From the NCBI GenBank assembly GCA_009783205.1, contig WRHO01000005.1, forward strand, positions 5,886 to 69,885: 64,000 bases of DNA, written 5' to 3'. Shown here piece by piece: positions 1 through 64,000 of the stretch. The notes beneath the pieces are model-generated. The model made no database searches. It had not been told where the DNA came from and saw nothing but the letters and a program-made list of their open reading frames with translations. The translations under genes and the position numbers were made by a program. This stretch comes from Oscillospiraceae bacterium. Its GTDB lineage: Bacteria > Bacillota > Clostridia > Oscillospirales > Ruminococcaceae. Numbering within the stretch: the stretch's first letter is position 1; each line of letters opens with the position of its first letter.

Positions 1-309
1 TTCGTTTTTTCCCGAAACGGCGTTAGGCGCGCCTGCATCGTATTTCTTACCGCACTGCGGGCAGAATCCGTATGTAGCGAATTCGTACCTGCGCTTTTTC
101 TCAATCCACGGCAACCCGTGCGTAATCGCATGAATCCCGAATGTGAAAATCAAGCACAGCCAATATTTCAATCCGAAAGCGGGCGGTAAAAGTATGGACG
201 AGCTTTTGGCAGCCAACCCGCTTATAAGCAACGCCTTGTTGCCTTGACAAAAGGGGCAGTGTATGTCACGTTCAATGATGTTTTGTTCATTGGTAGCGTT
301 AAGATTCAT
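1..309 (-). CDS. partial CDS (C-terminus runs off left edge): small membrane protein with split zinc-ribbon (CPFC...CPQC)
   Basis: ATG at 309-307 with GGAGA 7 nt upstream. Open for 103 codons to the window edge. Two CxxC pairs flank hydrophobic segments. Confidence 0.5.
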   Translation of the reverse strand, partial: MNLNATNEQNIIERDIHCPFCQGNKALLISGLAAKSSSILLPPAFGLKYWLCLIFTFGIHAITHGLPWIEKKRRYEFATYGFCPQCGKKYDAGAPNAVSGKNE

Positions 310-387
310 AGTAGTTTCTCCTATTATTTTTTTGATTATATCATACTTTATCGAAAAAGTCAAAATTTATTTGCATTTATATTTTCC

Positions 388-416
388 TTGACTTATTCAA
401 GGAAATATGTTAAAAT
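388..416 (+). promoter_or_regulatory. sigma-A-type promoter (TTGACT-17-TAAAAT)
   Basis: TTGACT 388-393, 17-nt spacer, TAAAAT 411-416, about 28 nt upstream of the ATG at 444. Confidence 0.45.
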
Positions 417-443
417 AGGCTTGATAAGAAAGGCGGTGCTGTT

Positions 444-737
444 ATGAAAGATTATTGGGGAAACCCTGCGTTAGATTTCGGTTCGTTCACCGAAATGACA
501 AAAAAATACAAAGACAAGTTATTTGTGTCGGTAAGCAATAAACCGTTTGGGGATTCGTATGTCTTGTTTGTATGCGATGAAAGCGAAGAAGACAAAGCGA
601 GGTCTTTTCTTAATGAATACGACTCAAATATGAAAGCCAGAGGAATAACCGAATACGGTTCCGGTGTTAGTATAGGTGAAGCCATCCACGACAGAAATAT
701 AAGTATGTTCATGGGAGGGGCTTATAGTGGTCTTTAA
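444..737 (+). CDS. hypothetical protein (97 aa)
   Basis: ORF follows a promoter and an AAAGGCGG RBS-like tract. No family recognised. Confidence 0.45.
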   Translation: MKDYWGNPALDFGSFTEMTKKYKDKLFVSVSNKPFGDSYVLFVCDESEEDKARSFLNEYDSNMKARGITEYGSGVSIGEAIHDRNISMFMGGAYSGL

Positions 738-963
738 ACTCGAAAACTGTAAATCAAGTGACTATGTTGCCAATTATAAGCCGTTTCAATTATGGGCTAC
801 AGCACATGGGGTTGGTGGTGTAAAACGAGGTTTCTCGCAACCTGTCCTTGCAATGATTGACCCCGGGGCAAAACATACTATTTTGGGGAAAAGAGTAATG
901 CAAGATATTCTTGATAAAATCAAGGACGAAAACGGTAACGAAATAAAACCGCCCTATCATTGA
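727..963 (+). CDS. hypothetical protein (78 aa, GTG start)
   Basis: ORF overlaps the previous gene by 11 nt and is followed directly by a terminator hairpin. No family recognised. Confidence 0.4.
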   Translation: MVFKLENCKSSDYVANYKPFQLWATAHGVGGVKRGFSQPVLAMIDPGAKHTILGKRVMQDILDKIKDENGNEIKPPYH

Positions 964-980
964 GATAGGGCGGTTTTCTT
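946..980 (+). terminator. rho-independent terminator
   Basis: 10-bp stem CCGCCCTATC/GATAGGGCGG (949-958/964-973), 5-nt loop containing the stop codon, then TTTTCTT. Confidence 0.6.
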
Positions 981-1066
981 GTTTTCGTTATTATTGGTTG
1001 TTGTGGGGCGTGAATTTGTATTTTTGGTTCTCTACATCTGCTTTGCTAAAATAATTTAATTAAGTT

Positions 1067-1095
1067 TTGACTTTTCAGTAATTCTGTGGTAAAAT
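1067..1095 (+). promoter_or_regulatory. sigma-A-type promoter (TTGACT-17-TAAAAT, TGn extended -10)
   Basis: TTGACT 1067-1072 and TAAAAT 1090-1095, preceded by TGG. Confidence 0.4.
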
Positions 1096-1131
1096 AAAAT
1101 TGAGAAAATCACGAAGAAAAGAGACGTTAGT

Positions 1132-1365
1132 ATGTCTGAATATATCGGTAAAAAGATGTCAGATAACGAAGTAATGCATTTATTTCCTAAAGATTATGTC
1201 TTAATGCGGTATGAGAGTGATTCCGTTGAAGACAACTACGGTGAAATAATGTGGATTGAAAAAGAAGAGGGTGAAATAAGAAAACTATTAGATTCGGCAG
1301 ACCGTTCATACCATTACGGAATAATTGTTGGGTCATGGTTTTACGAAAACGGTTTGAGGTTGTAA
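1132..1365 (+). CDS. hypothetical protein (77 aa)
   Basis: ORF with AAGAGA RBS-like tract upstream. No family recognised. Confidence 0.4.
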   Translation: MSEYIGKKMSDNEVMHLFPKDYVLMRYESDSVEDNYGEIMWIEKEEGEIRKLLDSADRSYHYGIIVGSWFYENGLRL

Positions 1366-1433
1366 TAAGGCTTGAACACATCAAGATGAAACTTGAAAAA
1401 TACGTTCAGCGTTAGATTAGGAGAATCACGAGT

Positions 1434-1649
1434 ATGAGTAGCAAAGAGCTTCACTTCACTGTATTTTGTATCGAAAACGTGGCAGAACACCTAAACAAAA
1501 GCGGTACAGAGATTTATAAGCTGTTAAAAGAGGACAGTGAAATACTTGACGATTATATAGTTCCTTGTTATGATACGCTCCACACACAGGACAAGGAGTA
1601 TATTGTAGAAGATATTGTTGAATTTATGCGTGAAAAGAGGTTGGTCTGA
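1434..1649 (+). CDS. DUF3791-like small protein
   Basis: 71 aa. The pattern FCIE..AE....SG.E.Y.LL......DDYI...YD.LHTQ...YIVEDI.EF matches my recollection of the DUF3791 family. Stop overlaps the next start (ATGA). Confidence 0.6.
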   Translation: MSSKELHFTVFCIENVAEHLNKSGTEIYKLLKEDSEILDDYIVPCYDTLHTQDKEYIVEDIVEFMREKRLV

Positions 1650-2125
1650 TGGTTCTTTATCATGGCTCTTATTTAGCCGTAGAAACCCCCGATATATCAT
1701 ATTCTCGTGAAAAGGTTGATTTCGGAAAAGGCTTTTATACCACTCCTATTAAGGAACAGGCTGTGAGATGGTCTGTCAGATTCAAACGAAAAAAAGGGAA
1801 GAGTATCGTATCGGTATACGAAATAGACGAGCTTGAATTGTTTCAAACTTCAAAAATCTTAAAGTTTGAAACATACTCCGATGAATGGCTTGATTTTATC
1901 CTCGCTTGCAGACGAGGGCAGAACACAAGCAATTACGATGTGGTAATCGGAGGAGTAGCCAACGATAAGGTTTTCGACACAATTGAGCTTTTCTTTGAGA
2001 ACCTCATTGACAAAAAGGAAGCGATAGAGCGGCTGCGTTATGAAGAACCGAATTTTCAATATTGTTTCAGAACCCAAAGTGTTATTGACAAATACTTAAA
2101 ATTCACTTCAAGCGAGGTATTTTAA
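1649..2125 (+). CDS. DUF3990-like protein (PARP/ART-like HGS...GKGFY motifs)
   Basis: 158 aa. Has N-terminal LYHGS and DFGKGFYTT motifs. Sits between two DUF3791-like genes with 0-1 nt spacing. Confidence 0.65.
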   Translation: MVLYHGSYLAVETPDISYSREKVDFGKGFYTTPIKEQAVRWSVRFKRKKGKSIVSVYEIDELELFQTSKILKFETYSDEWLDFILACRRGQNTSNYDVVIGGVANDKVFDTIELFFENLIDKKEAIERLRYEEPNFQYCFRTQSVIDKYLKFTSSEVF

Positions 2126-2323
2126 ATGAAAGCTAACCGTACACTGCTTCAACGAAAGTATGCACGAGTAATCGAAGCGTTTTCACAAAGGCAAAATATC
2201 AGTCTAAACGAGGCGATGGATATATTTTACAAATCGGAAACGTATCAGGAAATGAGTAACGGTATTTCTGATATGCACTGCCGAAGCGACGAGTATCTTG
2301 CCGAGGAATTAGCATTGGAATAG
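2126..2323 (+). CDS. DUF3791-like small protein (divergent second copy)
   Basis: 65 aa and starts 1 nt after the previous stop. Helical, with a C-terminal ...MHCRSDEYLAEEL resembling the LHTQ..YIVEDI region of the first copy. Confidence 0.5.
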   Translation: MKANRTLLQRKYARVIEAFSQRQNISLNEAMDIFYKSETYQEMSNGISDMHCRSDEYLAEELALE

Positions 2324-2403
2324 CTTTAGGTTTTCAAGTGCCGGATTTGCGCCCGAATACCGTCCCATTTTGAACTGTGAGCGGTTATTTTTTATTGTTT
2401 TTC

Positions 2404-3396
2404 CTATCTTGCGGCAGTGGTGGTCGCTGTGGTCGCGGTGGTGGAAGACGGGGAATTCTTTTTGTAAGAGGTAAGGTATTTATCCGCGTCCCAAAGCCCC
2501 TCTTCGCCCGTCCACTTATTCCCGCTACCGTATACATTACTTACTTTATTTGATTTTGCTTTACTTACGTCAACCTCGGAGCTTTCACCCGGGCGAACCT
2601 TTCTCGCGTATACAACAATTCTGCAATCCAAGCCGTCGGGATACCAACAAGTCATGAGAGAGAGAATTTTATCGCCGTATTCTATGTCGACATCTGTTAA
2701 AAGAACACTTCTGTCCATTATTTTAAGTATATATTCGTGAAATTTGTCTTTAGTTTTGAAATCAATGTGTTCCCAAAACTTAATAACCTCACCGTATTCC
2801 TCTTGTGTATTATGAAGAACTACCGCAAAAACCTTCCACTCCATTTTCTCATACATAGAGTCAAAATTTATAACGGGCGTTTCCTTATAAAAGGAAAGGT
2901 CGTTATTAAGTACCGGAGAGTAATACATCGTCTGAAGCGGTTTAAAAAAAGTTCCGTTTTTCATATTGTGTCCGTATAAAAGGGTGTTGTCCGATATGTC
3001 ATATCCGTTAAACACGTTTTTGTAGTCGGCAGTTATAGCACCGTGAAATTGTGGGTTTTTATTAAAATCGTGGTCTGTATAATACAGATTATCTTCTGCC
3101 TGCATAACCGGCTCGGAAATTTTGTCGCCTACCTTTAAAAATCCTACCATATCGTTATTTTGTTCCCATAAATCGAGATATTCCTCAAGCATATCAGGAA
3201 ATTCGGTAACCGCCGGCGTTGTTTCCGCCTCTGTAGTAGCGAGCGGGGTGGTTTCCTCCGGCTCGGGTTCTACCGCAACATCTCCGCAAGCGGTTAAGTA
3301 CAGCGCGAGAATCGTGAAACAGGCGATTGTTAAAATTAACGAAAACCTCTTTTTGGTGTCCTTTTTTTTCATTTTTACGGTTTCTCCTTTGTTCAA
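2404..3396 (-). CDS. srtB: class B sortase-like transpeptidase with N-terminal membrane/lipobox anchor
   Basis: LLYGHNM (catalytic His region), LSLMTCWYP (TLxTC-type Cys) and RIVVYARKV (Arg). N-terminal TM ending LTACGD. Thr/Ala-rich C-terminal tail. Confidence 0.8.
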   Translation of the reverse strand: MNKGETVKMKKKDTKKRFSLILTIACFTILALYLTACGDVAVEPEPEETTPLATTEAETTPAVTEFPDMLEEYLDLWEQNNDMVGFLKVGDKISEPVMQAEDNLYYTDHDFNKNPQFHGAITADYKNVFNGYDISDNTLLYGHNMKNGTFFKPLQTMYYSPVLNNDLSFYKETPVINFDSMYEKMEWKVFAVVLHNTQEEYGEVIKFWEHIDFKTKDKFHEYILKIMDRSVLLTDVDIEYGDKILSLMTCWYPDGLDCRIVVYARKVRPGESSEVDVSKAKSNKVSNVYGSGNKWTGEEGLWDADKYLTSYKKNSPSSTTATTATTTAAR

Positions 3397-3543
3397 GAAA
3401 ATATTTTACCGAATTATTATAGCACATATACTACGGCTTTGCAATACTTTGTTTAAAAAAGTCGGCAAATTAGAAAAATTTTTTATCAAACACTTGAAAA
3501 AAAACAATTCTTATGATAGAATAACTAACTATAAACAAGATAC

Positions 3544-3615
3544 GCCTCCGTAGTTAAATGGATATAATAGCCCCCTCCTAAGGGGTAGTTATAGGTTCGA
3601 TTCCTATCGGGGGTA
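3544..3615 (+). tRNA. tRNA-Arg (anticodon CCU)
   Basis: Manual cloverleaf: acceptor 3544-3550/3608-3614 with two G-U pairs, D arm with GG loop, anticodon loop CTCCTAA (CCT at 3577-3579), T arm ATAGG-TTCGATT-CCTAT. CCA is not encoded. Confidence 0.85.
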
Positions 3616-3629
3616 GCATTTTGAAAGTT

Positions 3630-3671
3630 AGCGAATCCGCTTGTAGTGCGGGTTCGCTGATTTTCATTTTT
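3630..3671 (+). terminator. terminator hairpin after tRNA-Arg
   Basis: AGCGAATCCGC/GCGGGTTCGCT stem (one G-U), 7-nt loop, then GATTTTCATTTTT. Confidence 0.55.
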
Positions 3672-3703
3672 GCGGAATTTTGCGTTTGGGATTTATTTGG
3701 GAT

Positions 3704-3912
3704 TTATTCCGAACCGGCATATCGTTCCGATGCTATTTTTGGTTGCTGTGTTTTTGAAAAATCAAGGGCGTTTTCTACCGCGCTTGAGATTTTTTCGTGG
3801 GAGTTTTGCAGTAGATGACTGTAAACCCCAAGCGTTACATTCGGATTGGTATGCCCCAACGCTCCGCACAAGGTAACAATATCAACATTCTCGCTAATTG
3901 CTAAAGACGCGA
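3704..3912 (-). pseudogene. C-terminal fragment of a tyrosine recombinase/integrase
   Basis: The translation ...ASLAISENVDIVTLCGALGHTNPNVTLGVYSHLL... matches the integrase C-terminal LGH....T...Y.H block. No N-terminal or core domain is present. It lies immediately 3' of a tRNA. Confidence 0.6.
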
Positions 3913-3914
3913 AT

Positions 3915-4208
3915 ATGGAAACCGCTTGGGGGCCGTTACCGGAAGTATGGGATTTGATGGCTGAGAAGTACAATTTGTCCTATGTTTACTGCTCGGAAGA
4001 GTGCGGATGTGCGGTTTATGTAAACACCGATTCCGAAGGTAGGTTCTTTAGTGACCGATATATTCTTGACTATTTCGTTGTCGAGTTCACAATCACCAAT
4101 TATGACATTGACGAGTGCAAGCAAAAATTAGACGAGATTAACGAAATCATCAGGAAACTTCAGGTTTCGATTGACCGTGTGAATCTGGGTAATATGGTCG
4201 AGATTTAA
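3915..4208 (+). CDS. hypothetical protein (possibly a truncated gene)
   Basis: ATG at 3915 inside the listed 3846 ORF. No clear RBS. It abuts the integrase relic. Confidence 0.3.
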   Translation: METAWGPLPEVWDLMAEKYNLSYVYCSEECGCAVYVNTDSEGRFFSDRYILDYFVVEFTITNYDIDECKQKLDEINEIIRKLQVSIDRVNLGNMVEI

Positions 4209-4328
4209 TTCATGGGAATATCTTTCCGCGTGCGATTCGACTAACCTCCACGTTACGGTTTTATTGTTAGGGTTCATGGTTTCTTCCATGTTAATTATTG
4301 ACTTTTATCTTGAATGGAAGGAAGGGTA

Positions 4329-4868
4329 TCATATATTCTCCAAATACTCTAAAACCCTTTCGGCAACTTCCAAACTCACCTTATTAACATCACCGTTTTT
4401 CAAATAATCATTTACATTGCCATGATTCAATTTAAGGTCAGTATAAACCCTATAAGCCGATATTTTCTTTTCCCTCTGTATTTGTCTTGTTCGATTCAAC
4501 ATTAACACTTTAGTGTGACTTTTCGCTTTATAACGGTCGCGGATACTGACATAGCTGTTATACGTTTTTTGAAATTCATACGGAATGTCCTTGTCGTGAT
4601 TCTCCAATGAGCAAACAACATCTTCCCAACTTATACTGTCGGGAAAATACGATATGGCTTGTTTTAACTGATTATCCTTTGCCGCTCTTTTCAAATGACT
4701 ATGCTTATTTTCTGACAACGCATATAGAATCAACGGCTCAATCAGTCTGTAGTTTTGGGGTACTTTGTCCGCAAGACGTTTTATGTCGTTGGTATTAAGG
4801 TTTGACATTTCACGAACATACTGACGAAGAAATCCCTTAAAAGTCAATTGTCGCATGAGCGATACCAT
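4329..4868 (-). CDS. hypothetical protein with C-terminal HTH-like segment
   Basis: 179 aa. The C-terminal ISAYRVYTDLKLNHGNVNDYLKNGDVNKVSLEVAERVLEYL looks like an XRE-type helix-turn-helix. Confidence 0.5.
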   Translation of the reverse strand: MVSLMRQLTFKGFLRQYVREMSNLNTNDIKRLADKVPQNYRLIEPLILYALSENKHSHLKRAAKDNQLKQAISYFPDSISWEDVVCSLENHDKDIPYEFQKTYNSYVSIRDRYKAKSHTKVLMLNRTRQIQREKKISAYRVYTDLKLNHGNVNDYLKNGDVNKVSLEVAERVLEYLENI

Positions 4869-5036
4869 TCCTTATATATTTACATTAATACTATTAATCA
4901 ATTATAGTATATCTTATAAAAATTTAAGTGTCAAGAGTATAACGGGAAATTTTCATGACGCGAGCAAAAAACACATATAAAAAAACAGTTGCGTTTTTAT
5001 TCTTGACATGGTATAATCATCATAGGTGGTGAAACA

Positions 5037-5282
5037 ATGAGTAAGAAAGCGAAGATGTTAGCACGATTAAGGTCAAAGCCGAAAGATTTTACGTTTGATG
5101 AAGCTAAAACAATTTTAGAGCTTTGCGGCTATAATATGAAAACGGCGGGTAAAACAGGCGGTTCTCGTGTTTCATTTGATAAAGGGAAATCACGAATCCG
5201 TATGCACAAACCGCACCCACGAAACGAATTACATCAATATGTTATTGCTAAATTGATAGATGAACTGAAGGGAGAGGATTAA
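5037..5282 (+). CDS. hicA: HicA-family mRNA interferase toxin
   Basis: 81 aa. Contains GGSRVSF...RMHKPHP, typical of HicA/YcfA. The promoter-like TTGCGT-17-TATAAT lies upstream. Confidence 0.8.
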   Translation: MSKKAKMLARLRSKPKDFTFDEAKTILELCGYNMKTAGKTGGSRVSFDKGKSRIRMHKPHPRNELHQYVIAKLIDELKGED

Positions 5283-5283
5283 A

Positions 5284-5616
5284 ATGAGTAATGTTTTAAC
5301 GTATAAAGGATTTTACGGAAGCATTGAGTTTTTCGAGGAAGATAATGTGTTTCATGGAAAAATCTTAGGCATAAGCGACTGTTTCTTATATGAGGGGGAC
5401 AGCGTTCAATCACTTAAACAGGATTTTCAAGATTCAGTAAATGAGTATATTGACTTCTGTAATGAAGTCGGGAAAGAACCCGAAAAAGCATATAAAGGCA
5501 CTTTTAATGTGCCGATTGAGTCCTCTTTGCACAAGAAACTTTCGGTTTATTCCTCTGAGCATGGAAAGACATTAAACGGGACAGTAGAAGAAGCTATACG
5601 GCATTATGTAAGTTAA
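5284..5616 (+). CDS. hicB: HicB-family antitoxin (RHH C-terminus)
   Basis: 110 aa and starts 1 nt after the hicA stop. N-terminal HicB fold pattern (YKGFYGSIEF..ED..FHGKI) and a C-terminal ribbon-helix-helix-like SLHKKLSVYSSEHGKTLNGTVEEAI. Confidence 0.8.
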   Translation: MSNVLTYKGFYGSIEFFEEDNVFHGKILGISDCFLYEGDSVQSLKQDFQDSVNEYIDFCNEVGKEPEKAYKGTFNVPIESSLHKKLSVYSSEHGKTLNGTVEEAIRHYVS

Positions 5617-5643
5617 CAAAACAATTTTTAGGAGGAATTATTT

Positions 5644-6153
5644 ATGAAAAAGCTACTGTCACTACTGCTCACAGCGGCAATGCTGTGCGCCGTCGCAGTC
5701 CCTGCGACTTTCGCAACCGCACCCGCCGACAATGCTCGAACGCGCTACGCCGATATCTTCGATTTTATTGACATTCTTGAGGATTGCGTAGGCATGATTG
5801 AGCTTACGCCTGTGGAAGTATACGACCACAACAAGAACGGTGTCGTTGATATCTTTGACGGGATTATTGTGTTGGAGGGGATTATTGGATTGGGGGAAGC
5901 GGTAAAGATGCCTTTAGTTCGGACGCCGGGTAATCCGGCAGAGCCGCCTGTGATTTCAACCGCCACGCCGACAATCCCCACTACTATTGCACCACCCGGC
6001 GACAATGGAGAAGGTATGGTGTACATTCCGACACGCGGAGGGACACGTTATCACCGAAGAGAAAACAGTTGTGGTATGTTACCGCCTGTATTATATGTAA
6101 CAGTCAGTGAGGCATTAGCACAAGGTTTCACTGCTTGCGGAAGATGTTATTAA
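5644..6153 (+). CDS. secreted protein with dockerin-like EF-hand repeat and C-terminal YH..C...CxxC motif
   Basis: Signal peptide MKKLLSLLLTAAMLCAVAVPATFA. Dockerin-like DHNKNGVVDIFDGIIVLE, a Pro/Thr linker, and a C-terminal RYHRRENSCG...ACGRCY. Confidence 0.6.
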   Translation: MKKLLSLLLTAAMLCAVAVPATFATAPADNARTRYADIFDFIDILEDCVGMIELTPVEVYDHNKNGVVDIFDGIIVLEGIIGLGEAVKMPLVRTPGNPAEPPVISTATPTIPTTIAPPGDNGEGMVYIPTRGGTRYHRRENSCGMLPPVLYVTVSEALAQGFTACGRCY

Positions 6154-6194
6154 GAGAACATCTAAAACTATTAAAAATTAAAAATAATGTATAA

Positions 6195-6226
6195 AACAGC
6201 CTTTATCAATTAAGATAAAGGCTGTT
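6195..6226. terminator. bidirectional hairpin between convergent genes
   Basis: 13-bp perfect stem AACAGCCTTTATC/GATAAAGGCTGTT with a 6-nt loop. The flanking T/A runs are weak. Confidence 0.5.
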
Positions 6227-6258
6227 CTTAATAATTGGCAAAGTCGGCAAAACGGCTT

Positions 6259-9200
6259 TTACGTACCCCACTCCGACAGAATATTCCCCGCGGCGTCACT
6301 CAATAAAATATCCATATCGAGCTTAAAATCGAAATAAATCTGCATACGTCCGAGTCCGAGGTCATGGGTTGCGAATTTAATAAAAATCTTCTCCTTCGCC
6401 CTAATAATCCTTACCGGAATCTGCCATTCAAACGCTTCGGTTTTATCGGCGGACAAATACTGTGAAATATATAAGCCCTTACAAGAAACGGAATCCTCGG
6501 TAGGATTGTGCAGTACAATACTGTATGGTGCTTGCGTGATTTCGACGCTACATATATGAAGCTCGTGTTCGCTACATTGGCTGGAACCCACCGGCGTTGC
6601 GAATTTGGAAATTAGGCGAATATAAGGCAATTGATACCCTAAGCTCGGCTCTGTAATTTCCCACGTATTGATAGGCCAACCGTGGTTAATATCCATGTAC
6701 TTTTTTGCGGGGGGGAAGCCCGATAAGGTATCGCGAACATAATCCCCTACCGCGAGGTCGGCGGCGGTCATCCATTGTCTGTGAGCGTTATACCCGCCGT
6801 CAACGGTATAATCTCCGTTCGGGCCGCCGGGCAGATATCCGGGTGCGGGGCCGGGGTTGGTACCGTCGACAACGCTCCATTTTGTTTCGGGCGAGTACCA
6901 ATCGTGGTAAATCGAGTTAAGGCTCTTTGACGCGCCGTAATTGTTCATATTGGTGAGATAAACGGTATTGAGAGGATTGACCCCGTGGATATAGTGCAGA
7001 TAATCCTCTGCGTCCGATTTATATTTTCCCGAGTCAATCTCATACTCTTCCCAGAAATAATACATTAAGCCCATTTCTGCTTTTGCTCTGTTTGAACCCC
7101 AAGGATAATCCTCAAGATGGGCTCGGTACCCGTCTTTCCCCAAGGTTGCTTTATAATTCCCGTCGGGCGCGTTAAAATGAGCAATTAACCCGTTTCTCCC
7201 CGGCCAGCCGTTTTTCAATTGTCCGACAAGCGTAGAGTTTGCATCGGGTTGTTTCATATATTGAAAATACATAAGATTTTGCGACGTGCGATAATGGTCC
7301 ATACCCCACCAATTATACAGCGGGAGATTTTGGTAATCGGTCTCAAAAATTGTAAGATACTTATTTCTGTCGCCGGTCATCTCGTACATATAAAGCGCGG
7401 CTTTCATGCGGTTCTCGCTTCGGCTTCCGACGCTGTCGTCCATAATTTCCTGTCCGCCCGCCGCTAATCCGTTCGAATTGTACGACGAATTATTGTTTTG
7501 GAACATTACGTTTTTATTATTCTCCGCCCAGGTGAAGGCTTTATCTGCCGCCGTTTTTAATTTATCGGCATACGCGGGGTCAAATTCCTCAAATATAACC
7601 GCGCCGAGCGCGAACGCTCTCGCCCCCGCATATGTTGCGGTAGTGTTCGGCGGGCCGTAATAGGTTCTGCCCGCAGCCGTCGACGGCGGCGAAGCGTGTT
7701 TCGCAATTTGACTCAAGCTCGGGTTGGCAATCCCCGCCGCATTTATGTTTGAAAGTGTCATAACGCTGAGCATTGAGCCGTTAAAATTCGATAAAGCCGC
7801 CGAATTTGGATAATTTGGCGGACGTTGTGCATCGCTTAATGCAAAATTGCCGTCGTTTTGCAATTTTAAAAGGTGGTCTAATCCCCATTTTGCCTCATCG
7901 ACAATATCCGGTATACCGTTATTCGACTCGGGAATGTTGTAATTGTCGCCGAAAACATCGGGGTTTTCGCGGTAACACTCGAGCATAGTCTCGACATATG
8001 CCGCCGTCCATGCGGTATATTTGTTATAATCGCCCGCATCGTACCACCCCCCGCTGACGTCGCGTTCCAACCCCGCGTTGTTCTGGTCAAAGAAGTATCG
8101 CGCCTGCGTATCCTGTCCCGCCCCCATATGGCTCGCAGAATCTGCCCAGGCTGCTCCGGCGTGCTGCGCCGTTTTAGCAATCCCCACGCGCTGATAATAA
8201 AACATACGGACGGCGTGTTTTAACACCTCATTATAAACGTCCTCCGCAATGTTAAACGAGAACGAGCGAACTTCCTTTTGAACGTCGAGAATATAATACC
8301 GCCCGGGTGTATTAACCGACGAAAAGTCGAACCACCATATTTCGTCGCCGGAATCTGCGTCCTCGGCAAATTTATGCACGGGCGCGCCGGTATAAACCAC
8401 CGTCTTTGTTTCCTCCGAAACAACCTGATAGCTTGTTCCCGGGGCAAAGGATTTGCTCGCGTCCGCGCCTTTTTTCGGGTTGCGTATTACTGCGGTTTTT
8501 GTAGAATCGGGTCTGTAACCGAATTGGTCTATAACGATAAAATCGGTTAATTCTTCGGTATCGCCCCCGACGTTTTTGGGATATATATGCGTCTGTTTAA
8601 TTCCGTCAATTGAAGTAACGGGTTTCATTGTATCGCCGTCACCAAATGCCGAATACAGTCCGGCAACCGCACCGATAAACGGCGCGTTATAGGTTATACC
8701 CACCTCGTTACCGATATAATCACCCGCGAGGTCGTAATAAAGTCCGTCGCTTCTTATAGGCCCGCCCACAAGCGCGCCGACAAGCGTTCGGTCGGCGGTT
8801 CTTGACGCACTGTTCCCCAATAAATCGGGTGCGCTTCCGTCCGACGGGCCGCCAAATGACGGTGCGGAGCCGCCGTTATACAAGCCCGAAAAATGCGGCT
8901 GTTTAGACGAGTTTGGCGCATATCCCGTAACGAGACAGAAGGTTTGCCCGTTATTTCCCGCGCCGGTAGGCCCGACGCCCATTATATAATCGGTTTGTCC
9001 CTTTGCCCAATTCTTATATGTCGTTTCGCCGGTATACTTATTATGAATAAGCCCCATAAACTGCACACCCGCGTTCAAAACCGAAGAACCCCATGCGCCG
9101 ATAAAGCGGAAGTTTGTGACCGGGGTTGAACTCGCATAGCCGTTAATGTCGGTTCTTATCCGCTGTATCCCCGTTGTACTCGAAGGGGTAGGACTGCTTG

Positions 9201-10860
9201 TGTTGCCGCGAAGTGCGTTGGCGATTTGCCATACGGAATCCCACCCTAAGGGCCAACCGTCCTGTCCCCCCGTGCCTACACCCGGGGTCGCAATAAAATC
9301 ATTTGCGTCCGTGCGGTAGGATTGTGTACCCGTGCCGAGGAAAAGCCATTCTGCCGCCGCCGCGCCGTAATCCTTCCACAAACCGTTTTGCCCGCCTTTT
9401 GAACCGTTACGGGGATAAAACCAACCGTCATATGCGTCGGCGCGGGCGAATTTAGGCCAATCAATTGCCGCTTTATAAAGTGCCTCCGCACATTTTAAGT
9501 CCTCCTCATCTCCAAAAAGATAATAGGTACTCGCAAGCGCGCCCGCCGCCCCCATAAGTATATTTGTCCCGGGATTTGCGGGGGTTATAAAATACGCGGT
9601 TCTTGTCGGGGTCGCGCCGTTGTTGTTTTTGTTCTCGGGCTGTCCCCAATAGTTATGGTCGCGACCGTCGCCCATTTGGAACATATACGCTTCAAGACTT
9701 CCGTCCGTTTTAAAAATTGTACATTTTCGTAAATACTCGGCAAATCGCTTAAGTATAATTTCTATATGCTCTTCCTGTCCCGTTTTTACAAATGCGTCCT
9801 CAAACTCTTTATACGCGAGAGCCATTGTCATGGTTGCATATGCAGATGTAACGCTAAACTTTATGTGGTCGCCGGCATCGTGGAAGCCGCCCGAAAAATC
9901 TTTTACACCATACGGGGTCGATACGGACGCGTCGCAGGTGTGACAGGCTCCGCGCCAATTGACGCCGCTTTCGTCCCCTACGTCCGCGCCGCACATATTC
10001 GCGTCGTAAAAGTATAAAAGGTATTGTAGAAGCCTTGCATAGTTAACCCCCGTTTCGGCGTTGTTGTCGGGGGTGGCGGTAACGGACGCCGCCGTTCCTT
10101 CTCCCGCACTGTTCAAAGCGCGAACGCGAAAGCTATAGCTCGTTCCGTTTGTCAAACCGGTGAATGTATGAGCGGTGCTTGTCGAAGCGGTAACCCACGT
10201 TGTTCCGCCGTCACGCGAAACCTGATACCCGGTAATTGCCGCGCCGCCGTTGCTCGAAGGCGCACTCCACGAAAGCGAAACCTGTCCGTTGCCCGGTGTA
10301 GCCGCAAAGCTTTGCGGCGCGCCGGGCGGCGTCGGCGTTGACGCAGATAAAAGCAGATATGCGCGGGTAATACGCATATCTATTGTGTCCGTGGTCGAAC
10401 CCCATTGTCCGTCGGCATCGAGAGACCACGAAAAAAATTCTATTTGAAGCCCGCCGTCGTCCTCCATCGCTTGAGCATAAGCGGGGTGTGCATCGAGCGG
10501 CAAAGAAAATGTATTCGCGCCCAAAGCCTCGGGCGATGCTTCGGAATAATCAAAATCGTCCCACTCGTTGTCGTTAAAGTCACCCAAAAGTGCTATACCG
10601 TACCCCCAATTTGTGGGGATTAACGGGAGACTCGATTCAATATATATACGTCCGTCCGATTGCAGAATAATCTCTCTCGTTAAGCCGGGAACATCGGTGT
10701 CGTTAAAAACGGGGAGAGACCACGCCACACTTGCTTCAACCGCCCAAGGCGGAATAACCGGAAGCTCGAAAACCTCATCTGCACCCGAGCCGAATTGTAT
10801 TGTGGGGATAACCCCGATAAGCATTGCTATCGTCAAAATAACCGATATCGTCTTTTTCAT
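6259..10860 (-). CDS. secreted multidomain glycoside hydrolase with two GH9 catalytic modules, Fn3 module and lamin-tail-like C-terminus
   Basis: Signal peptide, then Fn3 (GYQVSRDGGTTW...YSFRVRALNSAGEG). GH9 module 1: GGFHDAGDHIKF and YYDLAGDYIGNEVGITYNAPF. An Ig-like CelD_N-type segment (IDQFGYRPDSTKTAVI) precedes GH9 module 2 (GGWYDAGDYNKYT). Confidence 0.85.
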   Translation of the reverse strand: MKKTISVILTIAMLIGVIPTIQFGSGADEVFELPVIPPWAVEASVAWSLPVFNDTDVPGLTREIILQSDGRIYIESSLPLIPTNWGYGIALLGDFNDNEWDDFDYSEASPEALGANTFSLPLDAHPAYAQAMEDDGGLQIEFFSWSLDADGQWGSTTDTIDMRITRAYLLLSASTPTPPGAPQSFAATPGNGQVSLSWSAPSSNGGAAITGYQVSRDGGTTWVTASTSTAHTFTGLTNGTSYSFRVRALNSAGEGTAASVTATPDNNAETGVNYARLLQYLLYFYDANMCGADVGDESGVNWRGACHTCDASVSTPYGVKDFSGGFHDAGDHIKFSVTSAYATMTMALAYKEFEDAFVKTGQEEHIEIILKRFAEYLRKCTIFKTDGSLEAYMFQMGDGRDHNYWGQPENKNNNGATPTRTAYFITPANPGTNILMGAAGALASTYYLFGDEEDLKCAEALYKAAIDWPKFARADAYDGWFYPRNGSKGGQNGLWKDYGAAAAEWLFLGTGTQSYRTDANDFIATPGVGTGGQDGWPLGWDSVWQIANALRGNTSSPTPSSTTGIQRIRTDINGYASSTPVTNFRFIGAWGSSVLNAGVQFMGLIHNKYTGETTYKNWAKGQTDYIMGVGPTGAGNNGQTFCLVTGYAPNSSKQPHFSGLYNGGSAPSFGGPSDGSAPDLLGNSASRTADRTLVGALVGGPIRSDGLYYDLAGDYIGNEVGITYNAPFIGAVAGLYSAFGDGDTMKPVTSIDGIKQTHIYPKNVGGDTEELTDFIVIDQFGYRPDSTKTAVIRNPKKGADASKSFAPGTSYQVVSEETKTVVYTGAPVHKFAEDADSGDEIWWFDFSSVNTPGRYYILDVQKEVRSFSFNIAEDVYNEVLKHAVRMFYYQRVGIAKTAQHAGAAWADSASHMGAGQDTQARYFFDQNNAGLERDVSGGWYDAGDYNKYTAWTAAYVETMLECYRENPDVFGDNYNIPESNNGIPDIVDEAKWGLDHLLKLQNDGNFALSDAQRPPNYPNSAALSNFNGSMLSVMTLSNINAAGIANPSLSQIAKHASPPSTAAGRTYYGPPNTTATYAGARAFALGAVIFEEFDPAYADKLKTAADKAFTWAENNKNVMFQNNNSSYNSNGLAAGGQEIMDDSVGSRSENRMKAALYMYEMTGDRNKYLTIFETDYQNLPLYNWWGMDHYRTSQNLMYFQYMKQPDANSTLVGQLKNGWPGRNGLIAHFNAPDGNYKATLGKDGYRAHLEDYPWGSNRAKAEMGLMYYFWEEYEIDSGKYKSDAEDYLHYIHGVNPLNTVYLTNMNNYGASKSLNSIYHDWYSPETKWSVVDGTNPGPAPGYLPGGPNGDYTVDGGYNAHRQWMTAADLAVGDYVRDTLSGFPPAKKYMDINHGWPINTWEITEPSLGYQLPYIRLISKFATPVGSSQCSEHELHICSVEITQAPYSIVLHNPTEDSVSCKGLYISQYLSADKTEAFEWQIPVRIIRAKEKIFIKFATHDLGLGRMQIYFDFKLDMDILLSDAAGNILSEWGT

Positions 10861-10942
10861 AAAATCACCTTCCGTTTTATTTTTGATATAATATATAATT
10901 TTATCATAAGTTATATATTATATCAAGGGATTTTATAAAATT

Positions 10943-10976
10943 TCACAAAAAAGCGGGAGAGTATTATTCCCCCGCT
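10943..10976 (-). terminator. rho-independent terminator of the NPRTG-protein gene
   Basis: Minus strand reads AGCGGGGGA-loop-TCTCCCGCT followed by TTTTTTG. Confidence 0.6.
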
Positions 10977-11015
10977 CTTGTTTAACACATCGTCAAGCTC
11001 CGCTCTTGTTTAGCA

Positions 11016-11471
11016 TTACTTCCTTTTACGTGTGGTTGTTGCGGCGATTGCTAATGAACCGAGCGCGAGCGCGCCGAAGGTCACTATTTCAAAAGACCCC
11101 GTTCGCGGGTTGTTATCCGCCGCGCGAGCGGTTGTCGCCGCGTTTGTTATCGCCGTTGTAGCCTCCGTTGTCGCTTCTGAGGTTAATTCGCTCGTTCCCT
11201 CTTCAGATGTCTCGTTATTAGCCACATTAGTTATCTCGTTCGTTGCTTCGTGCGTTACTTCTTTTGTTATTTCTTCCGAAACCTCCGAGCTTTCAACAAG
11301 TCCGCCTACCGCATCCTCCGCGCCGCTCACTATATCGTCGGCGGCTTCACCTATGCCGCCCGCTAAGTCGCCGACTGCGTCGCCTATTGCCTCGCCCGCC
11401 GCCGAAGCGGTCATGCCAAATATAGTTAAAGCCGCAAAAGCTCCTATTAAACCGGAAATAAACTTATTCAT
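11016..11471 (-). CDS. small secreted acidic Thr/Glu-rich protein with NPRTG cell-wall sorting signal
   Basis: Start moved to the ATG at 11471 (GGGAGA RBS 9 nt upstream). Signal peptide present. C-terminal NPRTG, then a hydrophobic stretch and RKRK. Confidence 0.7.
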   Translation of the reverse strand: MNKFISGLIGAFAALTIFGMTASAAGEAIGDAVGDLAGGIGEAADDIVSGAEDAVGGLVESSEVSEEITKEVTHEATNEITNVANNETSEEGTSELTSEATTEATTAITNAATTARAADNNPRTGSFEIVTFGALALGSLAIAATTTRKRK

Positions 11472-11652
11472 TTCAGTTATTCTCCCTTTATTAACATACA
11501 TCATATGATAAAACGAATTATTCGCTCTATCAATCGGCAGCCTCCGAAAATTAAAATCAAAAATATATTCCGTCGCTTGCCATTCCTTATTATCTCAAAA
11601 TACGGGCTTATTATGCTTTGTAATTTAAGGGAACTAAGAATTTTTAAGGCAA

Positions 11653-12867
11653 CTAAATAACCGTTAAAACAACATTATAAGTGAATTTAGCATTTTTTAG
11701 AATTTGTTTCCAATCGTCCTCGGTCTTGAGCCAGGCGGGGTAGTCATAATGCTTAAGAGCGTCCTCGAGATTAAAAACGTCACAGCCTAAACCGACCGCA
11801 AAATCAACCGTATCGCGCATTTTTGCTTTAATCGCGTTTTGCGCGGGTAGTACAAAGTCATCTGTATAATTGTCGATAACTGCGCGGCTTATTTTGCTGT
11901 TGCTGTCACCTTGTACCGTTGCGGAAAAGCGTATGTCGAAGGTCAAGTTTTCCCCGTCAAAAATTGGTTTTATTTTTACCTTCTTTTTAAATGTTCTAAT
12001 CGACCGAATTTCCGAACCCGATTCAAAATCTATGCTTAAGGTTTTACAGGTGTTTGCAATCATCGCCAATCCCGCGCAACGCGATTCGCTCATAAACGCT
12101 TTGATTTTTCCGTCGTTAATTAATACGCCCCCCTCGGGAATGACCTTCGGGTGTTCTGTATCGCCGCCTATACCGGTAGAGTTTTTGTTCGAATCGTCGC
12201 CCGTTTCGCCGTTGTCTTCGTTTTCGGAATTGTCTTTTGTTTCTTCTTCGCCGGAATCGCCGCCCTTTGCTTCTTCGACCCTAATCATCGGAACAAAAAA
12301 CGAGTTGCTTTTATTATATGCGTTTATTTGTGATTCATATATGATATACGCGGGATATATTCCCGTTTCTTTTGCGTTCTTTAATACAAGGAAAAGCTTA
12401 TTTTTATCGGAATACTCGTCCTTATATGTTAAGGAAAGTATGTCCTCCGCTTTTTCATATGCCCCCGCTACATACGCGGTGGAATGATGGTCGCAATAGG
12501 TGAGATAATCCTCGAGCACCTCGATTGGATTATTGTTAAGAACGCTTTTCCCGAGGAACACAACCTGCGTATGAGAGAAGAACAATTCTTTTCCGACGCT
12601 TTTTTGCGCCTCTCTTACTGCGGAATACAAATTGACGCCTTTTCCCGTTATTGTTTTAAGGTCGTTTTCGACCTCCATAGCGTTTGAGGATTTTCCCATA
12701 GAGAATTGAATCGAAACGGTGTAAAGCCCGTCCTCAAAATCAATCCCGACCAATTGTACCATTATTCTTTGTTCCATACGAGAAAACGGAGAATACGAGC
12801 CGCATCCTGTAAAAAAAGTAAGACTAATCAATATTACTAATAAAAGCCTTTTCATATTTATGACCAT
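11653..12867 (-). CDS. gerAC: spore germination receptor subunit C, Ger(x)C-family lipoprotein
   Basis: Lipobox LTFFTGCGS. Third gene of a gerA-type operon. The start could instead be the ATG at 12855. Confidence 0.8.
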   Translation of the reverse strand: MVINMKRLLLVILISLTFFTGCGSYSPFSRMEQRIMVQLVGIDFEDGLYTVSIQFSMGKSSNAMEVENDLKTITGKGVNLYSAVREAQKSVGKELFFSHTQVVFLGKSVLNNNPIEVLEDYLTYCDHHSTAYVAGAYEKAEDILSLTYKDEYSDKNKLFLVLKNAKETGIYPAYIIYESQINAYNKSNSFFVPMIRVEEAKGGDSGEEETKDNSENEDNGETGDDSNKNSTGIGGDTEHPKVIPEGGVLINDGKIKAFMSESRCAGLAMIANTCKTLSIDFESGSEIRSIRTFKKKVKIKPIFDGENLTFDIRFSATVQGDSNSKISRAVIDNYTDDFVLPAQNAIKAKMRDTVDFAVGLGCDVFNLEDALKHYDYPAWLKTEDDWKQILKNAKFTYNVVLTVI

Positions 12868-14009
12868 TCCTTTTTGCTTTTTATTAATGCGGTTAAGGGT
12901 AGGATTAATGCGGTTATTATAAGCGTTACCGCAAAGAAAATGTTTAATATTCCGCTCCCGTCATCTGTCCACGCAAGATATTGTTCGGTATTACTCACAA
13001 CAAAATATGATAAAACGGCGACGCCGATTAATAAAACCGTTGCCGTTATTTTTGCCTTACGATGAGGCTTAACGGGTTGAGGCGATTGTGCGTTTTTCGG
13101 CGAGTACAATGTCGATATAACGACCCTTATACATATAAAAGTTAATACAATCTTTAAAATCCCGCCTATAATCCCCGCGTTTACAAATACCCCGTCCATG
13201 CGCTCGATAAGAGTGAGCGACGAAAACGCAGCGGTCGCGTGAAGCGGGTAGGGTATACTCTCGGCAAAACGACAGAATACCGCGTGATAAAGCAAAGTCA
13301 ACCACACCCCCGTTACGAGGGTTACGGGTAAATAATACAGAATACTCTTAAACCCCTGTCCTTGTGTTTTTTGTGTTTCGTTTGAGCTTTTAGGGCGAAT
13401 AAACCCGCATAAGGTTGCGAAAAAAAACAACTCGTCGTTTCGTATTGCGTCGGTTAAGCTTCGCGATATTATATTTTCGCCGTAAAAGGGAGAATGAATA
13501 CGTATTATTTCCACCCTGTCCCAAGCTAAAGCAGAAACGGTTACTATTACAAAAATATACAAAAGCAACGAAAGAGGAGCAATTCTCGCCGACGCTTGAA
13601 TCCCTTTTGCGGAGCCGTAAAGCGCGACCGCAAATATGGATACAATAAATATAATTGCCGATAAATACCCCATAATCGTTTCTTTTATAAAGATGTGCAT
13701 TTGTAACGCGGTTAATACCGCCGTATAAATGAGTCGGATTAGGATTATTAAACCGAAGAACCATTTAAAAAATCTGTTGTTTATTTCTAAAACGCCGCGG
13801 TTATTTTTTGCCGTGAATACTATAAACGGCGTATACATTAAAATGATTATTAACGCCGAGACGCCTAATATCACAAGGCGTTCTATCGAATACCCGACCG
13901 TAAAAGGAACGGGCATTGTGAGCGAGAAAATTACGCTCACCGCCAAAAGCGACGCAAGCTGTAAATGGCTTATTTTAACCGTTGAGCTTGATTGTGTTTT
14001 AGTTTGCAT
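12858..14009 (-). CDS. gerAB: spore germination receptor subunit B (APC-type permease)
   Basis: Polytopic membrane protein of about 10 TM that overlaps both neighbours. Its position and size fit GerAB. Confidence 0.8.
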   Translation of the reverse strand: MQTKTQSSSTVKISHLQLASLLAVSVIFSLTMPVPFTVGYSIERLVILGVSALIIILMYTPFIVFTAKNNRGVLEINNRFFKWFFGLIILIRLIYTAVLTALQMHIFIKETIMGYLSAIIFIVSIFAVALYGSAKGIQASARIAPLSLLLYIFVIVTVSALAWDRVEIIRIHSPFYGENIISRSLTDAIRNDELFFFATLCGFIRPKSSNETQKTQGQGFKSILYYLPVTLVTGVWLTLLYHAVFCRFAESIPYPLHATAAFSSLTLIERMDGVFVNAGIIGGILKIVLTFICIRVVISTLYSPKNAQSPQPVKPHRKAKITATVLLIGVAVLSYFVVSNTEQYLAWTDDGSGILNIFFAVTLIITALILPLTALIKSKKEWS

Positions 14010-15477
14010 TATCGGATACCCCTGTCATTTGATTTACAGTGAAGTCGTTTTCCGCTAATTTGCGCCAGCTTCGCCGCATGAAATAATCGTACATTCCGCT
14101 TAACGTAAACGGTGTAAGCGGAGCCATATACGGAACGCCGTAGGATGACATGGCGCATATTTTAAACAAGACCGTCGCGCTCAATACGGTTATGCCGTAT
14201 ATCCCCATTAGTCCCCCCGCCAAAATAAACGCGAATCTTAAAATTGTTATTGTCGGCGACAAATCGGGTACGACAAATCCCGCTATCGCGCTTAAAGCTA
14301 CTATTAATATAATGGGGGCGGAAATTAATCCTACGTTTACCGCTATATCACCCAACACCAAGCCGCCGATTATACTTACGGCGTGCCCGACCACGGAGGG
14401 GAGCCTAAGCCCCGCTTCTCGCAATATCTCATAAATCAAAATTACCATTATACATTCGCTCAGAATAGAAAACGGCGTTTTTTGTTCCGCGCCTATTATA
14501 TTAAAGAGTATTGTCGGCGGGAATATTTCCGGGTTAAATGTTGTAACGGCGATAAAGAAGCCCGGAAGAAGTATCGAGATAGAAAACGCGATGTATTTGA
14601 GAATCCTCGTAAAGGTCGTGAAAGAGGACATTCCCGAATAATCGTCCATTGTTTGAAAATGTTCAACAAAGAGCAACGGTAAAAACATTGCGTACGGGGT
14701 TCCGTCAACAATAACCCCCACCCTTCCGCCGTAGAGCTTTGCCGCAAAGTTATCCGGTCGGTCGGTAACCCCAACCTGTGTGAAGACCGAATTATTGCTT
14801 TCTTGTAAAAACGGTTCAATATAACCGCTCTCCAATATCATCTCAATCGGAATATTATCTATTTTACTTTCGATTTGTTTTACAGTTTCGGGGTTGACCT
14901 TATCGCTTATATAACATATAGAAACTGCGGTTTGGCTTCTTTCTCCGGCGGTGGTGTTTTTTATAACGAGCGTCGGCGATTTTATTCTGCGCCTTACTAA
15001 AGAAACATTTGTTTTTATATTCTCGGTAAATCCTTCATTTGAGGCGCGAATATTACTGTGCGTCGCCGGTCTGTCCACCGAGCGGGTGCTAAACCCCTGA
15101 ACCGCAATTGCTATTCCGTAATCAACGCCGTCGGCTAATATGACGGCAAACCCGGACATAAATGAGTCCGATAAATCCCCATATGTTTTAACGCTGTTTT
15201 GGTCTACGGAAATAAGAATATGCGAGCCTAACTTTTCCATTAATTCGTCCGGCGTATATTCCGAATGTTCTATCATTCTCAGAGGGCTGTACACTAAATC
15301 GGCAATTGTTTGTGTATTCACCATGCCTTCACAGGTGATTACGCAAATATCACACCCCGCAACCGAAGCATACTTAATTGTTAAGTCGCTTGTGTACTCG
15401 AGTATAGAGCGTATATTAACGGTATTTGTCGTTAAATCCTTTGACAACCCTTGTTTTAATTCTACAATTTCTTTCAT
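13999..15477 (-). CDS. gerAA: spore germination receptor subunit A
   Basis: 492 aa with a soluble N-terminal domain plus C-terminal TM bundle. GerA-family pattern (...SLVRRRIKSP.L...). Confidence 0.85.
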   Translation of the reverse strand: MKEIVELKQGLSKDLTTNTVNIRSILEYTSDLTIKYASVAGCDICVITCEGMVNTQTIADLVYSPLRMIEHSEYTPDELMEKLGSHILISVDQNSVKTYGDLSDSFMSGFAVILADGVDYGIAIAVQGFSTRSVDRPATHSNIRASNEGFTENIKTNVSLVRRRIKSPTLVIKNTTAGERSQTAVSICYISDKVNPETVKQIESKIDNIPIEMILESGYIEPFLQESNNSVFTQVGVTDRPDNFAAKLYGGRVGVIVDGTPYAMFLPLLFVEHFQTMDDYSGMSSFTTFTRILKYIAFSISILLPGFFIAVTTFNPEIFPPTILFNIIGAEQKTPFSILSECIMVILIYEILREAGLRLPSVVGHAVSIIGGLVLGDIAVNVGLISAPIILIVALSAIAGFVVPDLSPTITILRFAFILAGGLMGIYGITVLSATVLFKICAMSSYGVPYMAPLTPFTLSGMYDYFMRRSWRKLAENDFTVNQMTGVSDNAN

Positions 15478-15549
15478 AATGGTATTATATTTCCCAAAAC
15501 CGGCTAAAATAATACAAATAATTATTTGCTTGAAACATGAGGGTTTTAT

Positions 15550-16197
15550 ATGTTCAGTTTAATGGTTCGGACTTTAGTTTTATATGTATTTGTAATTTTG
15601 GCGGTAAGGCTCATGGGTAAAAAACAATTGAGCGAGCTTCAGCCGTCGGAGCTCGTAACAACTATTATCATTTCTAATATTGTTACTATATCTCTCGAAG
15701 AGTCTAATATACCGCTTTTAGCGGGGATTTTACCAATAATTTTTATAGTGAGTATTGACGTTCTTATAACCGGTGTAAATTTAAAAAGCAATATTATGCG
15801 TAAGGTTACTACGGGAACGCCCAATGTTATTATATCAAACGGCACAATCGACCAATCGGCAATGCGGGGTTTAAGGTATACAATTGATGATATTATGGAA
15901 TCAATGCGCGAGGCGTCAATATTTGATATTACCGACGTTCAGTTTGCCATTGTTGAAAACACCGGGAAAATAAGCTTTTTTGAAAAGCCGCCGGAAGACC
16001 CGAACACCCCCCCTTGTGACCCACAGGCGGTAATTATTAAAGATGGAAAGCTCGATAAAGACGGGCTAAAAATGAGCGGGCAAAACGAGAATTGGTTGAC
16101 TATGATTCTTAACGAAAAAAAAGCCGCCGTAAAAGACGTCTTTTTGTTTACCGCCGATAAAAACGGAACTTATAATTATGTAGAGAAACAGCATTGA
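15550..16197 (+). CDS. DUF421 (YetF-like) membrane protein
   Basis: N-terminal LVLYVFVILAVRLMGKKQLSELQPSELV is typical of the DUF421/YetF N-terminus. GAGGG RBS upstream. Confidence 0.75.
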   Translation: MFSLMVRTLVLYVFVILAVRLMGKKQLSELQPSELVTTIIISNIVTISLEESNIPLLAGILPIIFIVSIDVLITGVNLKSNIMRKVTTGTPNVIISNGTIDQSAMRGLRYTIDDIMESMREASIFDITDVQFAIVENTGKISFFEKPPEDPNTPPCDPQAVIIKDGKLDKDGLKMSGQNENWLTMILNEKKAAVKDVFLFTADKNGTYNYVEKQH

Positions 16198-17210
16198 GCA
16201 AATTTTTCTTGACAGTTTTTTTCGGCGGTCTTATAACCGTTATGTAAAATTCTTTTAAAATCATGTTCGTTCGGTGTACTCAAGGTAGTGGGGTAATGTC
16301 GCACCTCGTCCCCGATTTGCAGATATAATCCTTTTCCGCGACGGGTTACGGACGAGTGAAATTCGCGCCGCCTGAGTTCCAAAACCTGATTACTTGAAAT
16401 ATCGAGAAGGCGTTTCATATTGGAAAGCGACGCGGTTCCCTTCCGCTTTTGAAAGGACATTGACGCCGACGCGTCCGAAACAATTAAAAAATCTATTTCG
16501 CGGTCAAGACAACACCCGATTTTATAAAGTGCTTCTAACCCCAAATTGTCATAAACGCCGCCGTCCCAAAGGGTGTATTTGGGATTTACCGATATTTCTT
16601 CGCCAATACCGTTTTTATCATGCGTCCAAACGGTATTTTTTGTTTTTAAAGTGTACGGGCCGATAAGCACGGGGAATCCCGCAGAAGCGGCAATCATTTG
16701 AGAAATCGGGAGGTTTGGCGATTGGGTATACCCCACCTTGCGGTCGCCCATATAATCCCGCCTTATTCGAAAATTCCCCCCCGTTTCAAAGGTTGTACAA
16801 TTTATCTCCCAATAGGGACAGCTCGGATACCTCGGCAAATCCTGCAGCGTGCCTTTTATCCCCCACTTTTTTTCGAGAACATCTGCGATAATTTCGACCT
16901 TATTGTTCCAGTAGCGGGGATAAAACGGCAACCGCAATAATGCCGATTTTTGTATATCGTGTTGTAAGAATAACTCACAGACAGCGGGCAAAACTTCATT
17001 AACGAAAGCTTTACCCGTTGTCCATTTGTTATTGTTTACCGCGAATAACGCCCCTATGCAAAGACTCGCCCCCGATACCGAGGAAATGCTTGTGATTTGT
17101 TCAAAAAGCCCCGCTTCGCCCAGATACTTCAAAACGCCGAGGTGGTATATTGCGGCTCTCATTCCGCCCCCCGACAACGCTAACCCGATTCGTTGATTTG
17201 TTGTGTTCAT
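16176..17210 (-). CDS. patatin-like phospholipase
   Basis: LALSGGGMRA (oxyanion GGGxR), a SVSGAS nucleophile-elbow-like motif, and WDGGVYDNLG (catalytic Asp DGG). Confidence 0.75.
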   Translation of the reverse strand: MNTTNQRIGLALSGGGMRAAIYHLGVLKYLGEAGLFEQITSISSVSGASLCIGALFAVNNNKWTTGKAFVNEVLPAVCELFLQHDIQKSALLRLPFYPRYWNNKVEIIADVLEKKWGIKGTLQDLPRYPSCPYWEINCTTFETGGNFRIRRDYMGDRKVGYTQSPNLPISQMIAASAGFPVLIGPYTLKTKNTVWTHDKNGIGEEISVNPKYTLWDGGVYDNLGLEALYKIGCCLDREIDFLIVSDASASMSFQKRKGTASLSNMKRLLDISSNQVLELRRREFHSSVTRRGKGLYLQIGDEVRHYPTTLSTPNEHDFKRILHNGYKTAEKNCQEKFAQCCFST

Positions 17211-17285
17211 TGTATAGGATATGTTTGCGGGGTATGATTGGTGATTGTTTATGATAAAAATTTCTTCTTGACATTGGAATAGCCC

Positions 17286-19247
17286 CTACACCATCAACCC
17301 GCACATATCTCTCACAAAATCGGCGGGATTCTCCACCGCCATTCCCTCAATCAACAATGCCTGATTATACAAAATATCGGCGTATACTTTAAGCTTATCC
17401 TTATCGTTATCGTATAAAAACTGTAATTTATCGAAAATAGGATGCCCCGAGTTTATTTCGAGAACTTTATCGGCTTTCGCTTGATTATCGGTGGGCATCG
17501 CGCTTAATACTTTTTCCATTTGCGTGGTAAGAAGCCCCGAGCTTGTGAGGCATACCGGGTGAGATTTTAGGCGTTTTGACACCTTGACCTCTGCGACCTT
17601 TTCGCCTAATGCCTCTTTCATTACCGCAAGCAAAGACTTTGATTCGTCGTTTATTCTCTTTATTTCATCTTTTTCGGACTCGTCCGCAACATCAACGTCC
17701 GCGCTTTGGATTGATTTAAATGGTTTATCGTTATATTGCGCTAACATTTGTAAGCAGAACTCGTCTACGTTTTCGATGAGATATAAAACCTCAAACCCTT
17801 TGTCCTTAAGCGTTTCAACCTGTGGCAGAGAGTCTATTCGCGCAATTGTATCCCCCGCCGCATAATAAATCGCCTCTTGATTCTCTTTCATACGCGCGAC
17901 ATATTCGGCGAGCGTCGTCAATTTTTGTTTTTCTTGTTTGTTTTTGTTGTTTTTGTTATCGTCCTCGCAAAAACTCGAATTAAACACAAGCAAATCCTTT
18001 AACACATCGCTATTTGCGCCAAAGCCGTTGTACACCCCGAATTTTAACTGCGTCCCGAACGCCCCCCAAAACTCGGTATATTTTTCGCGGTCATTGTTGA
18101 GCATTTTTTTCAATTCATTACGTACGGAACGGTCAATACTCTTTGCGATTACCTTTAGCTGTCTGTCGTGTTGAAGCATTTCGCGGGATATATTGAGCGA
18201 CAAGTCCTCGGAATCAACCAACCCCTTGACAAAAGAGAAGTGGTCGGGGAGTAAATCGCCGCATTTCTCCATAATCATGACCCCGCTCGAATACAATTGT
18301 AAGCCCTTCTCGTATTCCTTTGTATAATAATCGAACGGTGCCTTTTTCGGTATAAACATCAAAGCCGAATAGGTCGCCCCGCCCTCGGTTTTATCATGGA
18401 TAATCATTTGCGGTTCGGTGAAATCGTTAAATTTGTCCTTATAGAAATTATGATAATCCTCGTCTTTAAGCTCCGATTTGTTCTTTTTCCAAACGGGAAC
18501 CATACTGTTGAGCGTTTTTGTTTCGATAACGTCTTCATATTCGGGATTTTCGGAATCCTCCGTTCCTTCTATTAATTTGCTCGACTTCATCTCCATTTTA
18601 ATAGGATAACGGATATAGTCGGAGTATTTTCCGATTAAATTCTTAATCCTGTACTGTTCGAGAAACTCCTCATATCGTTCGTCGTCGGTGTTTTCTTTTA
18701 TATACAAGGTTATACTCGTTCCGTATGAATCCATATCGCATGAATTAATTGTATAACCGTCCGCCCCCTCGGAAGTCCAAACAAACGCGTCCTCCGCGCC
18801 GTATTGTTTTGAGCTTACGATTACTTTTTTTGCAACCATGAACGCCGAATAAAACCCCACCCCGAATTGTCCTATAACCGATATATCGTCGGACGTATCG
18901 GGTTTAGAAGCGTCGACATTGCCGTTTTCCGCAATATCGTCTTTGAATTTGAGCGTTCCGCTTTGGGCAATAACGCCGAGATTTTTTTCGAGCTCGTCCT
19001 TTGTCATACCTATCCCGTTATCGGTAATCGTTAGCGTTCTCGCCTCTTTGTCGGGGATTATATTGATTTCAAACTCGCCGCGCGTTAATCCGAGATTTTC
19101 GGTCATCGACTTATAATACAACTTGTCCATAGCGTCGGACGCATTGGATATAAGCTCCCGCAAAAAAATCTCCTTGTGTGTGTAAATAGAGTTAATCATC
19201 AACTCTAAAAGTCGTTTTGACTCCGCTTTAAACTGTTTTTTAGCCAT
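17286..19247 (-). CDS. htpG: molecular chaperone HtpG (Hsp90)
   Basis: FKAESKRLLELMINSIYTHKEIFLRELISNASDAMDKL and full-length collinearity with the HtpG architecture. Confidence 0.95.
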   Translation of the reverse strand: MAKKQFKAESKRLLELMINSIYTHKEIFLRELISNASDAMDKLYYKSMTENLGLTRGEFEINIIPDKEARTLTITDNGIGMTKDELEKNLGVIAQSGTLKFKDDIAENGNVDASKPDTSDDISVIGQFGVGFYSAFMVAKKVIVSSKQYGAEDAFVWTSEGADGYTINSCDMDSYGTSITLYIKENTDDERYEEFLEQYRIKNLIGKYSDYIRYPIKMEMKSSKLIEGTEDSENPEYEDVIETKTLNSMVPVWKKNKSELKDEDYHNFYKDKFNDFTEPQMIIHDKTEGGATYSALMFIPKKAPFDYYTKEYEKGLQLYSSGVMIMEKCGDLLPDHFSFVKGLVDSEDLSLNISREMLQHDRQLKVIAKSIDRSVRNELKKMLNNDREKYTEFWGAFGTQLKFGVYNGFGANSDVLKDLLVFNSSFCEDDNKNNKNKQEKQKLTTLAEYVARMKENQEAIYYAAGDTIARIDSLPQVETLKDKGFEVLYLIENVDEFCLQMLAQYNDKPFKSIQSADVDVADESEKDEIKRINDESKSLLAVMKEALGEKVAEVKVSKRLKSHPVCLTSSGLLTTQMEKVLSAMPTDNQAKADKVLEINSGHPIFDKLQFLYDNDKDKLKVYADILYNQALLIEGMAVENPADFVRDMCGLMV

Positions 19248-19280
19248 TTTACCCTCCTACAATTGTAAAAACATCTTGTT

Positions 19281-19307
19281 TTGGCACTCTCTTAATCAGA
19301 GTGCCAA
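19281..19307. promoter_or_regulatory. CIRCE-like HrcA operator
   Basis: TTGGCACTC-N9-GAGTGCCAA against the consensus TTAGCACTC-N9-GAGTGCTAA. It lies between the htpG promoter and the htpG start. Confidence 0.7.
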
Positions 19308-19311
19308 AAGT

Positions 19312-19340
19312 ATTATATCAATACTTTTCCGGTTTGTCAA
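19312..19340 (-). promoter_or_regulatory. htpG promoter (TTGACA-17-TATAAT)
   Basis: Minus strand: TTGACA (19340-19335), 17-nt spacer, TATAAT (19317-19312). Confidence 0.6.
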
Positions 19341-19367
19341 TAGGTAAATTTACAAATATTAAAAATA

Positions 19368-20543
19368 TTATGCCTCAACGTCTTTAATATCTTCAATGTC
19401 TTTAATGTGCTTTCTTAGACTTTCGACTCTATTTCTAAACGCGCTGCAAATACTATTTCTGCGTTTTTCATCAATATGTGAAGATAACGAAAGAATATGA
19501 AAAAAATCGTCTTCTATACCGTTTAAAGCGGACAAATCAAGCCACGAAAAGCTTTTTACCAACTTAATTTGTTCCTCGTGCGTACTTCGGAAAGGCTTGC
19601 TTTCGGTTTTAGTAATTTTAAGCATTGCACTTGAGCTTTTATCATTCCAAAAAGAAGTACCGCTATCGAAAACAGGGGCAACTCCTACCCATTCAAGCGT
19701 TTTTGCGTTACGGATAGCACCGAAATTATTATAATGTCTGTCTCTGTTGGCGATTAGATAGTCAACAACAAGCATTTTATCAATATTCTCTTGTGCATTT
19801 GGTATACCTAACACTTGACAACAATCTAAAAAATGTTGATATGCCGAAACACTATTTTTCATTTTTTGTGTACTGTTTATATTAAATGCACTGACTAAAT
19901 CTTTTTGAGAGTCTATAAAATTTTTGCAAATGCTAAAAGGAGCTTCATTTTCCCACGCAACAATATAAGGAACGTGTTCTATGTTTAAGCGTTTCATAAC
20001 AGAGGTCGCCATAGCCTCATTAAGAGGCTCTTGTAACTCTATACCGCTACCGCCTTTTATCAAACATCGCTCCCCGTCAATAATTTTCCACTTCTTTTTT
20101 AACCAACCGTCAGAAGTGTTATCGGGGGAAGAAAGGTTAATATCATTTCCTTGCGGCGGATTTCCAAACAAAACATTTCCCACATCTTCTGAAAAAGGGT
20201 TATCAAAAAAGTTTATATCTTCCCATTTGAGAGGTTTTTCTGTGGGGTTTACCCAATATTGGTCTGAAAGAGAAAGCCCGAAGCATTTTGTTAATAGTTT
20301 ACCCGAAGAAGAAACGCCTAAGTTTTCCATAGCCTCACGAAAATTTTGTCTGCTTGCGGGAATTGACCGACCGCTCCACCATTCGTTCAAATTTCCTCTG
20401 TTTGGTAAGTCGTTGACAAAGCCTATACCGACGGGTAAATGTTCGGGGGCAAAAACCTTACCTATTTTTAATATTGTTGCGGTTTCTTCAAAAATCTCAA
20501 TTTCAGCAACAGGAATTTTTCCGTGCATTAAAGTATAATTCAT
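19368..20543 (-). CDS. HipA-like Ser/Thr kinase domain protein
   Basis: The YLIANRDRHYNNFG catalytic loop (D.H..N) is characteristic of the HipA C-terminal kinase fold. Promoter TTGACA-17-TATAAC and a GAGGGGG RBS lie upstream. Confidence 0.7.
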   Translation of the reverse strand: MNYTLMHGKIPVAEIEIFEETATILKIGKVFAPEHLPVGIGFVNDLPNRGNLNEWWSGRSIPASRQNFREAMENLGVSSSGKLLTKCFGLSLSDQYWVNPTEKPLKWEDINFFDNPFSEDVGNVLFGNPPQGNDINLSSPDNTSDGWLKKKWKIIDGERCLIKGGSGIELQEPLNEAMATSVMKRLNIEHVPYIVAWENEAPFSICKNFIDSQKDLVSAFNINSTQKMKNSVSAYQHFLDCCQVLGIPNAQENIDKMLVVDYLIANRDRHYNNFGAIRNAKTLEWVGVAPVFDSGTSFWNDKSSSAMLKITKTESKPFRSTHEEQIKLVKSFSWLDLSALNGIEDDFFHILSLSSHIDEKRRNSICSAFRNRVESLRKHIKDIEDIKDVEA

Positions 20544-20697
20544 AATCGCCCCCTCAAATTATATCATAAAATAGTTATACCACATAAAAGCCCGCTTGTC
20601 AAGCTGATTTATCTGCTCCTAAGCCGCTCATAATTCAGATGTTCCCTATAACAGTAACGAAAATTATTTTATAAGCATATACTGTCACAAATAACTT

Positions 20698-21198
20698 ATG
20701 AAAGGTGGTTTAGTTTTGAATAACTACATAAACCGAAACAAAAGCTGCAACATGGATTGCGGGCCGGAGCCGTTCGTCACGAACATTTCTAACGACGCGA
20801 GATGTAACATGAATTTTCGAAACACAATTTGGACGGGGAAACACCTACAATGTACGGTGATGTGTATTCCCGAGGGAGAAGACATCGGGTTGGAAAAACA
20901 CCCCGATACCGACCAGTGTTTGCTTATCGAGTGCGGAAGGGGAATGTGTTGTATGGGGCCGAAAAAAGACCGGTTGAATTTTCAAAAGGCGGTCTGTGAG
21001 GATTCGTGCGTTTTTGTTCCCGCCGGAATGTGGCATAATATTGTCAACACAGGCAGATGCCCGTTGAAAATATGCTCATTCTACGCGCCGCCCGAACACC
21101 CGCACGGTACGGTACAATGCTCCAAGGCAGACGCAGAGCGCGATGAAGAAAAAGAGAAACCGAAGGAGATGCCGAAGGATAAAGACCATATGAAATAA
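20698..21198 (+). CDS. cupin-domain protein with K/E-rich tail
   Basis: GLEKHPDTDQCLLIECG....VFVPAGMWHNIVNTG fits the two cupin motifs. The start is ambiguous: the TTG at 20716 has the better AAAGGTGG RBS. Confidence 0.65.
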   Translation: MKGGLVLNNYINRNKSCNMDCGPEPFVTNISNDARCNMNFRNTIWTGKHLQCTVMCIPEGEDIGLEKHPDTDQCLLIECGRGMCCMGPKKDRLNFQKAVCEDSCVFVPAGMWHNIVNTGRCPLKICSFYAPPEHPHGTVQCSKADAERDEEKEKPKEMPKDKDHMK

Positions 21199-21207
21199 TC
21201 GCAAAAG

Positions 21208-21231
21208 CCGCCGCGACTATAGTCGCGGCGG
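21208..21231. terminator. GC-rich bidirectional hairpin between convergent genes
   Basis: CCGCCGCGAC-TATA-GTCGCGGCGG, a 10-bp stem. A T-run (CTTTTG) is present in the minus direction only. Confidence 0.5.
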
Positions 21232-21243
21232 AGCTGTTATATT

Positions 21244-22785
21244 CTATATGCGAATATACCCGCATTTTTCAATAAAACTTTGCCCTTGTTCAGATAAAAT
21301 CCAATCGAGAAGTTTTTTTATATTTTCGCTTTTTTTATCCTGCTCGGCTTCATTTGTAGTAACGGCGTAAACCTCGACCGTGAACGGATAAGTTGAGTTT
21401 TGTATATTCTCGACGGTCGGCGCAATACCGTCAACAGATAAAAGCTTTATGTTTTGATTAGGCTTCATGCCGGTTGCAAAATATCGAAATGAATACCCTA
21501 TTGCGGACGCATAATTTCTGTATTCGGCAACGCGGCTAATCATTCCGCCCATAAGGTCGGCAGATTCCTCCCAAAGTGGCGGTGGTAAAGTCTTATCCTT
21601 CATAACCGCGGCGAGCATAATTGTTTGACTTCCGGAGTTTTCCGGCCGTTGAAAAGGCATAATTCTTTCGTTTTTTCCGCCGACTTTTTTCCAGTTTGTA
21701 GTCTTCTTTTGGTAAATATCCTGTATTTGCTCGGGCGTAAGGCTATCAACCGGGTTTTCTTTGTTTACAAAGAAAACAAAAGCCTCTTTCGCAATTGGCG
21801 TTAATTCAAATTGAAGTCCGTTTTCGTTGGCTGAAGCAATTTGCTGTTGTGACGGCTGCGCCCCGAAAAAAACATCAATTTCGCCGCGAATGAGTCGTTC
21901 GTATGCCTCGTCGGTGGTTGAACATTTCACATAGTTATTGACCGTCCTTTCGTCCAACCCCTTGTATAAAGCCTGTGTCATAGCCGCGTAGACGGGGTAT
22001 GCCGCCGTCGCACCGTCGAGTCGCGGGTAATCGCCTTCGAATGTAACCGTGGGTTGCTCATCGAGCGTTTTTAACAAATTTTCCGTTTCATATGCGACCG
22101 AAGCGGCATATCGCGCCTTTTCCGAATCCGATTCATAAAACTCATCTTGTGCGTTTCTTTGTTCTCTAAACGGCTGATAATTATACAAATCAACCTCGTC
22201 GCGAATACGCTCGACATTGTAATCTTCCTTACTTAAAACCTTTGCGTTACGTTCAAAATGTTGAAAAACGGCGGCGCATATTAAAATAGCAAATAAAGCT
22301 CCGTAAACTATCGTTTTCCCATCGAAGACTAAATCGTTCTTTTTACGTTTGCGGGTGATTAATACGGTTATCATCGTTATCGCCGTTGTAGCCGAAACAA
22401 TAACGGGGAAATAGCCGTAGCCTTCTCCCGAAAAGCTGTAAAAGAAATTAACGAATAAAAAAGGAATTGTCATTATGTGGAAAACGCCTTCAAAAGGCTC
22501 TCTGTAAAAGCGATATCCCGATAACCCGAAAAGAACAATCCAAACCCCCATATAATAACAAAACATAATTAAAAAAGGAAATAAAAGCTGTGACGTTTTT
22601 TCGGGAAGCTTTACCTTTGCGGCAAATATGCTCCACATTGGAATTAACAGCGGAATCGTAATGATAATCGAAAAGACCGCGGGTAATGATAAAAGCACCC
22701 CCATAAACGCCGCAAACGATATAACTAAAGGGGAGATGATTAATGCCATGAGCGTTGTTGCTAAATAATATTTCTTTAGATTCAT
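21244..22785 (-). CDS. polytopic membrane domain fused to PstS-like (PBP_like_2) periplasmic binding domain
   Basis: The N-terminal ~165 aa are hydrophobic (4-5 TM). The C-terminal ~300 aa carry [11 protein letters not shown]...GSQT...GY patterns of the phosphate-binding-protein fold. Confidence 0.65.
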
Positions 22786-22858
22786 TGTATAAATGCCTCC
22801 TGTAGATTTGAATTATATCATATATCGGGCGATATATCAACATATAATTATAAAACTA

Positions 22859-22887
22859 TTGACAAAATAATAACATTGTTGTATACT
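22859..22887 (+). promoter_or_regulatory. trpB promoter (TTGACA-17-TATACT)
   Basis: TTGACA 22859-22864 and TATACT 22882-22887. Confidence 0.55.
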
Positions 22888-22929
22888 GTAAAACAGAATA
22901 AAAAACAAAGTAAGAGGAGGGGTTCGGCG

Positions 22930-24111
22930 ATGGAGGGAAGATTTGGTCAATTCGGAGGGCAGTATATACCCGAGACATTAATGAACGAGATTCACGACTT
23001 AGAAAAGGCGTATAAGTTTTATAAAGACGAACCCGAGTTTAATCGAGAGTTGGACAAGCTCTTGAAAGAATATGCGGGGCGTCCTTCTTTATTATATTTT
23101 GCCGAGAAGATGTCAAAGGATTTGGGCGGCGCGAGGATTTATTTTAAACGCGAAGACCTCAACCATACCGGCTCTCATAAAATTAACAATGTTCTCGGAC
23201 AATGCTTATTGGCGAAGAAAATGGGCAAAACTCGCGTAATTGCGGAAACCGGCGCGGGTCAACACGGCGTCGCTACGGCTACGGCGGCGGCACTTCTCGG
23301 ACAGGAATGTGAAATTTTCATGGGTGAAGAGGATATCGTTCGACAATCGCTTAACGTGTATCGTATGGAGCTTTTGGGGGCGAAGGTCAACTCGGTAACA
23401 AGCGGGACAAAGGTTCTTAAAGACGCGGTAAACGAAACAATGCGCGAGTGGACAAGACGGGTTGAGGATACGCACTATGTCATAGGCTCAACCGTCGGGC
23501 CGCACCCTTTCCCGCTTATTGTCGGCGATTTACAAAGCGTTGTCGGAAAAGAAGCCCGTAAACAGATTTTAGAACTCGAGGGCGAGCTTCCAAAGGCGGT
23601 TATAGCCTGCGTCGGCGGCGGAAGCAACGCAATGGGGATTTTTCGCGGCTTTATCGAGGATAAAAGCGTCCGCTTAATAGGCTGTGAAGCGGCGGGACGA
23701 GGGGTCGACACCGATGACCACGCCGCTACAATTACAAAGGGAGCGGTTGGCGTTTTCCACGGAATGAAGACCTATTTTTGTCAAGATGAAAACGGACAAA
23801 TTGCACCCGTATACTCCATATCGGCGGGGCTGGATTACCCGGGAATCGGGCCCGAACACAGCGAGCTTAACGACAGCGGGCGCGCAGAATATGTACCGGT
23901 CACAGATGAAGAGGCGGTTTCGGCGTTCGAATACTTGGCTCGCACCGAAGGCATTATATGCGCCATTGAATCGGCGCACGCCGTCGCTCATGTTATAAAA
24001 ATCGCCAATGAATTTTCCGCCGAGGATTGCGTAATAGTCAATCTATCGGGGCGTGGCGATAAAGATGTAGCGTCAATTGCGCGTTATCGCGGTAAAAATG
24101 TATACGAGTAG
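22930..24111 (+). CDS. trpB: tryptophan synthase beta chain
   Basis: Start moved to the ATG at 22930 (AGGAGG 8 nt upstream). [16 protein letters not shown] and the PLP-lysine motif HTGSHKINN are present. Confidence 0.95.
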
Positions 24112-24114
24112 TGA

Positions 24115-24154
24115 TATACTCCTTAACTGCAAAATTTAGCAGATAAGGAGTATA
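24115..24154. repeat. palindromic repeat, copy A (TATACTCCTTAACTGC-AAAATTTA-GCAGATAAGGAGTATA)
   Basis: 16-bp arms with one mismatch, 3 nt after the trpB stop. A near-identical copy lies at 32534-32577. Confidence 0.55.
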
Positions 24155-24170
24155 AATTGACAGTAATAAT

Positions 24171-24200
24171 AAAAAAGCGACCGTTACGGTCGCTTTTTTT
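24171..24200. terminator. bidirectional rho-independent terminator
   Basis: AAAAA-AGCGACCG-TTA-CGGTCGCT-TTTTTT serves trpB (+) and the lipoprotein/mini-ORF operon (-). Confidence 0.75.
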
Positions 24201-24201
24201 A

Positions 24202-24309
24202 TTATTTTTTCTTCATCTTTCCTAATACGAAAAGTCCGACTAAGACGACCAAAGCCACCGACGCGGCAATAATCGCCCCGACAAAATCAACACCCGTTGC
24301 CGGATTCAT
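24202..24309 (-). CDS. 35-aa mini-ORF consisting only of an NPATG sorting-signal-like peptide (MNPATG + TM + KMKKK)
   Basis: Not in the ORF track because it is under 60 aa. AGGTGA RBS 5 nt upstream of the ATG at 24309. It is followed immediately by the terminator. Confidence 0.4.
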   Translation of the reverse strand: MNPATGVDFVGAIIAASVALVVLVGLFVLGKMKKK

Positions 24310-24340
24310 AAAAATCACCTGCCTTTTTTGTGAATGAGCG

Positions 24341-25264
24341 TCAAGCTACTTCAATAACGCTGTTCATAGCACCTTCGGACATTTCGACGCCCGTAACCTC
24401 GGTTACTTCATCAACAAATCTCTTAAAAAGGTCTAAATCTCTGACATAAATTTTTACATCAGTCCATATGATTCTCGCCGAGATATCATCGACTGGGTTA
24501 TCGGTTTGGATTTGTAAGCCGAATTTATTGACGCCGCCGCCCAATTTGTCGCTCGCGTCATCTTCGGGGTCTTCGGGAGTGGGGGGCATTGCGAAATCCT
24601 CTCTGCTCAAACCCTTATCATTAACGTGAAGGTCGACGAATGACGGGAAATCCCAAACCGCCTTCATTCTGTTACCCCAGTGGAACCCGTCGCCGCCATT
24701 GTCTTCGCTAAATTCGGCGAGCATATTATCCCCGTCGTTATACCAAGCAAAGCTCCATAACGCACCACCCTGATAAAATTTTTCAACATTGCTGATATTC
24801 TCGGCTTCAACGTCGCCCTTGCCTTCGAGGTAAAACTCCGCTTCTATACGTTCAATATTTTCCCAAAATTCGCCGTTTTGCGAAATGAGGATTTGCCATG
24901 TGCTGTCCGTTCCGTCCGCAAACCCGCCTTCGGGTTCTCCGTGTCCTTGAAATCCTATGATTCTTATTGCGTCCGCCGCGCCGTGATTTGCGTTCATGTT
25001 ATCCCCGGCTTTTATATCGGTACCCGCGGGAATTGTAAATTCGCGGTTGTTAAACGACATTACCGCAAAATCGACAAATGTCGAAGGTTCAAAATCGTCG
25101 TCCTCGACGGGTTCGGGTTGATTATCATCAACATTGTCGTTTGCCGCCGGCTCGGTATCGGAAGCTCCGTTATTTGTTGCCGGGTCTTTCTCTCCACAAG
25201 CCGCCAAAGCGAACAACATAGCCGCCGCGAGTAATACCGCTAAAATCCTCTTACTTAATTTCAT
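24341..25264 (-). CDS. lipoprotein, unknown function
   Basis: Start moved to the ATG at 25264 (GGAGG RBS). Lipobox LFALAACGE, then an acidic linker and a beta-rich domain. Confidence 0.7.
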   Translation of the reverse strand: MKLSKRILAVLLAAAMLFALAACGEKDPATNNGASDTEPAANDNVDDNQPEPVEDDDFEPSTFVDFAVMSFNNREFTIPAGTDIKAGDNMNANHGAADAIRIIGFQGHGEPEGGFADGTDSTWQILISQNGEFWENIERIEAEFYLEGKGDVEAENISNVEKFYQGGALWSFAWYNDGDNMLAEFSEDNGGDGFHWGNRMKAVWDFPSFVDLHVNDKGLSREDFAMPPTPEDPEDDASDKLGGGVNKFGLQIQTDNPVDDISARIIWTDVKIYVRDLDLFKRFVDEVTEVTGVEMSEGAMNSVIEVA

Positions 25265-25314
25265 AGTTTTATTAGTCCTCCATTTAAAATAATTTGATGC
25301 AACTGTATACACCT

Positions 25315-25479
25315 TAAGGCAACCTCCGAAAACCTCTTCCGGCACTCGCCAGCGAAAAATCCCGCCATACTTCGTTGATTTTTCTTTAAATATCAACGGA
25401 TATTCGCAGAAAAATCGCCTCGTCTGACGAAATTTTCATCTCGACGATTACACGAAATAGGTTTTCGGAGGTTGCCTTA
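25315..25479 (-). promoter_or_regulatory. 165-nt structured 5' leader closed by a perfect 21-bp stem
   Basis: TAAGGCAACCTCCGAAAACCT (25315-25335) is the exact reverse complement of 25459-25479. Internal hairpins include GTTGAT-N12-ATCAAC. It sits between the predicted TSS and the lipoprotein RBS. Confidence 0.45.
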
Positions 25480-25483
25480 CTAT

Positions 25484-25513
25484 ATTTTACCATTAAACTA
25501 TATATTTAGTCAA
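25484..25513 (-). promoter_or_regulatory. promoter of the lipoprotein operon (TTGACT-18-TGgTAAAAT)
   Basis: Minus strand: TTGACT (25513-25508), 18-nt spacer, extended -10 TAAAAT (25489-25484). Confidence 0.5.
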
Positions 25514-25550
25514 TATACAAATTAACTAAATATTTGAACCGTTTTTAGTA

Positions 25551-27335
25551 TTAAATGCCGATTAACGCCGAAAAATCTTCCATTATCCGTTTCTGTAGCT
25601 TAACGGCTTCTTCCCGCGTTTCACCGATACAGGTATAATAAATCTTCAACTTTGGCTCTGTACCCGACGGACGAGCTATGATTACCGAGCCGTCGGCTAA
25701 ATCTAACTTTATTACGTTAGACTTCGGAAGACCGGTATTTTTAGGCGCGTCATTGCGGTTTTTAACAACCTGTTCCGAGTAATCGGTGAAAAAGTCAATA
25801 TCCGTGTTGTTAACTTGTTTGGGACAAGACCTTCTGAGCTTATCCATAATTTGCTTCATTTGAGTCGCGCCCGCCTGTCCCGCGAATTGTACATTTTGTG
25901 TATCGTTATAGTAATACCCATATTCCTCGTACATTTTTTTGCGGGCGTCGATGAGCGTTTTGCCTTCTCGCCTGTAGAACGCCGCCATTTCGCATATAAT
26001 CATTGACGCGCAAACCGCGTCTTTATCGCGCACATAATTGCCCGGAAGGTAGCCTATGCTTTCCTCGAAGCCGAATATAAACCGCTCCTGTTCCCCGTTT
26101 TTTTCGAGATTTCCCGCGATTTCGCCTATAAACTTGAACCCCGTAAGAACGTCCACAAGCTTGACCTTATATTTTGTCGCGATTTTATCCGCAATTGCCG
26201 TAGTAACGATTGATTTTACGGCAACCGGGTTCAACGGCATACTGTTCGCCTCTCTGCGTTCGCGACAGATATATTCGAGCATTAACGCCCCAACCTCGTT
26301 CCCGCTGAACAATTCGTAGTCGCCCACCCTATTCCGCACGGCGATTCCTACTCGGTCACAGTCGGGGTCGGTTGCCAATAAAAGGTCGGAACCCTCTCGT
26401 TTTGCCAAATCGAGCCCTAATTTTAACGCCGCCTCAAACTCGGGGTTAGGATAGGGACAGGTGGGGAACGAGCCGTCGGGAGTCTCCTGTTCCTCGACAA
26501 TTGCTACATCGTTAATACCGGTTTCCTTAAGAATTCGGCACACCGGCTTAAGCCCCGCGCCGTTTAAGGGGGTATATGCGATTTTAAGCCCCGAGCCGGC
26601 GCATATATTACGGTGAATTGCCTGTTCCTTAACGGTATTGATGTACTCGTCGATTATATCGCCGTCAATACTTGTTATTAAGCCTTCGTCATACGCATTG
26701 TCAAAATCCGCCAATTTAACCTCGTCAAAAAGGTCGAGCTTATTGATTCGGTTGACTATAACCTCGGTATTTCTCAGATTCAACTGACACCCGTCGCTTC
26801 CGTATACCTTGTAGCCGTTATATTGTGAAGGATTATGACTCGCGGTAATGACTATTCCCGCGCTGCATTTAAGCCGCCTCACCGCAAAGCTAAGCATAGG
26901 GGTGGGCATAATCTCTTTATAGACGTAACATTTTATATCATTAGCCGCCAAAACGCGAGACGCAACTCTCGCGAAATAAGCCGATTTGTGACGGCTGTCG
27001 AAGGCAATTGCAACCGACGGTTTATCGGAATTAGGAGAAGAATGTGTCTTGACAAAATCGGCTAAGCCTTGTGTTGCGCGCGCAACAATATAGTGATTAA
27101 TGCGGTTTGTACCCGCGCCGATAATTCCGCGAAGCCCGCCCGTCCCGAATTCGAGGTCACAGTAAAAGCGGTCTTCTAAATCGCCCTCAATCTGTTTTAT
27201 CGCCTCCTTGTCGTTACTGCTGACGGCTTCCTTCAGCTTTTTGTCAATTTTTTTCAATTCCTTTAGTAAATCGGCATCGTCGGAAGCTTTATTAAGCCAA
27301 AGATTGAATTTTTCGGATATAGCTCTGTTTAACAT
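25551..27335 (-). CDS. pgcA: phosphoglucomutase/phosphomannomutase-family phospho-sugar mutase
   Basis: Active-site loop GIVITASHNPSQYNGYKVY and a four-domain length of 594 aa. Confidence 0.9.
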   Translation of the reverse strand: MLNRAISEKFNLWLNKASDDADLLKELKKIDKKLKEAVSSNDKEAIKQIEGDLEDRFYCDLEFGTGGLRGIIGAGTNRINHYIVARATQGLADFVKTHSSPNSDKPSVAIAFDSRHKSAYFARVASRVLAANDIKCYVYKEIMPTPMLSFAVRRLKCSAGIVITASHNPSQYNGYKVYGSDGCQLNLRNTEVIVNRINKLDLFDEVKLADFDNAYDEGLITSIDGDIIDEYINTVKEQAIHRNICAGSGLKIAYTPLNGAGLKPVCRILKETGINDVAIVEEQETPDGSFPTCPYPNPEFEAALKLGLDLAKREGSDLLLATDPDCDRVGIAVRNRVGDYELFSGNEVGALMLEYICRERREANSMPLNPVAVKSIVTTAIADKIATKYKVKLVDVLTGFKFIGEIAGNLEKNGEQERFIFGFEESIGYLPGNYVRDKDAVCASMIICEMAAFYRREGKTLIDARKKMYEEYGYYYNDTQNVQFAGQAGATQMKQIMDKLRRSCPKQVNNTDIDFFTDYSEQVVKNRNDAPKNTGLPKSNVIKLDLADGSVIIARPSGTEPKLKIYYTCIGETREEAVKLQKRIMEDFSALIGI

Positions 27336-27392
27336 AGAAAAAGACCTCCTGAATAATTTAGAGCCTGTTTAGCATTTCTACACAGGCTCTGA

Positions 27393-27464
27393 CAGGGGCG
27401 TAGGGACTCGAACCCTGAACAACGGTTTTGGAGACCGTCATGTTACCAATTACACCACGCCCCT
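27393..27464 (-). tRNA. tRNA-Trp (anticodon CCA)
   Basis: Manual cloverleaf on the minus strand: acceptor AGGGGCG/CGCCCCT, anticodon arm ACGGT-CTCCAAA-ACCGT, T loop TTCGAGT. CCA is not encoded. Confidence 0.9.
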
Positions 27465-27470
27465 AAAGGA

Positions 27471-27505
27471 CAGTTGACAGTTGACAGTTGACAGTTGTCG
27501 GTTGC
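27471..27505. repeat. heptanucleotide tandem repeat (CAGTTGA x3 + 2 degenerate units)
   Basis: Direct reading: CAGTTGA CAGTTGA CAGTTGA CAGTTGT CGGTTGC. This gives three phased TTGACA hexamers on the plus strand. Confidence 0.85.
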
Positions 27506-27528
27506 CAAGTTTTTGTCGACCGAATAAT

Positions 27529-27558
27529 ATAATATCACAATTGTTACGGGTTTGTCAA
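27529..27558 (-). promoter_or_regulatory. candidate tRNA-Trp promoter (TTGACA-18-TATTAT)
   Basis: Minus strand: TTGACA (27558-27553) and TATTAT (27534-27529). Confidence 0.4.
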
Positions 27559-27577
27559 GTAAAAAATTCAAAAAGAC

Positions 27578-27606
27578 TTGCAAAAAAATGTTTTTTTTGA
27601 TATACT
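27578..27606 (+). promoter_or_regulatory. candidate recA promoter (TTGCAA-17-TATACT)
   Basis: TTGCAA 27578-27583 and TATACT 27601-27606. Confidence 0.5.
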
Positions 27607-27639
27607 TGTCTTTATAAAAGGAAAGGATTGGTCTGTATT

Positions 27640-28839
27640 ATGGCAAAAGCAAAGGCAACAAAATCGGTACCGGTAAAGGCGACAACGGGTGAGGAACGCA
27701 AAAAAGCGTTGGCGTCGGCAATCGCTCAAATAGAAAAGGACTTCGGTGAAGGCGCGGTAATGTTCATGAATTCCAAAAATCGCATGAATATCGAATCTAC
27801 ACCGACCGGCTCGCTAAATCTCGATTTGGCGTTGGGTATAGGCGGTCTCCCGAAGGGGAGAATTATCGAAATATACGGACAGGAATCGGGCGGTAAAACA
27901 ACCGTTTCGCTTCACGCAATCGCCGAAACGCAAAAATTAGGCGGAACGGCGGCGTTTGTCGACGTTGAACACGCGCTCGACCCCGTTTATGCAAAAAAGC
28001 TCGGCGTAAATGTTGACGAATTAATTGTGTCACAGCCGGATACGGGGGAACAGGCTCTTGAAATAATGGAACGGCTTGTGCGGTCGGGTGCAATTGATAT
28101 AATCGTTCTCGACTCGGTAGCCGCAATGGTTACCCGCGCCGAGATTGAGGGCGAAATGGGGGATTCTCATGTAGGGCAACAGGCGCGGTTGATGTCGGCG
28201 GCTATGCGTAAATTAACAAGTATTATTTCAAAAACGGGTACAGCCGCAATTTTTATAAATCAAGTACGCGAAAAAATCGGCGGCTACGGGAACCCGGAAA
28301 CGACGCCCGGCGGTCGCGCCCTCAAATTCTACGCGTCGGTCAGGATTCAAGTAAGCAAGACGAGCGAAAAAATCATGGACGGCTCCGAACAAATCGGAGT
28401 CAGAACGAGATGTAAGGTCGTAAAAAATAAAGTCGCGCCGCCGTTTAAAACCTGTGAATTTGATATGATTTACGGTACGGGTATCTCAAAGGTCGGAGAA
28501 ATTCTCGATTTAGCCGTAGATTTAGCCGTCTGTAAAAAAAGCGGCGCGTGGTATTATCACGGGGATATGCGCTTAGGACAGGGGCGCGAAAACGCAAAGA
28601 ACTACCTTTTGGAGAATCGCGATTTAATGGACGAAATTGAAACAAAGGTTCGAGAAAAATCCGAAACGGTTGATATTTTTGACGACGCCCCCGAAGTCGC
28701 CGCGAGCGAAACGGCGACAGAAGCTACCCCCGCACCCGCAGAACCCGCACGTTCAAAAAAAGCCCCCAAAAAAGCGGGAAAAGCAATACTTATAGAAGAT
28801 GAGGAAAACTTTGAAGAATTTTCTCCCGATGAATTATAA
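27640..28839 (+). CDS. recA: recombinase RecA (with ~50-aa low-complexity acidic C-terminal extension)
   Basis: Start moved to the ATG at 27640 (AAAGGAAAGGA upstream). Walker [10 protein letters not shown], and collinear with RecA throughout. Confidence 0.95.
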
Positions 28840-28854
28840 GCCTTTAAGGAGTAT

Positions 28855-30213
28855 ATGATTAAAATTAATACATCAAGGGTTGCGGTCGTTTCTCTCGGCT
28901 GTCCCAAGAATCAATGTGACGCGGAGCTTATGCTCGCGAAAATTGCAAAGGCGGGGTATCGTTTAGTTGTTGAGCCGGGAACGGCAGATGTCGTCATCAT
29001 CAACACCTGTTGCTTTATTCAATCGGCAAAGGAAGAGGCAATTGAAGAGATTTTAGAAGCCGCCTCGCGTAAAAAAGACGGTATTAATAAGAAAATTATC
29101 GTCACCGGTTGTCTCGCCGAGCGGTACAAGCAACAGGTTGCGGAGGAATTTCCGGAGGTTGACGGCGTTCTTGCGTTGTCGGATAACGCAAATATTGTCG
29201 AGGCGATTAACACCGTTCTTCTCGATAAAAGAGCCATGCTTTTCGGAGATATCGAAAATCATTGTATGGAGGGGGAACGCCTTCTTTCAACAATGCCGCA
29301 TTATGCTTATTTGAGGGTTGCCGACGGCTGTGACAATCGTTGCTCCTATTGTGCGATTCCGCTTTTTCGAGGGAAATATCGTTCCCGACCGATTGAAAAC
29401 ATAATCGAAGAGGCAAAAAACCTTGTCGAAAACGGGGTGAGAGAGTTGATTCTTGTGGCACAAGATGTTACAAATTACGGAAAAGACGCAACCGGCTCTT
29501 CACTGACAATTCTTTTAAAGCAACTGACTAAAATCGACAAACTAAAATGGATTCGTCTGTTATACTGTTATCCACAGCACATTACCGACGAGCTTATTGA
29601 GGTGATAAAAAGCGAGCAAAAGATTGTTAAGTATCTCGATATACCGATTCAACATTGCAGCGACGACGTTCTCTCCGCAATGAACCGCACGGGTACTAAG
29701 CAAATGCTGACCGACTTAATTATACGGCTTCGTAAATCAATTCCCGGGTTGGTCTTGCGTACAACCGTTTTAGTGGGCTTCCCCGGCGAAACGGAGGAAC
29801 AATTCACCGAGTTAGCCGAATTTGTACATTCGAAGGAAACGCGGTTTGATTATCTCGGTTGTTTTGCTTATTCGGAGGAGGAGGGGACAGCCGCCGCAGA
29901 AATGCCCGACCAAATAGACCCCGCAGAGCGCGAACGCCGCCAAAAAATCATCTTAGAGCAACAGGACATAAGGGTTGCCGAGTTTGTTAATACATTAATC
30001 GGAAACGAGCATGAGGTTGTCGTCGAGGGGTTTGACAAATATGCGGAGTTTTTCTTTGGTCGCTTCTACGGACAGGCACCCGAAATAGACTCGATGATTT
30101 ATTTTACCCTATCCGAATCGGTAAAATCGAGAGCAAAACCGGTTATCGGTCAATTTGTTAAGGTCGAAATAACCGATAATTTGGATAATAACCTCGTGGG
30201 GGTAATGCTGTGA
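28855..30213 (+). CDS. rimO: ribosomal protein S12 methylthiotransferase RimO
   Basis: N-terminal UPF0004 domain (VSLGCPKNQCDAE), radical-SAM CDNRCSYC, and a C-terminal TRAM-like domain. Confidence 0.85.
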   Translation: MIKINTSRVAVVSLGCPKNQCDAELMLAKIAKAGYRLVVEPGTADVVIINTCCFIQSAKEEAIEEILEAASRKKDGINKKIIVTGCLAERYKQQVAEEFPEVDGVLALSDNANIVEAINTVLLDKRAMLFGDIENHCMEGERLLSTMPHYAYLRVADGCDNRCSYCAIPLFRGKYRSRPIENIIEEAKNLVENGVRELILVAQDVTNYGKDATGSSLTILLKQLTKIDKLKWIRLLYCYPQHITDELIEVIKSEQKIVKYLDIPIQHCSDDVLSAMNRTGTKQMLTDLIIRLRKSIPGLVLRTTVLVGFPGETEEQFTELAEFVHSKETRFDYLGCFAYSEEEGTAAAEMPDQIDPAERERRQKIILEQQDIRVAEFVNTLIGNEHEVVVEGFDKYAEFFFGRFYGQAPEIDSMIYFTLSESVKSRAKPVIGQFVKVEITDNLDNNLVGVML

Positions 30214-30905
30214 ACAAATTTTTTATAAAGCTTAGAGATTTTATCAGAGGTATAATCGACGTCGTTATTGAGCTTAACGATTCAATTAATTTAGCAAACA
30301 AGCTTACAATACTCAGAATTTTTCTCGTCCCGTTATTTGTGATATTTATATCAATCGACAATATTCCGCATAATATCACAATTGCCCTTTTAATCTTTAT
30401 CGGCGCGAGCATTACCGATTATTTTGACGGGTACATTGCGAGAACGCGAATGATGATAACCGAATTTGGCAAATTTCTCGACCCTATTGCCGATAAAATC
30501 ATCGTTATGAGCGCGTTGGTTTGTTTTACGGGAAAAGGGTGGATTCAACCGTGGGTCGTCGTCGTAATATTAGCGCGGGATTTTATCATATCCGCTATAC
30601 GTCTCGCGGCGGTTCAAAGCGAGGAAAAGCTCGTTATCCCCGCCCGAACATCGGGCAAGGTGAAAACCGCAATCACAATGATAACGATATGCTTTATTAT
30701 GGGGTTATGGCTTTTAAACAGCTATGGGCTTGTAAAATTTGAGGTTGAGATTCAAGGCACAACGACCGTTTTAAACAGACCCGATTTACTTCTCGCGCCA
30801 ATCGGTAACGCTTTAATGTATATATGCGTAGCTCTTAATGTATTTTCGGGCGTACAGTATGTATGGGACGCCCGCGATATTTTAAAAGATGTTTTTAAAA
30901 AGTAA
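30210..30905 (+). CDS. pgsA: CDP-diacylglycerol--glycerol-3-phosphate 3-phosphatidyltransferase
   Basis: CDP-alcohol phosphatidyltransferase motif DYFDGYIARTRMMITEFGKFLDPIADK. The N-terminal ~35 aa may be an over-extension. Confidence 0.85.
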   Translation: MNKFFIKLRDFIRGIIDVVIELNDSINLANKLTILRIFLVPLFVIFISIDNIPHNITIALLIFIGASITDYFDGYIARTRMMITEFGKFLDPIADKIIVMSALVCFTGKGWIQPWVVVVILARDFIISAIRLAAVQSEEKLVIPARTSGKVKTAITMITICFIMGLWLLNSYGLVKFEVEIQGTTTVLNRPDLLLAPIGNALMYICVALNVFSGVQYVWDARDILKDVFKK

Positions 30906-30998
30906 AAGTTAAAATAGAGTTTACGAGCGAATTTATTTCACTCGAGAGCTTGACTGATTTCGCAAAGCTTTTTGCGGTTCAAAAAAAGGAGTTCATAA

Positions 30999-32321
30999 AT
31001 GAGTTATTATTGTACACAATGCGGGACAAAGGTGATAAATGACGACGCGTTATTCTGTCACAAATGCGGGGCGGCACTCGCACACGCTTTTAATAATGTT
31101 GTCAAGCCTATGGACGAGCAAAGCCCGCCCGCCGACTCTTCTATTGCAAAACAACCTATTATCAGCTACAGCAATGAGCAATTTGACGAAAACGAAGAAG
31201 AATTCAAAGAAAAACTCAAAGAAGAACTCAATATTGAATCGAGCGACGATAATACAAACGATAACGATGAAGAGTTTAGTGAAGAGTTCAAAGACGAACC
31301 CGAGGACGAATCGGCAATAGCGGTTGCCGCCGTTAAGACCGAGAAACCCGTTCCCGAAAAGAAAAAACGAAGGAGAAATCCTTTAATCGCAATACTCGGG
31401 ATAATACTTTCGATTATGCTGTTTATCGCGGTGACCGCGGGACAGGCGTGGTTTGTCTTAAACGAAAGCATACAGAAAAAGGCGGTAAAAGCCGCGGCAA
31501 AGGTTATTACCGAGGAGGTCGATTTTTCAAGTATATCCGTTCCCGGGTTTGTGAACGAGAAATATGTTACAATTCCCGGGGTTGACGCAAGAATTGCTCT
31601 TCCCGACGCGATTTACGGAACAATTGACGATTATTACAGAGAGATATTCGGCGTAGAGAGCGACCACATTCGCGAGCTTCTTCAAAGCGACGTTTTCAGA
31701 AGCTTTCTCGGTGCGATAATTGACGACGGCGCGGGATATATAACGGGTAACGATTCGGGCGTTATCGTTACATCTGCGCGAATTGTAGAGCTTATTCAAG
31801 ATAATAAGGACGAGATTGAAGATATAACATCATACACTCTTGTCGAGTCCGATTTTGACGACATAAAAAAAGTCCTCACCGAATCGGGGCTTGACGCCCT
31901 TACGTGGGACTTGGCGACAGACACCCCCGATACATTTTTAATCAGGAATGCGTTTTCTATCGTCGATAATCAACCGATTATATCGCTCGTTTCGCTTATC
32001 GCCGTTATTGTCATACTTATCGCACTTCTTGCGGTTATAAATCGTCGCCGTATTTCAAACACGCTTTTATATTTCGGAATACCCTTTATCGTTTCCGGCG
32101 GGGTTTTCATAGCCTGTAGATTAATTGGCGCGGATTTGATTTCGCGAAGAATCATAAGCGAATTTGGGGTAGACGCGGCGACGATGAATTCAATTATGAG
32201 CGCGTTTTCGGGTACCGAAAGCATAGTTCTCTATTCGGGTATAATTGTTGCGGGGGCTGGAATTATCGCGGTTATAATAAGAATAATTCTGCACGGGTTG
32301 CGAAAAAAGCTTATTATATAG
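30999..32321 (+). CDS. zinc-ribbon membrane protein, unknown function
   Basis: N-terminal YCTQCGTKV...FCHKCGA zinc ribbon, an acidic linker, one TM, an extracytoplasmic region and C-terminal TMs. Confidence 0.6.
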   Translation: MSYYCTQCGTKVINDDALFCHKCGAALAHAFNNVVKPMDEQSPPADSSIAKQPIISYSNEQFDENEEEFKEKLKEELNIESSDDNTNDNDEEFSEEFKDEPEDESAIAVAAVKTEKPVPEKKKRRRNPLIAILGIILSIMLFIAVTAGQAWFVLNESIQKKAVKAAAKVITEEVDFSSISVPGFVNEKYVTIPGVDARIALPDAIYGTIDDYYREIFGVESDHIRELLQSDVFRSFLGAIIDDGAGYITGNDSGVIVTSARIVELIQDNKDEIEDITSYTLVESDFDDIKKVLTESGLDALTWDLATDTPDTFLIRNAFSIVDNQPIISLVSLIAVIVILIALLAVINRRRISNTLLYFGIPFIVSGGVFIACRLIGADLISRRIISEFGVDAATMNSIMSAFSGTESIVLYSGIIVAGAGIIAVIIRIILHGLRKKLII

Positions 32322-32334
32322 CAGTTGCCATAAA

Positions 32335-32496
32335 TTACCCCATATTTGCGGCAATCATTCCCTCTAATTTTGCCGCCTCCTCCATTGACGCGGTAGCCGA
32401 TACCTTTCCGTAAAGCTCGGACACCTTATCCATATCGCCGCCCTTCATGGCGGTGGCGATAAGCTTTGAATAAAGCGTTAATTGAGCGTCGTTCAT
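32335..32496 (-). CDS. possible 53-aa helical small protein
   Basis: Not in the ORF track. ATG at 32496 with GGTGGTGA 9 nt upstream. Downstream of rpoD. No family recognised. Confidence 0.3.
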   Translation of the reverse strand: MNDAQLTLYSKLIATAMKGGDMDKVSELYGKVSATASMEEAAKLEGMIAANMG

Positions 32497-32533
32497 GTCG
32501 AGTTTTCACCACCTTTATATAGCATTAATATAT

Positions 32534-32577
32534 AATATACTCATTAACTGCAAAATTTAGCAGTTAATGAGTATATT
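32534..32577. repeat. palindromic repeat, copy B (AATATACTCATTAACTGC-AAAATTTA-GCAGTTAATGAGTATATT)
   Basis: Perfect 18-bp arms, 6 nt after the rpoD stop. Shares the arm core and loop with copy A at 24115-24154. Confidence 0.55.
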
Positions 32578-32583
32578 AAGCTG

Positions 32584-33669
32584 TCAGTCTAAAAAGTCCT
32601 TTAATTTTTTACTTCTCGACGGGTGACGGAGTTTTCTTAATGCCTTAGCTTCAATTTGGCGGATTCTTTCCCGTGTGACGTTAAACTCGCGCCCCACCTC
32701 TTCTAAAGTCCTCATTCTTCCGTCGGTCAACCCGAACCGCAACCGCAATACACGCGCTTCTCTGTCCGTGAGCGTTTCTAAAACGTCCGAAAGCTGTTCC
32801 TTTAAAAGTGTGTGCGACGCGGCTTCGGCGGGTGCCGGGGCGTCGTCGTCGGGGATAAAATCGCCCAAATGTGAATCTTCTTCTTCGCCAATCGGCGTTT
32901 CGAGCGAAACGGGGTCTTGTGCAATTCGGATTATCTCGCGTACCCTCTCGACCGGCATATTAAGCTCTCTCGCTATGTCCTCTGGGGTCGGCTCTGTCCC
33001 GTTTTTATGGAGCAGAAGCGACGACGCTTTTTTTACCTTTGTAATCGTCTCCACCATATGGACGGGAATACGTATTGTCCGCGCCTGGTCAGCTATTGCC
33101 CTTGTAATCGCCTGTCTAATCCACCAGGTTGCGTATGTCGAAAATTTAAACCCTTTTGTATAATCGAATTTTTCCACGGCTTTAATAAGCCCGAGATTCC
33201 CCTCTTGAATAAGGTCAAGAAATTGCATACCGCGCCCTACATATTTTTTTGCAACGCTTACGACGAGACGTAAATTTGCCTCGGACAGCCTTTTGCGCGC
33301 ATAAGTATCACCTTGTATCATACGGGTGGCTAATTCGATTTCCTCTTCTGCGGACAAAAGAGGAACCCGCCCGATTTCTTTAAGGTATATTTTTACGGGG
33401 TCGTCTATTGAAACCCCCTCGGTCGATAACGCCATATCGAGGTCGTCCTCAGATGAAAAGTCCAATGCCGAGTCGAGGTCGTTATCCGTTGCGTAGTCAT
33501 CGACAATTTCGATATTAAGGGTTTCAAAATCCTCATAAAGCTTGTCGATTTGTTCTACATTAAACTCGAGTTCTTCTAAAAAATCGGTTATCTCTTTTGT
33601 GGAGAGCTTACCGGTCGACTTACCTTGGTCGAGCAGGTCTTTAAGTACCCCTTTTGTGGTATCGTTCAT
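32584..33669 (-). CDS. rpoD: RNA polymerase primary sigma factor
   Basis: Region 2 [27 protein letters not shown] and a region 4 HTH. It lies downstream of dnaG. Confidence 0.95.
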
Positions 33670-33675
33670 ATAATC

Positions 33676-35457
33676 CTAACCTCCTCTTTTAACCCGTTTA
33701 TTAATATATTCCAAAGCCTCTTCGTTTGTCATTTCGTCAGAGGTTTTTTTGTTCGCTTTTTGTTTAAGCTCGACTAATACATTAATATAATCGTTTAATC
33801 GTTCATCGGTAAAGGGCAAATCGGCATTGTCAATTTTAACCTTTTTTATTCTACCCACTTCTTCCGCCGAAAATTCGCCCCCGAGCGACGATATATCTAT
33901 AGATTGTCTTTTAGTAAGCCTTAATATAAGCGTTTCAAACAATTTTCGATTAAATACGGTAGGAAAATCCACGGGATTTAATCTACGCAAGATGAGGGGG
34001 AGCTTGTCCGGCGAGTGAAACAAAAACGCTATAATGCCGTTTTCGGCTCTCACTTCTGCGGGAAACCTATTCGAATCGGGGTTTATTTCGTCGCGTTTTG
34101 TTGTCGATTTAAGTAGAGCCTTCCTGTCGTCTTTTTGTTGAAAATAGCGATTCGATTTCCTTTTCGCTCCAATTTGCTCCTCTATCCAGTCTACCGAAAC
34201 CTTACAATCCTCCGCTAACTCCGAAACGTATACCCGTCGCTCATATTGGTTGTTGATTTCCGAAAGAAATTCAACCGCTTTTCTGAGATAATCTGCCCGC
34301 CCTTCGGGTGTATCCGTGTCTGCATTTTCTTTAAATTGGTTCAGCTTAAAGGATATTACCGGGATTGATTTATCTACGAGCGTCGCAAAGCTCTCCGCAC
34401 CAAACATTTTTATGTAGTCGTCGGGGTCTTTTGCCCCTCGAAGCTCCAACACCTTTGCAGACATACCCGCCTGATTAAGCATACCGATTGTTTTTTCGGT
34501 TGCCTTAGCCCCCGCCTTGTCACAATCGTAAGCAATAACCGCCTTTTTCCCCTCCCAATAAAAACGAAGCTCATTCCTAACCTGTTCCGGGGTCAACGCC
34601 GTCCCCAAGATTGCCACGGCATTGTCGAAGCCCGCTTGATTAAGCGTTACCGCGTCCATGTTCCCCTCGCAAAGAATGACACAGTCTTTTTTAGAATTTT
34701 TTGCAAAATTTATAGAAAAAAGATGCTTCCCCTTTGTATAGACGGGGGTCGTCGCCGAGTTGACATATTTTCCGCTTTTTCCGTCGTCGTTGACTATCCT
34801 TCCGGAAAAAGCTATTATGTTCTTAAGTCGGTCTATAACGGGGAACATAACCCGCCCCCTGAACATATCGTATATGTTTCCGCGTTCGTTTTGCTTGAGC
34901 AAAGACGCCTCAATCATTTCGGCGTCGCCGTATCCGTGTAAATTCATATGCCGCTTCAACGAATCCCATGAGTCCGCGGCGTACCCCAAGCCGTACTTGC
35001 GAATTGTGTTATCGTTAAGTCCGCGTTCCCGCAAAAAAGCCAATCCCGCTTTCCCCTCTTCCGATAACAAATTGTTTACGAAAAACTTCGCCGCGAGTTT
35101 GTTCATTTCGTAGATACGCGAGCGTTTTCGAAGCTCCGCCTTTGCTTTCTCGCCGTCCTCGCCGTCCTCCGGAACGGGGATACCCGAACGCTCCGCAATA
35201 AGCCGAACCGCCCCCATATAGTCGAGGTTCTCGGTGAGTCGCGTAAATGTAATAACATCGCCACCCAACCCGCACCCGAAACAATAAAAACTCTGACTGT
35301 CTGTATAGACATGGCATGAGGGGGTCTTTTCCGAGTGAAACGGACACAGACAAGTATAATCCCGCCCCGCTTTTTTTAATCTTGCGTACCCGCTCATCAC
35401 CGTTACAATATCGTTCGCCTGTCGAATTTGGTCAAAAAACTCATCAGGTAAAGCCAT
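33676..35457 (-). CDS. dnaG: DNA primase
   Basis: Zinc finger CPFHSEKTPSCHV...CFGCG and TOPRIM ILCEGNMDAVTL. Confidence 0.95.
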   Translation of the reverse strand: MALPDEFFDQIRQANDIVTVMSGYARLKKAGRDYTCLCPFHSEKTPSCHVYTDSQSFYCFGCGLGGDVITFTRLTENLDYMGAVRLIAERSGIPVPEDGEDGEKAKAELRKRSRIYEMNKLAAKFFVNNLLSEEGKAGLAFLRERGLNDNTIRKYGLGYAADSWDSLKRHMNLHGYGDAEMIEASLLKQNERGNIYDMFRGRVMFPVIDRLKNIIAFSGRIVNDDGKSGKYVNSATTPVYTKGKHLFSINFAKNSKKDCVILCEGNMDAVTLNQAGFDNAVAILGTALTPEQVRNELRFYWEGKKAVIAYDCDKAGAKATEKTIGMLNQAGMSAKVLELRGAKDPDDYIKMFGAESFATLVDKSIPVISFKLNQFKENADTDTPEGRADYLRKAVEFLSEINNQYERRVYVSELAEDCKVSVDWIEEQIGAKRKSNRYFQQKDDRKALLKSTTKRDEINPDSNRFPAEVRAENGIIAFLFHSPDKLPLILRRLNPVDFPTVFNRKLFETLILRLTKRQSIDISSLGGEFSAEEVGRIKKVKIDNADLPFTDERLNDYINVLVELKQKANKKTSDEMTNEEALEYINKRVKRGG

Positions 35458-35750
35458 TATTCACTATCCATCGCCGTCCCGCAATCGGGACAAAACTTAG
35501 ACCCGGTAACCGCCGCTCCGCACTTCGGGCAAGCCGGCTTTGCTTTTCCGCAACCGGCACAAAATTTAGAGGTGTTTTTGTTTCCGCAGGAACATTTCCA
35601 CTCCAACGCTTTTTCAGACTCTTTCCTCTGCTTAGCGTTTTGGTTTGCTCTGTTCAGACTGTCAACATTTTCTTTAGTACGCCGAGCGTTCCAAACGGTA
35701 TTATTAGCCGTGTTCATAAGCCGATTAGCCTTATTAAGTATATCCTTCAA
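35457..35750 (-). CDS. double zinc-ribbon protein
   Basis: CSCG...CAGCG...CPKCG...CPDCG. Its stop overlaps the dnaG start (TAATG). Confidence 0.6.
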   Translation of the reverse strand: MKDILNKANRLMNTANNTVWNARRTKENVDSLNRANQNAKQRKESEKALEWKCSCGNKNTSKFCAGCGKAKPACPKCGAAVTGSKFCPDCGTAMDSE

Positions 35751-35768
35751 ATTTAACCTCCTAAAAAA

Positions 35769-36761
35769 TCACCATGCCTTGGGGACGCATAATTCTATAA
35801 ACCTTTCAACCGCGAAATCGTCGGTCATTCCCGATATATAATCACATACCGCCCGTTCAACCCCGTGCTTATTTGCCAATTCGCGGTAAAGCGGCGGCAT
35901 TTCATCATGCCTCTCGTTATAATATCTATATAAAAATTCTACAACGTGAATTGCTTTTTCCTTTTCGGTGTTTATTTTTGGGTTAATATATACCCTTTCA
36001 AACATAAATTCGCGCAATTCGTCGTGCGCCCGTTTAACCGAGTCATCGTAGCAGATAACACCGTCGAAGTTCTCTATAATCGAAACAATTAATGTAGTAA
36101 TCCTTTTACTTTTATTATCGCCCAAAACTCTTACCGCATTTGCGGGAAGCTCCGCCTTAGTAAGCACACCGCCGCGAATTGCGTCCTCAATATCGTGATT
36201 AATATAAGCAATTTTATCTGCCAACCGAACAACGTCGCCCTCGAGCGTAATTGCCTTAGCCTTACTCGAATGATTCATAATTCCGTCGCGCACCTCGCGG
36301 GTTAAGTTCAACCCCGCACCGTTGCGTTCGATAATATCGACGACGCGAACGCTTTGCTCGTTATGGCGAAAGCCGCCGGGAAATAACGCGCTTAATGCAC
36401 GCTCTCCATCATGTCCGAACGGCGTATGACCAAGGTCGTGTCCCAACGCGATTGCCTCGGTTAAATCCTCATTCAGTCGCAACGCCCGCGAAACCGTTCT
36501 CGCTATTTGCGCGACCTCAAGCGTGTGGGTGAGTCGCGTTCGATAGTGGTCAGACTTCGGGAGTAAAAACACCTGCGTCTTGTGTTTAAGCCGCCTAAAA
36601 GAGCTACAATGAATAATCCTGTCGCGGTCGCGTTGAAAATCGGTGCGAATATCACAGCTCGGCTCACTCGTATCCCGCCGATTCTCGTTACAATCGGATT
36701 TACAGGCATACTCGGCAAGCATGACTCGCTCGTTTTCAATTGTCCGCTCTCTGATGTTCAT
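35769..36761 (-). CDS. dgt: dGTP triphosphohydrolase-like HD-domain protein
   Basis: HD-domain signatures RLTHTLEVAQIAR and GHDLGHTPFGH. 330 aa. Confidence 0.85.
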   Translation of the reverse strand: MNIRERTIENERVMLAEYACKSDCNENRRDTSEPSCDIRTDFQRDRDRIIHCSSFRRLKHKTQVFLLPKSDHYRTRLTHTLEVAQIARTVSRALRLNEDLTEAIALGHDLGHTPFGHDGERALSALFPGGFRHNEQSVRVVDIIERNGAGLNLTREVRDGIMNHSSKAKAITLEGDVVRLADKIAYINHDIEDAIRGGVLTKAELPANAVRVLGDNKSKRITTLIVSIIENFDGVICYDDSVKRAHDELREFMFERVYINPKINTEKEKAIHVVEFLYRYYNERHDEMPPLYRELANKHGVERAVCDYISGMTDDFAVERFIELCVPKAW

Positions 36762-36772
36762 ACGTATACACC

Positions 36773-37390
36773 CTAATGAATATATAATTCCCGTTCAAAT
36801 TCGATAATAACCGAACCGTTGCATATATCGGTCAAATATTTTGAAAACTCGTCAACCGCCTCGCAACGTATGACCGCCGTCATTTCTGTAAACTCGGAAA
36901 AGCTTTCGTTTTGCGAAATTCCGCCATATTTGCCGACCGCCGTCTTAATCCTTTTGTAATAGGTATACGCACCCTTTAGCTTGAGCGCGGCGGCGGGGTA
37001 CATTGTGATAATATCTGCCTCATTAACCGCCATAGTCGCCGATTTTGAGTAGGCGCGGGTAAGTCCCCCCGCCCCTAATAAAACGCCGCCGAAATATCGG
37101 GTAACAATGCACATTACATCAAAAAGACAATTATTTTTCAAAACCTCGAGAATGGGCATACCTGCGGTTCCCGACGGCTCGCCGTCATCGCTGTACCGTT
37201 CTGTATTTGTATCGCGCAAAATATATCCGTAACAATTATGTCGCGATTTTCTGTTAGCTGCGCGGGTCTCTTCTAAAACAGACGACGCGTCTTTTTCGGT
37301 GATAATCGGAACGAGCATAGAAATAAACTCGGACTTTTTTTCAACAAACCGCGCCTTTGCGGGCTTTAAAACAGTTTTATATTGTTCCAT
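36773..37390 (-). CDS. yigZ: YigZ/IMPACT-family protein
   Basis: KSRHNCYGYIL and GEPSGTAGMPIL motifs typical of UPF0029/YigZ. Confidence 0.8.
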   Translation of the reverse strand: MEQYKTVLKPAKARFVEKKSEFISMLVPIITEKDASSVLEETRAANRKSRHNCYGYILRDTNTERYSDDGEPSGTAGMPILEVLKNNCLFDVMCIVTRYFGGVLLGAGGLTRAYSKSATMAVNEADIITMYPAAALKLKGAYTYYKRIKTAVGKYGGISQNESFSEFTEMTAVIRCEAVDEFSKYLTDICNGSVIIEFERELYIH

Positions 37391-37452
37391 AACATAATGA
37401 GATACACAGAACCCGCCCTATAGGGGCGGGCTCTGCCCATGCGCGACTCCGC

Positions 37453-37656
37453 CTATTGGCTGAGACCGAATTTCTTGTTGAATTTGGTTACCCGTCCGCC
37501 GCTGTCGACCAGCTTTTGTTTACCGGTAAAAAACGGGTGACACTTTGAACAAATTTCAACCTTAATTTCCTTTTTAGTTGAGCGGGTTTCGATTACCTCG
37601 CCGCAAGCACACCGTATAACGGCCGCTTCATAATTTGGATGAATACCATCTTTCAT
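37453..37656 (-). CDS. rpmE: 50S ribosomal protein L31
   Basis: MKDGIHPNY...CACGE...[13 protein letters not shown]. Confidence 0.95.
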
Positions 37657-37696
37657 TTAAACATTTACCTCTTTAGTATGTGATTCCTAATTTACA

Positions 37697-37951
37697 TTAA
37701 CCGTCATTAGCAACGGCGATATCAATTACCTCGGAAATTGCCGATTCGTCGATTTTCACTTCGCGGATATTACGTTGAACTTTTCCCGAACGCAAACATC
37801 TTGTACAAGCGTTAAGTCTGCACGGCGTACCGTCAACAATCGCTTTTACCTTTTGTACATTGGGTTTAAATGTTCTGTTTGTTCTTCTGTGCGAGTGTGA
37901 CAGCTTTATTCCGAAAGCTACGCCCTTGCCGCAAATCTCACATTTAGCCAT
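37697..37951 (-). CDS. rpmB: 50S ribosomal protein L28 (with ~20-aa C-terminal extension)
   Basis: Start moved to the ATG at 37951 (GGAGGTG 8 nt upstream). MAKCEICGKG..FG...SHSHRRTNRTF.PN.QKV. Confidence 0.85.
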   Translation of the reverse strand: MAKCEICGKGVAFGIKLSHSHRRTNRTFKPNVQKVKAIVDGTPCRLNACTRCLRSGKVQRNIREVKIDESAISEVIDIAVANDG

Positions 37952-38012
37952 ATTTTCCACCTCCCTATGTTTGTGTTCGCTTCTTAGCCTATCAATTAGG
38001 TTATGCTAAAAT

Positions 38013-38041
38013 AGTATAACAGATGTTTTTTATTATGTCAA
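38013..38041 (-). promoter_or_regulatory. rpmB promoter (TTGACA-17-TATACT) with A/T-rich UP-like tract upstream
   Basis: Minus strand: TTGACA (38041-38036) and TATACT (38018-38013). The UP-like tract AAATTTATTAAAAAACCC spans 38042-38066. Confidence 0.55.
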
Positions 38042-38073
38042 GGGTTTTTTAATAAATTTGCAATAAAATAGCA

Positions 38074-38109
38074 AATTAATACGCCTCAATATCGTGAGAC
38101 GTATTAATT
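38074..38109 (-). terminator. terminator hairpin after the Cys-rich surface protein gene
   Basis: 14-bp stem AATTAATACGCCTC/GAGACGTATTAATT with one mismatch. Followed on the minus strand by TGCTATTTTATT. Confidence 0.5.
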
Positions 38110-38173
38110 TCACTTTATATATAGTGGTTTAATATTTTAAATACTATATATTGACTTGGACTTTGCCAATGCA

Positions 38174-39592
38174 CTATTTCCTACGTCTTCCGGCAACAAC
38201 GGACGCGCCCGCCGCAATAAGAATAGGTATAAACGCAATTGTAACGCCGGTTTTTGGGTTGGTATCGCTATTTTTCTTTGTCGTTGAGGCGGCGGCGGGT
38301 GCCGCACCGGTAACATCAGATTTTGTTATCGCTTCCCCTCCGCTTTTGCTTATCGTAAGGGGAATCTCGGCATAATCCTTGTCGCCGAATATCGCCACAA
38401 AGCTATAGGTTCCGTTAGCCAATGAGGAAAGATATGCTTCTTTAAAAGTGATTATCGTACTTCCTTCTTTGGCTTCATAATTAGCCTTATCAACGTCCTT
38501 ATCGGGTGAGCCTTCTTTTTTCAATACAACCTTCTTAAAGGCAGAAAAAGCGGCGTCGATTTTCACCGTTGCGGTTCCGGTTCCCTTCCATTCTTCGAAA
38601 GGAGTCAGTAATTTATACTTTTTACCCGTTGCTTCAGCGGGAGTCTTGGGTTCTGTTGTCGGGGGCGGAGGAGGTGGTGGTGCAACCACTTCACAGGTAC
38701 AGTCCTCTTTCTTTTTGCCGCAGGCTTTGCAACAATCGCACAAATAACGGAACTTTCCGCATTGTTCACAAGGGTTACATTCGCATTTTGACATTTCCTT
38801 TCCGCAATCGGGGCAGTTGCACACGCATTGTTCTTTTTTACAGTCGGGGCATATCAAACGAATAATGTTATTATTGTGGTCGAGTAGGGTCACCTTAGCG
38901 ATAACGGGACATTTTGTCCAGTTAGTAACCATGACTATAAAGAAATCGGCATACGTCGCGGGGTCAAACTTCGACTCCGGTTCATACATTTTCGGAGCCG
39001 CGTTCATAGTTACGGGCGAAGGATATTCGGATATGTCCGTGGGTTCTCTTCCTTCGGGGTCGTTTTCTTCGATTATTCCCGCATTTGTGAGTATTTCTCC
39101 GATATTGCCGCCGGCTTTATGCTGTACAAAGTCGTCGCCGGGTATGTTTGTCTGTGTGATGATTTCAAAATCGGTGCGGTCTTCCGCAGGCCATTTGTCC
39201 CATTCAATTTCAAAATCCACGCTTACCTTTGCAATATCCTGAAACGACCATTCGCCATCCTCATCGTCCTCGGTTTTTCCGGGCTTTAAGCCGGGAAGCC
39301 TTAAAAGGACTTCATAGCCGTTGGGGTCGGGCATTGCGTCCACGTCGTTTTCATCAATTCCGTTGGGAATTATTTGTACCCGATGTCCGTAATTCATATC
39401 CCCTGTAAATTCGCCTTTACTGTTCGCGCCTCTGCTTATGTCATTAACAATCCAACCGCCGGTCGCCTTATCAAATTCAAACCACGCGGTAGCCGCGGCG
39501 GGTTTCGCGCTTACGGTAATTGTCATCGTTGCCGCAAGACTTAGCATCATTGCAAATACAACGACAAGCGTTGTTATTTTTTTAAGTTTCAT
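38174..39592 (-). CDS. surface protein with 16-Cys CxxC cluster, poly-Pro hinge and NPKTG sorting signal
   Basis: Signal peptide, then ICPDCKKEQCVCNCPDCGKEMSKCECNPCEQCGKFRYLCDCCKACGKKKEDCTCE and PPPPPPP. C-terminal NPKTG + TM + RRRK. Confidence 0.75.
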   Translation of the reverse strand: MKLKKITTLVVVFAMMLSLAATMTITVSAKPAAATAWFEFDKATGGWIVNDISRGANSKGEFTGDMNYGHRVQIIPNGIDENDVDAMPDPNGYEVLLRLPGLKPGKTEDDEDGEWSFQDIAKVSVDFEIEWDKWPAEDRTDFEIITQTNIPGDDFVQHKAGGNIGEILTNAGIIEENDPEGREPTDISEYPSPVTMNAAPKMYEPESKFDPATYADFFIVMVTNWTKCPVIAKVTLLDHNNNIIRLICPDCKKEQCVCNCPDCGKEMSKCECNPCEQCGKFRYLCDCCKACGKKKEDCTCEVVAPPPPPPPTTEPKTPAEATGKKYKLLTPFEEWKGTGTATVKIDAAFSAFKKVVLKKEGSPDKDVDKANYEAKEGSTIITFKEAYLSSLANGTYSFVAIFGDKDYAEIPLTISKSGGEAITKSDVTGAAPAAASTTKKNSDTNPKTGVTIAFIPILIAAGASVVAGRRRK

Positions 39593-39763
39593 AATATTAA
39601 GTAACCTCCTTCAAAAATTAAATATTAAGTTCAATGCCTATTCACTAAAAATAGTTACTGTCATTATACCATGAGTAATAATATTTATCAATAAAAATCT
39701 CGAAAAATATTTAACAAAATATAATTGATGTTTTTGTTAAATATGCACAAAACGGTCAAATTC

Positions 39764-40000
39764 TTAATCTATCTCAACCATGACCTTTTCGTTGACCCGA
39801 ACCGAACCGGCGCGCATTATTGTGCGTATTGCTTTAGCGATTCTCCCCTGTTTCCCGATTACGCGCCCCATGTCGTCGGGGGCGACGTTAAGGTGGTAAA
39901 CGGTGATTCCTTCTGCGTTCACCTCGTCTACCTCGACCTTTATCGCCGTTTTGTCATCAACAAGCCCCGCAACGATTGAGACTAACAATTCCTTCATCAT
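39764..40000 (-). CDS. KH-domain RNA-binding protein (YlqC-like)
   Basis: GRVIGKQGRIAKAIRT (the KH GxxG loop). It lies downstream of rpsP as in other Firmicutes. Confidence 0.85.
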   Translation of the reverse strand: MMKELLVSIVAGLVDDKTAIKVEVDEVNAEGITVYHLNVAPDDMGRVIGKQGRIAKAIRTIMRAGSVRVNEKVMVEID

Positions 40001-40002
40001 TA

Positions 40003-40245
40003 TCAGATTACCCCTTTATTTTTGAGAAGTCTTTTTACGGTATCGGTAGGTTGCGCGCCGTTTTTCATCCACGATTTTACCTTTTCGTCATCAACGCTTA
40101 CCGTTACGGGATTTTTTGTCGGGTCGTAATACCCTATCTCCTCAATGAAACGTCCGTCGCGCGGAAAGCGCGAATCTGCCACCACAATTCTGTAGAACGG
40201 AGCCTTCTTTGCCCCCATACGTCTTAATCTGATTTTTACCGCCAT
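40003..40245 (-). CDS. rpsP: 30S ribosomal protein S16
   Basis: [26 protein letters not shown]. Confidence 0.95.
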
Positions 40246-40328
40246 GTTAAAATCTCTCCTTTTATTTTACATTGTTTTATTATTTTTTATCGTCGTTTTT
40301 CATCAAATTATGCCGGAGTCTTTTTGAC

Positions 40329-41783
40329 TTAATCGCCGATATTAAAATCTTTAAAATCGTTAATATTCATTCCGCCGGGAAGTTTCGGCATACCGCGTTT
40401 TCCTTTGCCGAATTTTTTCATGCTCTTCATCATTTTCTGCATTTGTTCCATTTGTTTCATCAAAATATTAACGTGTTCAACCTTTGTCCCGCTCCCCGCC
40501 GCAATTCTTCTTTTACGCTTTGCGTCTATTAACGACGGGCGTTCTCTCTCTTTTTTGGTCATGGATTCGATAATAGCCTTTGAGCGGACTAAAAGACGGT
40601 CGTCGACATCTTCCTCCTTGATTTTGCCGCCGATTCCCGGCATAAGCTTAAGAAGCCCGCTTATACTGCCCATTTTTTCGATTTGGTTATATTGACTGTA
40701 CATATCGTTAAAGTCAAATTGATTCTTTTGAAGCTTTTGCAGAAGCTTATTTTGTTCCTTTTCGTCATACGCACTTTTCGCCTTGTCGATTAATCCGAGT
40801 ACATCGCCCATTCCCAATATTCGGGACGCCATACCCTCGGGGCGAAACGGTTCCAAATCGTCGATTTTCTCGCCAACCCCCGCAAATTTTATTCTCTTTC
40901 CGGTAACACCCAAGACGGATAATGCCGCGCCGCCGCGTGTATCGCCGTCTAATTTTGTCAGGATAACGCCCGAAAGCTCAATCCGCTCGTTAAACGCTTT
41001 GGCGGTATTAACGGCGTCTTGTCCTATCATGGCGTCTATAACCAATAATATCTCGTGCGGCGTGGTTTTCGCTTTAATGTTTTCGAGCTCCGTCATAAGG
41101 GTATCGTCTATATGAAGGCGACCCGCCGTGTCGATAATAACAACGTCATACCCGTTATCCTTAGCGAATCTAATGCCCTCTTCGGCAATTTTTACGGGGT
41201 CACCCTGCCCCTTATCAAACACCCTCGCTCCCGCTTTTTCCCCGACAATCCTAAGTTGGTCAATTGCGGCGGGACGATAAACGTCACAAGCCACTAACAG
41301 CGGGCGACGGCTCATTCCTTTAAGATATTTTGCTAATTTGGCGCAATGGGTGGTTTTACCCGCCCCCTGTAGCCCGCACATCATAATGACGCAAGGCGGC
41401 TTTGACGGAAAGTGGATTAATTTGGGGGTTCCGAGAGCCTCCTCCGTAATCAGCACCTGCGCTTGTGCCTTATCGCCTTCTGTCGAGTCGACAGCGTCGT
41501 CATTGGCGCGCGCCTTAACCTCGCCGCCGAGAAGCTTAATCAGCTCCTCGTTTACAATGTCAATTACCTGTTGCCCCGGGGTAAGGCTTTCCATAACCCT
41601 TGAGCCGATACAACGCTCGGTAACCGTCGCGACAAAATCCTTTGTGACTTTAAAATTTACGTCTGCCTCCAAAAGCGCGGTCTTAACCTCGCGCATTGCT
41701 TCGCGAACATCTTTTTCGCCTAATTTGCCTTTACCCTTGAGCTTTTTGAAAACCGCGCCCAATTTTTCCGATAAACCCGTCAT
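40329..41783 (-). CDS. ffh: signal recognition particle protein Ffh
   Basis: GLQGAGKTT, DTAGR, TKLDGDTRGGAALS, and a Met-rich M domain. Confidence 0.95.
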   Translation of the reverse strand: MTGLSEKLGAVFKKLKGKGKLGEKDVREAMREVKTALLEADVNFKVTKDFVATVTERCIGSRVMESLTPGQQVIDIVNEELIKLLGGEVKARANDDAVDSTEGDKAQAQVLITEEALGTPKLIHFPSKPPCVIMMCGLQGAGKTTHCAKLAKYLKGMSRRPLLVACDVYRPAAIDQLRIVGEKAGARVFDKGQGDPVKIAEEGIRFAKDNGYDVVIIDTAGRLHIDDTLMTELENIKAKTTPHEILLVIDAMIGQDAVNTAKAFNERIELSGVILTKLDGDTRGGAALSVLGVTGKRIKFAGVGEKIDDLEPFRPEGMASRILGMGDVLGLIDKAKSAYDEKEQNKLLQKLQKNQFDFNDMYSQYNQIEKMGSISGLLKLMPGIGGKIKEEDVDDRLLVRSKAIIESMTKKERERPSLIDAKRKRRIAAGSGTKVEHVNILMKQMEQMQKMMKSMKKFGKGKRGMPKLPGGMNINDFKDFNIGD

Positions 41784-42121
41784 ATTTTCTCCTTAATCTC
41801 CACAATTAAGTCGTCTATATCCGCCAAAATGGCTTTATTTGTCATTTCCGATTGAATAATTAAGCCCTCTAATTTGTCAATATCCTCCGAAAGCTCGCGG
41901 AATTTCCGTATTAACCCCAACCTCGTTTCAAATTCAAAAAGTTTTTTTTCGGATTTATGGATACAGTTCATCACACCCTGTCTCGTGATACCCGTTTCCT
42001 CCGAAATTTCGCCGAGCGACAAATCCTCGCCGTAGTACAGCTCAAGCGTTGCCCTCTGACGGTCGGTTAAAAGCACACCGTAAACATCTAAAAGAATATT
42101 CACACCGAGATTCTTTTTCAA
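41780..42121 (-). CDS. ylxM: YlxM-like putative DNA-binding protein (UPF0122)
   Basis: LLDVYGVLLTDRQRATLELYYGEDLSLGEISEETGITRQGV. TTG start with GGAGA 8 nt upstream. Overlaps the ffh start. Confidence 0.85.
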   Translation of the reverse strand: MKKNLGVNILLDVYGVLLTDRQRATLELYYGEDLSLGEISEETGITRQGVMNCIHKSEKKLFEFETRLGLIRKFRELSEDIDKLEGLIIQSEMTNKAILADIDDLIVEIKEKI

Positions 42122-42166
42122 AGCTTCATTCTCCGTAAACTAAATTGGATTTACATAACAAAGGCT

Positions 42167-42195
42167 ATTATAGCAACAATATCACCGCTTGTCAA
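42167..42195 (-). promoter_or_regulatory. ylxM-ffh operon promoter (TTGACA-17-TATAAT)
   Basis: Minus strand: TTGACA (42195-42190) and TATAAT (42172-42167). The upstream A/T tract is repeat copy 1. Confidence 0.55.
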
Positions 42196-42223
42196 GTGTT
42201 TTTTGAATAAATTTAATTTTATG
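42196..42223. repeat. 28-nt A/T-rich direct repeat, copy 1 (GTGTTTTTTGAATAAATTTAATTTTATG)
   Basis: Identical to copy 2 except for a 2-nt difference in T-run length. Confidence 0.8.
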
Positions 42224-42248
42224 TTTACCAATTCGTCAAGCGGAGGTG

Positions 42249-42277
42249 TTGACAAATGCCGCTCTATAGTGTAGAAT
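42249..42277 (+). promoter_or_regulatory. promoter of the small toxin-like ORF (TTGACA-17-TAGAAT)
   Basis: TTGACA 42249-42254 and TAGAAT 42272-42277. Confidence 0.6.
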
Positions 42278-42324
42278 ACAAAAGGACAAGGCGGCGCGGT
42301 TGTTCCTCTTAAGGAGGTGATACC

Positions 42325-42408
42325 GTGATTACATTAGACAATTTATTTCAATTCGCATTGGTAATCATTGGTGTTGTCGGATTGTGTTTAATACACAAGA
42401 AGAAATAG
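42325..42408 (+). CDS. 27-aa hydrophobic peptide, holin-like type I toxin candidate (MITLDNLFQFALVIIGVVGLCLIHKKK)
   Basis: Not in the ORF track. GTG start 7 nt after AAGGAGGTGA. A single TM helix plus a KKK tail. The SD can pair with the upstream CCTC (tCCTCttaaGGAGG). Confidence 0.55.
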   Translation: MITLDNLFQFALVIIGVVGLCLIHKKK

Positions 42409-42501
42409 CCACCCTCTAAAACAAAGGCGGCGTTTTCTCAAGTTACTTGAATTTACGGAACGACCGTCTGTTGGTAGCAGGTGCCGTTCTTGTCTGTACA
42501 T

Positions 42502-42530
42502 ATTATATCACACCAATTCCCGACTGTCAA
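42502..42530 (-). promoter_or_regulatory. convergent consensus promoter (TTGACA-17-TATAAT) for a candidate antisense RNA
   Basis: Minus strand: TTGACA (42530-42525) and TATAAT (42507-42502). It fires towards the 3' end of the toxin ORF, about 90 nt away. No protein-coding ORF lies downstream. Confidence 0.55.
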
Positions 42531-42558
42531 CATCAATTTTAAAAATATTTTCAATAGG

Positions 42559-42584
42559 GTGTTTTGAATAAATTTAATTTTATG
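42559..42584. repeat. A/T-rich direct repeat, copy 2 (GTGTTTTGAATAAATTTAATTTTATG)
   Basis: See copy 1. The two copies bracket the toxin-like cassette. Confidence 0.8.
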
Positions 42585-42604
42585 CGGCTTTATGATATTG
42601 TGTA

Positions 42605-42633
42605 TTGACTTCCTTAAATGTGTGTGTTATAAT
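42605..42633 (+). promoter_or_regulatory. cheV promoter (TTGACT-17-TGtTATAAT)
   Basis: TTGACT 42605-42610 and TATAAT 42628-42633 with an upstream TG. Confidence 0.5.
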
Positions 42634-42666
42634 TGATGATATTATAACAATGCGGGAGGATAAAAT

Positions 42667-43581
42667 ATGTCAACCGATATTTTATTGGAAAGCGGTACCA
42701 ACGAGTTAGAGATTATGGAGTTTACTATTGCGAATAATGTTTTCGGGATTAATGTTGCAAAGGTAACCGAGATTATGAAGTACGAGCCTATTAATTTCAT
42801 GCCTCATTCCCACCCGAGCGTTGAAGGGGTGTTTATGCCCCGTAATAAGATTATAACGGTGTTGAACCTTCCTGCGTATTTGGGGTTACCGGCACACGAC
42901 GATATAAGCCGCGATATGCTTATGATTACCGGTTTCAATAGGCTTAACGTCGCTTTTCATGTACACACGGTAGAGGGAATACATCGTATACGGTGGAACG
43001 ATATCGAAAAACCGGACAGCACTATTTACGGCGGCAAGGAAGGACTCGCCACGGGAATTACAAAAATAGCCGATAAAATTATTACCATAATTGATTTTGA
43101 AAAAATTGTCTTTGACATAAATCCGGAAACGGGAATCCAAATGTCCGAGATATCCGATTTGGGCCCCCGCGAGCGTAGCTTTAAACCCATAGTGACGGCG
43201 GACGACTCGGTGCTTTTAAAGAAGATGATTCGCGAAGCCCTTGAACAGGCGGGGTATACAAACGTGACGTCCTTCCCCGACGGACAGGAATTGTGGGATT
43301 ATTTGGTTAAAGTTCGCGATGAATCGGTTCAAAGCGACACCCCTATTGAAAACAAGGTAGCCGCGGTAATATCCGATATAGAGATGCCTAAAATGGACGG
43401 GCATCGCTTGACAAAACTAATAAAAGACGATAAAATTTTGTCACGGCTTCCGGTTATTTTGTTCTCGAGCTTAATAGACGAAACTATGCAGATAAAAGGC
43501 GAATCCTTAGGCGTGAACGCCCAATTGTCAAAGCCGGAGATAGGTAACTTAGTTTCTACAATAGACAAGTGGATATTGTAA
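42667..43581 (+). CDS. cheV: CheV-type chemotaxis coupling protein (CheW domain + receiver domain)
   Basis: An N-terminal CheW-like region (ELEIMEFTIANNVFGINVAKVTEIM) and a C-terminal REC domain (VISDIEMPKMDGHRLTKLIK...SKP). Confidence 0.85.
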   Translation: MSTDILLESGTNELEIMEFTIANNVFGINVAKVTEIMKYEPINFMPHSHPSVEGVFMPRNKIITVLNLPAYLGLPAHDDISRDMLMITGFNRLNVAFHVHTVEGIHRIRWNDIEKPDSTIYGGKEGLATGITKIADKIITIIDFEKIVFDINPETGIQMSEISDLGPRERSFKPIVTADDSVLLKKMIREALEQAGYTNVTSFPDGQELWDYLVKVRDESVQSDTPIENKVAAVISDIEMPKMDGHRLTKLIKDDKILSRLPVILFSSLIDETMQIKGESLGVNAQLSKPEIGNLVSTIDKWIL

Positions 43582-43603
43582 GTGTATAATAGAGGTGACT
43601 TTT

Positions 43604-44233
43604 ATGGAATGGGTCAGTAATTGGTGGAATATGTTGGAGCTAACCGAACAAATCTTATTTTGTTTTGCGTTACCCTCATCTTTGATATTGATTATACAGG
43701 CGATTTTGATAATTGTCGGCGGCGCGGGCGACGGAGCGGACGGCGGGGGAGATTTTGACGGCGGCGATTTCGACGGGGGCGATTTTGACGGAGACGGCAC
43801 AGATGCATCCGGCTCGGGCGATTTCAGCGCGGCAAGTATGTTCACGTTACAGGGGATTTCGTCGTTTTTCTGTGTTTTCGGCTGGGTTTCGATTTGCACA
43901 TACCGTACCGGTCTTCCGTTAATGGCGGCGGTCATTATCGCGGCGGCATTGGGGTTTGCAACCATGTACGCGATAGCAAGGGTTATGATGTACCTGATGA
44001 AATTGGCACAATCGGGGACGCTCGATGTCAAAAAGCTTATAGGGAGTACGGGTACCGTCTACCTTCGAATACCGCCAAAGGGAAAGGGCAAGGGTAAGGT
44101 CACCGTCCAAACGAGCGAACGCCTCGTTGAGCTTGACGCAATAAGCGAGTCGGAAGAGGAAATTCCGAATAATACCGATATAAAGGTCATAGATATATTG
44201 GGTGAAAATGTTTTGGTTGTTGAGGCAATATAA
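43604..44233 (+). CDS. NfeD-like membrane protein with (GGDFD)x3 acidic loop
   Basis: Start moved to the ATG at 43604 (AGAGGTGA RBS). TM segments and a C-terminal OB-like GSTGTVYLRIPPKGKGKGKVTV...V.V. It sits immediately upstream of a flotillin gene, as NfeD partners do. Confidence 0.7.
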   Translation: MEWVSNWWNMLELTEQILFCFALPSSLILIIQAILIIVGGAGDGADGGGDFDGGDFDGGDFDGDGTDASGSGDFSAASMFTLQGISSFFCVFGWVSICTYRTGLPLMAAVIIAAALGFATMYAIARVMMYLMKLAQSGTLDVKKLIGSTGTVYLRIPPKGKGKGKVTVQTSERLVELDAISESEEEIPNNTDIKVIDILGENVLVVEAI

Positions 44234-44266
44234 CAATATTAATAAAACAGAGGGAGAAATTATCAA

Positions 44267-45646
44267 ATGGATGAAATTATACTCTACTTAATTATGGCGG
44301 GAGTAATTGTACTTTTTGTGTTGTTTATGTGGATTCTTTCCCGATACAGAAAATGTCCGTCGGACAAAATCCTCGTAAAGTACGGTAAGGTCGGAACGGA
44401 CAAAGACGGACAGGCGCGGAGCGCGAAATGTATTCACGGCGGCGCGTCCTTCATTTGGCCGGTGATACAGTCCTTTCAATATATGGACTTGACCCCGATT
44501 TCCATTAACGTAGACCTACGTAATGCGCTTTCAAAGCAGAATATCCGCGTTAATGTACCGTCGAGATTCACGGTGGGCATATCGGTTGAACCGGGTGTAA
44601 TGCAAAACGCCGCAGAACGTCTTTTGGGGCTTAAAATGAGCGAGATACAAGACCTCGCGAGCGATATTATCCTCGGACAGCTCCGCTTAGTAATCGCGAC
44701 AATGGAGATTGAGGAAATTAACTCCAACCGAGATAAGTTTTTGGCAGAGATTTCGAGCAATGTCGAGGGTGAGCTTAAGAAAATCGGACTTCGCCTTATC
44801 AATGTAAACGTAACCGATATATCCGACGCGGCGGGATACATTGAGGCTTTGGGAAAAGAAGCGGCGGCAAAGGCTATTAACGACGCTAAAAAGTCGGTTG
44901 CCGAAAAAGACCGCGACGGTGCAATCGGCGAAGCACACGCACAACGCGACCAAAGGGTACAGGTTTCGAGCGCGAACGCAACGGCAATTGAGGGCGAAAA
45001 CGCCGCAAAGGTTCAGGTTGCACAGTCGGAGGCGCAACGTCGCGAAAAAGAAGCGGAGGCGTTGAAAATAGCTACGACGGCAGAAGCGGTTCAAGCAGCT
45101 AAAGCTAAGGAAGAATCGTATATTGCACAAAAACAAGCCGAGCAGGGGCGTGCCGAACTCGAACGGGCAACGCAACAGGCGGATATCATTATTAAAGCCG
45201 AAATCGAAAGGCAACAGGCGGTTATAGAAGCACAGGCACAAGCCGAGGTTGTCAGAGAAAAGGCGAAGGGTGAAGCCGACGCGGTATTCGCAAGAATGGA
45301 GGCACAGGCGAACGGCGCGAAGGAAATCCTTGTTAAACAGGCGGACGGAATGAAAGAGCTTGTACAAGCGGCGGGAACCGCGGAAGACGCGGTGAAGCTT
45401 ATTGTAGCCGATAAGCTCGAGGAACTCATGCGGGTACAGGTTGAGGCAATTAAAAACATCAAAATCGACAAGGTTACCGTATGGGATTCGGGGAACGATA
45501 CAGAAGGGAAAAGCTCGACCGCCAATTTTATCAGCGGGATGATGAAGGCGGTTCCGCCTTTAGGTGAAGTGTTTAAACAAGCGGGAATGGATTTACCGAA
45601 ATTTCTCGGCGAAGAACAACATGAACAAACAGAAAACAAATTATAA
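44267..45646 (+). CDS. floT: flotillin (SPFH-domain) protein
   Basis: An N-terminal TM, an SPFH domain and a long Ala/Glu/Gln-rich coiled-coil (the EA repeat region). Confidence 0.85.
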   Translation: MDEIILYLIMAGVIVLFVLFMWILSRYRKCPSDKILVKYGKVGTDKDGQARSAKCIHGGASFIWPVIQSFQYMDLTPISINVDLRNALSKQNIRVNVPSRFTVGISVEPGVMQNAAERLLGLKMSEIQDLASDIILGQLRLVIATMEIEEINSNRDKFLAEISSNVEGELKKIGLRLINVNVTDISDAAGYIEALGKEAAAKAINDAKKSVAEKDRDGAIGEAHAQRDQRVQVSSANATAIEGENAAKVQVAQSEAQRREKEAEALKIATTAEAVQAAKAKEESYIAQKQAEQGRAELERATQQADIIIKAEIERQQAVIEAQAQAEVVREKAKGEADAVFARMEAQANGAKEILVKQADGMKELVQAAGTAEDAVKLIVADKLEELMRVQVEAIKNIKIDKVTVWDSGNDTEGKSSTANFISGMMKAVPPLGEVFKQAGMDLPKFLGEEQHEQTENKL

Positions 45647-45706
45647 AGGGAACATCTAAATTAATAAGTAAAAATTAACAATTAAAGAAGGGAATTAAAA
45701 ATTAAA

Positions 45707-46576
45707 ATGAAAAAATTATTATCTCTCGCGTTAAGCTTAGTTATGTTGGTTATGTTATCGGCGTTGACCGCCTGTGGAGGTGAAAAAACCGCCGACCCGA
45801 TAATGAGCGACACAATGAACGGCTCAAAGGTCTTGGCTCTCTATGAAACGGCACACGGAAACGAATATACAATGGACGCGGATATATTAGGCGCGAAAAT
45901 GGCTATGATAAAAAAAGGCGAGAAAATCTTTGTTGAGATGGACATAATGGGTCATATAAAAGGAAAGATTTATGTAGTCGACGATGTAATCTATATCTTT
46001 AACGATAAAGATAATTCATACGTTACAAAAAACTCGAACCCCGAACAGCTTGAAAAAATCAACAAATTGTACGACAGCTATTTCGACGCAATGATTAGAA
46101 GGATTTTAGGCTCGACCCTTTCCGAAACGGGAAGAGGGGATTTTGAAGAATACAAAGACGTGTATTATGAAGAAATAAAAGACACGGACGGCAATATGAT
46201 GCGCTACTACTTTGAAGGCGACAATTTAATCGGCGTTTATATCAACGAATCCGGCTACGAAATGCCTTTCTTCGCGAGCGCGGTCGTCGACGATGACGCA
46301 TTCGCGCTCCCCGACGGCTACAAGGAAGCGACCGACATCTCGTTTGACGAACGCTTCAGAGAATTGTTCGGAGGGAACGCCGCAAATAATAACAACAACA
46401 ATGATGATGCCGCCAACGGCGTTGACGGCGTTGATATAGAAGACAATTATGACGATGTACCGGAAGCACTTGATGAAGACGACGCCGGCAATAACGGCGA
46501 GCCCGCAGGAAATGCAGACGATAATGACGCTGACGCCGACGATGATAACGATGCAGACGATGACAATAACGAATAA
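45707..46576 (+). CDS. lipoprotein with poly-Asn/Asp acidic tail
   Basis: Lipobox LSALTACGG. C-terminal NNNNNDDA...DDNDADADDDNDADDDNNE. Confidence 0.7.
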   Translation: MKKLLSLALSLVMLVMLSALTACGGEKTADPIMSDTMNGSKVLALYETAHGNEYTMDADILGAKMAMIKKGEKIFVEMDIMGHIKGKIYVVDDVIYIFNDKDNSYVTKNSNPEQLEKINKLYDSYFDAMIRRILGSTLSETGRGDFEEYKDVYYEEIKDTDGNMMRYYFEGDNLIGVYINESGYEMPFFASAVVDDDAFALPDGYKEATDISFDERFRELFGGNAANNNNNNDDAANGVDGVDIEDNYDDVPEALDEDDAGNNGEPAGNADDNDADADDDNDADDDNNE

Positions 46577-46607
46577 GATATGAATAAAATATGAAGGAAT
46601 AGAAAAT

Positions 46608-46636
46608 TTGTGGGGGCGCGTAAAGCGTCCCCACAA
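46608..46636 (+). terminator. terminator hairpin
   Basis: TTGTGGGGGCGC-GTAAA-GCGTCCCCACAA, a 12-bp stem with one G-U. The T-rich tract follows a few nt later. Confidence 0.5.
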
Positions 46637-46778
46637 CATATTGTGTTTTAGTAGAATCCACAAAAATATTTAATTTTTTTTAAGATTTTTGTTTACTTTT
46701 TTAGTTTTTTGTGTTATTATTAATGTAATTAGATATAACTCAATATAACTAACGCGGGAGAAAGGTGCTTTATAAACC

Positions 46779-48422
46779 ATGGAAGATTCGAGAATTTACT
46801 TACTTTTAGAAGAAATTGCAAATGAAATCAAATCCATTGAAAAGAAGAATCGCGAGCTTTACACCTCTGCAATTGATGTAGAAGATGAATCGGTTTCGAT
46901 AAAGGTTCAAGCGGAATCCTTTGCAACGCTCAGAAGGATGCGCGGGCTTAAATCCGCAATGGAGGTGTTTAAGTCCGAGCTCGAAAAAAGCGGAATCTTA
47001 AAAGGTTCTTCGGGCGTTTATATAAGTAATGAACACGGTTCAATCGGGTTTGGCGATACAAAAAAGACACAACCCGAAGCCGTGAGCGAACCCGCGCCTA
47101 AAATAAACACATATGAGGAATTTGAATACACACCCGAAGCAAAGCCCGCAACACCTCCCGGTGACCTTATAGAAAATCCCGTTAATTTTTACGAGTTGAA
47201 TGCGGAACCCGATTTTAACCCCGACTTTAACTCCGATTTTAACGATGAAGAGAGCGAGCCGTTGCCCGATTATATCGCGGCGGAAATTGAGAATGTCGGC
47301 GATATAATTAACGAGCTGAATAAAAGCATGGACGAGGGAAACGACGACGGTATTTCGGACGACGATTTCGCCGATTTGGTGAAGGTGTCCCTCGACAGTC
47401 TTGAGTTTGAACCCGAATTTGAGTTTGGGGTTCAAAAGGAACAGGAGCAGGAGCCGAAAACTCAAGCACAGGTATTCCCGCAAATTCAACCCGATGCAGA
47501 AGCGACAAGGGAAGCCGTTAATATAACCGAGGATTCGATTGAGTCACTCGAGGCGGTAATAGACACCGTCGAAGGCGCGCTCGAGGCAATTGAAGAGGAT
47601 AATCAAAACGAGGTAGAAAACAGCATTGAGGCCGCGCTCGGACAGTTGGGCGAATTTGGGCCGCGTGAGCTTCCGCGCGAAGAAAAGCCGCCCGTAACGC
47701 CGCCGACATTTGAACCGGTTTCTACGCCGCAACCGCGCCCCGATGTAATCCCGATTATCCCCGAGCCACAGGCGGCCGCGCCGACGTTTGAGCCGGTTTC
47801 AACGCCACAGCCGCCCGTAACGCCGCCGACATTTGAACCCGTTTCAACGCCACAGCCGCGCCCCGAGACAATACCGGTTATACCCGAACCGACTATACCG
47901 GAATTTAATGTACCGGAGTTTAGCACGCCCGAATTTTCGGAGCCTGCGTTTTCGCCACCCGAGGTTCAAATTCCGGAAATTCCCGCGCTTGATGATATTT
48001 CAAAGTTGACCGATAACGCAACCGGCGTTTCCGAAGCGGAAGATGACGATTTTTCGGGATTCACCGTTTCCGTTCCGGAGGTCGGGATATACAACAACAG
48101 AGTACCCGCCGGATTTGTTATGTTCGGGAGGCGTGTTGAGGTTCGCGATTGGTCGGATATGCTCGTAAAGGTTTGTGAGATACTTATTTTGAAAAATCCT
48201 TATACCGTGGCACAGTTTGATAAATACCACGATTTGAACCCGAGCGGAAATATTTATTTCAGCTATAATCGAACCGATATAAAGGATTCTCCGAGGAAGC
48301 TTTCTAACGGGCTGTGGATTGAACTGACGCGCACCAACGATGATGTCGTAATGTTATGCAAAAAATTGCTCGAGCTTTGCGGTTACCCGAGAAGCGATAT
48401 CGAAATTGAGTTTAAGGATTAG
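46779..48422 (+). CDS. hypothetical protein: coiled N-terminus, acidic and Pro-rich repeat linker, conserved-looking C-terminal globular domain
   Basis: 547 aa. Contains three copies of PTFEPVSTPQP(R)P. The C-terminal ~110 aa (VPAGFVMFGRRVEVRDWSDMLVKV...) is not low-complexity. No family recognised. Confidence 0.65.
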   Translation: MEDSRIYLLLEEIANEIKSIEKKNRELYTSAIDVEDESVSIKVQAESFATLRRMRGLKSAMEVFKSELEKSGILKGSSGVYISNEHGSIGFGDTKKTQPEAVSEPAPKINTYEEFEYTPEAKPATPPGDLIENPVNFYELNAEPDFNPDFNSDFNDEESEPLPDYIAAEIENVGDIINELNKSMDEGNDDGISDDDFADLVKVSLDSLEFEPEFEFGVQKEQEQEPKTQAQVFPQIQPDAEATREAVNITEDSIESLEAVIDTVEGALEAIEEDNQNEVENSIEAALGQLGEFGPRELPREEKPPVTPPTFEPVSTPQPRPDVIPIIPEPQAAAPTFEPVSTPQPPVTPPTFEPVSTPQPRPETIPVIPEPTIPEFNVPEFSTPEFSEPAFSPPEVQIPEIPALDDISKLTDNATGVSEAEDDDFSGFTVSVPEVGIYNNRVPAGFVMFGRRVEVRDWSDMLVKVCEILILKNPYTVAQFDKYHDLNPSGNIYFSYNRTDIKDSPRKLSNGLWIELTRTNDDVVMLCKKLLELCGYPRSDIEIEFKD

Positions 48423-48465
48423 CCTACAAGAGCTGAGCAAATAAAAGCCAAAAAGAGGTGATAGT

Positions 48466-49950
48466 ATGAAATCGGCGAAAAGCTTATCTATCATAGGAAT
48501 AGATTTTGGTACAACCAATACCGCCGTAGTCCGCATTGTACAAGATGACGGCGGTCGAATTCATACCGAGTATTTGGGCGAAAACGGGGTCGGGCCTTTT
48601 GCATCCGTTATAGCTATTCCTAAGGAAGGCGGAAAGCTTGTTTTCGGGAGAGAGGTTCGCGAACGAAGGCTCGAGCTTTCCGATACGCATTACATTATAT
48701 CCTCGCTCAAGACATACATAGGCTCGGACAAGGAGATTGTCTCCGGAAAAAATCGCTATTCGGGCGAGGACGTCACCTGTGCTTTTTTAAAATATCTGAG
48801 AAAAAATATACAAAAGAACTACAAACTTGATATTAAAGACGCGGCTTTGGCTTTTCCTGTCGATTTTTCGGCAAAAGCGAGACGCGCACTTAAAAGAGCC
48901 GCCGAAAAAGCGGGAATACGCCTTTCGGGGTTTTCTGTGGAATCTACCGCGGCTTATATAGCAAATCGCAATAATGAAGAAATATACAAGGCGTATCGAA
49001 GGGTGATGATAATAGACTGGGGCGGGGGGACTCTCGATATAAGCGTATTGGATTTACAGGGGACGAGGGTTTATGAAAACTCGGTTTACGGCGAAAGAAT
49101 CGGCGGAGACGACATAGATTTGGAGATAGCATATCGTATGCACGCGCGATTGTCCGCAAATTATGAGGTCGATTTAAGCTTTGACGAGATGGACGCGGGG
49201 AATAAGGATAAACTCATTTCCGCCTGTGAAAAAGCTAAGATAGGCTTCTCGTTCAGCGAGGAGGACGCCGTTATTGCCCTCAAAAAATACGGGCCGTTCG
49301 GCGATGCAGAGGTTACCCTTTCTTATTCGACATTTAAAGATATAGTTATACCTATAATAAAATCAAAGGCGTTAAAAGCAATAAGCAACGCCATGAAATC
49401 CGCACAGGTAAGCGCGTCGGGAATGGATGCGGTAATAATGGCGGGTGGAAGCTCCGGACTTAAGCCTTTTGCACACGCGGTAGCAAATATATTCGGGAGC
49501 GACAAGATTATACTCCCCGAGAACACGGCTTGGTCGGTAGCGGCGGGCGTCGCGCTCTTGACCGCAACCGAAGGCGAATATATGCTCAACGACGATTTGG
49601 GGGTTTTAATGTCGGACGGAACGGTTTATCCCGTTTTCAAAAAGAATAACGATTGTGTAGGGAGTAAAGCGGGGCCTATTAATTTCTCACTTACCGAGGA
49701 CACCCAAAACGCTCACTTTATATTCACGAACAAGGACAACACAATTGTTTACGGAAAGCTTAATATAAACGCAAAAGGTTTTTTACAGGAAAATATGCAG
49801 CTCGCCGCAAAAATTGACCAAGACCAAACCGCAACCGTATTTGTCAGAAACCGATATATGGGCGAGGATTATAATAAGAAAATCGAGATTAACAGGTTGA
49901 CGTTCTATTATGATTTAGCCGGATTACCGGAGGAAGCAGATGAATTCTAA
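48466..49950 (+). CDS. Hsp70-family ATPase lacking a canonical substrate-binding lid
   Basis: Phosphate-1 IGIDFGTTNTAV, phosphate-2 IIDWGGGTLDISVL and adenosine motif VIMAGGSSGLKPF. Only ~110 aa follow the nucleotide-binding domain. Confidence 0.85.
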   Translation: MKSAKSLSIIGIDFGTTNTAVVRIVQDDGGRIHTEYLGENGVGPFASVIAIPKEGGKLVFGREVRERRLELSDTHYIISSLKTYIGSDKEIVSGKNRYSGEDVTCAFLKYLRKNIQKNYKLDIKDAALAFPVDFSAKARRALKRAAEKAGIRLSGFSVESTAAYIANRNNEEIYKAYRRVMIIDWGGGTLDISVLDLQGTRVYENSVYGERIGGDDIDLEIAYRMHARLSANYEVDLSFDEMDAGNKDKLISACEKAKIGFSFSEEDAVIALKKYGPFGDAEVTLSYSTFKDIVIPIIKSKALKAISNAMKSAQVSASGMDAVIMAGGSSGLKPFAHAVANIFGSDKIILPENTAWSVAAGVALLTATEGEYMLNDDLGVLMSDGTVYPVFKKNNDCVGSKAGPINFSLTEDTQNAHFIFTNKDNTIVYGKLNINAKGFLQENMQLAAKIDQDQTATVFVRNRYMGEDYNKKIEINRLTFYYDLAGLPEEADEF

Positions 49951-51454
49951 TATAACAATCGCGCCGAATATATATGTTCGCTCGTCCGTAAATATTCAAG
50001 ATGACGACGAATTTGTAAAAAAGGTTTACGGTCATAAAGCGTTAAATATTTTAAAGTCACAATTCTCGAAGAATTACTCGTCAAAGCTTACCCGCGCCCA
50101 AATAGAAGAGATGAAACAAAACGTCATATGTCGTCACGGGAAAACGCGGGAATACGCTTACGGAATAGCGTTACAGGACGGCGATAAAATTGTTTGGTCG
50201 TGCCGCTGTGAGCATACCGACTGTTACGCATATGATAAGTGTATGAGTCTCCCTAACGCAATGAAGATTAAAAGGGGCGGCTTATCGGCGGAGGAAACGG
50301 ACAAAGACGGCTACGGCTTTGAAAATGAACAAGACGATGTGTTTGAACCCCCGCACGTTTCGGTCGTGCTTCCGATTTTAAATGAAGTGCTTAAAGGTGA
50401 CGATATGCAGGTGAAAAACGTGATACTCGCCGAAAACTTCGGAGTCGGCCCCGAATTTGACAATAAAAGGGTTTTGGTAATCTGTGAAACCCCTTGTGAA
50501 TTGGGGTATCTCTCTACGCTTTTATATAAGAATAGTGTTAAACACAGAACGCTTAAGTCGGAGGGGTATACGCTCCACCGTCGAATTGCCGATGTTTTTT
50601 GGGATTATTGTAAGGACACAATAGACAGAGATGCGTTCTTTAATCGCTGCATTGTTCGTTTGGGCGAATCCGACGCGGAGCTTTCGGCGTTTTACAACGC
50701 TTTGTTCAAGCTGTGCGGCGATACCGAAAACGATGTTTTGCAAATATCTAAATTGGCGGCGGCTCTCGATGAAGCACCACAGTTGATTTCTAAATGCGTG
50801 TTGAATATGGACGGGCGGTCTGAAGTCTTTCCGGTCACCGTGTCCGTTCTCGAAACGCTTAACGTAAAAGACGAGTATGATGAGGTTTATCTTCTCGAGG
50901 GGGAAAAGGTATCGGTCATGTCGTCCGCTTTAAGCGACCTCTTCGGCTCTCCGCCCGTGATTATTCAGAAAGAAACAAAGGCGGGGTGGTTATTTAACAA
51001 AAGCCCGTTGGGAAGACCCTACAGAATTAGTCAGGATAATTATAAAGGGGGACGGGGACAGCATTGTCTCAATGTAGAACTCGGACTTTGGTGGGATATA
51101 GACGGGAAAAGCTTTTTAAACGACCATATGGGGGACGCAATCCGCCTACAGCTTTATATAGCCGAAAAAATCAAAACGGGCGATGAGCTGACCGTCGAAA
51201 AGAACACGGATACGGGCGGCTATTGGTTTTATCACAACGGAAACATTCTCGGCGAAATACCCTCCGCGCTCATAAGAGAGGTTAGGGCTATCGAAGGCTT
51301 CCCCGACGGGTTCATGGGGTTCGAGGGGATTTATGTACGCAATATCGTAACCTGTATTTCCGATAAAGATGATTCGACGCTTCCGGCGAGGTTTAAGGAT
51401 TCGCGGGTTTGGCTCGGCTTAGACATTACCGGTTATGCAAAAGTTCTAATTTAA
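49940..51454 (+). CDS. hypothetical protein with Cys/His cluster, translationally coupled to the Hsp70-like gene
   Basis: 504 aa. Overlaps the upstream gene by 11 nt, with GGAGG 6 nt before the ATG. Cys/His cluster CRHGKT...WSCRCEHTDCYAYDKC. No family recognised. Confidence 0.65.
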   Translation: MNSNITIAPNIYVRSSVNIQDDDEFVKKVYGHKALNILKSQFSKNYSSKLTRAQIEEMKQNVICRHGKTREYAYGIALQDGDKIVWSCRCEHTDCYAYDKCMSLPNAMKIKRGGLSAEETDKDGYGFENEQDDVFEPPHVSVVLPILNEVLKGDDMQVKNVILAENFGVGPEFDNKRVLVICETPCELGYLSTLLYKNSVKHRTLKSEGYTLHRRIADVFWDYCKDTIDRDAFFNRCIVRLGESDAELSAFYNALFKLCGDTENDVLQISKLAAALDEAPQLISKCVLNMDGRSEVFPVTVSVLETLNVKDEYDEVYLLEGEKVSVMSSALSDLFGSPPVIIQKETKAGWLFNKSPLGRPYRISQDNYKGGRGQHCLNVELGLWWDIDGKSFLNDHMGDAIRLQLYIAEKIKTGDELTVEKNTDTGGYWFYHNGNILGEIPSALIREVRAIEGFPDGFMGFEGIYVRNIVTCISDKDDSTLPARFKDSRVWLGLDITGYAKVLI

Positions 51455-51547
51455 TATTTTTTAAAATATATTTTATTGTTGATATTGACAACCTTGACAT
51501 TATATGTTATTATAAAATTGAATTTGTATAGGGGACGCTTTTTAATT

Positions 51548-54500
51548 ATGATAATTATGAAAAATATGAATAAGGTTAAATCGTTTAAAAGAATCGTTTC
51601 TGTGGTTTTAGCGGGGGTTATTTTAACAACCTCCGGTATCGCGGGTTCAGACAATGTTTTTTCGTCTAAAGCCGCTTCATCGCGTAATCCCGACGATTTT
51701 CAAAGAATGTTGGATGAAGGAATGGAGCCGCAGACGGGGATAATGAGCGGTGCTATCCGTACCGACCTGTATCAGTATTACATAGGCGAACACGGAGACA
51801 ACCCCCGTCCCTCAAAAGAAATCGTAATAGATATGGCAAAATATACCGAAACCCGCCCCGACGAGGAGCTGGGTATAAAGCCCGTTTTCGAGGTGAAGAA
51901 AATTGACGCCGATAAATCGGACGGACAAAAAGCGGAGGATAAAGGCGACTGTCTCGTTTGGAAAAACGATTTGGGCGAGTTTGATTTTGAATTTGACGTA
52001 GCGGAGGCGGGGCTTTATAATCTTGAATTTTTATATCTGCCCGGGCAACCCGAGGACGGAAAGAATAATGCTGTTGAAATATCGCTCAAGCTTAACGGGG
52101 ATTATCCTTTTTCGGCGACCCGCGCTTTAGAGCTTGACAAATATTGGCAGAATAACGGCGTAATAGAAAAGATAAGGGGTCATGAACAGCTTCCTTTACA
52201 GGCGCAACGCAATATGTGGATTACATATCGCGTTAAGGATAAGGAAGGGTTGTTTAATAATCCCTATTTCTTTAATCTGAAAAAGGGAAAAAATGTAATA
52301 ACAATTTGCGGAGTAAAGGTCGGCGGAATCGCGTTTAAATCAATGACCTTCAAGAACTATCCCGAATTGCCGGCTTATGCGGACGTTAAACCCACCGCGG
52401 AGCAGATTAACGCCACACCTATGCTCAACGATAACGGAATAGGGAAAAACGATATTGATTCTACGACTATCCTCTTAAACGGACAAACCCCTTATTGGCG
52501 TTCGTCGCTCGAGTTGGGGCCGACCGCAGACAGAACCACATATTTGGTGAGTCCGAGTCACCCCGTTCATATGCGGTATAACACAATGGGCGGCAACAGC
52601 ACATGGCGCAAAGCGGGACAGGCGGCAACGTGGGAGTTTCTTGTCCCCGCGGACGGATATTACCGCTTTTCTGCAAAAATACGCCAAAACGGGCTGAGGG
52701 GGTTTAGGTCAAATCGGCGAGTTTTAATCAACGGTGAGGTTCCCGTTAAGGAGTTTGAGGCACAGAAATTCAGCTACAGCTCGAAATGGCAACAGCAGAG
52801 CTTTGTTGACGATAACGGCGAGGATATATATGTCTTTCTTGAAGAAGGGAGAAACTATATAACGCTCGAGGTTGTTCCCGGGGAAATCGGCGAATCTGTA
52901 CAAAGACTCGGTGATTACCTTTACACGCTTAACTATTTGTACCGACGCATACTTATGGTTGTCGGCCCGAACCCCGACGAATACAACGATTATCGGATTG
53001 ACGAACAAATCCCCGAGTTAATCCCCGAGTTTAAACGAATTATACAGGCGTTGCGCGATGAAAAAAAGACGGTTGAAAAGTATTCAATCGGAGGAGGCTC
53101 GGAAGCGGCGACCTTAGAAACATTAGCGGTTATTCTTGACCGATGCGTTAGAAATCCCGACAGAATCCCGCTCAGAATGAAAAGCCTTAAGGACAATATT
53201 TCGTCATTGTCGGCGTGGATAAGCGAGGCGAGTCGTCAACCGCTTGAGTTGGATTATGTTGAGATTGCGACCGTTCATGAGGAGTTCGGAAACGCTAAAT
53301 CGAGCTTTTTTTCACAACTGTTGTTCTTGTGGAACGGGTTTCTCGGCTCCTTCTTTGAGGATTTCACTAAAATCGACGACGAAGGCGATACAGATAACCT
53401 TACCGTATGGGTGGGCTTAGGGCGCGACCAAGCACTTGTATTAAAAAATCTTTTAGGCGATTATAACAGGGATAACGAAAGAAAATTAGCGGTTTCGTTA
53501 AATCTTGTGCAGGGCGGTATTCTTGAGGCGTCGTTAGCGGGCAAGGGCCCCGAGGTAGCGTTGTTCATAGGGGGCGACTTCCCCGTACAGCTCGCCGCGA
53601 GAGACATGACGGTTGATATATCGAAATTCGACGATTATCAAGAGATTGTAGATTCGAGGTTTGTCGAGTCTTTGCCCACCTTCTTTACTTATTTGGACGG
53701 CGTTTACGGCTTACCCTTGACACAGGTTTTCCCGATGATGTTTTACCGCGAGGACATACTGCACGATTTGGGAATAGAGCCGCCCGACACATGGGACGAG
53801 TTTATTGAGGCGATTGCGGTACTCAACCGCGCATTCCTCGAGATAGGGCTTCTCCCGCCGCTCAACCCCGCCGCATTGGGTAGTACGATTTTTGAGCCGG
53901 GCGAACCGTTCACAATGCTACAGCTTCAAACGGGGCAAAACTTCTACAGAATGAACGAGGACGGCTTGTACGACAGAACAACCTTTGATACCGAGGCGAG
54001 CATAGACGCCTTCACAACATGGACTAAATTTTACACGGTGTATCAATTCGAACAAACCTACGACCCGTTTACGCGTTTCAGAACGGGACAAATGCCGATT
54101 GTTATAATGCCGTATCCTTTCTTCAATCAGCTCAACGCCGCCGCGCCGGAAATACGCGGGTTGTGGAATTTCCGTCATGTGCCGGGAACGGAGCGGATTG
54201 ATGAAAACGGGGAGCCTTTTGTTGACATATCGGCTTCGAGCGGCGCGACCTGCGGCTTGATTTTCAAAAAAGCCCCCGACCATCAAGGGGCGTGGGAGTT
54301 TTTAAAATGGCTGACGTCGGACGATATTCAATCGCGGTTCGGTCAGAATATGGAGTCGATGTTAGGCCCGCTCGGAAGATATGAAACCGCAAATAAAAAC
54401 GCGCTCGAGAATTTAGCGTGGACGGCGGCACAGCTCAATCGTCTTACAACGCAAATGGACGCTTTGGTTGAGATTCCTATGATTCCCGCAAACTATTCGG

Positions 54501-54649
54501 TAACGCGGCATATAAAAAATGCGTTTAGGGCGGTGGTAAACGATAACTACATTCCGCGATTTGCGTTAAACAGCTATAACCGCGACATTAACTCCGAAAT
54601 AATCCGAAAGATTAAAGAATTAGACAGTCACGCTTGGGGCGGCGAATGA
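51548..54649 (+). CDS. membrane-anchored giant protein: N-terminal beta-rich (CBM-like) modules fused to a family-1 extracellular solute-binding domain
   Basis: Start moved to the ATG at 51548, ahead of the N-terminal TM (VVLAGVILTTSGIAG). The C-terminal ~450 aa (LTVWVGLGRDQALVLKNLL...) resemble sugar ABC binding proteins. A permease pair follows. Confidence 0.7.
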   Translation: MIIMKNMNKVKSFKRIVSVVLAGVILTTSGIAGSDNVFSSKAASSRNPDDFQRMLDEGMEPQTGIMSGAIRTDLYQYYIGEHGDNPRPSKEIVIDMAKYTETRPDEELGIKPVFEVKKIDADKSDGQKAEDKGDCLVWKNDLGEFDFEFDVAEAGLYNLEFLYLPGQPEDGKNNAVEISLKLNGDYPFSATRALELDKYWQNNGVIEKIRGHEQLPLQAQRNMWITYRVKDKEGLFNNPYFFNLKKGKNVITICGVKVGGIAFKSMTFKNYPELPAYADVKPTAEQINATPMLNDNGIGKNDIDSTTILLNGQTPYWRSSLELGPTADRTTYLVSPSHPVHMRYNTMGGNSTWRKAGQAATWEFLVPADGYYRFSAKIRQNGLRGFRSNRRVLINGEVPVKEFEAQKFSYSSKWQQQSFVDDNGEDIYVFLEEGRNYITLEVVPGEIGESVQRLGDYLYTLNYLYRRILMVVGPNPDEYNDYRIDEQIPELIPEFKRIIQALRDEKKTVEKYSIGGGSEAATLETLAVILDRCVRNPDRIPLRMKSLKDNISSLSAWISEASRQPLELDYVEIATVHEEFGNAKSSFFSQLLFLWNGFLGSFFEDFTKIDDEGDTDNLTVWVGLGRDQALVLKNLLGDYNRDNERKLAVSLNLVQGGILEASLAGKGPEVALFIGGDFPVQLAARDMTVDISKFDDYQEIVDSRFVESLPTFFTYLDGVYGLPLTQVFPMMFYREDILHDLGIEPPDTWDEFIEAIAVLNRAFLEIGLLPPLNPAALGSTIFEPGEPFTMLQLQTGQNFYRMNEDGLYDRTTFDTEASIDAFTTWTKFYTVYQFEQTYDPFTRFRTGQMPIVIMPYPFFNQLNAAAPEIRGLWNFRHVPGTERIDENGEPFVDISASSGATCGLIFKKAPDHQGAWEFLKWLTSDDIQSRFGQNMESMLGPLGRYETANKNALENLAWTAAQLNRLTTQMDALVEIPMIPANYSVTRHIKNAFRAVVNDNYIPRFALNSYNRDINSEIIRKIKELDSHAWGGE

Positions 54650-54691
54650 ACAATTTGAAACTTATTAATTATCTAAAAAGGGGGGGACGTT

Positions 54692-55645
54692 TTGGATAAC
54701 ACTACTCCGGAAAATAAGCCGGTAAAACGTATTGAGGACAGTAAGGTCAGATACACCTTAAGGGAAATGAGGCGTAATAAAAACGCATACGCAATGCTCT
54801 TTCCGTATTTCTTCCTGTTTATATTTTTGACGGCAATACCCGTAATAATGGCTTTACCGATAGGGTTTACGAATTTTAATATGGTAAACTTCCCGCCAAA
54901 ATTTGTGGGGATTGAAAACTTTCAAACACTTTTCATGGAAGATGAAGTATTTTTACTTTCGATTCAGAACACACTCGTTTTCGCGTTGATAACGGGCCCG
55001 CTCAGTTATGTTTTATGCTTTTTGCTCGCCTGGTTCATTAATCAGCTTCCCGGGCATTTAAAAACAATCTTTACCTTTATTTTCTATGCGCCGACGCTCG
55101 CCGGTAATATCTACGCAACCTGGCAGCTTGTGTTTTCCGGCGACGCTTACGGACTCGCCAATGCTTATCTTATGGATATGGGAATACTTAATCGTTCGTA
55201 TGAATGGCTAATTGACGGCGACACGATTTTGGGGGTCGTAATAATTGTACAGCTTTGGATTTCGCTCGGGGCGGGATTCTTGGCAATCCGCGCCGGGTTT
55301 CAGGGGATTCCGCGTGACAGATATGAGGCGGGCGCGATTGAGGGGATAAAAACCCGCGCACAGGAGCTTTTGTACATTACTATTCCGGCGATGGGTCCCC
55401 AATTACTTTTCGCCGCCGTTATGCAGATTACCGCGTCATTTGCGGCGGGCGACGTTTCGAGATTTTTAACGGCGTTCCCGACCACCGACTACCGAGCGCA
55501 CTCAATAATGAACCACGCCTTTGACTACGGGTCTTTGAGGTTTGAAATGGGTTATGCGTCGGCGATATGCTTTATATTGTTCTTCTCGATGTTATTAGCA
55601 AACTGGGGAATAAAGAAAGTCCTCGGAAAATATTTAGATGCCTGA
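54692..55645 (+). CDS. ABC sugar-type permease (MalF/UgpA-like)
   Basis: 6 TM. EAA loop RDRYEAGAIEGIKTRAQELLYITIP. TTG start after AGGGGGGGA. Confidence 0.85.
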   Translation: MDNTTPENKPVKRIEDSKVRYTLREMRRNKNAYAMLFPYFFLFIFLTAIPVIMALPIGFTNFNMVNFPPKFVGIENFQTLFMEDEVFLLSIQNTLVFALITGPLSYVLCFLLAWFINQLPGHLKTIFTFIFYAPTLAGNIYATWQLVFSGDAYGLANAYLMDMGILNRSYEWLIDGDTILGVVIIVQLWISLGAGFLAIRAGFQGIPRDRYEAGAIEGIKTRAQELLYITIPAMGPQLLFAAVMQITASFAAGDVSRFLTAFPTTDYRAHSIMNHAFDYGSLRFEMGYASAICFILFFSMLLANWGIKKVLGKYLDA

Positions 55646-55677
55646 CTAAGGAAGGCAGTTCCTAAGGAGTGTAGTAC

Positions 55678-56541
55678 ATGAAATTACGTGTAAGCAAGAA
55701 GAAGCGGCTGTCCGGTTCAATCGGCGGAGATATAGCGATTTTCCTGATGTTAGCTATAATCGGGTTATTCATGCTGTTTCCGATTTATCTGTCGGTTGTT
55801 CAGTCGTTGAAGCCGCCGGAGGAATTCTTTATATTCCCGCCGCGAATGGTTCCTATTAATCCTACCTCACAAAATTTTGACGAATTGTTTAGGGCTGCGG
55901 GGGCGATGTGGGTTCCGTTTTCGCGTTACCTTTTTAACTCAATCTTTGTAACGGTTGTCGTTACCGTATCACAAATAATTTTTTCATCTATGGCGGCTTA
56001 TGTATTATCAAAGGTAAAAGCCCCGGGCGTGCGGTTACTCAACCGGTCGATTGAAATTGCGTTGCTCTTCCAATCAACGGTAACATTTATAATGGTTTAT
56101 ATGGTAATGGCAAAAGCGGGAATGATTGACACGTATTTTGCGATTACGCTACCGTTTATAGCGACGCCCATGTCGTTATTCTTCATGAGACAGTTTATGG
56201 GGCAAATCCCCGATTCGATGATAGAAGCCGCACACGTTGACGGCGCGGGACATTTCAGAACCTGTTGGCAGATTGTTATGCCTAACTGTAAGCCGGCATG
56301 GATAACCCTTATAATATTCGCGTTTACCGCGGCTTGGCAGATAACCGGTTGGTCGTACATTTTCTCCGAGACGTTGAAGCCTCTGCCTACCGTGCTTGAA
56401 CAAATTCGACTTTCGGGTATAGCCCGTGCGGGTGTCGGCGCGGCGGCGTCGGTATTCATTATGACCCCGCCCATGTTATTGTTCGTATTCTGCCAAAGTA
56501 ATGTTATCGAAACCATGGCACATTCCGGGTTAAAGGAATAG
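55678..56541 (+). CDS. ABC sugar-type permease (MalG/UgpE-like)
   Basis: EAA loop IPDSMIEAAHVDGAGHFRTCWQIVMP. Confidence 0.85.
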   Translation: MKLRVSKKKRLSGSIGGDIAIFLMLAIIGLFMLFPIYLSVVQSLKPPEEFFIFPPRMVPINPTSQNFDELFRAAGAMWVPFSRYLFNSIFVTVVVTVSQIIFSSMAAYVLSKVKAPGVRLLNRSIEIALLFQSTVTFIMVYMVMAKAGMIDTYFAITLPFIATPMSLFFMRQFMGQIPDSMIEAAHVDGAGHFRTCWQIVMPNCKPAWITLIIFAFTAAWQITGWSYIFSETLKPLPTVLEQIRLSGIARAGVGAAASVFIMTPPMLLFVFCQSNVIETMAHSGLKE

Positions 56542-56552
56542 GGGAGGGGATT

Positions 56553-58151
56553 ATGTTTAATAAAAAGCTGACTAAAACGGTTTTGGCGGTTGTTATAATC
56601 GCCGTAATGTTGAGTTTTATGTCATCGTTTATGTTGACGGCGAACGAACCGTGGGTTCCTTATAATTACGACTGGTGGTTGGAAACATACCCGGTTCAAA
56701 GCGGGTATGTCGTTGACCGGGTTATTACATCTAACGAGCTGAAGCTTTCGGTTCCGCTTAAGTCGCCAAAGGACGTGTTCATTTATGAGGACGCAAAGGG
56801 CGAGGTGTCGGTTTACATTGTGGATACCGATAATCACAGGATAATCATAACCGATTTAGAGTTTGATAAAGTCCGCGAATTAAGTACATTTACCTACGGC
56901 GAGGATTATAGGGTTGAGAATTTTGTACCCACGCCGTCATCTGTCGGAGCCGGTATCAAATATGACGATATCGAGGCTTACTGGGACGAGGTTGCAAAAA
57001 TCGGTACAAAGACGACGTTAAGGAATCCGTCGGGAATATATGTTCAGGATTATCACGGTGAAACGAGAATTTATATTGCCGACAACAATAACGACCGCGT
57101 TCTCGCCTGTGACAAGGACGGCAACATTTGGATGGAGTATAAACGCCCGGGGAGCGAGGTGTTTGACCCGAACGCGTCATTCCGTCCGACAAAGGTTTTA
57201 GCGGACAATGCGGGAAACGTATATGTCTGTCTCACGACAATTGCCAAGGGCGCGCTCATGTTTAATGAGGAAGGGGATTTTCGGGGATTTTACGGTGCAA
57301 ATAAGCTCGAAGAGACCTCAACGGCGGTTTTGCACGCATTTTTAAGACTTTTCATGTCCCGCGAATTTATGCAAAATCTGCGGGGGAACTCGGCGGTAGA
57401 ATTTTCCGGCTTAACAATAGACAGTGACCAGTTTATCTATACCGTTACCGCCTCTCGGAGCGTCGGCACCGATATTGTTAAGAAAATCAATCCGTCGGGG
57501 CAAAATGTTTACGAAAAAGAGGGGAAAAGCGACTGGACATGGGGCGCGTGGATACAGCCTTATGTATACGGAAGAACTTTCATGTCTACCTTAGTAGACA
57601 TAACGGTTGACGATAAAGGCGACCTCTTCCTATTAGACAGCACGTCGGGACAGGTGTTCCAGTATGACCAGGACGGGTATCTTATATTCACCTTTGGCGG
57701 AAAGGGTGAACAAAAAGGATTGTTCACCGCACCCACCTCGGTTGAGGATTATGATTCGAAAATATATGTTCTCGACTCAACAAAAAATTCGCTCACAATA
57801 TTTAAGCCGTCAGAATTTGGCGAGCTCGTTATAGAGGCAATGGGGCTTTTTAATCGCGGACGTTATACCGAATCGCTCAAGCCTTGGAGCGAGGTTTTGA
57901 AGCGTGACGCAAATTTCTATATGGCTTATGTGGGAATGGGTAACGCAAAGCTCAGCACGGGCGATTTTAACGAAGCCCTTGATTATTTTCATATGCACTC
58001 TTATTTCGGATATAATTTGGCGTTTAAGGATTTAAGGGTGAATTACATGAGGGATAATTTCGACAGAATGTTACTCATAGTAATTATCGCAATAGTTATT
58101 TTTGCGGGCGCGCATATAGCAATAAAAATCATACGCAAACGGAAAGGATAG
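56553..58151 (+). CDS. NHL-repeat beta-propeller + TPR protein with N- and C-terminal TM anchors
   Basis: Repeated NHL-type strands (VYIVDTDNHRIIITD, IYIADNNNDRVLACDKDGN, LFLLDSTSGQVFQYDQDGY, IYVLDSTKNSLTIF). A TPR-like C-terminus, then a TM and RKRKG. Confidence 0.65.
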   Translation: MFNKKLTKTVLAVVIIAVMLSFMSSFMLTANEPWVPYNYDWWLETYPVQSGYVVDRVITSNELKLSVPLKSPKDVFIYEDAKGEVSVYIVDTDNHRIIITDLEFDKVRELSTFTYGEDYRVENFVPTPSSVGAGIKYDDIEAYWDEVAKIGTKTTLRNPSGIYVQDYHGETRIYIADNNNDRVLACDKDGNIWMEYKRPGSEVFDPNASFRPTKVLADNAGNVYVCLTTIAKGALMFNEEGDFRGFYGANKLEETSTAVLHAFLRLFMSREFMQNLRGNSAVEFSGLTIDSDQFIYTVTASRSVGTDIVKKINPSGQNVYEKEGKSDWTWGAWIQPYVYGRTFMSTLVDITVDDKGDLFLLDSTSGQVFQYDQDGYLIFTFGGKGEQKGLFTAPTSVEDYDSKIYVLDSTKNSLTIFKPSEFGELVIEAMGLFNRGRYTESLKPWSEVLKRDANFYMAYVGMGNAKLSTGDFNEALDYFHMHSYFGYNLAFKDLRVNYMRDNFDRMLLIVIIAIVIFAGAHIAIKIIRKRKG

Positions 58152-58155
58152 TGTT

Positions 58156-58791
58156 ATGGTATATGATTTACATTTACCCGCCTGGAAATGGCCTTTCTAT
58201 GTAGTAAGGCATCCTCTCGAGGGGTTTGAGGATTTACGGTGGAAAAAAGGCTATAACATAAAGGTCGCTTTGGTGATGATTTTGGCGTTTTTTTTGACAA
58301 CCGTTGCACAAGCGCGCATGACGGGGTTTATATTTAACTCGGATTTTGCGAAGGTTTTCAACATAGTCCCTTATTTTTCATCGACGATTCTTTTGTTTTT
58401 AGTATGGGTTCTCGCCAATTGGTCGCTTTGTACGCTCTTTAACGGCGAAGGAACAATGAAAGCCATATTCTGCATGAGTTCATATGCGTTGTTCCCTTAT
58501 ATAGCGTCAATGATTATTTATACCGTCGCCAGCAATATCCTTCTTTGGAGAGAAAGAGGATTTTTAACATTTATTGTTATCTTAGGCATAGCTTGGTCGG
58601 TAGTGATGATGATTTCCGGAATAAAGGCAATACATCAATATTCGGTTCCAAAGACGCTATTAGCGATTATTTTCACGCTCTTGGCTATGGTAATCATATT
58701 GTTCATTGTCGTTTTATTAGTCGCTTTGTTTCAACAAATCTATATTTTCTTTTACACAATATATACGGAATTGCTTTACAGATTCAGTTAG
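58156..58791 (+). CDS. five-TM membrane protein, Yip1-like
   Basis: 211 aa. The topology and size resemble Yip1-domain proteins. The family call is from memory only. Confidence 0.5.
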   Translation: MVYDLHLPAWKWPFYVVRHPLEGFEDLRWKKGYNIKVALVMILAFFLTTVAQARMTGFIFNSDFAKVFNIVPYFSSTILLFLVWVLANWSLCTLFNGEGTMKAIFCMSSYALFPYIASMIIYTVASNILLWRERGFLTFIVILGIAWSVVMMISGIKAIHQYSVPKTLLAIIFTLLAMVIILFIVVLLVALFQQIYIFFYTIYTELLYRFS

Positions 58792-58832
58792 GAATCAATT
58801 AGGAATCGCTATATTCCTTTGGAGGATGGTTT

Positions 58833-61724
58833 ATGTTTAACTTAAAACGAAAGCTTTTAAAGCACAATAAGCTAATCGCGTGGTTCGTTATTTTGTCGGT
58901 ATTTTTCTCGCTCGGGACACAGGCGTGGTCGGAGCAGGGGGACGACAGTGTATCGAGAGATGACGTTTCGGCAACCGATGAAGCAGATGAAGTCGAGGAG
59001 GAGGAAGAGGCGATACCTACCGATTTGCCTTTGCGCGACGAAGACGAGCTTCTCGCTCAAATGGAGCTTTTTGCCGACACAGATGATTTAGAGCTTTTTG
59101 TTCTTGAGAGCTATGAATATATCGGTACGGAAGATGTTCTTACCGAGTTTTATCTCTATGACAAAAACGGAAATTTGGTTGTATTTGAAGAGGGAATGTT
59201 CGAAAACACAGATAACCAAATCCCGATTTTTGACCAAAACGGAGACCCAGTATTAAACGGCGAGGGTGAACAGCTGGTCGAATCATTAGGCTTCTTTAAC
59301 CGCATTGAGCCGGGCGACAGAATACAACCTGCGGAAGAGGACGACGATGTGCAAAATGCCGAGGTTGCCGATAATCAAGAGGGCGACAATGCCGAAGCTG
59401 CCGACAATGATGAAGACGAAGCAGACGATGTAGCCGACGACGATACAGATGATGAAGAAGACGCAAACACCGACGCCGACAATGACGAGGACGGGGGTGA
59501 CGCCGACGAAGATGATACCGCGGTCGCGGCAGTAACGGAAGACGACGACACCGTAACGCGCTTATCATATCGGAGAGATGTCCCCAAAAACGTCAAAAAG
59601 CTTAAAGAAGAAGGCATTTTTGCCGTCCGTGTGAAATCGAGCGGGTATGTTTGGTGGTCAAATCCAATCAACGCCGCACATGACCCTTATGCAAAGCCGT
59701 CACAGGTCAACAGCCTTTCTTCACCCATAGAGTTTATCGCGGGAAACACAAATACCTATTCTACGAACATTTATCGCTCAAACACACAATCTTATGACGG
59801 ACTCTATGTAAACGCAGTGGAAAGCATAGAGAAAATCGACGGCGGCGTTCGTTTTAATTACAATTTCCCTAAAGCGTTCGCGACGCTTGTGATGGAGGTT
59901 GTTCTCGACGGCGAAAGCGTTGTTGTGACTGTTCCGGAGTCGGGCTTGAACGAAACTCGTATTTCCGCAGAACAAGACAGCGATTTGAGTCCGAGCGCAA
60001 TGCTCACGTTATCCTTGTTAAACAGCTTTGGCGCGGCACCCGAAGGCGAGGACGGATATATAGTTGTTGCCGACGGTTCGGGCGCAGTGATTGATTTTGA
60101 TAACGGTAAGATAAATTCTGCACAGTATTCCGGGCAGGTTTATGGAAGAGATTTTGCAATTTCGCAAAAATTCGCCCCCCCCGTAATGCAACAGGTGTAT
60201 TTGCCGGTATACGGAATTGTGCGCGACTCGGGCAATAACGCACTTGTGGCGATTGCGGAAAAGGGCGACGAAAACGCAACAATAAGAGCGGCGGTCTCGA
60301 AACAGGGGTCAAACCTTTCCGCTTTTAACATAGCCTGGTTCGATTTCAGAACGCGGACAACCGATTCCTTTTATATAGGCTCGACCTTTGACGAGCTTTC
60401 CATTTACGAATCGGGAAAAATAAAGACCGGCGACATTGCCGTAAGATATTACCCGCTTTCGGGGAAAAATCTTTCATATGTCGACGTTGCCGATACCTAC
60501 AGAGATTATTTGATTAATATTAAGGATATTTCGGCAAAACCCGAAGCAAACGACCTTTCGTTTTTTGCGACGCTTAACGGCGGGACGGTGAAAACACACT
60601 CTATAGCAGGGTTCCCGTTTAACCTTCAAACCGAAGCCACAACTTACAGTCAGGCACAGAAAATTGTCGAATCGTTAAAGATGAAGGGCGTTGACGATTT
60701 GGTAATAACATATAACGACTTTAATACGGAAAGTATAAAGCGTAAGGTTTCTGACTCTATGAAATATTCAAAGCTTCTCGGAGGGCGGAGCGATTTTGTA
60801 AAGCTTATGGCGGCGGTTAATCAGGGGGGGAGCGTATTGTACCCGAGCGTAGGATTCATGGATTATCAAAAATCGGGCAACGGGTATTCCACCATGCGAC
60901 ACGCGCCGCGCGAGGTGACGCGTTCTCGCGCCGTACAGCAAAAATACGAATTAGCGTTCGGTACGCCCGATAAGCTTCAAAAGGTTTCGGCTATCCTTTC
61001 GCCGTATTATTACAAAAGAGTTTTCGATTCATTAACCGACTCGCTAAAAAAAGAGAATATTAAAACAATTTCGCTCGCCGAGGCGACCACAATGCTTTAC
61101 AGCGATTTTTCAAGAAAGAATCCTTCCGGAAGAGCATATTACAACCGACACGATACCGTTAATGTATTAACCGACGGATTTAAAGCAATTAACGACGCGG
61201 GTGTATCAATACTTGCACAATCGGCAAACGCTTATGCTTTACCGTATGTATCATATATAAGCAACGTACCGATGAGTTCTTCTAATTTTGATATATTCGA
61301 TTATGATATTCCTTTTTATCAAATAGCGGTCAAGGGGTTAATCCCTTGTGCGGTTGAACCGTTTAACGCGAGTTCAAATTTGAAGATAACGACCCTAAAA
61401 GCGTTATCAATTGCCTCCCCGCCGCATTATGAGTTTATTTATGAAAACCCCGGTAATTTTAACGACTCACCTTATAATAAAAAGTTTTATACCGGCTTTG
61501 ACGCTTGGGAGGAACACGCGATTGGAACCTATAAGATGTTTAAGGCGTTAGTCGGAGACATTGCGGGAGAACGAATAGTCGGTCATAAGCGATTATCGGA
61601 CAACGAAACGGAGACGGTTTTTGAGGGGGGGAGGAAAATTTATATAAACCTCAACACCCTTGTGTTAAAAATAGACGATAAAGAAATAGATATAGATTTG
61701 TATTATGAAGGGGGTGTAGCTTAA
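58833..61724 (+). CDS. large extracytoplasmic protein with N-terminal anchor and ~90-aa Asp/Glu-rich linker, unknown function
   Basis: 963 aa. N-terminal TM (LIAWFVILSVFFSL), an acidic low-complexity region at 59330-59560, then a ~700-aa globular region. No family confidently recognised. Confidence 0.65.
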   Translation: MFNLKRKLLKHNKLIAWFVILSVFFSLGTQAWSEQGDDSVSRDDVSATDEADEVEEEEEAIPTDLPLRDEDELLAQMELFADTDDLELFVLESYEYIGTEDVLTEFYLYDKNGNLVVFEEGMFENTDNQIPIFDQNGDPVLNGEGEQLVESLGFFNRIEPGDRIQPAEEDDDVQNAEVADNQEGDNAEAADNDEDEADDVADDDTDDEEDANTDADNDEDGGDADEDDTAVAAVTEDDDTVTRLSYRRDVPKNVKKLKEEGIFAVRVKSSGYVWWSNPINAAHDPYAKPSQVNSLSSPIEFIAGNTNTYSTNIYRSNTQSYDGLYVNAVESIEKIDGGVRFNYNFPKAFATLVMEVVLDGESVVVTVPESGLNETRISAEQDSDLSPSAMLTLSLLNSFGAAPEGEDGYIVVADGSGAVIDFDNGKINSAQYSGQVYGRDFAISQKFAPPVMQQVYLPVYGIVRDSGNNALVAIAEKGDENATIRAAVSKQGSNLSAFNIAWFDFRTRTTDSFYIGSTFDELSIYESGKIKTGDIAVRYYPLSGKNLSYVDVADTYRDYLINIKDISAKPEANDLSFFATLNGGTVKTHSIAGFPFNLQTEATTYSQAQKIVESLKMKGVDDLVITYNDFNTESIKRKVSDSMKYSKLLGGRSDFVKLMAAVNQGGSVLYPSVGFMDYQKSGNGYSTMRHAPREVTRSRAVQQKYELAFGTPDKLQKVSAILSPYYYKRVFDSLTDSLKKENIKTISLAEATTMLYSDFSRKNPSGRAYYNRHDTVNVLTDGFKAINDAGVSILAQSANAYALPYVSYISNVPMSSSNFDIFDYDIPFYQIAVKGLIPCAVEPFNASSNLKITTLKALSIASPPHYEFIYENPGNFNDSPYNKKFYTGFDAWEEHAIGTYKMFKALVGDIAGERIVGHKRLSDNETETVFEGGRKIYINLNTLVLKIDDKEIDIDLYYEGGVA

Positions 61725-62965
61725 TGGAAGACAATAACAAGAAAAACGAAAGTAATACCAAAGAAAAAACCCCCGAGCAATTAAAAGCGATTCAAGAAAA
61801 AAACGAAAAAGCCGAACAAAAACGAAGCGCGTACCGGGCAAAAAGATTAAAGAAACACGAAGCGGATACGGCGAGAGAATTTAAAAAAATTGACAAAGCC
61901 GAGGAAAAAGAAAAATCTAAAACACAAGACCCAACCGTTATCAGAGAGATTGAGCTTCTCGCAATAAAACAGCGTGAGGAGCTAAAGGCGGTATCTGAAC
62001 AGAGGGGGCGCGTAATTGCGAGTTCAACCGGGTCGCGGCTTTCCTATGAACGTAAAAAAGGCTTGTACGGCTACGGCTTCATAAGCATATGGATTATCGG
62101 CGTAATTTTGATATTTATTGGGCCGTTAATCATGTCGATACAATACTCGTTCAGCGAAACGACCTTAGTCAGCAAGGATAACGCCGCAGAATACGGAATG
62201 AAAACTGCGGGGATTCACCTCGAATGGAACGATTTTCGACATTATAAATACGCGCTCACCACCGACGGAAAATTCTCGGTCGGACTTGTGCAGACGTTGG
62301 GCGATATGGTTCCGCAAATAATAATGGTACTAATATTCAGCCTTTTTGTAGCCGTTTTACTTAACCAAAAGTTTAAGGGGCGAACGCTTATGCGGGCGAT
62401 ATTCTTCTTCCCCGTTTTAATTGCGACGGGCCCGGTTATAATGGTTATCAACGGAACAATGTCGGCGCAGGGGGCGACGGGCGACGCGGCACAGTTCTCA
62501 ACAATGTTTCAGGCGGACATGGTAGACGGGTTCATGCGGTTCTTAGGCTTATATAACGTGAGCGAGGAATTTACCACGTTTATCGGAAACGTCACGAGCG
62601 ATATATTTAACCTTCTTTGGAAATCGGGTATTCAGATACTTATTTTCCTCTCGGCGTTACAACAGATTCCGACCTCTGCAAAAGAGGCGGCATCTATGGA
62701 GGGGGCGACGGCTTGGGAATTTTTCTGGAAAATTACCTTCCCGACAATAAGCCCCATGATATTGGCAAATCTTATATACACAATAATAGATACATTCAGC
62801 GATTCAAATAACTTTATAATGCGCCTCGTTATGGCGCAGGTGGGACAGAATCAAAATTTTGGCTACGGCGCGGCAATGGCGTGGATTTACTTCGGAATTA
62901 TCGCGGTCGCTTTGGCTATTGTCGTAGGAATTGTATCGAGATTTATTTTCTATCAGGTTGACTGA
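61724..62965 (+). CDS. ABC sugar-type permease with ~110-aa Lys/Glu-rich N-terminal extension
   Basis: EAA loop IPTSAKEAASMEGATAWEFFWKITFP. The start overlaps the previous stop (TAATG). Confidence 0.8.
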   Translation: MEDNNKKNESNTKEKTPEQLKAIQEKNEKAEQKRSAYRAKRLKKHEADTAREFKKIDKAEEKEKSKTQDPTVIREIELLAIKQREELKAVSEQRGRVIASSTGSRLSYERKKGLYGYGFISIWIIGVILIFIGPLIMSIQYSFSETTLVSKDNAAEYGMKTAGIHLEWNDFRHYKYALTTDGKFSVGLVQTLGDMVPQIIMVLIFSLFVAVLLNQKFKGRTLMRAIFFFPVLIATGPVIMVINGTMSAQGATGDAAQFSTMFQADMVDGFMRFLGLYNVSEEFTTFIGNVTSDIFNLLWKSGIQILIFLSALQQIPTSAKEAASMEGATAWEFFWKITFPTISPMILANLIYTIIDTFSDSNNFIMRLVMAQVGQNQNFGYGAAMAWIYFGIIAVALAIVVGIVSRFIFYQVD

Positions 62966-62999
62966 TTATAAATATAAGGAGAGGGGAGGAAATAAAAAA

Positions 63000-64000
63000 A
63001 TGAACAATAACCCAACCGAAAATATGACCGATTTTGAATATGAACAGTATGCTATAGATTATTATGATGAAAACGGCGAATATCCCGAGGGATATGCCGA
63101 GTATTATCATGCAAAATACGGCGCGTTTCGGACGACGATTTTTAAAACGACCGATGACGCTAAAGAGGAGCTTACAAAAAAGCAGATTAAAGACATTGAC
63201 AAAAAGAATAAAGAAATGCGGAAGCAATACCATGTTTCTAATCTACAGATTTTGAAAAACTACAGGAATTATTCCGAAGCGGAGAAGGAGCATTATCGTT
63301 ATTTATTCGGTAAGCGTATCGCATCTGCGGTTTGGCCGTTTTTCAACTATGTTATTCTTATAGGCTTAGCCTTTGTAATTCTTTATCCTATTCTGTTTAT
63401 GATTACAAACTCAATACGCCCACAATTTGAAACACAAGACCCGTCGACAATGTGGATTCCTAAAACAATAAGGTGGGCGAACTTTACGGAAACCTTGACC
63501 GCGATTCAAGATAAATACGGGCCAAATAGTGAAATACCTTTTTATAAATCCATCTTCTTTAACACCTTTTTTATAAACATAGGTTGTTCAATTGTACAGG
63601 TTGTAACCTGTGCGTTGACGGGGTACGGTTTCGCGAGGTTTAAGTTTAAAGGTCGTAATTTGCTTTTCGGGGTCGTTATACTACAGATGATAGTCCCTAT
63701 TCAAATTATAATTATCCCTTTATTTATGCAGTTTAGGTTTTTCGATTTATTCGGAGTATTTAACGCAATAACGGGCGACTCGATTAATTTGATTAATAAT
63801 CCGATTACAATGTTTATCATGGCGTTTTTTGTCAACGGAATACGCGCGGGTTTGTTTATACTCTTGTTCAGACAGTTTTTCCGCGGACTCCCGAAGGAAC
63901 TCGAGGACGCGGCGTATCTTGACGGTTGCGGTCCGTTTGAGACTTTTATAAGGATAATGGTTCCTAACGCGCTTGTGTCGTTTTTAACAGTATTTATATT
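63000..64000 (+). CDS. ABC sugar-type permease (MalG-like) with ~95-aa Tyr/Glu-rich N-terminal extension; partial, runs off right edge
   Basis: Not in the ORF track because no stop lies in the window. ATG at 63000 after AAGGAGAGGGGAGG. EAA loop LPKELEDAAYLDGCGPFETFIRIMVP. Confidence 0.8.
   Translation, partial: MNNNPTENMTDFEYEQYAIDYYDENGEYPEGYAEYYHAKYGAFRTTIFKTTDDAKEELTKKQIKDIDKKNKEMRKQYHVSNLQILKNYRNYSEAEKEHYRYLFGKRIASAVWPFFNYVILIGLAFVILYPILFMITNSIRPQFETQDPSTMWIPKTIRWANFTETLTAIQDKYGPNSEIPFYKSIFFNTFFINIGCSIVQVVTCALTGYGFARFKFKGRNLLFGVVILQMIVPIQIIIIPLFMQFRFFDLFGVFNAITGDSINLINNPITMFIMAFFVNGIRAGLFILLFRQFFRGLPKELEDAAYLDGCGPFETFIRIMVPNALVSFLTVFI

Follow-up and report, generated by a model that had tools for sequence, protein, structure and literature searches.

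The three genes at positions 46779 to 51454 of the 64-kb window (the whole stretch of DNA that was analysed) form one conserved unit, which was very likely reduced from the first four genes of a six-gene cassette containing an Hsp70-like ATPase. The ancestry of this triad is well supported, and its present function we infer only: it is probably a reduced, exapted Hsp70-driven module. When ancestry and reduction are taken together with mechanism and exaptation as one explanation, we favor it by a modest degree. Because the triad is a conserved unit with this ancestry, it is neither a housekeeping DnaK, HscC or YegD nor DISARM or Gabija.

Organization of the locus

All three genes lie on the forward strand. 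Gene 1 (46779..48422) encodes a 547-aa homolog of gene A of the cassette, gene 2 (48466..49950) a 494-aa lid-less Hsp70-like ATPase, and gene 3 (49940..51454) a 504-aa protein that appears to be a motor-less derivative of an Hsp70-linked Zn-UvrD helicase. Genes 1 and 2 are separated by 43 nt, and the reading frames of genes 2 and 3 share 11 nt, a tight coupling also seen in loci L003 and L039. An earlier note on this DNA had described the same reading frames with this gap and this overlap; they were reproduced exactly, and every motif that it quoted was present in the translations of genes 1, 2 and 3.

The ribosome-binding site of gene 1 (GGGAGAAAGG) lies 8 nt ahead of the ATG at 46779. Shine-Dalgarno-like sites were found 5' of gene 2 (AGAGGTGA) and 5' of gene 3 (GGAGGA, within the 3' end of gene 2). 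A terminator-like hairpin follows the upstream lipoprotein gene (46608..46636, forward strand; 12-bp stem with 8 G-C pairs, then a T-rich tail), and a consensus scan placed a promoter-like site of the triad, a pattern match only, at 46692..46720 (forward strand; TTTACT-17-TATTAT with TG extension). Just past the stop of gene 3 lies a strong promoter-like site that belongs to the ABC-transporter genes downstream (51485..51513, forward strand; TTGACA-17-TATTAT, 11/12 match), which forms the 3' boundary of the triad. The upstream hairpin and the downstream promoter-like site agree with the proposal of the earlier note that the genes are a self-contained unit.

Gene 2 encodes a lid-less Hsp70-like ATPase

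The translation of gene 2 contains IGIDFGTTNTAV (residues 10-21), IIDWGGGTLDISVL and VIMAGGSSGLKPF. Pfam HSP70 matched residues 92-367 only (1.5e-32). The nucleotide-binding domain (NBD; aa 1-367; 48466..49566, forward strand) has invariant active-site residues: D13, K82, E159, D184, G186-G188, T189, D191 and G327-S329 did not vary among 21 family members. We take the catalytic residues to be equivalent to D8, K70, E171, D194, T199 and D201 of DnaK. Identity is 72-91% across the triad clade, and 42-55%, over the full length, in comparison with the Hsp70s that full cassettes encode.

Behind this domain, the AF2 model (pLDDT 87.8, pTM 0.84) shows an SBD-beta-like beta-sandwich of nine strands (aa about 373-483; 49582..49914, forward strand; pLDDT about 90), after which no SBD-alpha lid was found. 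Foldseek with the full-length protein matched the lid-truncated DnaK 5obu as well as 7kru/7krv (TMq 0.78-0.79), and the structural alignment spanned 494-525 columns against Hsp70 structures consisting of NBD and SBD-beta. As modelled, the tail is an Hsp70 SBD-beta minus its helical lid; this assignment rests on the AlphaFold model, because sequence-only comparisons of the tail with SBD-beta were not significant. The lid is missing, as had been noted before, and one correction applies: going by the modelled structure, the tail of about 110 aa is itself an Hsp70 part and no foreign appendage. That the protein is a lid-less ATPase and not the housekeeping chaperone was borne out: its NCBIfam scores were far under the cut-offs for DnaK, HscA and YegD (PRK11678), and the 64-kb window had neither dnaJ nor grpE, no other Hsp70 and no HPD motif of a J-domain.

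Gene 3 encodes a relative of UvrD that has lost its motor

In BLASTP, gene 3 aligned with P0025, a full UvrD helicase of 774 aa (Pfam UvrD-helicase and UvrD_C), over residues 1-112 (37% identity, 1e-16) and again over residues 175-504 (25% identity, 2e-24). Judged by these alignments, gene 3 is homologous to the Zn-module-bearing UvrD helicase that always comes after the cassette Hsp70. In place of the 1A/1B half of UvrD, it has a variable acidic linker (aa 113-174; 50276..50461, forward strand; pLDDT <50), which shows as a gap of about 260 aa when the protein is aligned with P0025 and P0026. The eight triad-clade members searched by regex had no Walker A, no Walker B and none of motifs III, V and VI, and the same motifs were absent by eye in all 18 triad-clade proteins of alignment A1. 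Motifs III, V and VI were present in every DrmAB-linked UvrD, and Walker A and B were readable in these proteins, bar a few regex misses. The earlier suspicion of an inactivated UvrD-like partner was therefore borne out by the match to P0025 and the lack of all helicase motifs.

The N-terminal SNI..SNIY and Cys module (aa 1-112; 49940..50275, forward strand) contains CRHGKT...WSCRCEHTDCYAYDKC at residues 64-101. Its cysteines C64, C90, C95 and C101 are conserved in the gene 3 proteins of the triad and in full-length cassette UvrDs and may bind Zn; AF2 confidence for the module is low. The relic 2A/2B region (aa 175-335; 50462..50944, forward strand; pLDDT 80-90), which includes an IADVFWDYC motif, aligns to P0025 432-600, the site of the Pfam UvrD_C match, and gave only weak Foldseek matches, to RecA-like domains of SF1 helicases. 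The conserved C-terminal domain (aa 336-504; 50945..51451, forward strand) is common to all cassette UvrD proteins, with G382, D386, D388, Q404, Y406, E409, H432 and G434 invariant. A relative was found neither in Pfam nor in the PDB.

Gene 1 encodes an acidic linker with a SeqA-C-like domain

BLASTP linked gene 1 to gene A of L007 (C-domain 2e-25, N-terminus 5e-7), L008 (4e-13 and 1e-6, respectively) and L009 (2e-4). Its homologs (n = 18, 314-696 aa) come from one Oscillospiraceae clade. The N-terminal helical domain (aa 1-85; 46779..47033, forward strand) is conserved both within the triad clade and in the gene A proteins of these three loci; its only relatives in the PDB and Pfam were generic coiled coils. 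It is followed by an acidic, proline-rich disordered linker (aa 86-420; 47034..48038, forward strand; 23% D+E, 15% P), which is hypervariable among orthologs in both length and sequence and contains three exact copies of PTFEPVSTPQP at residues 309, 335 and 350 (47703-47735, 47781-47813 and 47826-47858, forward strand). The net charge of this linker is -61, whereas the gene A linkers of full cassettes are near neutral.

The C-terminal domain (aa 421-547; 48039..48419, forward strand) is 63-83% identical within the clade. Its family numbers 550 representatives in a library of 1.84 billion proteins (E<=1e-3) and co-occurs with HSDR_N, Mrr_N, DUF4357, DUF4391 and HARE-HTH. Pfam SeqA_C overlaps the domain in family members P0242 (9.4e-9) and P0277 (1.4e-17). 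In a PDB search with the profile of the gene 1 C-domain family, SeqA C-domains made up four of the top eight matches, including the first, at marginal E-values (0.035-0.54). On profile evidence, we assign the domain to a widespread SeqA-C-like family seen in restriction-type proteins. The partners of the Hsp70 are consequently not family-less, as had been supposed: gene 3 falls into the Hsp70-linked Zn-UvrD family and gene 1 into this one. In ortholog L043, on a 4-kb metagenomic contig, an ArdA antirestriction domain takes the place of the N-terminal helix, which points to a continued role in restriction-type conflicts rather than pure housekeeping.

The triad descends from a six-gene cassette

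Clostridium, Ruminococcus flavefaciens and other gut anaerobes together carry about 20 loci with the strictly collinear cassette A-B-Hsp70-like-Zn-UvrD-DrmA-DrmB. PADLOC identified DrmA (1.5e-218) and DrmB (1.7e-74) in the cassette of L008, and the full-length cassette UvrD as GajB-type (best 2.2e-25). DrmB of the cassette carries an MZB/DUF1998 domain (Pfam MZB), and some cassettes adjoin type I R-M genes, a PLD-helicase or a relaxase. The cassette is DISARM-related and, by prediction, of anti-phage type. No published description of a six-gene Hsp70-UvrD-DrmAB cassette was found in the literature.

The triad, A-Hsp70-dead UvrD, was found at 11 loci including the window, only in Oscillospiraceae MAGs from the termite gut; the genes are syntenic in every relative found, with their order unchanged at 10 further loci, more than chance would give. 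All occupy one fixed place on the core chromosome, with NfeD-Band7 upstream and a sugar ABC transporter (SBP-permease-permease-NHL) downstream. These flanking genes recur wherever the contig extends to them, except on the upstream side of L003, and the three reading frames are unbroken in every locus covering them. In an Hsp70 neighbor-joining tree (without support values), the triad clade was monophyletic and nested among full cassettes. The termite-gut clade has lost DrmA, DrmB and gene B, and from its UvrD all catalytic motifs and the half that binds ATP are gone. A second lineage (L009, L040), in housekeeping contexts, lost DrmAB independently. The window contains neither DrmA nor DrmB; the search covered 64 kb of the host genome and, for relatives, flanks of 8-10 kb, so that DrmAB could be encoded elsewhere and act in trans.

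Purifying selection on the triad is as strong as on its housekeeping neighbors, with dN/dS of 0.03 for gene 2, 0.06 for gene 3 and 0.02-0.04 for neighboring genes, values that are approximate because dS is near saturation (pS about 0.68).

Possible functions of the triad

For the mechanism and the exaptation we offer a tentative proposal. The three proteins would act as a single complex, in which the sole remaining NTPase would be the Hsp70-like protein, with its catalytic residues intact and a lid-less SBD-beta as peptide clamp. Gene 3 would be a non-enzymatic scaffold that has kept only those helicase parts that are specific to the family, namely the Cys (probably Zn) N-module, the conserved C-terminal domain and what is left of 2A/2B, and gene 1 would supply a putative SeqA-C-like DNA-binding domain on a long acidic tether. 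In the mechanism that we think likeliest, the Hsp70 would, under ATP control, clamp and release an extended partner segment, for which the linkers of gene 1 and gene 3 are candidates, and so switch how the gene 1-gene 3 complex assembles or how it engages DNA. The sensing and regulatory half of an immune cassette would probably have been exapted to a stand-alone, DNA-associated cellular role, and the triad has probably ceased to be a mobile defence system of the classical kind.

We consider it unlikely that the triad still serves as an autonomous system against phages or plasmids. In such a system, SBD-beta and the DNA-binding domain of gene 1 would let the Hsp70 sense a phage protein or DNA state, and a cryptic effector activity, e.g., of the gene 3 C-terminal domain, would cause growth arrest or another effect. 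Such a role would fit the descent from a DrmAB cassette found beside type I R-M, PLD-helicase or relaxase genes, the co-occurrence of the gene 1 C-domain family with restriction-enzyme modules, the hypervariable linker, the ArdA fusion in one ortholog, and the Hsp70-like proteins of other predicted defence systems, e.g., CoCoNuT CnuD (PMC11090510). However, PADLOC gave no match for any of the three proteins, and they showed no domain of a nuclease, helicase, toxin or membrane effector. The triad was missing from the phage, plasmid and viral-contig collections searched, its position in the core is shared by 11/11 loci and not patchy, and its substitution rates equal those of housekeeping neighbors. 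The link to conflict systems drawn in the earlier note thus holds by ancestry, through the DrmA/DrmB cassette and its R-M and relaxase neighbors, and fails for the triad itself, which lies in no defence island in any relative. A present defence role is uncertain because the helicase motors of the defence-type ancestors are lost.

A role of the triad in controlling or easing restriction within its own cell is improbable. The DNA methylation state would then be read by the SeqA-C-like domain, and the acidic linker (or ArdA in one ortholog) would mimic DNA and so block R-M or helicase-type enzymes, with the Hsp70 ATPase exposing or withdrawing the mimic. The strongly acidic linker, set against the near-neutral gene A linkers of full cassettes, the replacement of the N-terminal helix by ArdA in L043, the SeqA-C-like affinity of the C-domain and the co-occurrence of its family with HSDR_N and Mrr_N argue for this idea. 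Its basis, however, is composition and a single fusion on a short contig; acidic proline-rich linkers are common, often without specific function, and the window has no R-M genes in the vicinity of the triad.

A reading of the triad as a remnant of the cassette, decaying and without function, would explain the loss of gene B, DrmAB, the UvrD 1A half and every helicase motif, but the selection data (dN/dS 0.03-0.06) largely refute it, and intact reading frames in every covering locus, the highly identical Hsp70 with invariant catalytic residues and confident AF2 models of gene 2 and the gene 3 core speak against it as well, leaving it very improbable. An ordinary HscC/YegD-type paralog with unrelated neighbors, as a truncated Hsp70 without nearby dnaJ or grpE (as for YegD) and a weak PRK11678 match might suggest for gene 2, was rejected as scarcely credible on the conserved three- to six-gene synteny: in more than 30 loci from several phyla, this Hsp70 is flanked by members of the same two partner families. 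The match (62.5 bits) is also far under the family cut-off (331 bits).

Comparison with known systems

The ancestral cassette resembles DISARM (DrmA-DrmB-DrmC with a methyltransferase and DrmD/DrmE) in ending with clear DrmA and DrmB homologs, the MZB/DUF1998 domain included, and in adjoining R-M genes in some cases; in R. flavefaciens, DrmB is followed by a C5 cytosine methylase, an arrangement shared with class 2 DISARM. It differs in having A-B-Hsp70-UvrD instead of DrmD/DrmE, in carrying the methylase at two R. flavefaciens loci only, and in yielding no PADLOC match to DrmC among the six L008 cassette proteins scanned. The window lacks DrmA and DrmB as well.

ARMADA type II combines a YprA-like helicase with the GajB-like UvrD helicase ArmD (bioRxiv 10.1101/2025.09.15.676423), and the ancestral cassette likewise pairs a YprA/DrmA-family helicase with a UvrD bearing an extra N-terminal module. 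ARMADA, however, has a BrxHII-like helicase, a PglX methylase and a RelE-like domain on its UvrD, and lacks the Hsp70, gene A and gene B; Hsp70 is unmentioned in the paper and its supplements (bioRxiv 10.1101/2025.09.15.676423). The full-length cassette UvrD matches profiles of Gabija GajB, but there is no GajA partner, and gene 3 of the window has neither a PADLOC match nor any helicase motif.

CoCoNuT CnuD and Hsp70-McrB fusions are Hsp70-like NBD/SBD proteins in predicted immune operons, where they adjoin coiled-coil proteins (eLife 2024, PMC11090510). They are tied to McrBC GTPase/nuclease systems and were described with degenerate Walker-A-like motifs and predicted RNA binding (PMC11090510), whereas the gene 2 family has invariant catalytic residues and UvrD and DrmAB as partners.

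With DnaK and its lid-truncated form (5obu, 7kru), gene 2 shares conserved catalytic residues and the architecture of NBD, linker and SBD-beta (TMq 0.78-0.79, rmsd about 4 Å over about 524 columns), but it is only about 20% identical, lacks the SBD-alpha lid and has no J-protein or GrpE in its operon or the window. Some members of the gene 1 C-domain family pass SeqA_C over the same stretch. Gene 1 differs from SeqA in lacking the N-terminal oligomerisation domain and, on our reading, the residues that contact hemimethylated GATC, and its C-domain family occurs in R-M and defence contexts rather than at oriC-control loci.

Genomic organization of the triad

The triad consists of three open reading frames on the forward strand: g1 (46779-48422, 547 aa), g2 (48466-49950, 494 aa) and g3 (49940-51454, 504 aa). 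Genes g1 and g2 are separated by 43 nt, g2 and g3 overlap by 11 nt, and good ribosome-binding sites lie ahead of g2 and g3. An earlier sequence-only note on this DNA had proposed a three-gene module with precisely this gap and overlap; we found the ORFs as claimed, and all the peptide motifs it quoted occur in the translations of g1-g3. Its view of the triad as a self-contained unit also held, as a G+C-rich 12-bp hairpin (46608-46636) ends the lipoprotein gene upstream, and a promoter-like site matching the consensus at 11 of 12 positions (51485-51513) opens the next unit directly 3' of g3. Another promoter-like site is located upstream of g1 (46692-46720).

Apart from the triad, the window is typical of the core chromosome of spore-forming, cellulolytic Clostridia and encodes ffh, rpsP, dnaG, htpG, gerAC and a GH9 cellulase, with an NfeD-Band7 pair just 5' of the triad. 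No mobile-element genes were detected near the triad in a survey of the ORFs and domains of the window. The 1533-aa GH9 cellulase (6259-10860, reverse strand) carries fn3 and CelD_N domains, and its stretch is the sole G+C-rich part of the window (0.50-0.52 versus about 0.43 elsewhere). The NfeD-Band7 pair (43595-45646, forward strand) comprises an NfeD-like protein, one loop of which is made of GGDFD repeats, and a 459-aa Band7/flotillin-like protein. The pair keeps its synteny with the triad in most relatives, in which Band7 is 87-91% identical.

g2 is predicted to be an active, lid-less Hsp70-type ATPase

g2 matched Pfam HSP70 (1.5e-32) and DnaK in the PDB (2e-26), in both cases over the nucleotide-binding domain (NBD) only. 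It belongs to the Hsp70/DnaK superfamily: its NBD is of the actin-like ATPase type, and the phosphate-1, phosphate-2 and adenosine motifs are present, as are the catalytic Asp, Lys, Glu, Asp and Thr residues. In an alignment of 21 relatives, D13, K82, E159, D184, G186-188, T189, D191 and G327-S329 were invariant. Because the catalytic and nucleotide-binding residues are conserved without exception, g2 is expected to be an active ATPase.

The AlphaFold2 (AF2) model of g2 had a pLDDT of 87.8 (about 90 in the tail) and a pTM of 0.84. When this model was searched with Foldseek, it matched Hsp70 structures comprising the NBD and the beta part of the substrate-binding domain (SBD-beta) over its whole length (494-525 columns). 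The top matches were lid-deleted DnaK constructs (5obu, 7kru and 7krv), with a TMq of 0.78-0.79 and an rmsd of approximately 4 Å over about 524 columns for 7kru and 7krv. In the model, the C-terminus lies only 11 residues past the final beta strand, and the helical lid (SBD-alpha) is absent. According to this structural alignment, the 110-aa tail is the SBD-beta peptide clamp, and only the lid is gone. Tests at the sequence level gave no significant support: a tail profile found no DnaK in the PDB, hhalign against the SBD of E. coli DnaK returned a probability of 3.5%, and a deeper, 120-sequence profile compared with four Hsp70 SBDs returned 1.4%. The alignments were co-linear, albeit below significance, and the SBD-beta assignment therefore rests on the AF2 model and Foldseek. 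Thus, the lid is indeed missing, as the earlier note had stated, but the tail of about 110 aa, which it had set apart from a substrate-binding domain, is itself modelled as SBD-beta.

The same note had argued that g2 is not the housekeeping chaperone, and this agrees with our results. In NCBIfam searches, g2 scored 124 bits against DnaK cut-offs of 648-822, 112 bits against the HscA cut-off of 709, and 62.5 bits against 331 for PRK11678 (YegD). Neither a J-domain with an HPD motif nor a second Hsp70 is present across the 64 kb of the window. DnaK, HscA and YegD were ruled out as identities of g2 by these low scores, the absence of co-chaperones and the dedicated partners.

g3 resembles a UvrD helicase without its motor

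About 24 close relatives of g3 were found among 5.8 billion proteins, and every named one comes from a termite-gut Oscillospiraceae metagenome-assembled genome (MAG). Two further, distant matches are full UvrD helicases. BLASTP aligned residues 1-112 of g3 with the N-terminus of one full-length helicase, P0025 (37% identity, 1e-16), and residues 175-504 with its residues 432-761 (25% identity, 2e-24). Where P0025 has about 260 residues, g3 has a short acidic linker; the missing segment carries Walker A (GTGKT), Walker B (DEIQD) and motif III. Motifs V (TIHKAKGSEF) and VI (YVGFTRAK) have been lost as well. Motifs I (Walker A), II (Walker B/DExQ), III, V and VI were found in no member of the triad clade. 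UvrD proteins linked to DrmA and DrmB have all kept motifs III, V and VI, and their Walker A and B are readable apart from a few misses of the regular expressions.

What g3 retains is exactly the family-specific, non-motor portion: an N-terminal SNI..SNIY and Cys module with four conserved cysteines, which probably binds Zn; an IADVFWDYC region inside a relic 2A/2B domain; and a C-terminal domain of about 170 aa with invariant G, D, D, Q, Y, E and H. These modules and invariant alignment columns are shared with the Hsp70-linked Zn-UvrD family (P0025, a second full-length helicase, P0026, and the UvrD proteins of two loci, L007 and L008), whose gene lies directly 3' of the Hsp70-like gene in all loci. 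Judged by its sequence, g3 is a UvrD helicase stripped of its engine, and the homology to P0025 together with the motif losses bears out the earlier suggestion of an inactivated UvrD-like protein.

AF2 modelled the core of g3 (residues 160-504) confidently. Foldseek with this model found nothing at E<=1e-3 in the PDB and BFVD, only weak matches to helicase RecA-like folds, and a profile of the C-terminal domain had no match in the PDB or Pfam. Like the SBD-beta of g2, the fold of g3 is taken from an AlphaFold model. As whole proteins, g1 and g3 had no usable match in PADLOC, NCBIfam, PHROGs or Pfam, and single-sequence searches of the PDB gave matches at chance level only. The two are nevertheless not family-less, as the earlier note had put it: g3 is homologous to the Zn-UvrD family and g1 ends in a recognizable domain.

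g1 carries a SeqA-C-like domain behind a variable acidic linker

g1 starts with a conserved helical domain of 85 aa, whose profile matched only generic helices in the PDB. A J-domain was considered here and dropped, as the HPD motif is absent. The following linker (335 aa, net charge -61, 23% D+E, 15% P) differs between orthologs, whose lengths range from 314 to 696 aa, and it is much more acidic than the linkers of the homologous gene A in full cassettes (described below).

The C-terminal domain (127 aa) is 63-83% identical within the clade. A profile of it collected 550 cluster representatives at E<=1e-3 among 1.84 billion proteins. In this family the domain is mostly C-terminal, occurs in up to seven copies in some proteins, and is combined with HSDR_N, Mrr_N, DUF4357, DUF4391 and HARE-HTH, modules that are typical of restriction enzymes. 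In several family members Pfam SeqA_C matches the same stretch (9.4e-9 and 1.4e-17). With a broadened profile, SeqA C-domains made up four of the top eight PDB matches, including the first, at E-values of only 0.035-0.54. Based on the partner modules, the Pfam overlap and the PDB matches, we regard the domain, with moderate confidence, as SeqA-C-like and probably DNA-binding; the link to SeqA is partly transitive.

The N-terminus of this protein family varies. On a 4-kb contig (L043, JGI 3300038395), a triad-type g1 ortholog of 685 aa (540-2597, one uninterrupted ORF) begins with an ArdA antirestriction domain (PF07275, 8.4e-16) that is nearly complete and takes the place of the helical domain, and the next gene (2622-4031) is 83% identical to g2. 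Gene A of Ruminococcus-type full cassettes encodes about 1160 aa with an N-terminal HIRAN domain (7.4e-12), as in L021 (267-3758, Ruminococcus flavefaciens 007c), L022, L025, L026, L028, L029 and L035. The N-terminal module (helix, HIRAN or ArdA) is thus exchangeable, and the SeqA-C-like domain is constant.

The triad is related to a six-gene cassette

Distant relatives of g3 and relatives of g2 with 42-55% identity are invariably part of one collinear cassette with the order A, B, Hsp70-like, Zn-UvrD, a 1040-aa helicase and a 600-aa protein. PADLOC identified the last two as DrmA (1.5e-218) and DrmB (1.7e-74), and DrmB carries an MZB/DUF1998 domain. Gene A is homologous to g1 in its N- and C-terminal domains; gene B, a coiled-coil protein, is absent from the window. 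A role of g1 or gene B as a GrpE-like exchange factor was a speculative idea that was set aside. The full cassette was found in about 20 distinct loci, from Clostridium spp. (including the cultured Clostridium sp. D43t1), the cultured R. flavefaciens 007c and MA2007, Ruminiclostridium, a Bacteroides bin, a Dysgonamonadaceae bin and one termite Oscillospiraceae MAG. Among the genes around it are those of a type I R-M system, a PLD-helicase and a relaxase.

Only the two R. flavefaciens strains have a C5 cytosine DNA methylase (2.4e-57) directly after DrmB (L021:14238-15536), which rules this enzyme out as a fixed component. In the termite MAG, the gene after DrmB (L034:13287-14180) encodes DUF4357 and a second gene A C-domain. 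Some full cassettes appear damaged: Hsp70 is split in L032 (4250-5962), UvrD is broken into two ORFs in L033 (2597-4905) and L042 (8474-10807), and DrmA was matched only in part in L028 (8153-12504). Frameshifts or errors of assembly may account for this.

The triad is conserved at a fixed core locus

Gene A, Hsp70 and a motor-less UvrD occur without the other cassette genes in 11 loci, including the window; those with a name all come from Oscillospiraceae of the termite gut, and the loci are MAG-derived. The earlier note had suggested co-occurrence as a check, and the order is kept in all 11. Where contigs reach, the downstream flank is identical in make-up: (ABC ATPases)-SBP-permease-permease-NHL. 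Upstream, the flank is mostly NfeD-Band7-(lipoprotein), with rnpA/yidC/jag/CoatF/PIN7 in L003 instead. Neighbouring genes are 45-91% identical. Two ABC ATPase genes, one with a SpoVT/AbrB (MazE_antitoxin) domain, lie between g3 and the SBP gene in L001 (9591-11327) and L003 (9619-11341); this pair is absent from the window and from L039, the closest relative. In comparison with L039, dN/dS was 0.03 for g2, 0.06 for g3 and 0.02-0.04 for four neighbouring genes, values that are rough, as dS is near saturation, yet clearly far below 1. Tblastn with DrmA and DrmB of the full-cassette locus L008 gave no match within the window, nor beside the triad at any other locus; the two genes may lie elsewhere in these genomes. 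With the cassette UvrD, tblastn retrieved only generic UvrD cores from plasmids (PLSDB) and nothing from phages (INPHARED), and a scan of IMG/VR revealed no relative.

In a neighbour-joining tree of the Hsp70 proteins (unrooted, no support values), the triad clade forms one branch nested among full cassettes. A second, unrelated branch without DrmA and DrmB contains L009 (8799-13775) and L040 (5582-10774), in which A, B' (100-263 aa), Hsp70 and a UvrD-like gene lie in housekeeping surroundings; in L040 directly upstream of dnaX-ybaB-comEC-recR. Their UvrD proteins have kept Walker A and B and lost motifs III, V and VI. A-(B)-Hsp70-UvrD has therefore been retained without DrmA and DrmB at least twice.

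Proposed function and significance

Homology, domain losses, synteny and selection are established, and a mechanism can be sketched around them. g1, g2 and g3 would form a complex with the Hsp70-like ATPase as its presumably only energy source. g1 would tether this complex to DNA via the SeqA-C-like domain, and g3 would serve as a scaffold of helicase parts, presumably contacting Hsp70 and DNA or a partner. The lid-less SBD-beta could clamp an extended segment, e.g., the linker of g1 or g3, in an ATP-dependent cycle, and thereby switch assembly or DNA engagement.

Since the triad has no recognizable effector, occupies a fixed core locus and evolves like housekeeping genes, we favour the view that the half of an immune cassette which once served sensing and regulation was exapted, rather than that the triad is still a classical defence system. 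Ongoing involvement in conflict is quite possible, and ArdA in L043 and the very acidic g1 linker keep a reading as DNA mimicry or restriction control alive. A more far-reaching form of this reading is a long shot: the part of a DISARM-like system responsible for sensing and regulation would have outlived the loss of all its helicase motors and would now work as an Hsp70-powered switch on DNA. At its boldest, this becomes DNA mimicry gated by a chaperone: the SeqA-C-like domain would read the methylation state of DNA, the giant acidic linker (or ArdA in one ortholog) would block restriction-type enzymes, and the lid-less Hsp70 would open and close the mimic. If true, restriction alleviation or self-immunity would here be controlled in a new way.

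What matters most here is the parent cassette, together with the clean series of natural reductions. Two lineages independently kept A-Hsp70-UvrD without DrmA and DrmB, a natural dissection experiment, and one of them also deleted the helicase engine, with the remainder under strong selection. This indicates that the Hsp70 module has a function of its own. The triad would also be one of the few well-documented examples of an immune module turned into a fixed core gene set. A chaperone-type ATPase by which a DISARM-type system recognises invaders and spares its own cell would be a new principle. More broadly, the parent cassette would, if this holds, represent a class of DISARM-related immunity that is new and depends on Hsp70. 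The idea is open to direct testing, as the full cassette is present in cultured strains (R. flavefaciens 007c and MA2007, Clostridium sp. D43t1).

Comparison with known systems

We found no paper describing the A-B-Hsp70-UvrD-DrmA-DrmB cassette, and none reporting Hsp70 together with DrmA/DrmB or, in defence, with UvrD. The closest literature is a survey of the YprA family, which refers to many uncharacterised DISARM-like classes and nowhere mentions Hsp70, and the CoCoNuT study, in which the Hsp70-like CnuD is tied to McrBC (PMC11090510). CoCoNuT systems are defined by CnuD with a McrB-like NxD GTPase and McrC/DUF2357 (PMC11090510), and no McrBC-type Pfam matches occur in the window or the cassette loci, so the triad is not a CoCoNuT. 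Nor is it Gabija: GajA is absent and was seen in no locus table, g3 is no helicase, and g1-g3 have no PADLOC matches. GajB is resembled only by the full-length cassette UvrD.

DISARM is nearer. The triad itself does not qualify, as DrmA, DrmB, DrmC (a PLD nuclease) and a methylase are all missing from the window. In contrast, parent-type cassettes possess DrmA and DrmB; none of the six cassette proteins of L008 matched DrmC, and the C5 methylase 3' of DrmB in R. flavefaciens resembles DrmMII of class 2 DISARM. In this previously unreported class of DrmA/DrmB systems, an Hsp70-type ATPase, a Zn-module UvrD and a SeqA-C-like/HIRAN protein replace the usual DISARM accessory genes. The triad is a reduced variant of this undescribed, DISARM-related and Hsp70-containing cassette.

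Follow-up and report, generated by a model that had tools for sequence, protein, structure and literature searches.

The window, by which we mean the whole stretch of 64,000 nt analysed here, closes with eight genes (g1 to g8) which, by the ORF calls, are all read from the + strand, from 51548 to beyond 64000. The features of this locus are:

51485..51513, + strand: promoter-like site of sigma-70 type, TTGACA-17 nt-TATTAT with extended TG (TGnTATTAT), 11 of 12 matches
51548..54649, + strand: g1, membrane-tethered binding protein of 1033 aa; Pfam SBP_bac_8/SBP_bac_1
54692..55645, + strand: g2, first pair, permease of MalF/UgpA type with 317 aa; NCBIfam UgpA, E 8.5e-11
55678..56541, + strand: g3, first pair, permease of MalG/UgpE type with 287 aa; BPD_transp_1; UgpE, E 2.4e-26
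56553..58151, + strand: g4, bitopic protein of 532 aa; Pfam NHL/SBBP/TPR
58156..58791, + strand: g5, Yip1-family membrane protein of 211 aa with five TM helices; Pfam Yip1, E 4.7e-15
58833..61724, + strand: g6, DUF5696 protein of 963 aa; Pfam PF18952, E 3e-145
61724..62965, + strand: g7, second pair, permease of MalF type with 413 aa; BPD_transp_1
63000..64000, + strand: g8, second pair, permease of MalG type, truncated where the window stops; BPD_transp_1 (420 aa in full length on the full contig)

From g1 to g8 the genes are separated by 42, 32, 11, 4, 41, -1 and 34 nt, in this order, and these measured distances bear out the first-pass annotation, a model's reading of the letters, which had described eight co-directional genes with gaps of 4-42 nt and one TAATG overlap. 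The overlap (-1 nt) is the g6/g7 junction, while the 4 nt lie between g4 and g5. The promoter-like site (2653-2681 in the coordinates of locus L001, to which 48832 is added to obtain those of the window) sits in the 93-nt gap separating the upstream gene from g1. A TTG at 51476, previously taken as the start of the operon, lies 5' of this near-consensus promoter, and for that reason the start of g1 was placed instead at ATG 51548 (1033 aa), as in the ENA contig call. On the full contig a bidirectional terminator 3' of g8, just outside the window, closes the operon, and beyond it, in the 5 kb downstream, there are convergent DnaC/DnaB-loader-like genes. The locus is confirmed to be a genuine, tightly packed eight-gene operon. 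The window contains no ABC ATPase, as was noted at first reading, and neither do the 5 kb downstream. A regulator and a classified CAZyme are also missing from the window, where a transporter and a glycoside hydrolase-like protein are present; the lack of an ATPase, a regulator and a classical CAZyme counts against sugar import.

The first gene had been read as coding for an anchored protein of ~1030 aa with a sugar-type binding domain in its C-terminal third, preceded by beta-rich, CBM-like modules, and both parts of this reading stood. The Pfam match to SBP_bac_8/SBP_bac_1 (E 3e-19) covers only the C-terminal third, PDB sequence matches are sugar binding proteins, and the best Foldseek matches of the AF2 model (pLDDT 79.8) are oligosaccharide binding proteins (TM 0.7-0.8). 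The model, in which residue 1 is ATG 51557 and 3 is added to obtain the numbering from 51548, predicts an N-terminal TM helix and, after a disordered linker of ~40 aa, a pair of beta-sandwiches that are CBM6/35-like (~89-266 and 305-439). These are followed by a helical stalk (442-558) and, at 563-1026, by a solute-binding domain of oligosaccharide type. A lipobox Cys is absent from g1. Its homologues give weak matches to CBM6, CBM35 and Golvesin_C, and it is conserved over its full length.

Pfam BPD_transp_1 and NCBIfam UgpA/UgpE matches agree with the two MalF/MalG-type pairs recognised earlier. EAA coupling loops were found in all four permeases, for example EAAHVDGAGHFRTCWQIVMP in g3, DAAYLDGCGPFETFIRIMVP in g8 and the EAA-like EAGAIEG... 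in g2, which has a short N-terminus and is 58-83% identical across relatives. Such conservation of the permeases (58-83% identity) exceeds what is usual for nutrient-specific importers and counts against sugar import. Identity between the pairs is low (g3 and g8 21%, g2 and g7 24%) and the best match of every window gene in the relatives is its positional counterpart, so the four-permease layout is ancient and g2/g3 and g7/g8 are ancient paralogous pairs. The cytoplasmic N-terminal tail of g7 is K/E-rich (~118 aa, first TM at residue 119) and that of g8 is Y/E/K-rich (~117 aa, first TM at residue 118). Charged extensions of ~100 aa, proposed before as a distinguishing mark of the second pair, are therefore real in the window, but among relatives they range from ~15 to 150 aa; they are disordered, lineage-variable tails and not a defining feature.

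Three accessory genes lie between the pairs. The g4 protein has a TM helix at either end and, between them, an extracytoplasmic NHL beta-propeller (~150-420) and TPR repeats (~430-515); Pfam and PDB matches (TRIM-NHL propellers, consensus TPRs) are in accordance with the earlier description of such a protein. The 5-TM, Yip1-like character assigned to g5 is likewise supported by its Pfam match, and g5 is 44-77% identical across relatives. In three distant lineages (L085, L093, L097) g4 and g5 form a single polypeptide. Extracytoplasmic NHL propellers and TPRs are found in bacterial sensor proteins, and the apparatus could accordingly serve mainly for sensing, with g1 and g4 detecting extracellular glycan and signalling via membrane proteins, and with transport secondary. 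The disordered tails of g7 and g8, which could recruit partners, and a MazE/AbrB-like domain borne by one ATPase of the relatives would fit such a role. However, an output domain (kinase, cyclase or DNA-binding) is missing from the cassette, which encodes four full permeases with coupling loops, and the tails are not conserved; this makes a mainly sensory function very unlikely.

The third accessory protein, g6, had been described as an unexplained extracytoplasmic protein with a D/E linker. The anchor and the linker are there, but the protein can now be assigned to DUF5696 and looks like a GH129/GH101-like glycosidase fold. In the confident AF2 model (pLDDT 86.2) an N-terminal anchor/signal helix is followed by a beta-sandwich N-domain, in which residues 173-235 are a lineage-specific, D/E-rich disordered insertion, then by a (beta/alpha)8 barrel and, at the C-terminus, by a beta domain. 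Foldseek ranks GH129 best (5opq, E 2e-29; 5wzr, E 1e-28; TM 0.64-0.72), followed by GH101, GH31 and GH36. The three-domain architecture is common to g6 and the GH129 or GH129-like enzymes NagBb (alpha-N-acetylgalactosaminidase, 5wzn) and ZgGH129/DagB (3,6-anhydro-D-galactosidase, 5opq), and profile-profile comparison indicates a probable homology (hhalign with NagBb: probability 93.5%, E 2e-7, 16% identity; HMM: E 0.004-0.02); NagBb-like fragments carry precomputed Pfam DUF5696 matches. Conserved acidic residues are D414, D440, D511, D758 and D825, accompanied by invariant polar residues. D758, 97% conserved, is a near-invariant barrel Asp near the nucleophile position, although it aligns 4-8 residues off the NagBb nucleophile D435, the offset varying between algorithms and the alignment confidence being low. 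The NagBb acid/base Glu478 is not kept in DUF5696, where the aligned position is Q796 in a variable column; its loss is likewise reported for ZgGH129-like enzymes (PMC5698469). Because of this loss and of the ambiguous equivalence of D758, g6 could be non-catalytic or chemically different. It also departs from GH129 and GH101 in its identity of just 11-16%, in being membrane-anchored and always situated among transporter genes, and in its strongest motif, PDGSGA...YGRD, which falls in the N-domain.

The order and strand of g1 to g8 are identical in every sufficiently long locus among the 80 of Oscillospiraceae/Ruminococcus genomes (retained of at least 578 matches), and the same order is found in L083, L085, L093, L095, Butyrivibrio (L096) and Paenibacillus (L097), with g6 only 23-28% identical. 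Hosts include Butyrivibrio fibrisolvens and Paenibacillus cellulosilyticus and range from 32% to 58% GC. The linkage of the accessory trio to both permease pairs, whose loss in related genomes had been named in advance as the sign of chance adjacency, was seen in all examined relatives with a locus of sufficient length. Similar Firmicutes gene sets, mentioned at first reading, do exist and carry the RefSeq labels NHL repeat-containing, YIP1 family and DUF5696 domain-containing protein. In the literature searched no mention of DUF5696 or of this gene set was found, and the other refuting condition set at first reading, membership of the trio in a characterised pathway, did not apply there either. 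The locus could also be two ordinary, independent sugar ABC importers which chance or a local rearrangement has placed beside three unrelated envelope genes, and since in some lineages the second permease pair is followed by additional binding proteins, this pair could be a separate conventional importer. Recurrence of the eight-gene order from Oscillospiraceae to Paenibacillus, across Clostridia and Bacilli of such different GC, argues that the adjacency is not due to chance, and the translational coupling at g6/g7 and g4/g5, the single promoter and single terminator, and the g4::g5 fusions point the same way. Chance adjacency is strongly disfavoured and, in our estimate, extremely improbable.

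ATPase genes adjoin the cassette in many relatives. They are LolD/MacB/FtsE-like, and not MalK-like, in 36 of the 55 Oscillospiraceae-type loci (two LolD-like, directly upstream), while a single UgpC-type ATPase lies directly upstream of the Paenibacillus cassette. LolD/MacB/FtsE-like ATPases are atypical of sugar importers and count against a sugar-import reading. An export or assembly machine for surface polysaccharide, the other option raised by the first-pass annotation, with one or both permease pairs moving material out and DUF5696 acting as transglycosylase, would be compatible with the many LolD/MacB/DevA-like ATPases and with the missing canonical acid/base in g6. To our knowledge, however, EAA-loop BPD_transp_1 permeases together with a MalE-like binding protein occur in importers only, the UgpC ATPase of Paenibacillus is of importer type, and catabolic regulators and hydrolases are close by in the relatives' loci. 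Genes for glycosyltransferases, flippases or polymerases are not linked to the cassette on the contig or in the relatives' loci. A Yip1 accessory is known in the YknWXYZ exporter (PMC4887032), which also speaks for export, but we hold export to be highly improbable and favour capture and import.

Neighbouring genes in different relatives include a LacI regulator, GH95 and GH26, and in one context GH43 and additional binding proteins adjoin the cassette together with a sensor kinase/regulator; these neighbours, like the UgpC-type ATPase of Paenibacillus, point to carbohydrate use. The cassette is mostly solitary, lacking CAZyme partners, and this would suit a housekeeping recovery of the cell's own envelope glycan fragments (peptidoglycan or secondary wall polymer) instead of import of dietary glycans. 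Very strong conservation of the permeases and Yip1 protein is consistent with such recycling, as are the LolD/FtsE-like ATPases, typical in envelope-related ABC systems, and the L083 cassette, downstream of which there is a MurNAc/GlcNAc recycling set: NamZ, GH3, a kinase of BcrAD_BadFG type and SIS (MurQ-like). On the other hand, the MurNAc context occurs at one locus only, while other loci have LacI, GH43, GH95, GH26 and additional oligosaccharide binding proteins, and the diversity of DUF5696 (6272 clusters at 50% identity) fits varied substrates. Bacteria that use plant or host glycans typically have CBM6/35-like modules and folds of GH129/GH101-like kind. Envelope recycling is in our opinion unlikely.

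We consider it rather probable that the locus is a self-contained, widespread and uncharacterised Gram-positive ABC apparatus for glycan capture, trimming and import. The membrane-tethered g1 would retain polymers or large oligosaccharides on the cell surface via its two CBM6/35-like modules, and the membrane-anchored g6 would trim the glycan or strip a decoration from it. The g4 propeller/TPR protein and g5 in the membrane may form an extracytoplasmic scaffold or extra binding platform which holds the parts together. The solute-binding domain of g1 would then hand products to two MalFG-type translocators, g2/g3 and g7/g8, which may divide the labour between them, with transport energised by ATPases encoded elsewhere in the genome. 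A bolder version, that the eight proteins and the ATPases make one stable surface supercomplex, a Gram-positive counterpart of the Bacteroidetes 'utilisome', that DUF5696, as a new glycosidase family, works in it jointly with a propeller/TPR-Yip1 scaffold, a CBM-bearing binding protein and two non-equivalent translocators, and that LolD-type ATPases drive transport in Oscillospiraceae, is possible but doubtful. Drive of type I importer permeases by LolD-type instead of MalK-type ATPases would, if true, be an unprecedented pairing.

The cassette is present in at least 578 species genomes, including those of fibre-degrading gut Clostridia (Oscillospiraceae, Ruminococcus, Butyrivibrio) and soil Paenibacillus. 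Placing DUF5696 in the GH129/GH101 structural lineage gives a testable enzymatic hypothesis, possibly of a new glycoside hydrolase family. Coupling of an ecto-enzyme, a propeller/Yip1 scaffold and a CBM-bearing binding protein to two translocators would widen the view of how Gram-positive bacteria link glycan processing with uptake. Cultured hosts are known (B. fibrisolvens D1, P. cellulosilyticus KACC 14175) and the question is therefore experimentally addressable.

With the CUT1 importers (MalEFGK2, UgpBAEC, MsmEFGK), whose ATPase is often encoded elsewhere in Firmicutes, the cassette shares a MalE-like oligosaccharide binding domain and MalF/MalG-type EAA-loop permeases. It differs in having four permease genes instead of two, a TM-anchored g1 with ~530 extra residues (the CBM-like modules and stalk), three obligatory accessory genes and, in many relatives, a pair of LolD-like ATPases, of which one has a MazE/AbrB-like tail. 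YknW, a Yip1-family membrane protein which reportedly modulates how the YknWXYZ ABC transporter of B. subtilis is assembled (PMC4887032), resembles g5, with its approximately five TM helices, in being encoded with an ABC transporter. YknW is partnered by an exporter of MacB/FtsX type and by a membrane-fusion protein, neither of which is found in the cassette, whose permeases are all BPD_transp_1, while g5 is accompanied by importer-type permeases and, unlike YknW, is coupled (in some lineages fused) to an NHL/TPR ectodomain protein. Finally, polysaccharide utilisation loci of Gram-positive bacteria, and analogously the SusCD 'utilisome' of Bacteroidetes, co-encode glycan binding, cleavage and transport at the surface, as the present locus would do, whereas the core cassette described here has no TonB-dependent transporter or SusD and is fixed and self-contained, not modular.

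Eight co-directional, tightly packed genes occupy the plus strand from 51.5 kb to the end of the window, as the first-pass annotation had described; the layout was reproduced by open reading frame listing and translation, and the gene content by Pfam and NCBIfam.

Genes of the operon (51548 to past 64000, + strand)
g1, + strand, ~1030 aa: binding protein, SBP_bac_8/SBP_bac_1 match in the C-terminal third only (Pfam)
g2/g3, + strand: UgpA/UgpE-like permeases
g4, + strand, 532 aa: NHL repeats and TPR
g5, + strand, 211 aa: Yip1, E 4.7e-15
g6, + strand, 963 aa: DUF5696 (PF18952), E 3e-145
g7/g8, + strand: second BPD_transp_1 permease pair; g8 is 420 aa on the full contig

The gaps from g1 to g8 are 42, 32, 11, 4, 41, -1 (TAATG) and 34 nt. 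There is no NCBIfam model for g1, g5 or g6. The window belongs to a contig of an Oscillospiraceae MAG, and proteins 100% identical to those of the window are present in public collections. The operon had been taken to start at 51476. The g1 reading frame is real, but that start is a TTG and a near-consensus extended -10 promoter (TTGACA-17-TGnTATTAT, 51485-51513) lies inside the frame, so the true start of g1 is the ATG at 51548. A longer ENA copy of the contig (L001) reaches 5 kb beyond the window end, and no ATPase was found within these further 5 kb; 3' of g8 it carries a bidirectional terminator and then convergent DnaC/DnaB-loader-like genes, which indicates that the operon ends there without including an ATPase. 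Rfam and tRNA scans gave no RNA elements in the operon.

A DUF5696 homologue profile, run against one-genome-per-species contigs, retrieved at least 578 encoded relatives, and gene order was checked by tblastn of the eight window proteins against the best 80 of these loci. Order and strand of g1-g8 were identical in these best 80 wherever the contig was long enough, with identities of 58-83% for g2, 44-77% for g5 and 33-53% for g6. The eight-gene order is retained even at 23-29% g6 identity, in loci as different in base composition as L083 (32% GC) and L085 (58% GC), and also in L093 and L095; its cultured carriers are Butyrivibrio fibrisolvens D1, on plasmid pNP243, and Paenibacillus cellulosilyticus KACC 14175. 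The linkage of the three accessory proteins (g4-g6) to the permeases is thus kept from Oscillospiraceae to Paenibacillus. Chance adjacency of the eight genes is excluded, and a merely fortuitous neighbourhood is the reading to which we give the least credence. Within the window g3 and g8 share 21% identity and g2 and g7 24%, while every window gene pairs with its positional counterpart in the relatives, which argues that the four-permease layout is an ancient feature of the cassette and not a recent duplication. Clustered at 50% identity, the DUF5696 family falls into 6272 clusters. In the library searched, papers made no mention of DUF5696 or of the cassette gene set, and nothing relevant came up on Yip1 with ABC/solute-binding or Ruminococcus or on the RefSeq product names. 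An apparent 1059-aa fusion of DUF5696 and permease in one relative (L074) was discarded, as the two reading frames are divided by a stop codon.

The 963-aa product of g6 was modelled with AlphaFold2 from an alignment of 71 homologues (pLDDT 86.2, pTM 0.82). In this confident model an N-terminal helix leads into a beta-sandwich domain, after which come a (beta/alpha)8 barrel and, at the C-terminus, a beta domain. The long D/E linker noticed earlier is real (g6 173-235, window 59349-59537), but it is a disordered insertion in the N-terminal beta-sandwich, present in close relatives of the window only; the protein is 963 aa long against a median of 784 aa. The top Foldseek matches in the PDB are of GH129 type, namely the 3,6-anhydro-D-galactosidase ZgGH129 (5opq, E 2e-29) and the alpha-N-acetylgalactosaminidase NagBb (5wzr, E 1e-28, TM 0.72), with GH101, GH31 and GH36 ranking behind. 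Sequence evidence agrees with the fold, weakly: profile matches to the same PDB GH129 chains are collinear, precomputed PF18952 matches fall on NagBb-like fragments, and hhalign of 155 DUF5696 sequences against GH129 gave 93.5% probability (E 2e-7). As the protein search yielded NagBb only as frameshifted fragments, an intact copy (634 aa, D435 and E478 in place) was taken from metagenome contigs. Near-invariant in the 155 homologues are D414 (in PDGSGA), D440, R508, D511, D758, R772, N799, Y801, D825 and N845. In the alignment D758 falls 4-8 residues from the NagBb nucleophile D435, in a register that is uncertain and that hhalign could not fix, and the NagBb acid/base E478 stands opposite the variable Q796 and is not conserved in DUF5696. 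The same loss has been reported for ZgGH129-like enzymes, for which a separate family was proposed (PMC5698469). From the fold match, the weak sequence homology and the loss of the acid/base, DUF5696 is best regarded as a GH129/GH101-like family in its own right, for which a glycosidase function is plausible but unproven. Designed PPR repeats, the dominant PDB profile matches of a larger DUF5696 alignment, were dismissed because they cover only one short helix-strand motif.

The binding protein g1 had been described as a solute-binding C-terminal third preceded by extra beta-rich modules, and both Pfam and the AlphaFold2 model (pLDDT 79.8) support this: in the model a TM helix and a disordered linker precede two beta-sandwich modules, which are followed by a helical region and a complete binding-protein fold. 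Foldseek aligns the binding domain with sophoro-, manno-, malto- and cycloisomalto-oligosaccharide and lacto-N-tetraose binding proteins (TM 0.7-0.8). The N-terminal modules match CBM6, CBM35 and Golvesin_C weakly, with a single homologue passing the Pfam threshold. The entire 1000-aa architecture is conserved. No lipobox cysteine is present in g1, so it is tethered through the TM helix. In g4 the NHL propeller and TPRs between terminal TM helices were confirmed and, by the positive-inside rule, are all extracytoplasmic; g5 is indeed the 5-TM Yip1-like protein expected. In three separate lineages the two are fused into a single chain, of 702 aa in L085, 743 aa in L093 and 719 aa in Paenibacillus, which together with their 4-nt spacing in the window is strong evidence that g4 and g5 function as one membrane unit.

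An EAA-type coupling loop is found in each of the four permeases. The charged N-terminal extensions that had been thought to distinguish g7 and g8 exist here, but they are not defining: in relatives they vary from ~15 to 150 aa without sequence conservation and are lineage-variable disordered tails. A motif scan and tblastn with relatives' ATPases upheld the absence of an ABC ATPase from the window. In 36 of the 55 loci with enough upstream sequence, g1 is immediately preceded by two such genes on its own strand, for example

L087, 8326-9955: upstream ATPase pair
L088, 8268-10004: upstream ATPase pair

and in these two relatives they overlap g1 or sit 45 nt from it. The pair scores best against LolD/MacB/FtsE/DevA models and is not MalK-like, and the second member has a C-terminal MazE/AbrB-like (PF04014) domain. 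LolD/MacB/FtsE-like ATPases are unusual partners for MalFG-type permeases; a role of the locus in export or assembly is nevertheless disfavoured and seems very unlikely. In L088, which shares the upstream synteny of the window (Band_7, Hsp70-like and a 493-aa gene), the two ATPases stand between this block and g1; the sub-lineage of the window has therefore lost or relocated the pair. The Paenibacillus cassette has a UgpC-type ATPase directly upstream instead.

Other features of the window were recorded alongside.

42667-43581, + strand: CheV-type protein, a CheW domain with a response-regulator receiver
43595-45646, + strand: membrane protein of 212 aa whose linker consists of GGDFD repeats, then a 459-aa Band_7/SPFH (flotillin-like) protein; the pair is also upstream in L088
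46779-51454, + strand: three co-directional genes just upstream of the operon, encoding an acidic/proline-rich protein (547 aa), an Hsp70/MreB-like ATPase that lacks a substrate-binding domain (494 aa) and a Cys-rich protein (504 aa)
8001-10000: G+C up to 0.52, against ~0.43-0.46 elsewhere in the window; no rRNA or other Rfam family in an Rfam scan

The Hsp70-like and Cys-rich genes overlap by 11 nt and are also found ahead of the cassette in L003 and L090, as are all three in L088; two of the three have no Pfam match, and a PADLOC scan of the trio gave no match.

In relatives the cassette sits in settings of carbohydrate catabolism, and the substrates differ between them. GH95 lies beside it in 11 Ruminococcus-type loci and L091, GH26 and extra binding proteins in L085, and a LacI regulator in L095. 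In Butyrivibrio (L096) it is flanked by GH43, two extra binding proteins and a sensor kinase/response regulator; that the cassette itself is a sensing device is disfavoured and can be given little probability. In L083 (14865-19972, 32% GC) the genes that come after the cassette are DUF624, NamZ, GH3, a BcrAD_BadFG-type kinase and a SIS/MurQ-like gene, which suggests MurNAc/GlcNAc-containing sugars from peptidoglycan as the substrates of this copy. The main rival explanation, and a rather improbable one, is that the cell recycles glycans of its own envelope. The cassette is most likely a machine for capture, trimming and import of complex glycans. In this reading it works like a CUT1 importer and a Gram-positive PUL, and it differs from both in its four permeases, its extended anchored binding protein, an obligatory trio of accessory proteins and the non-MalK ATPases of many relatives.
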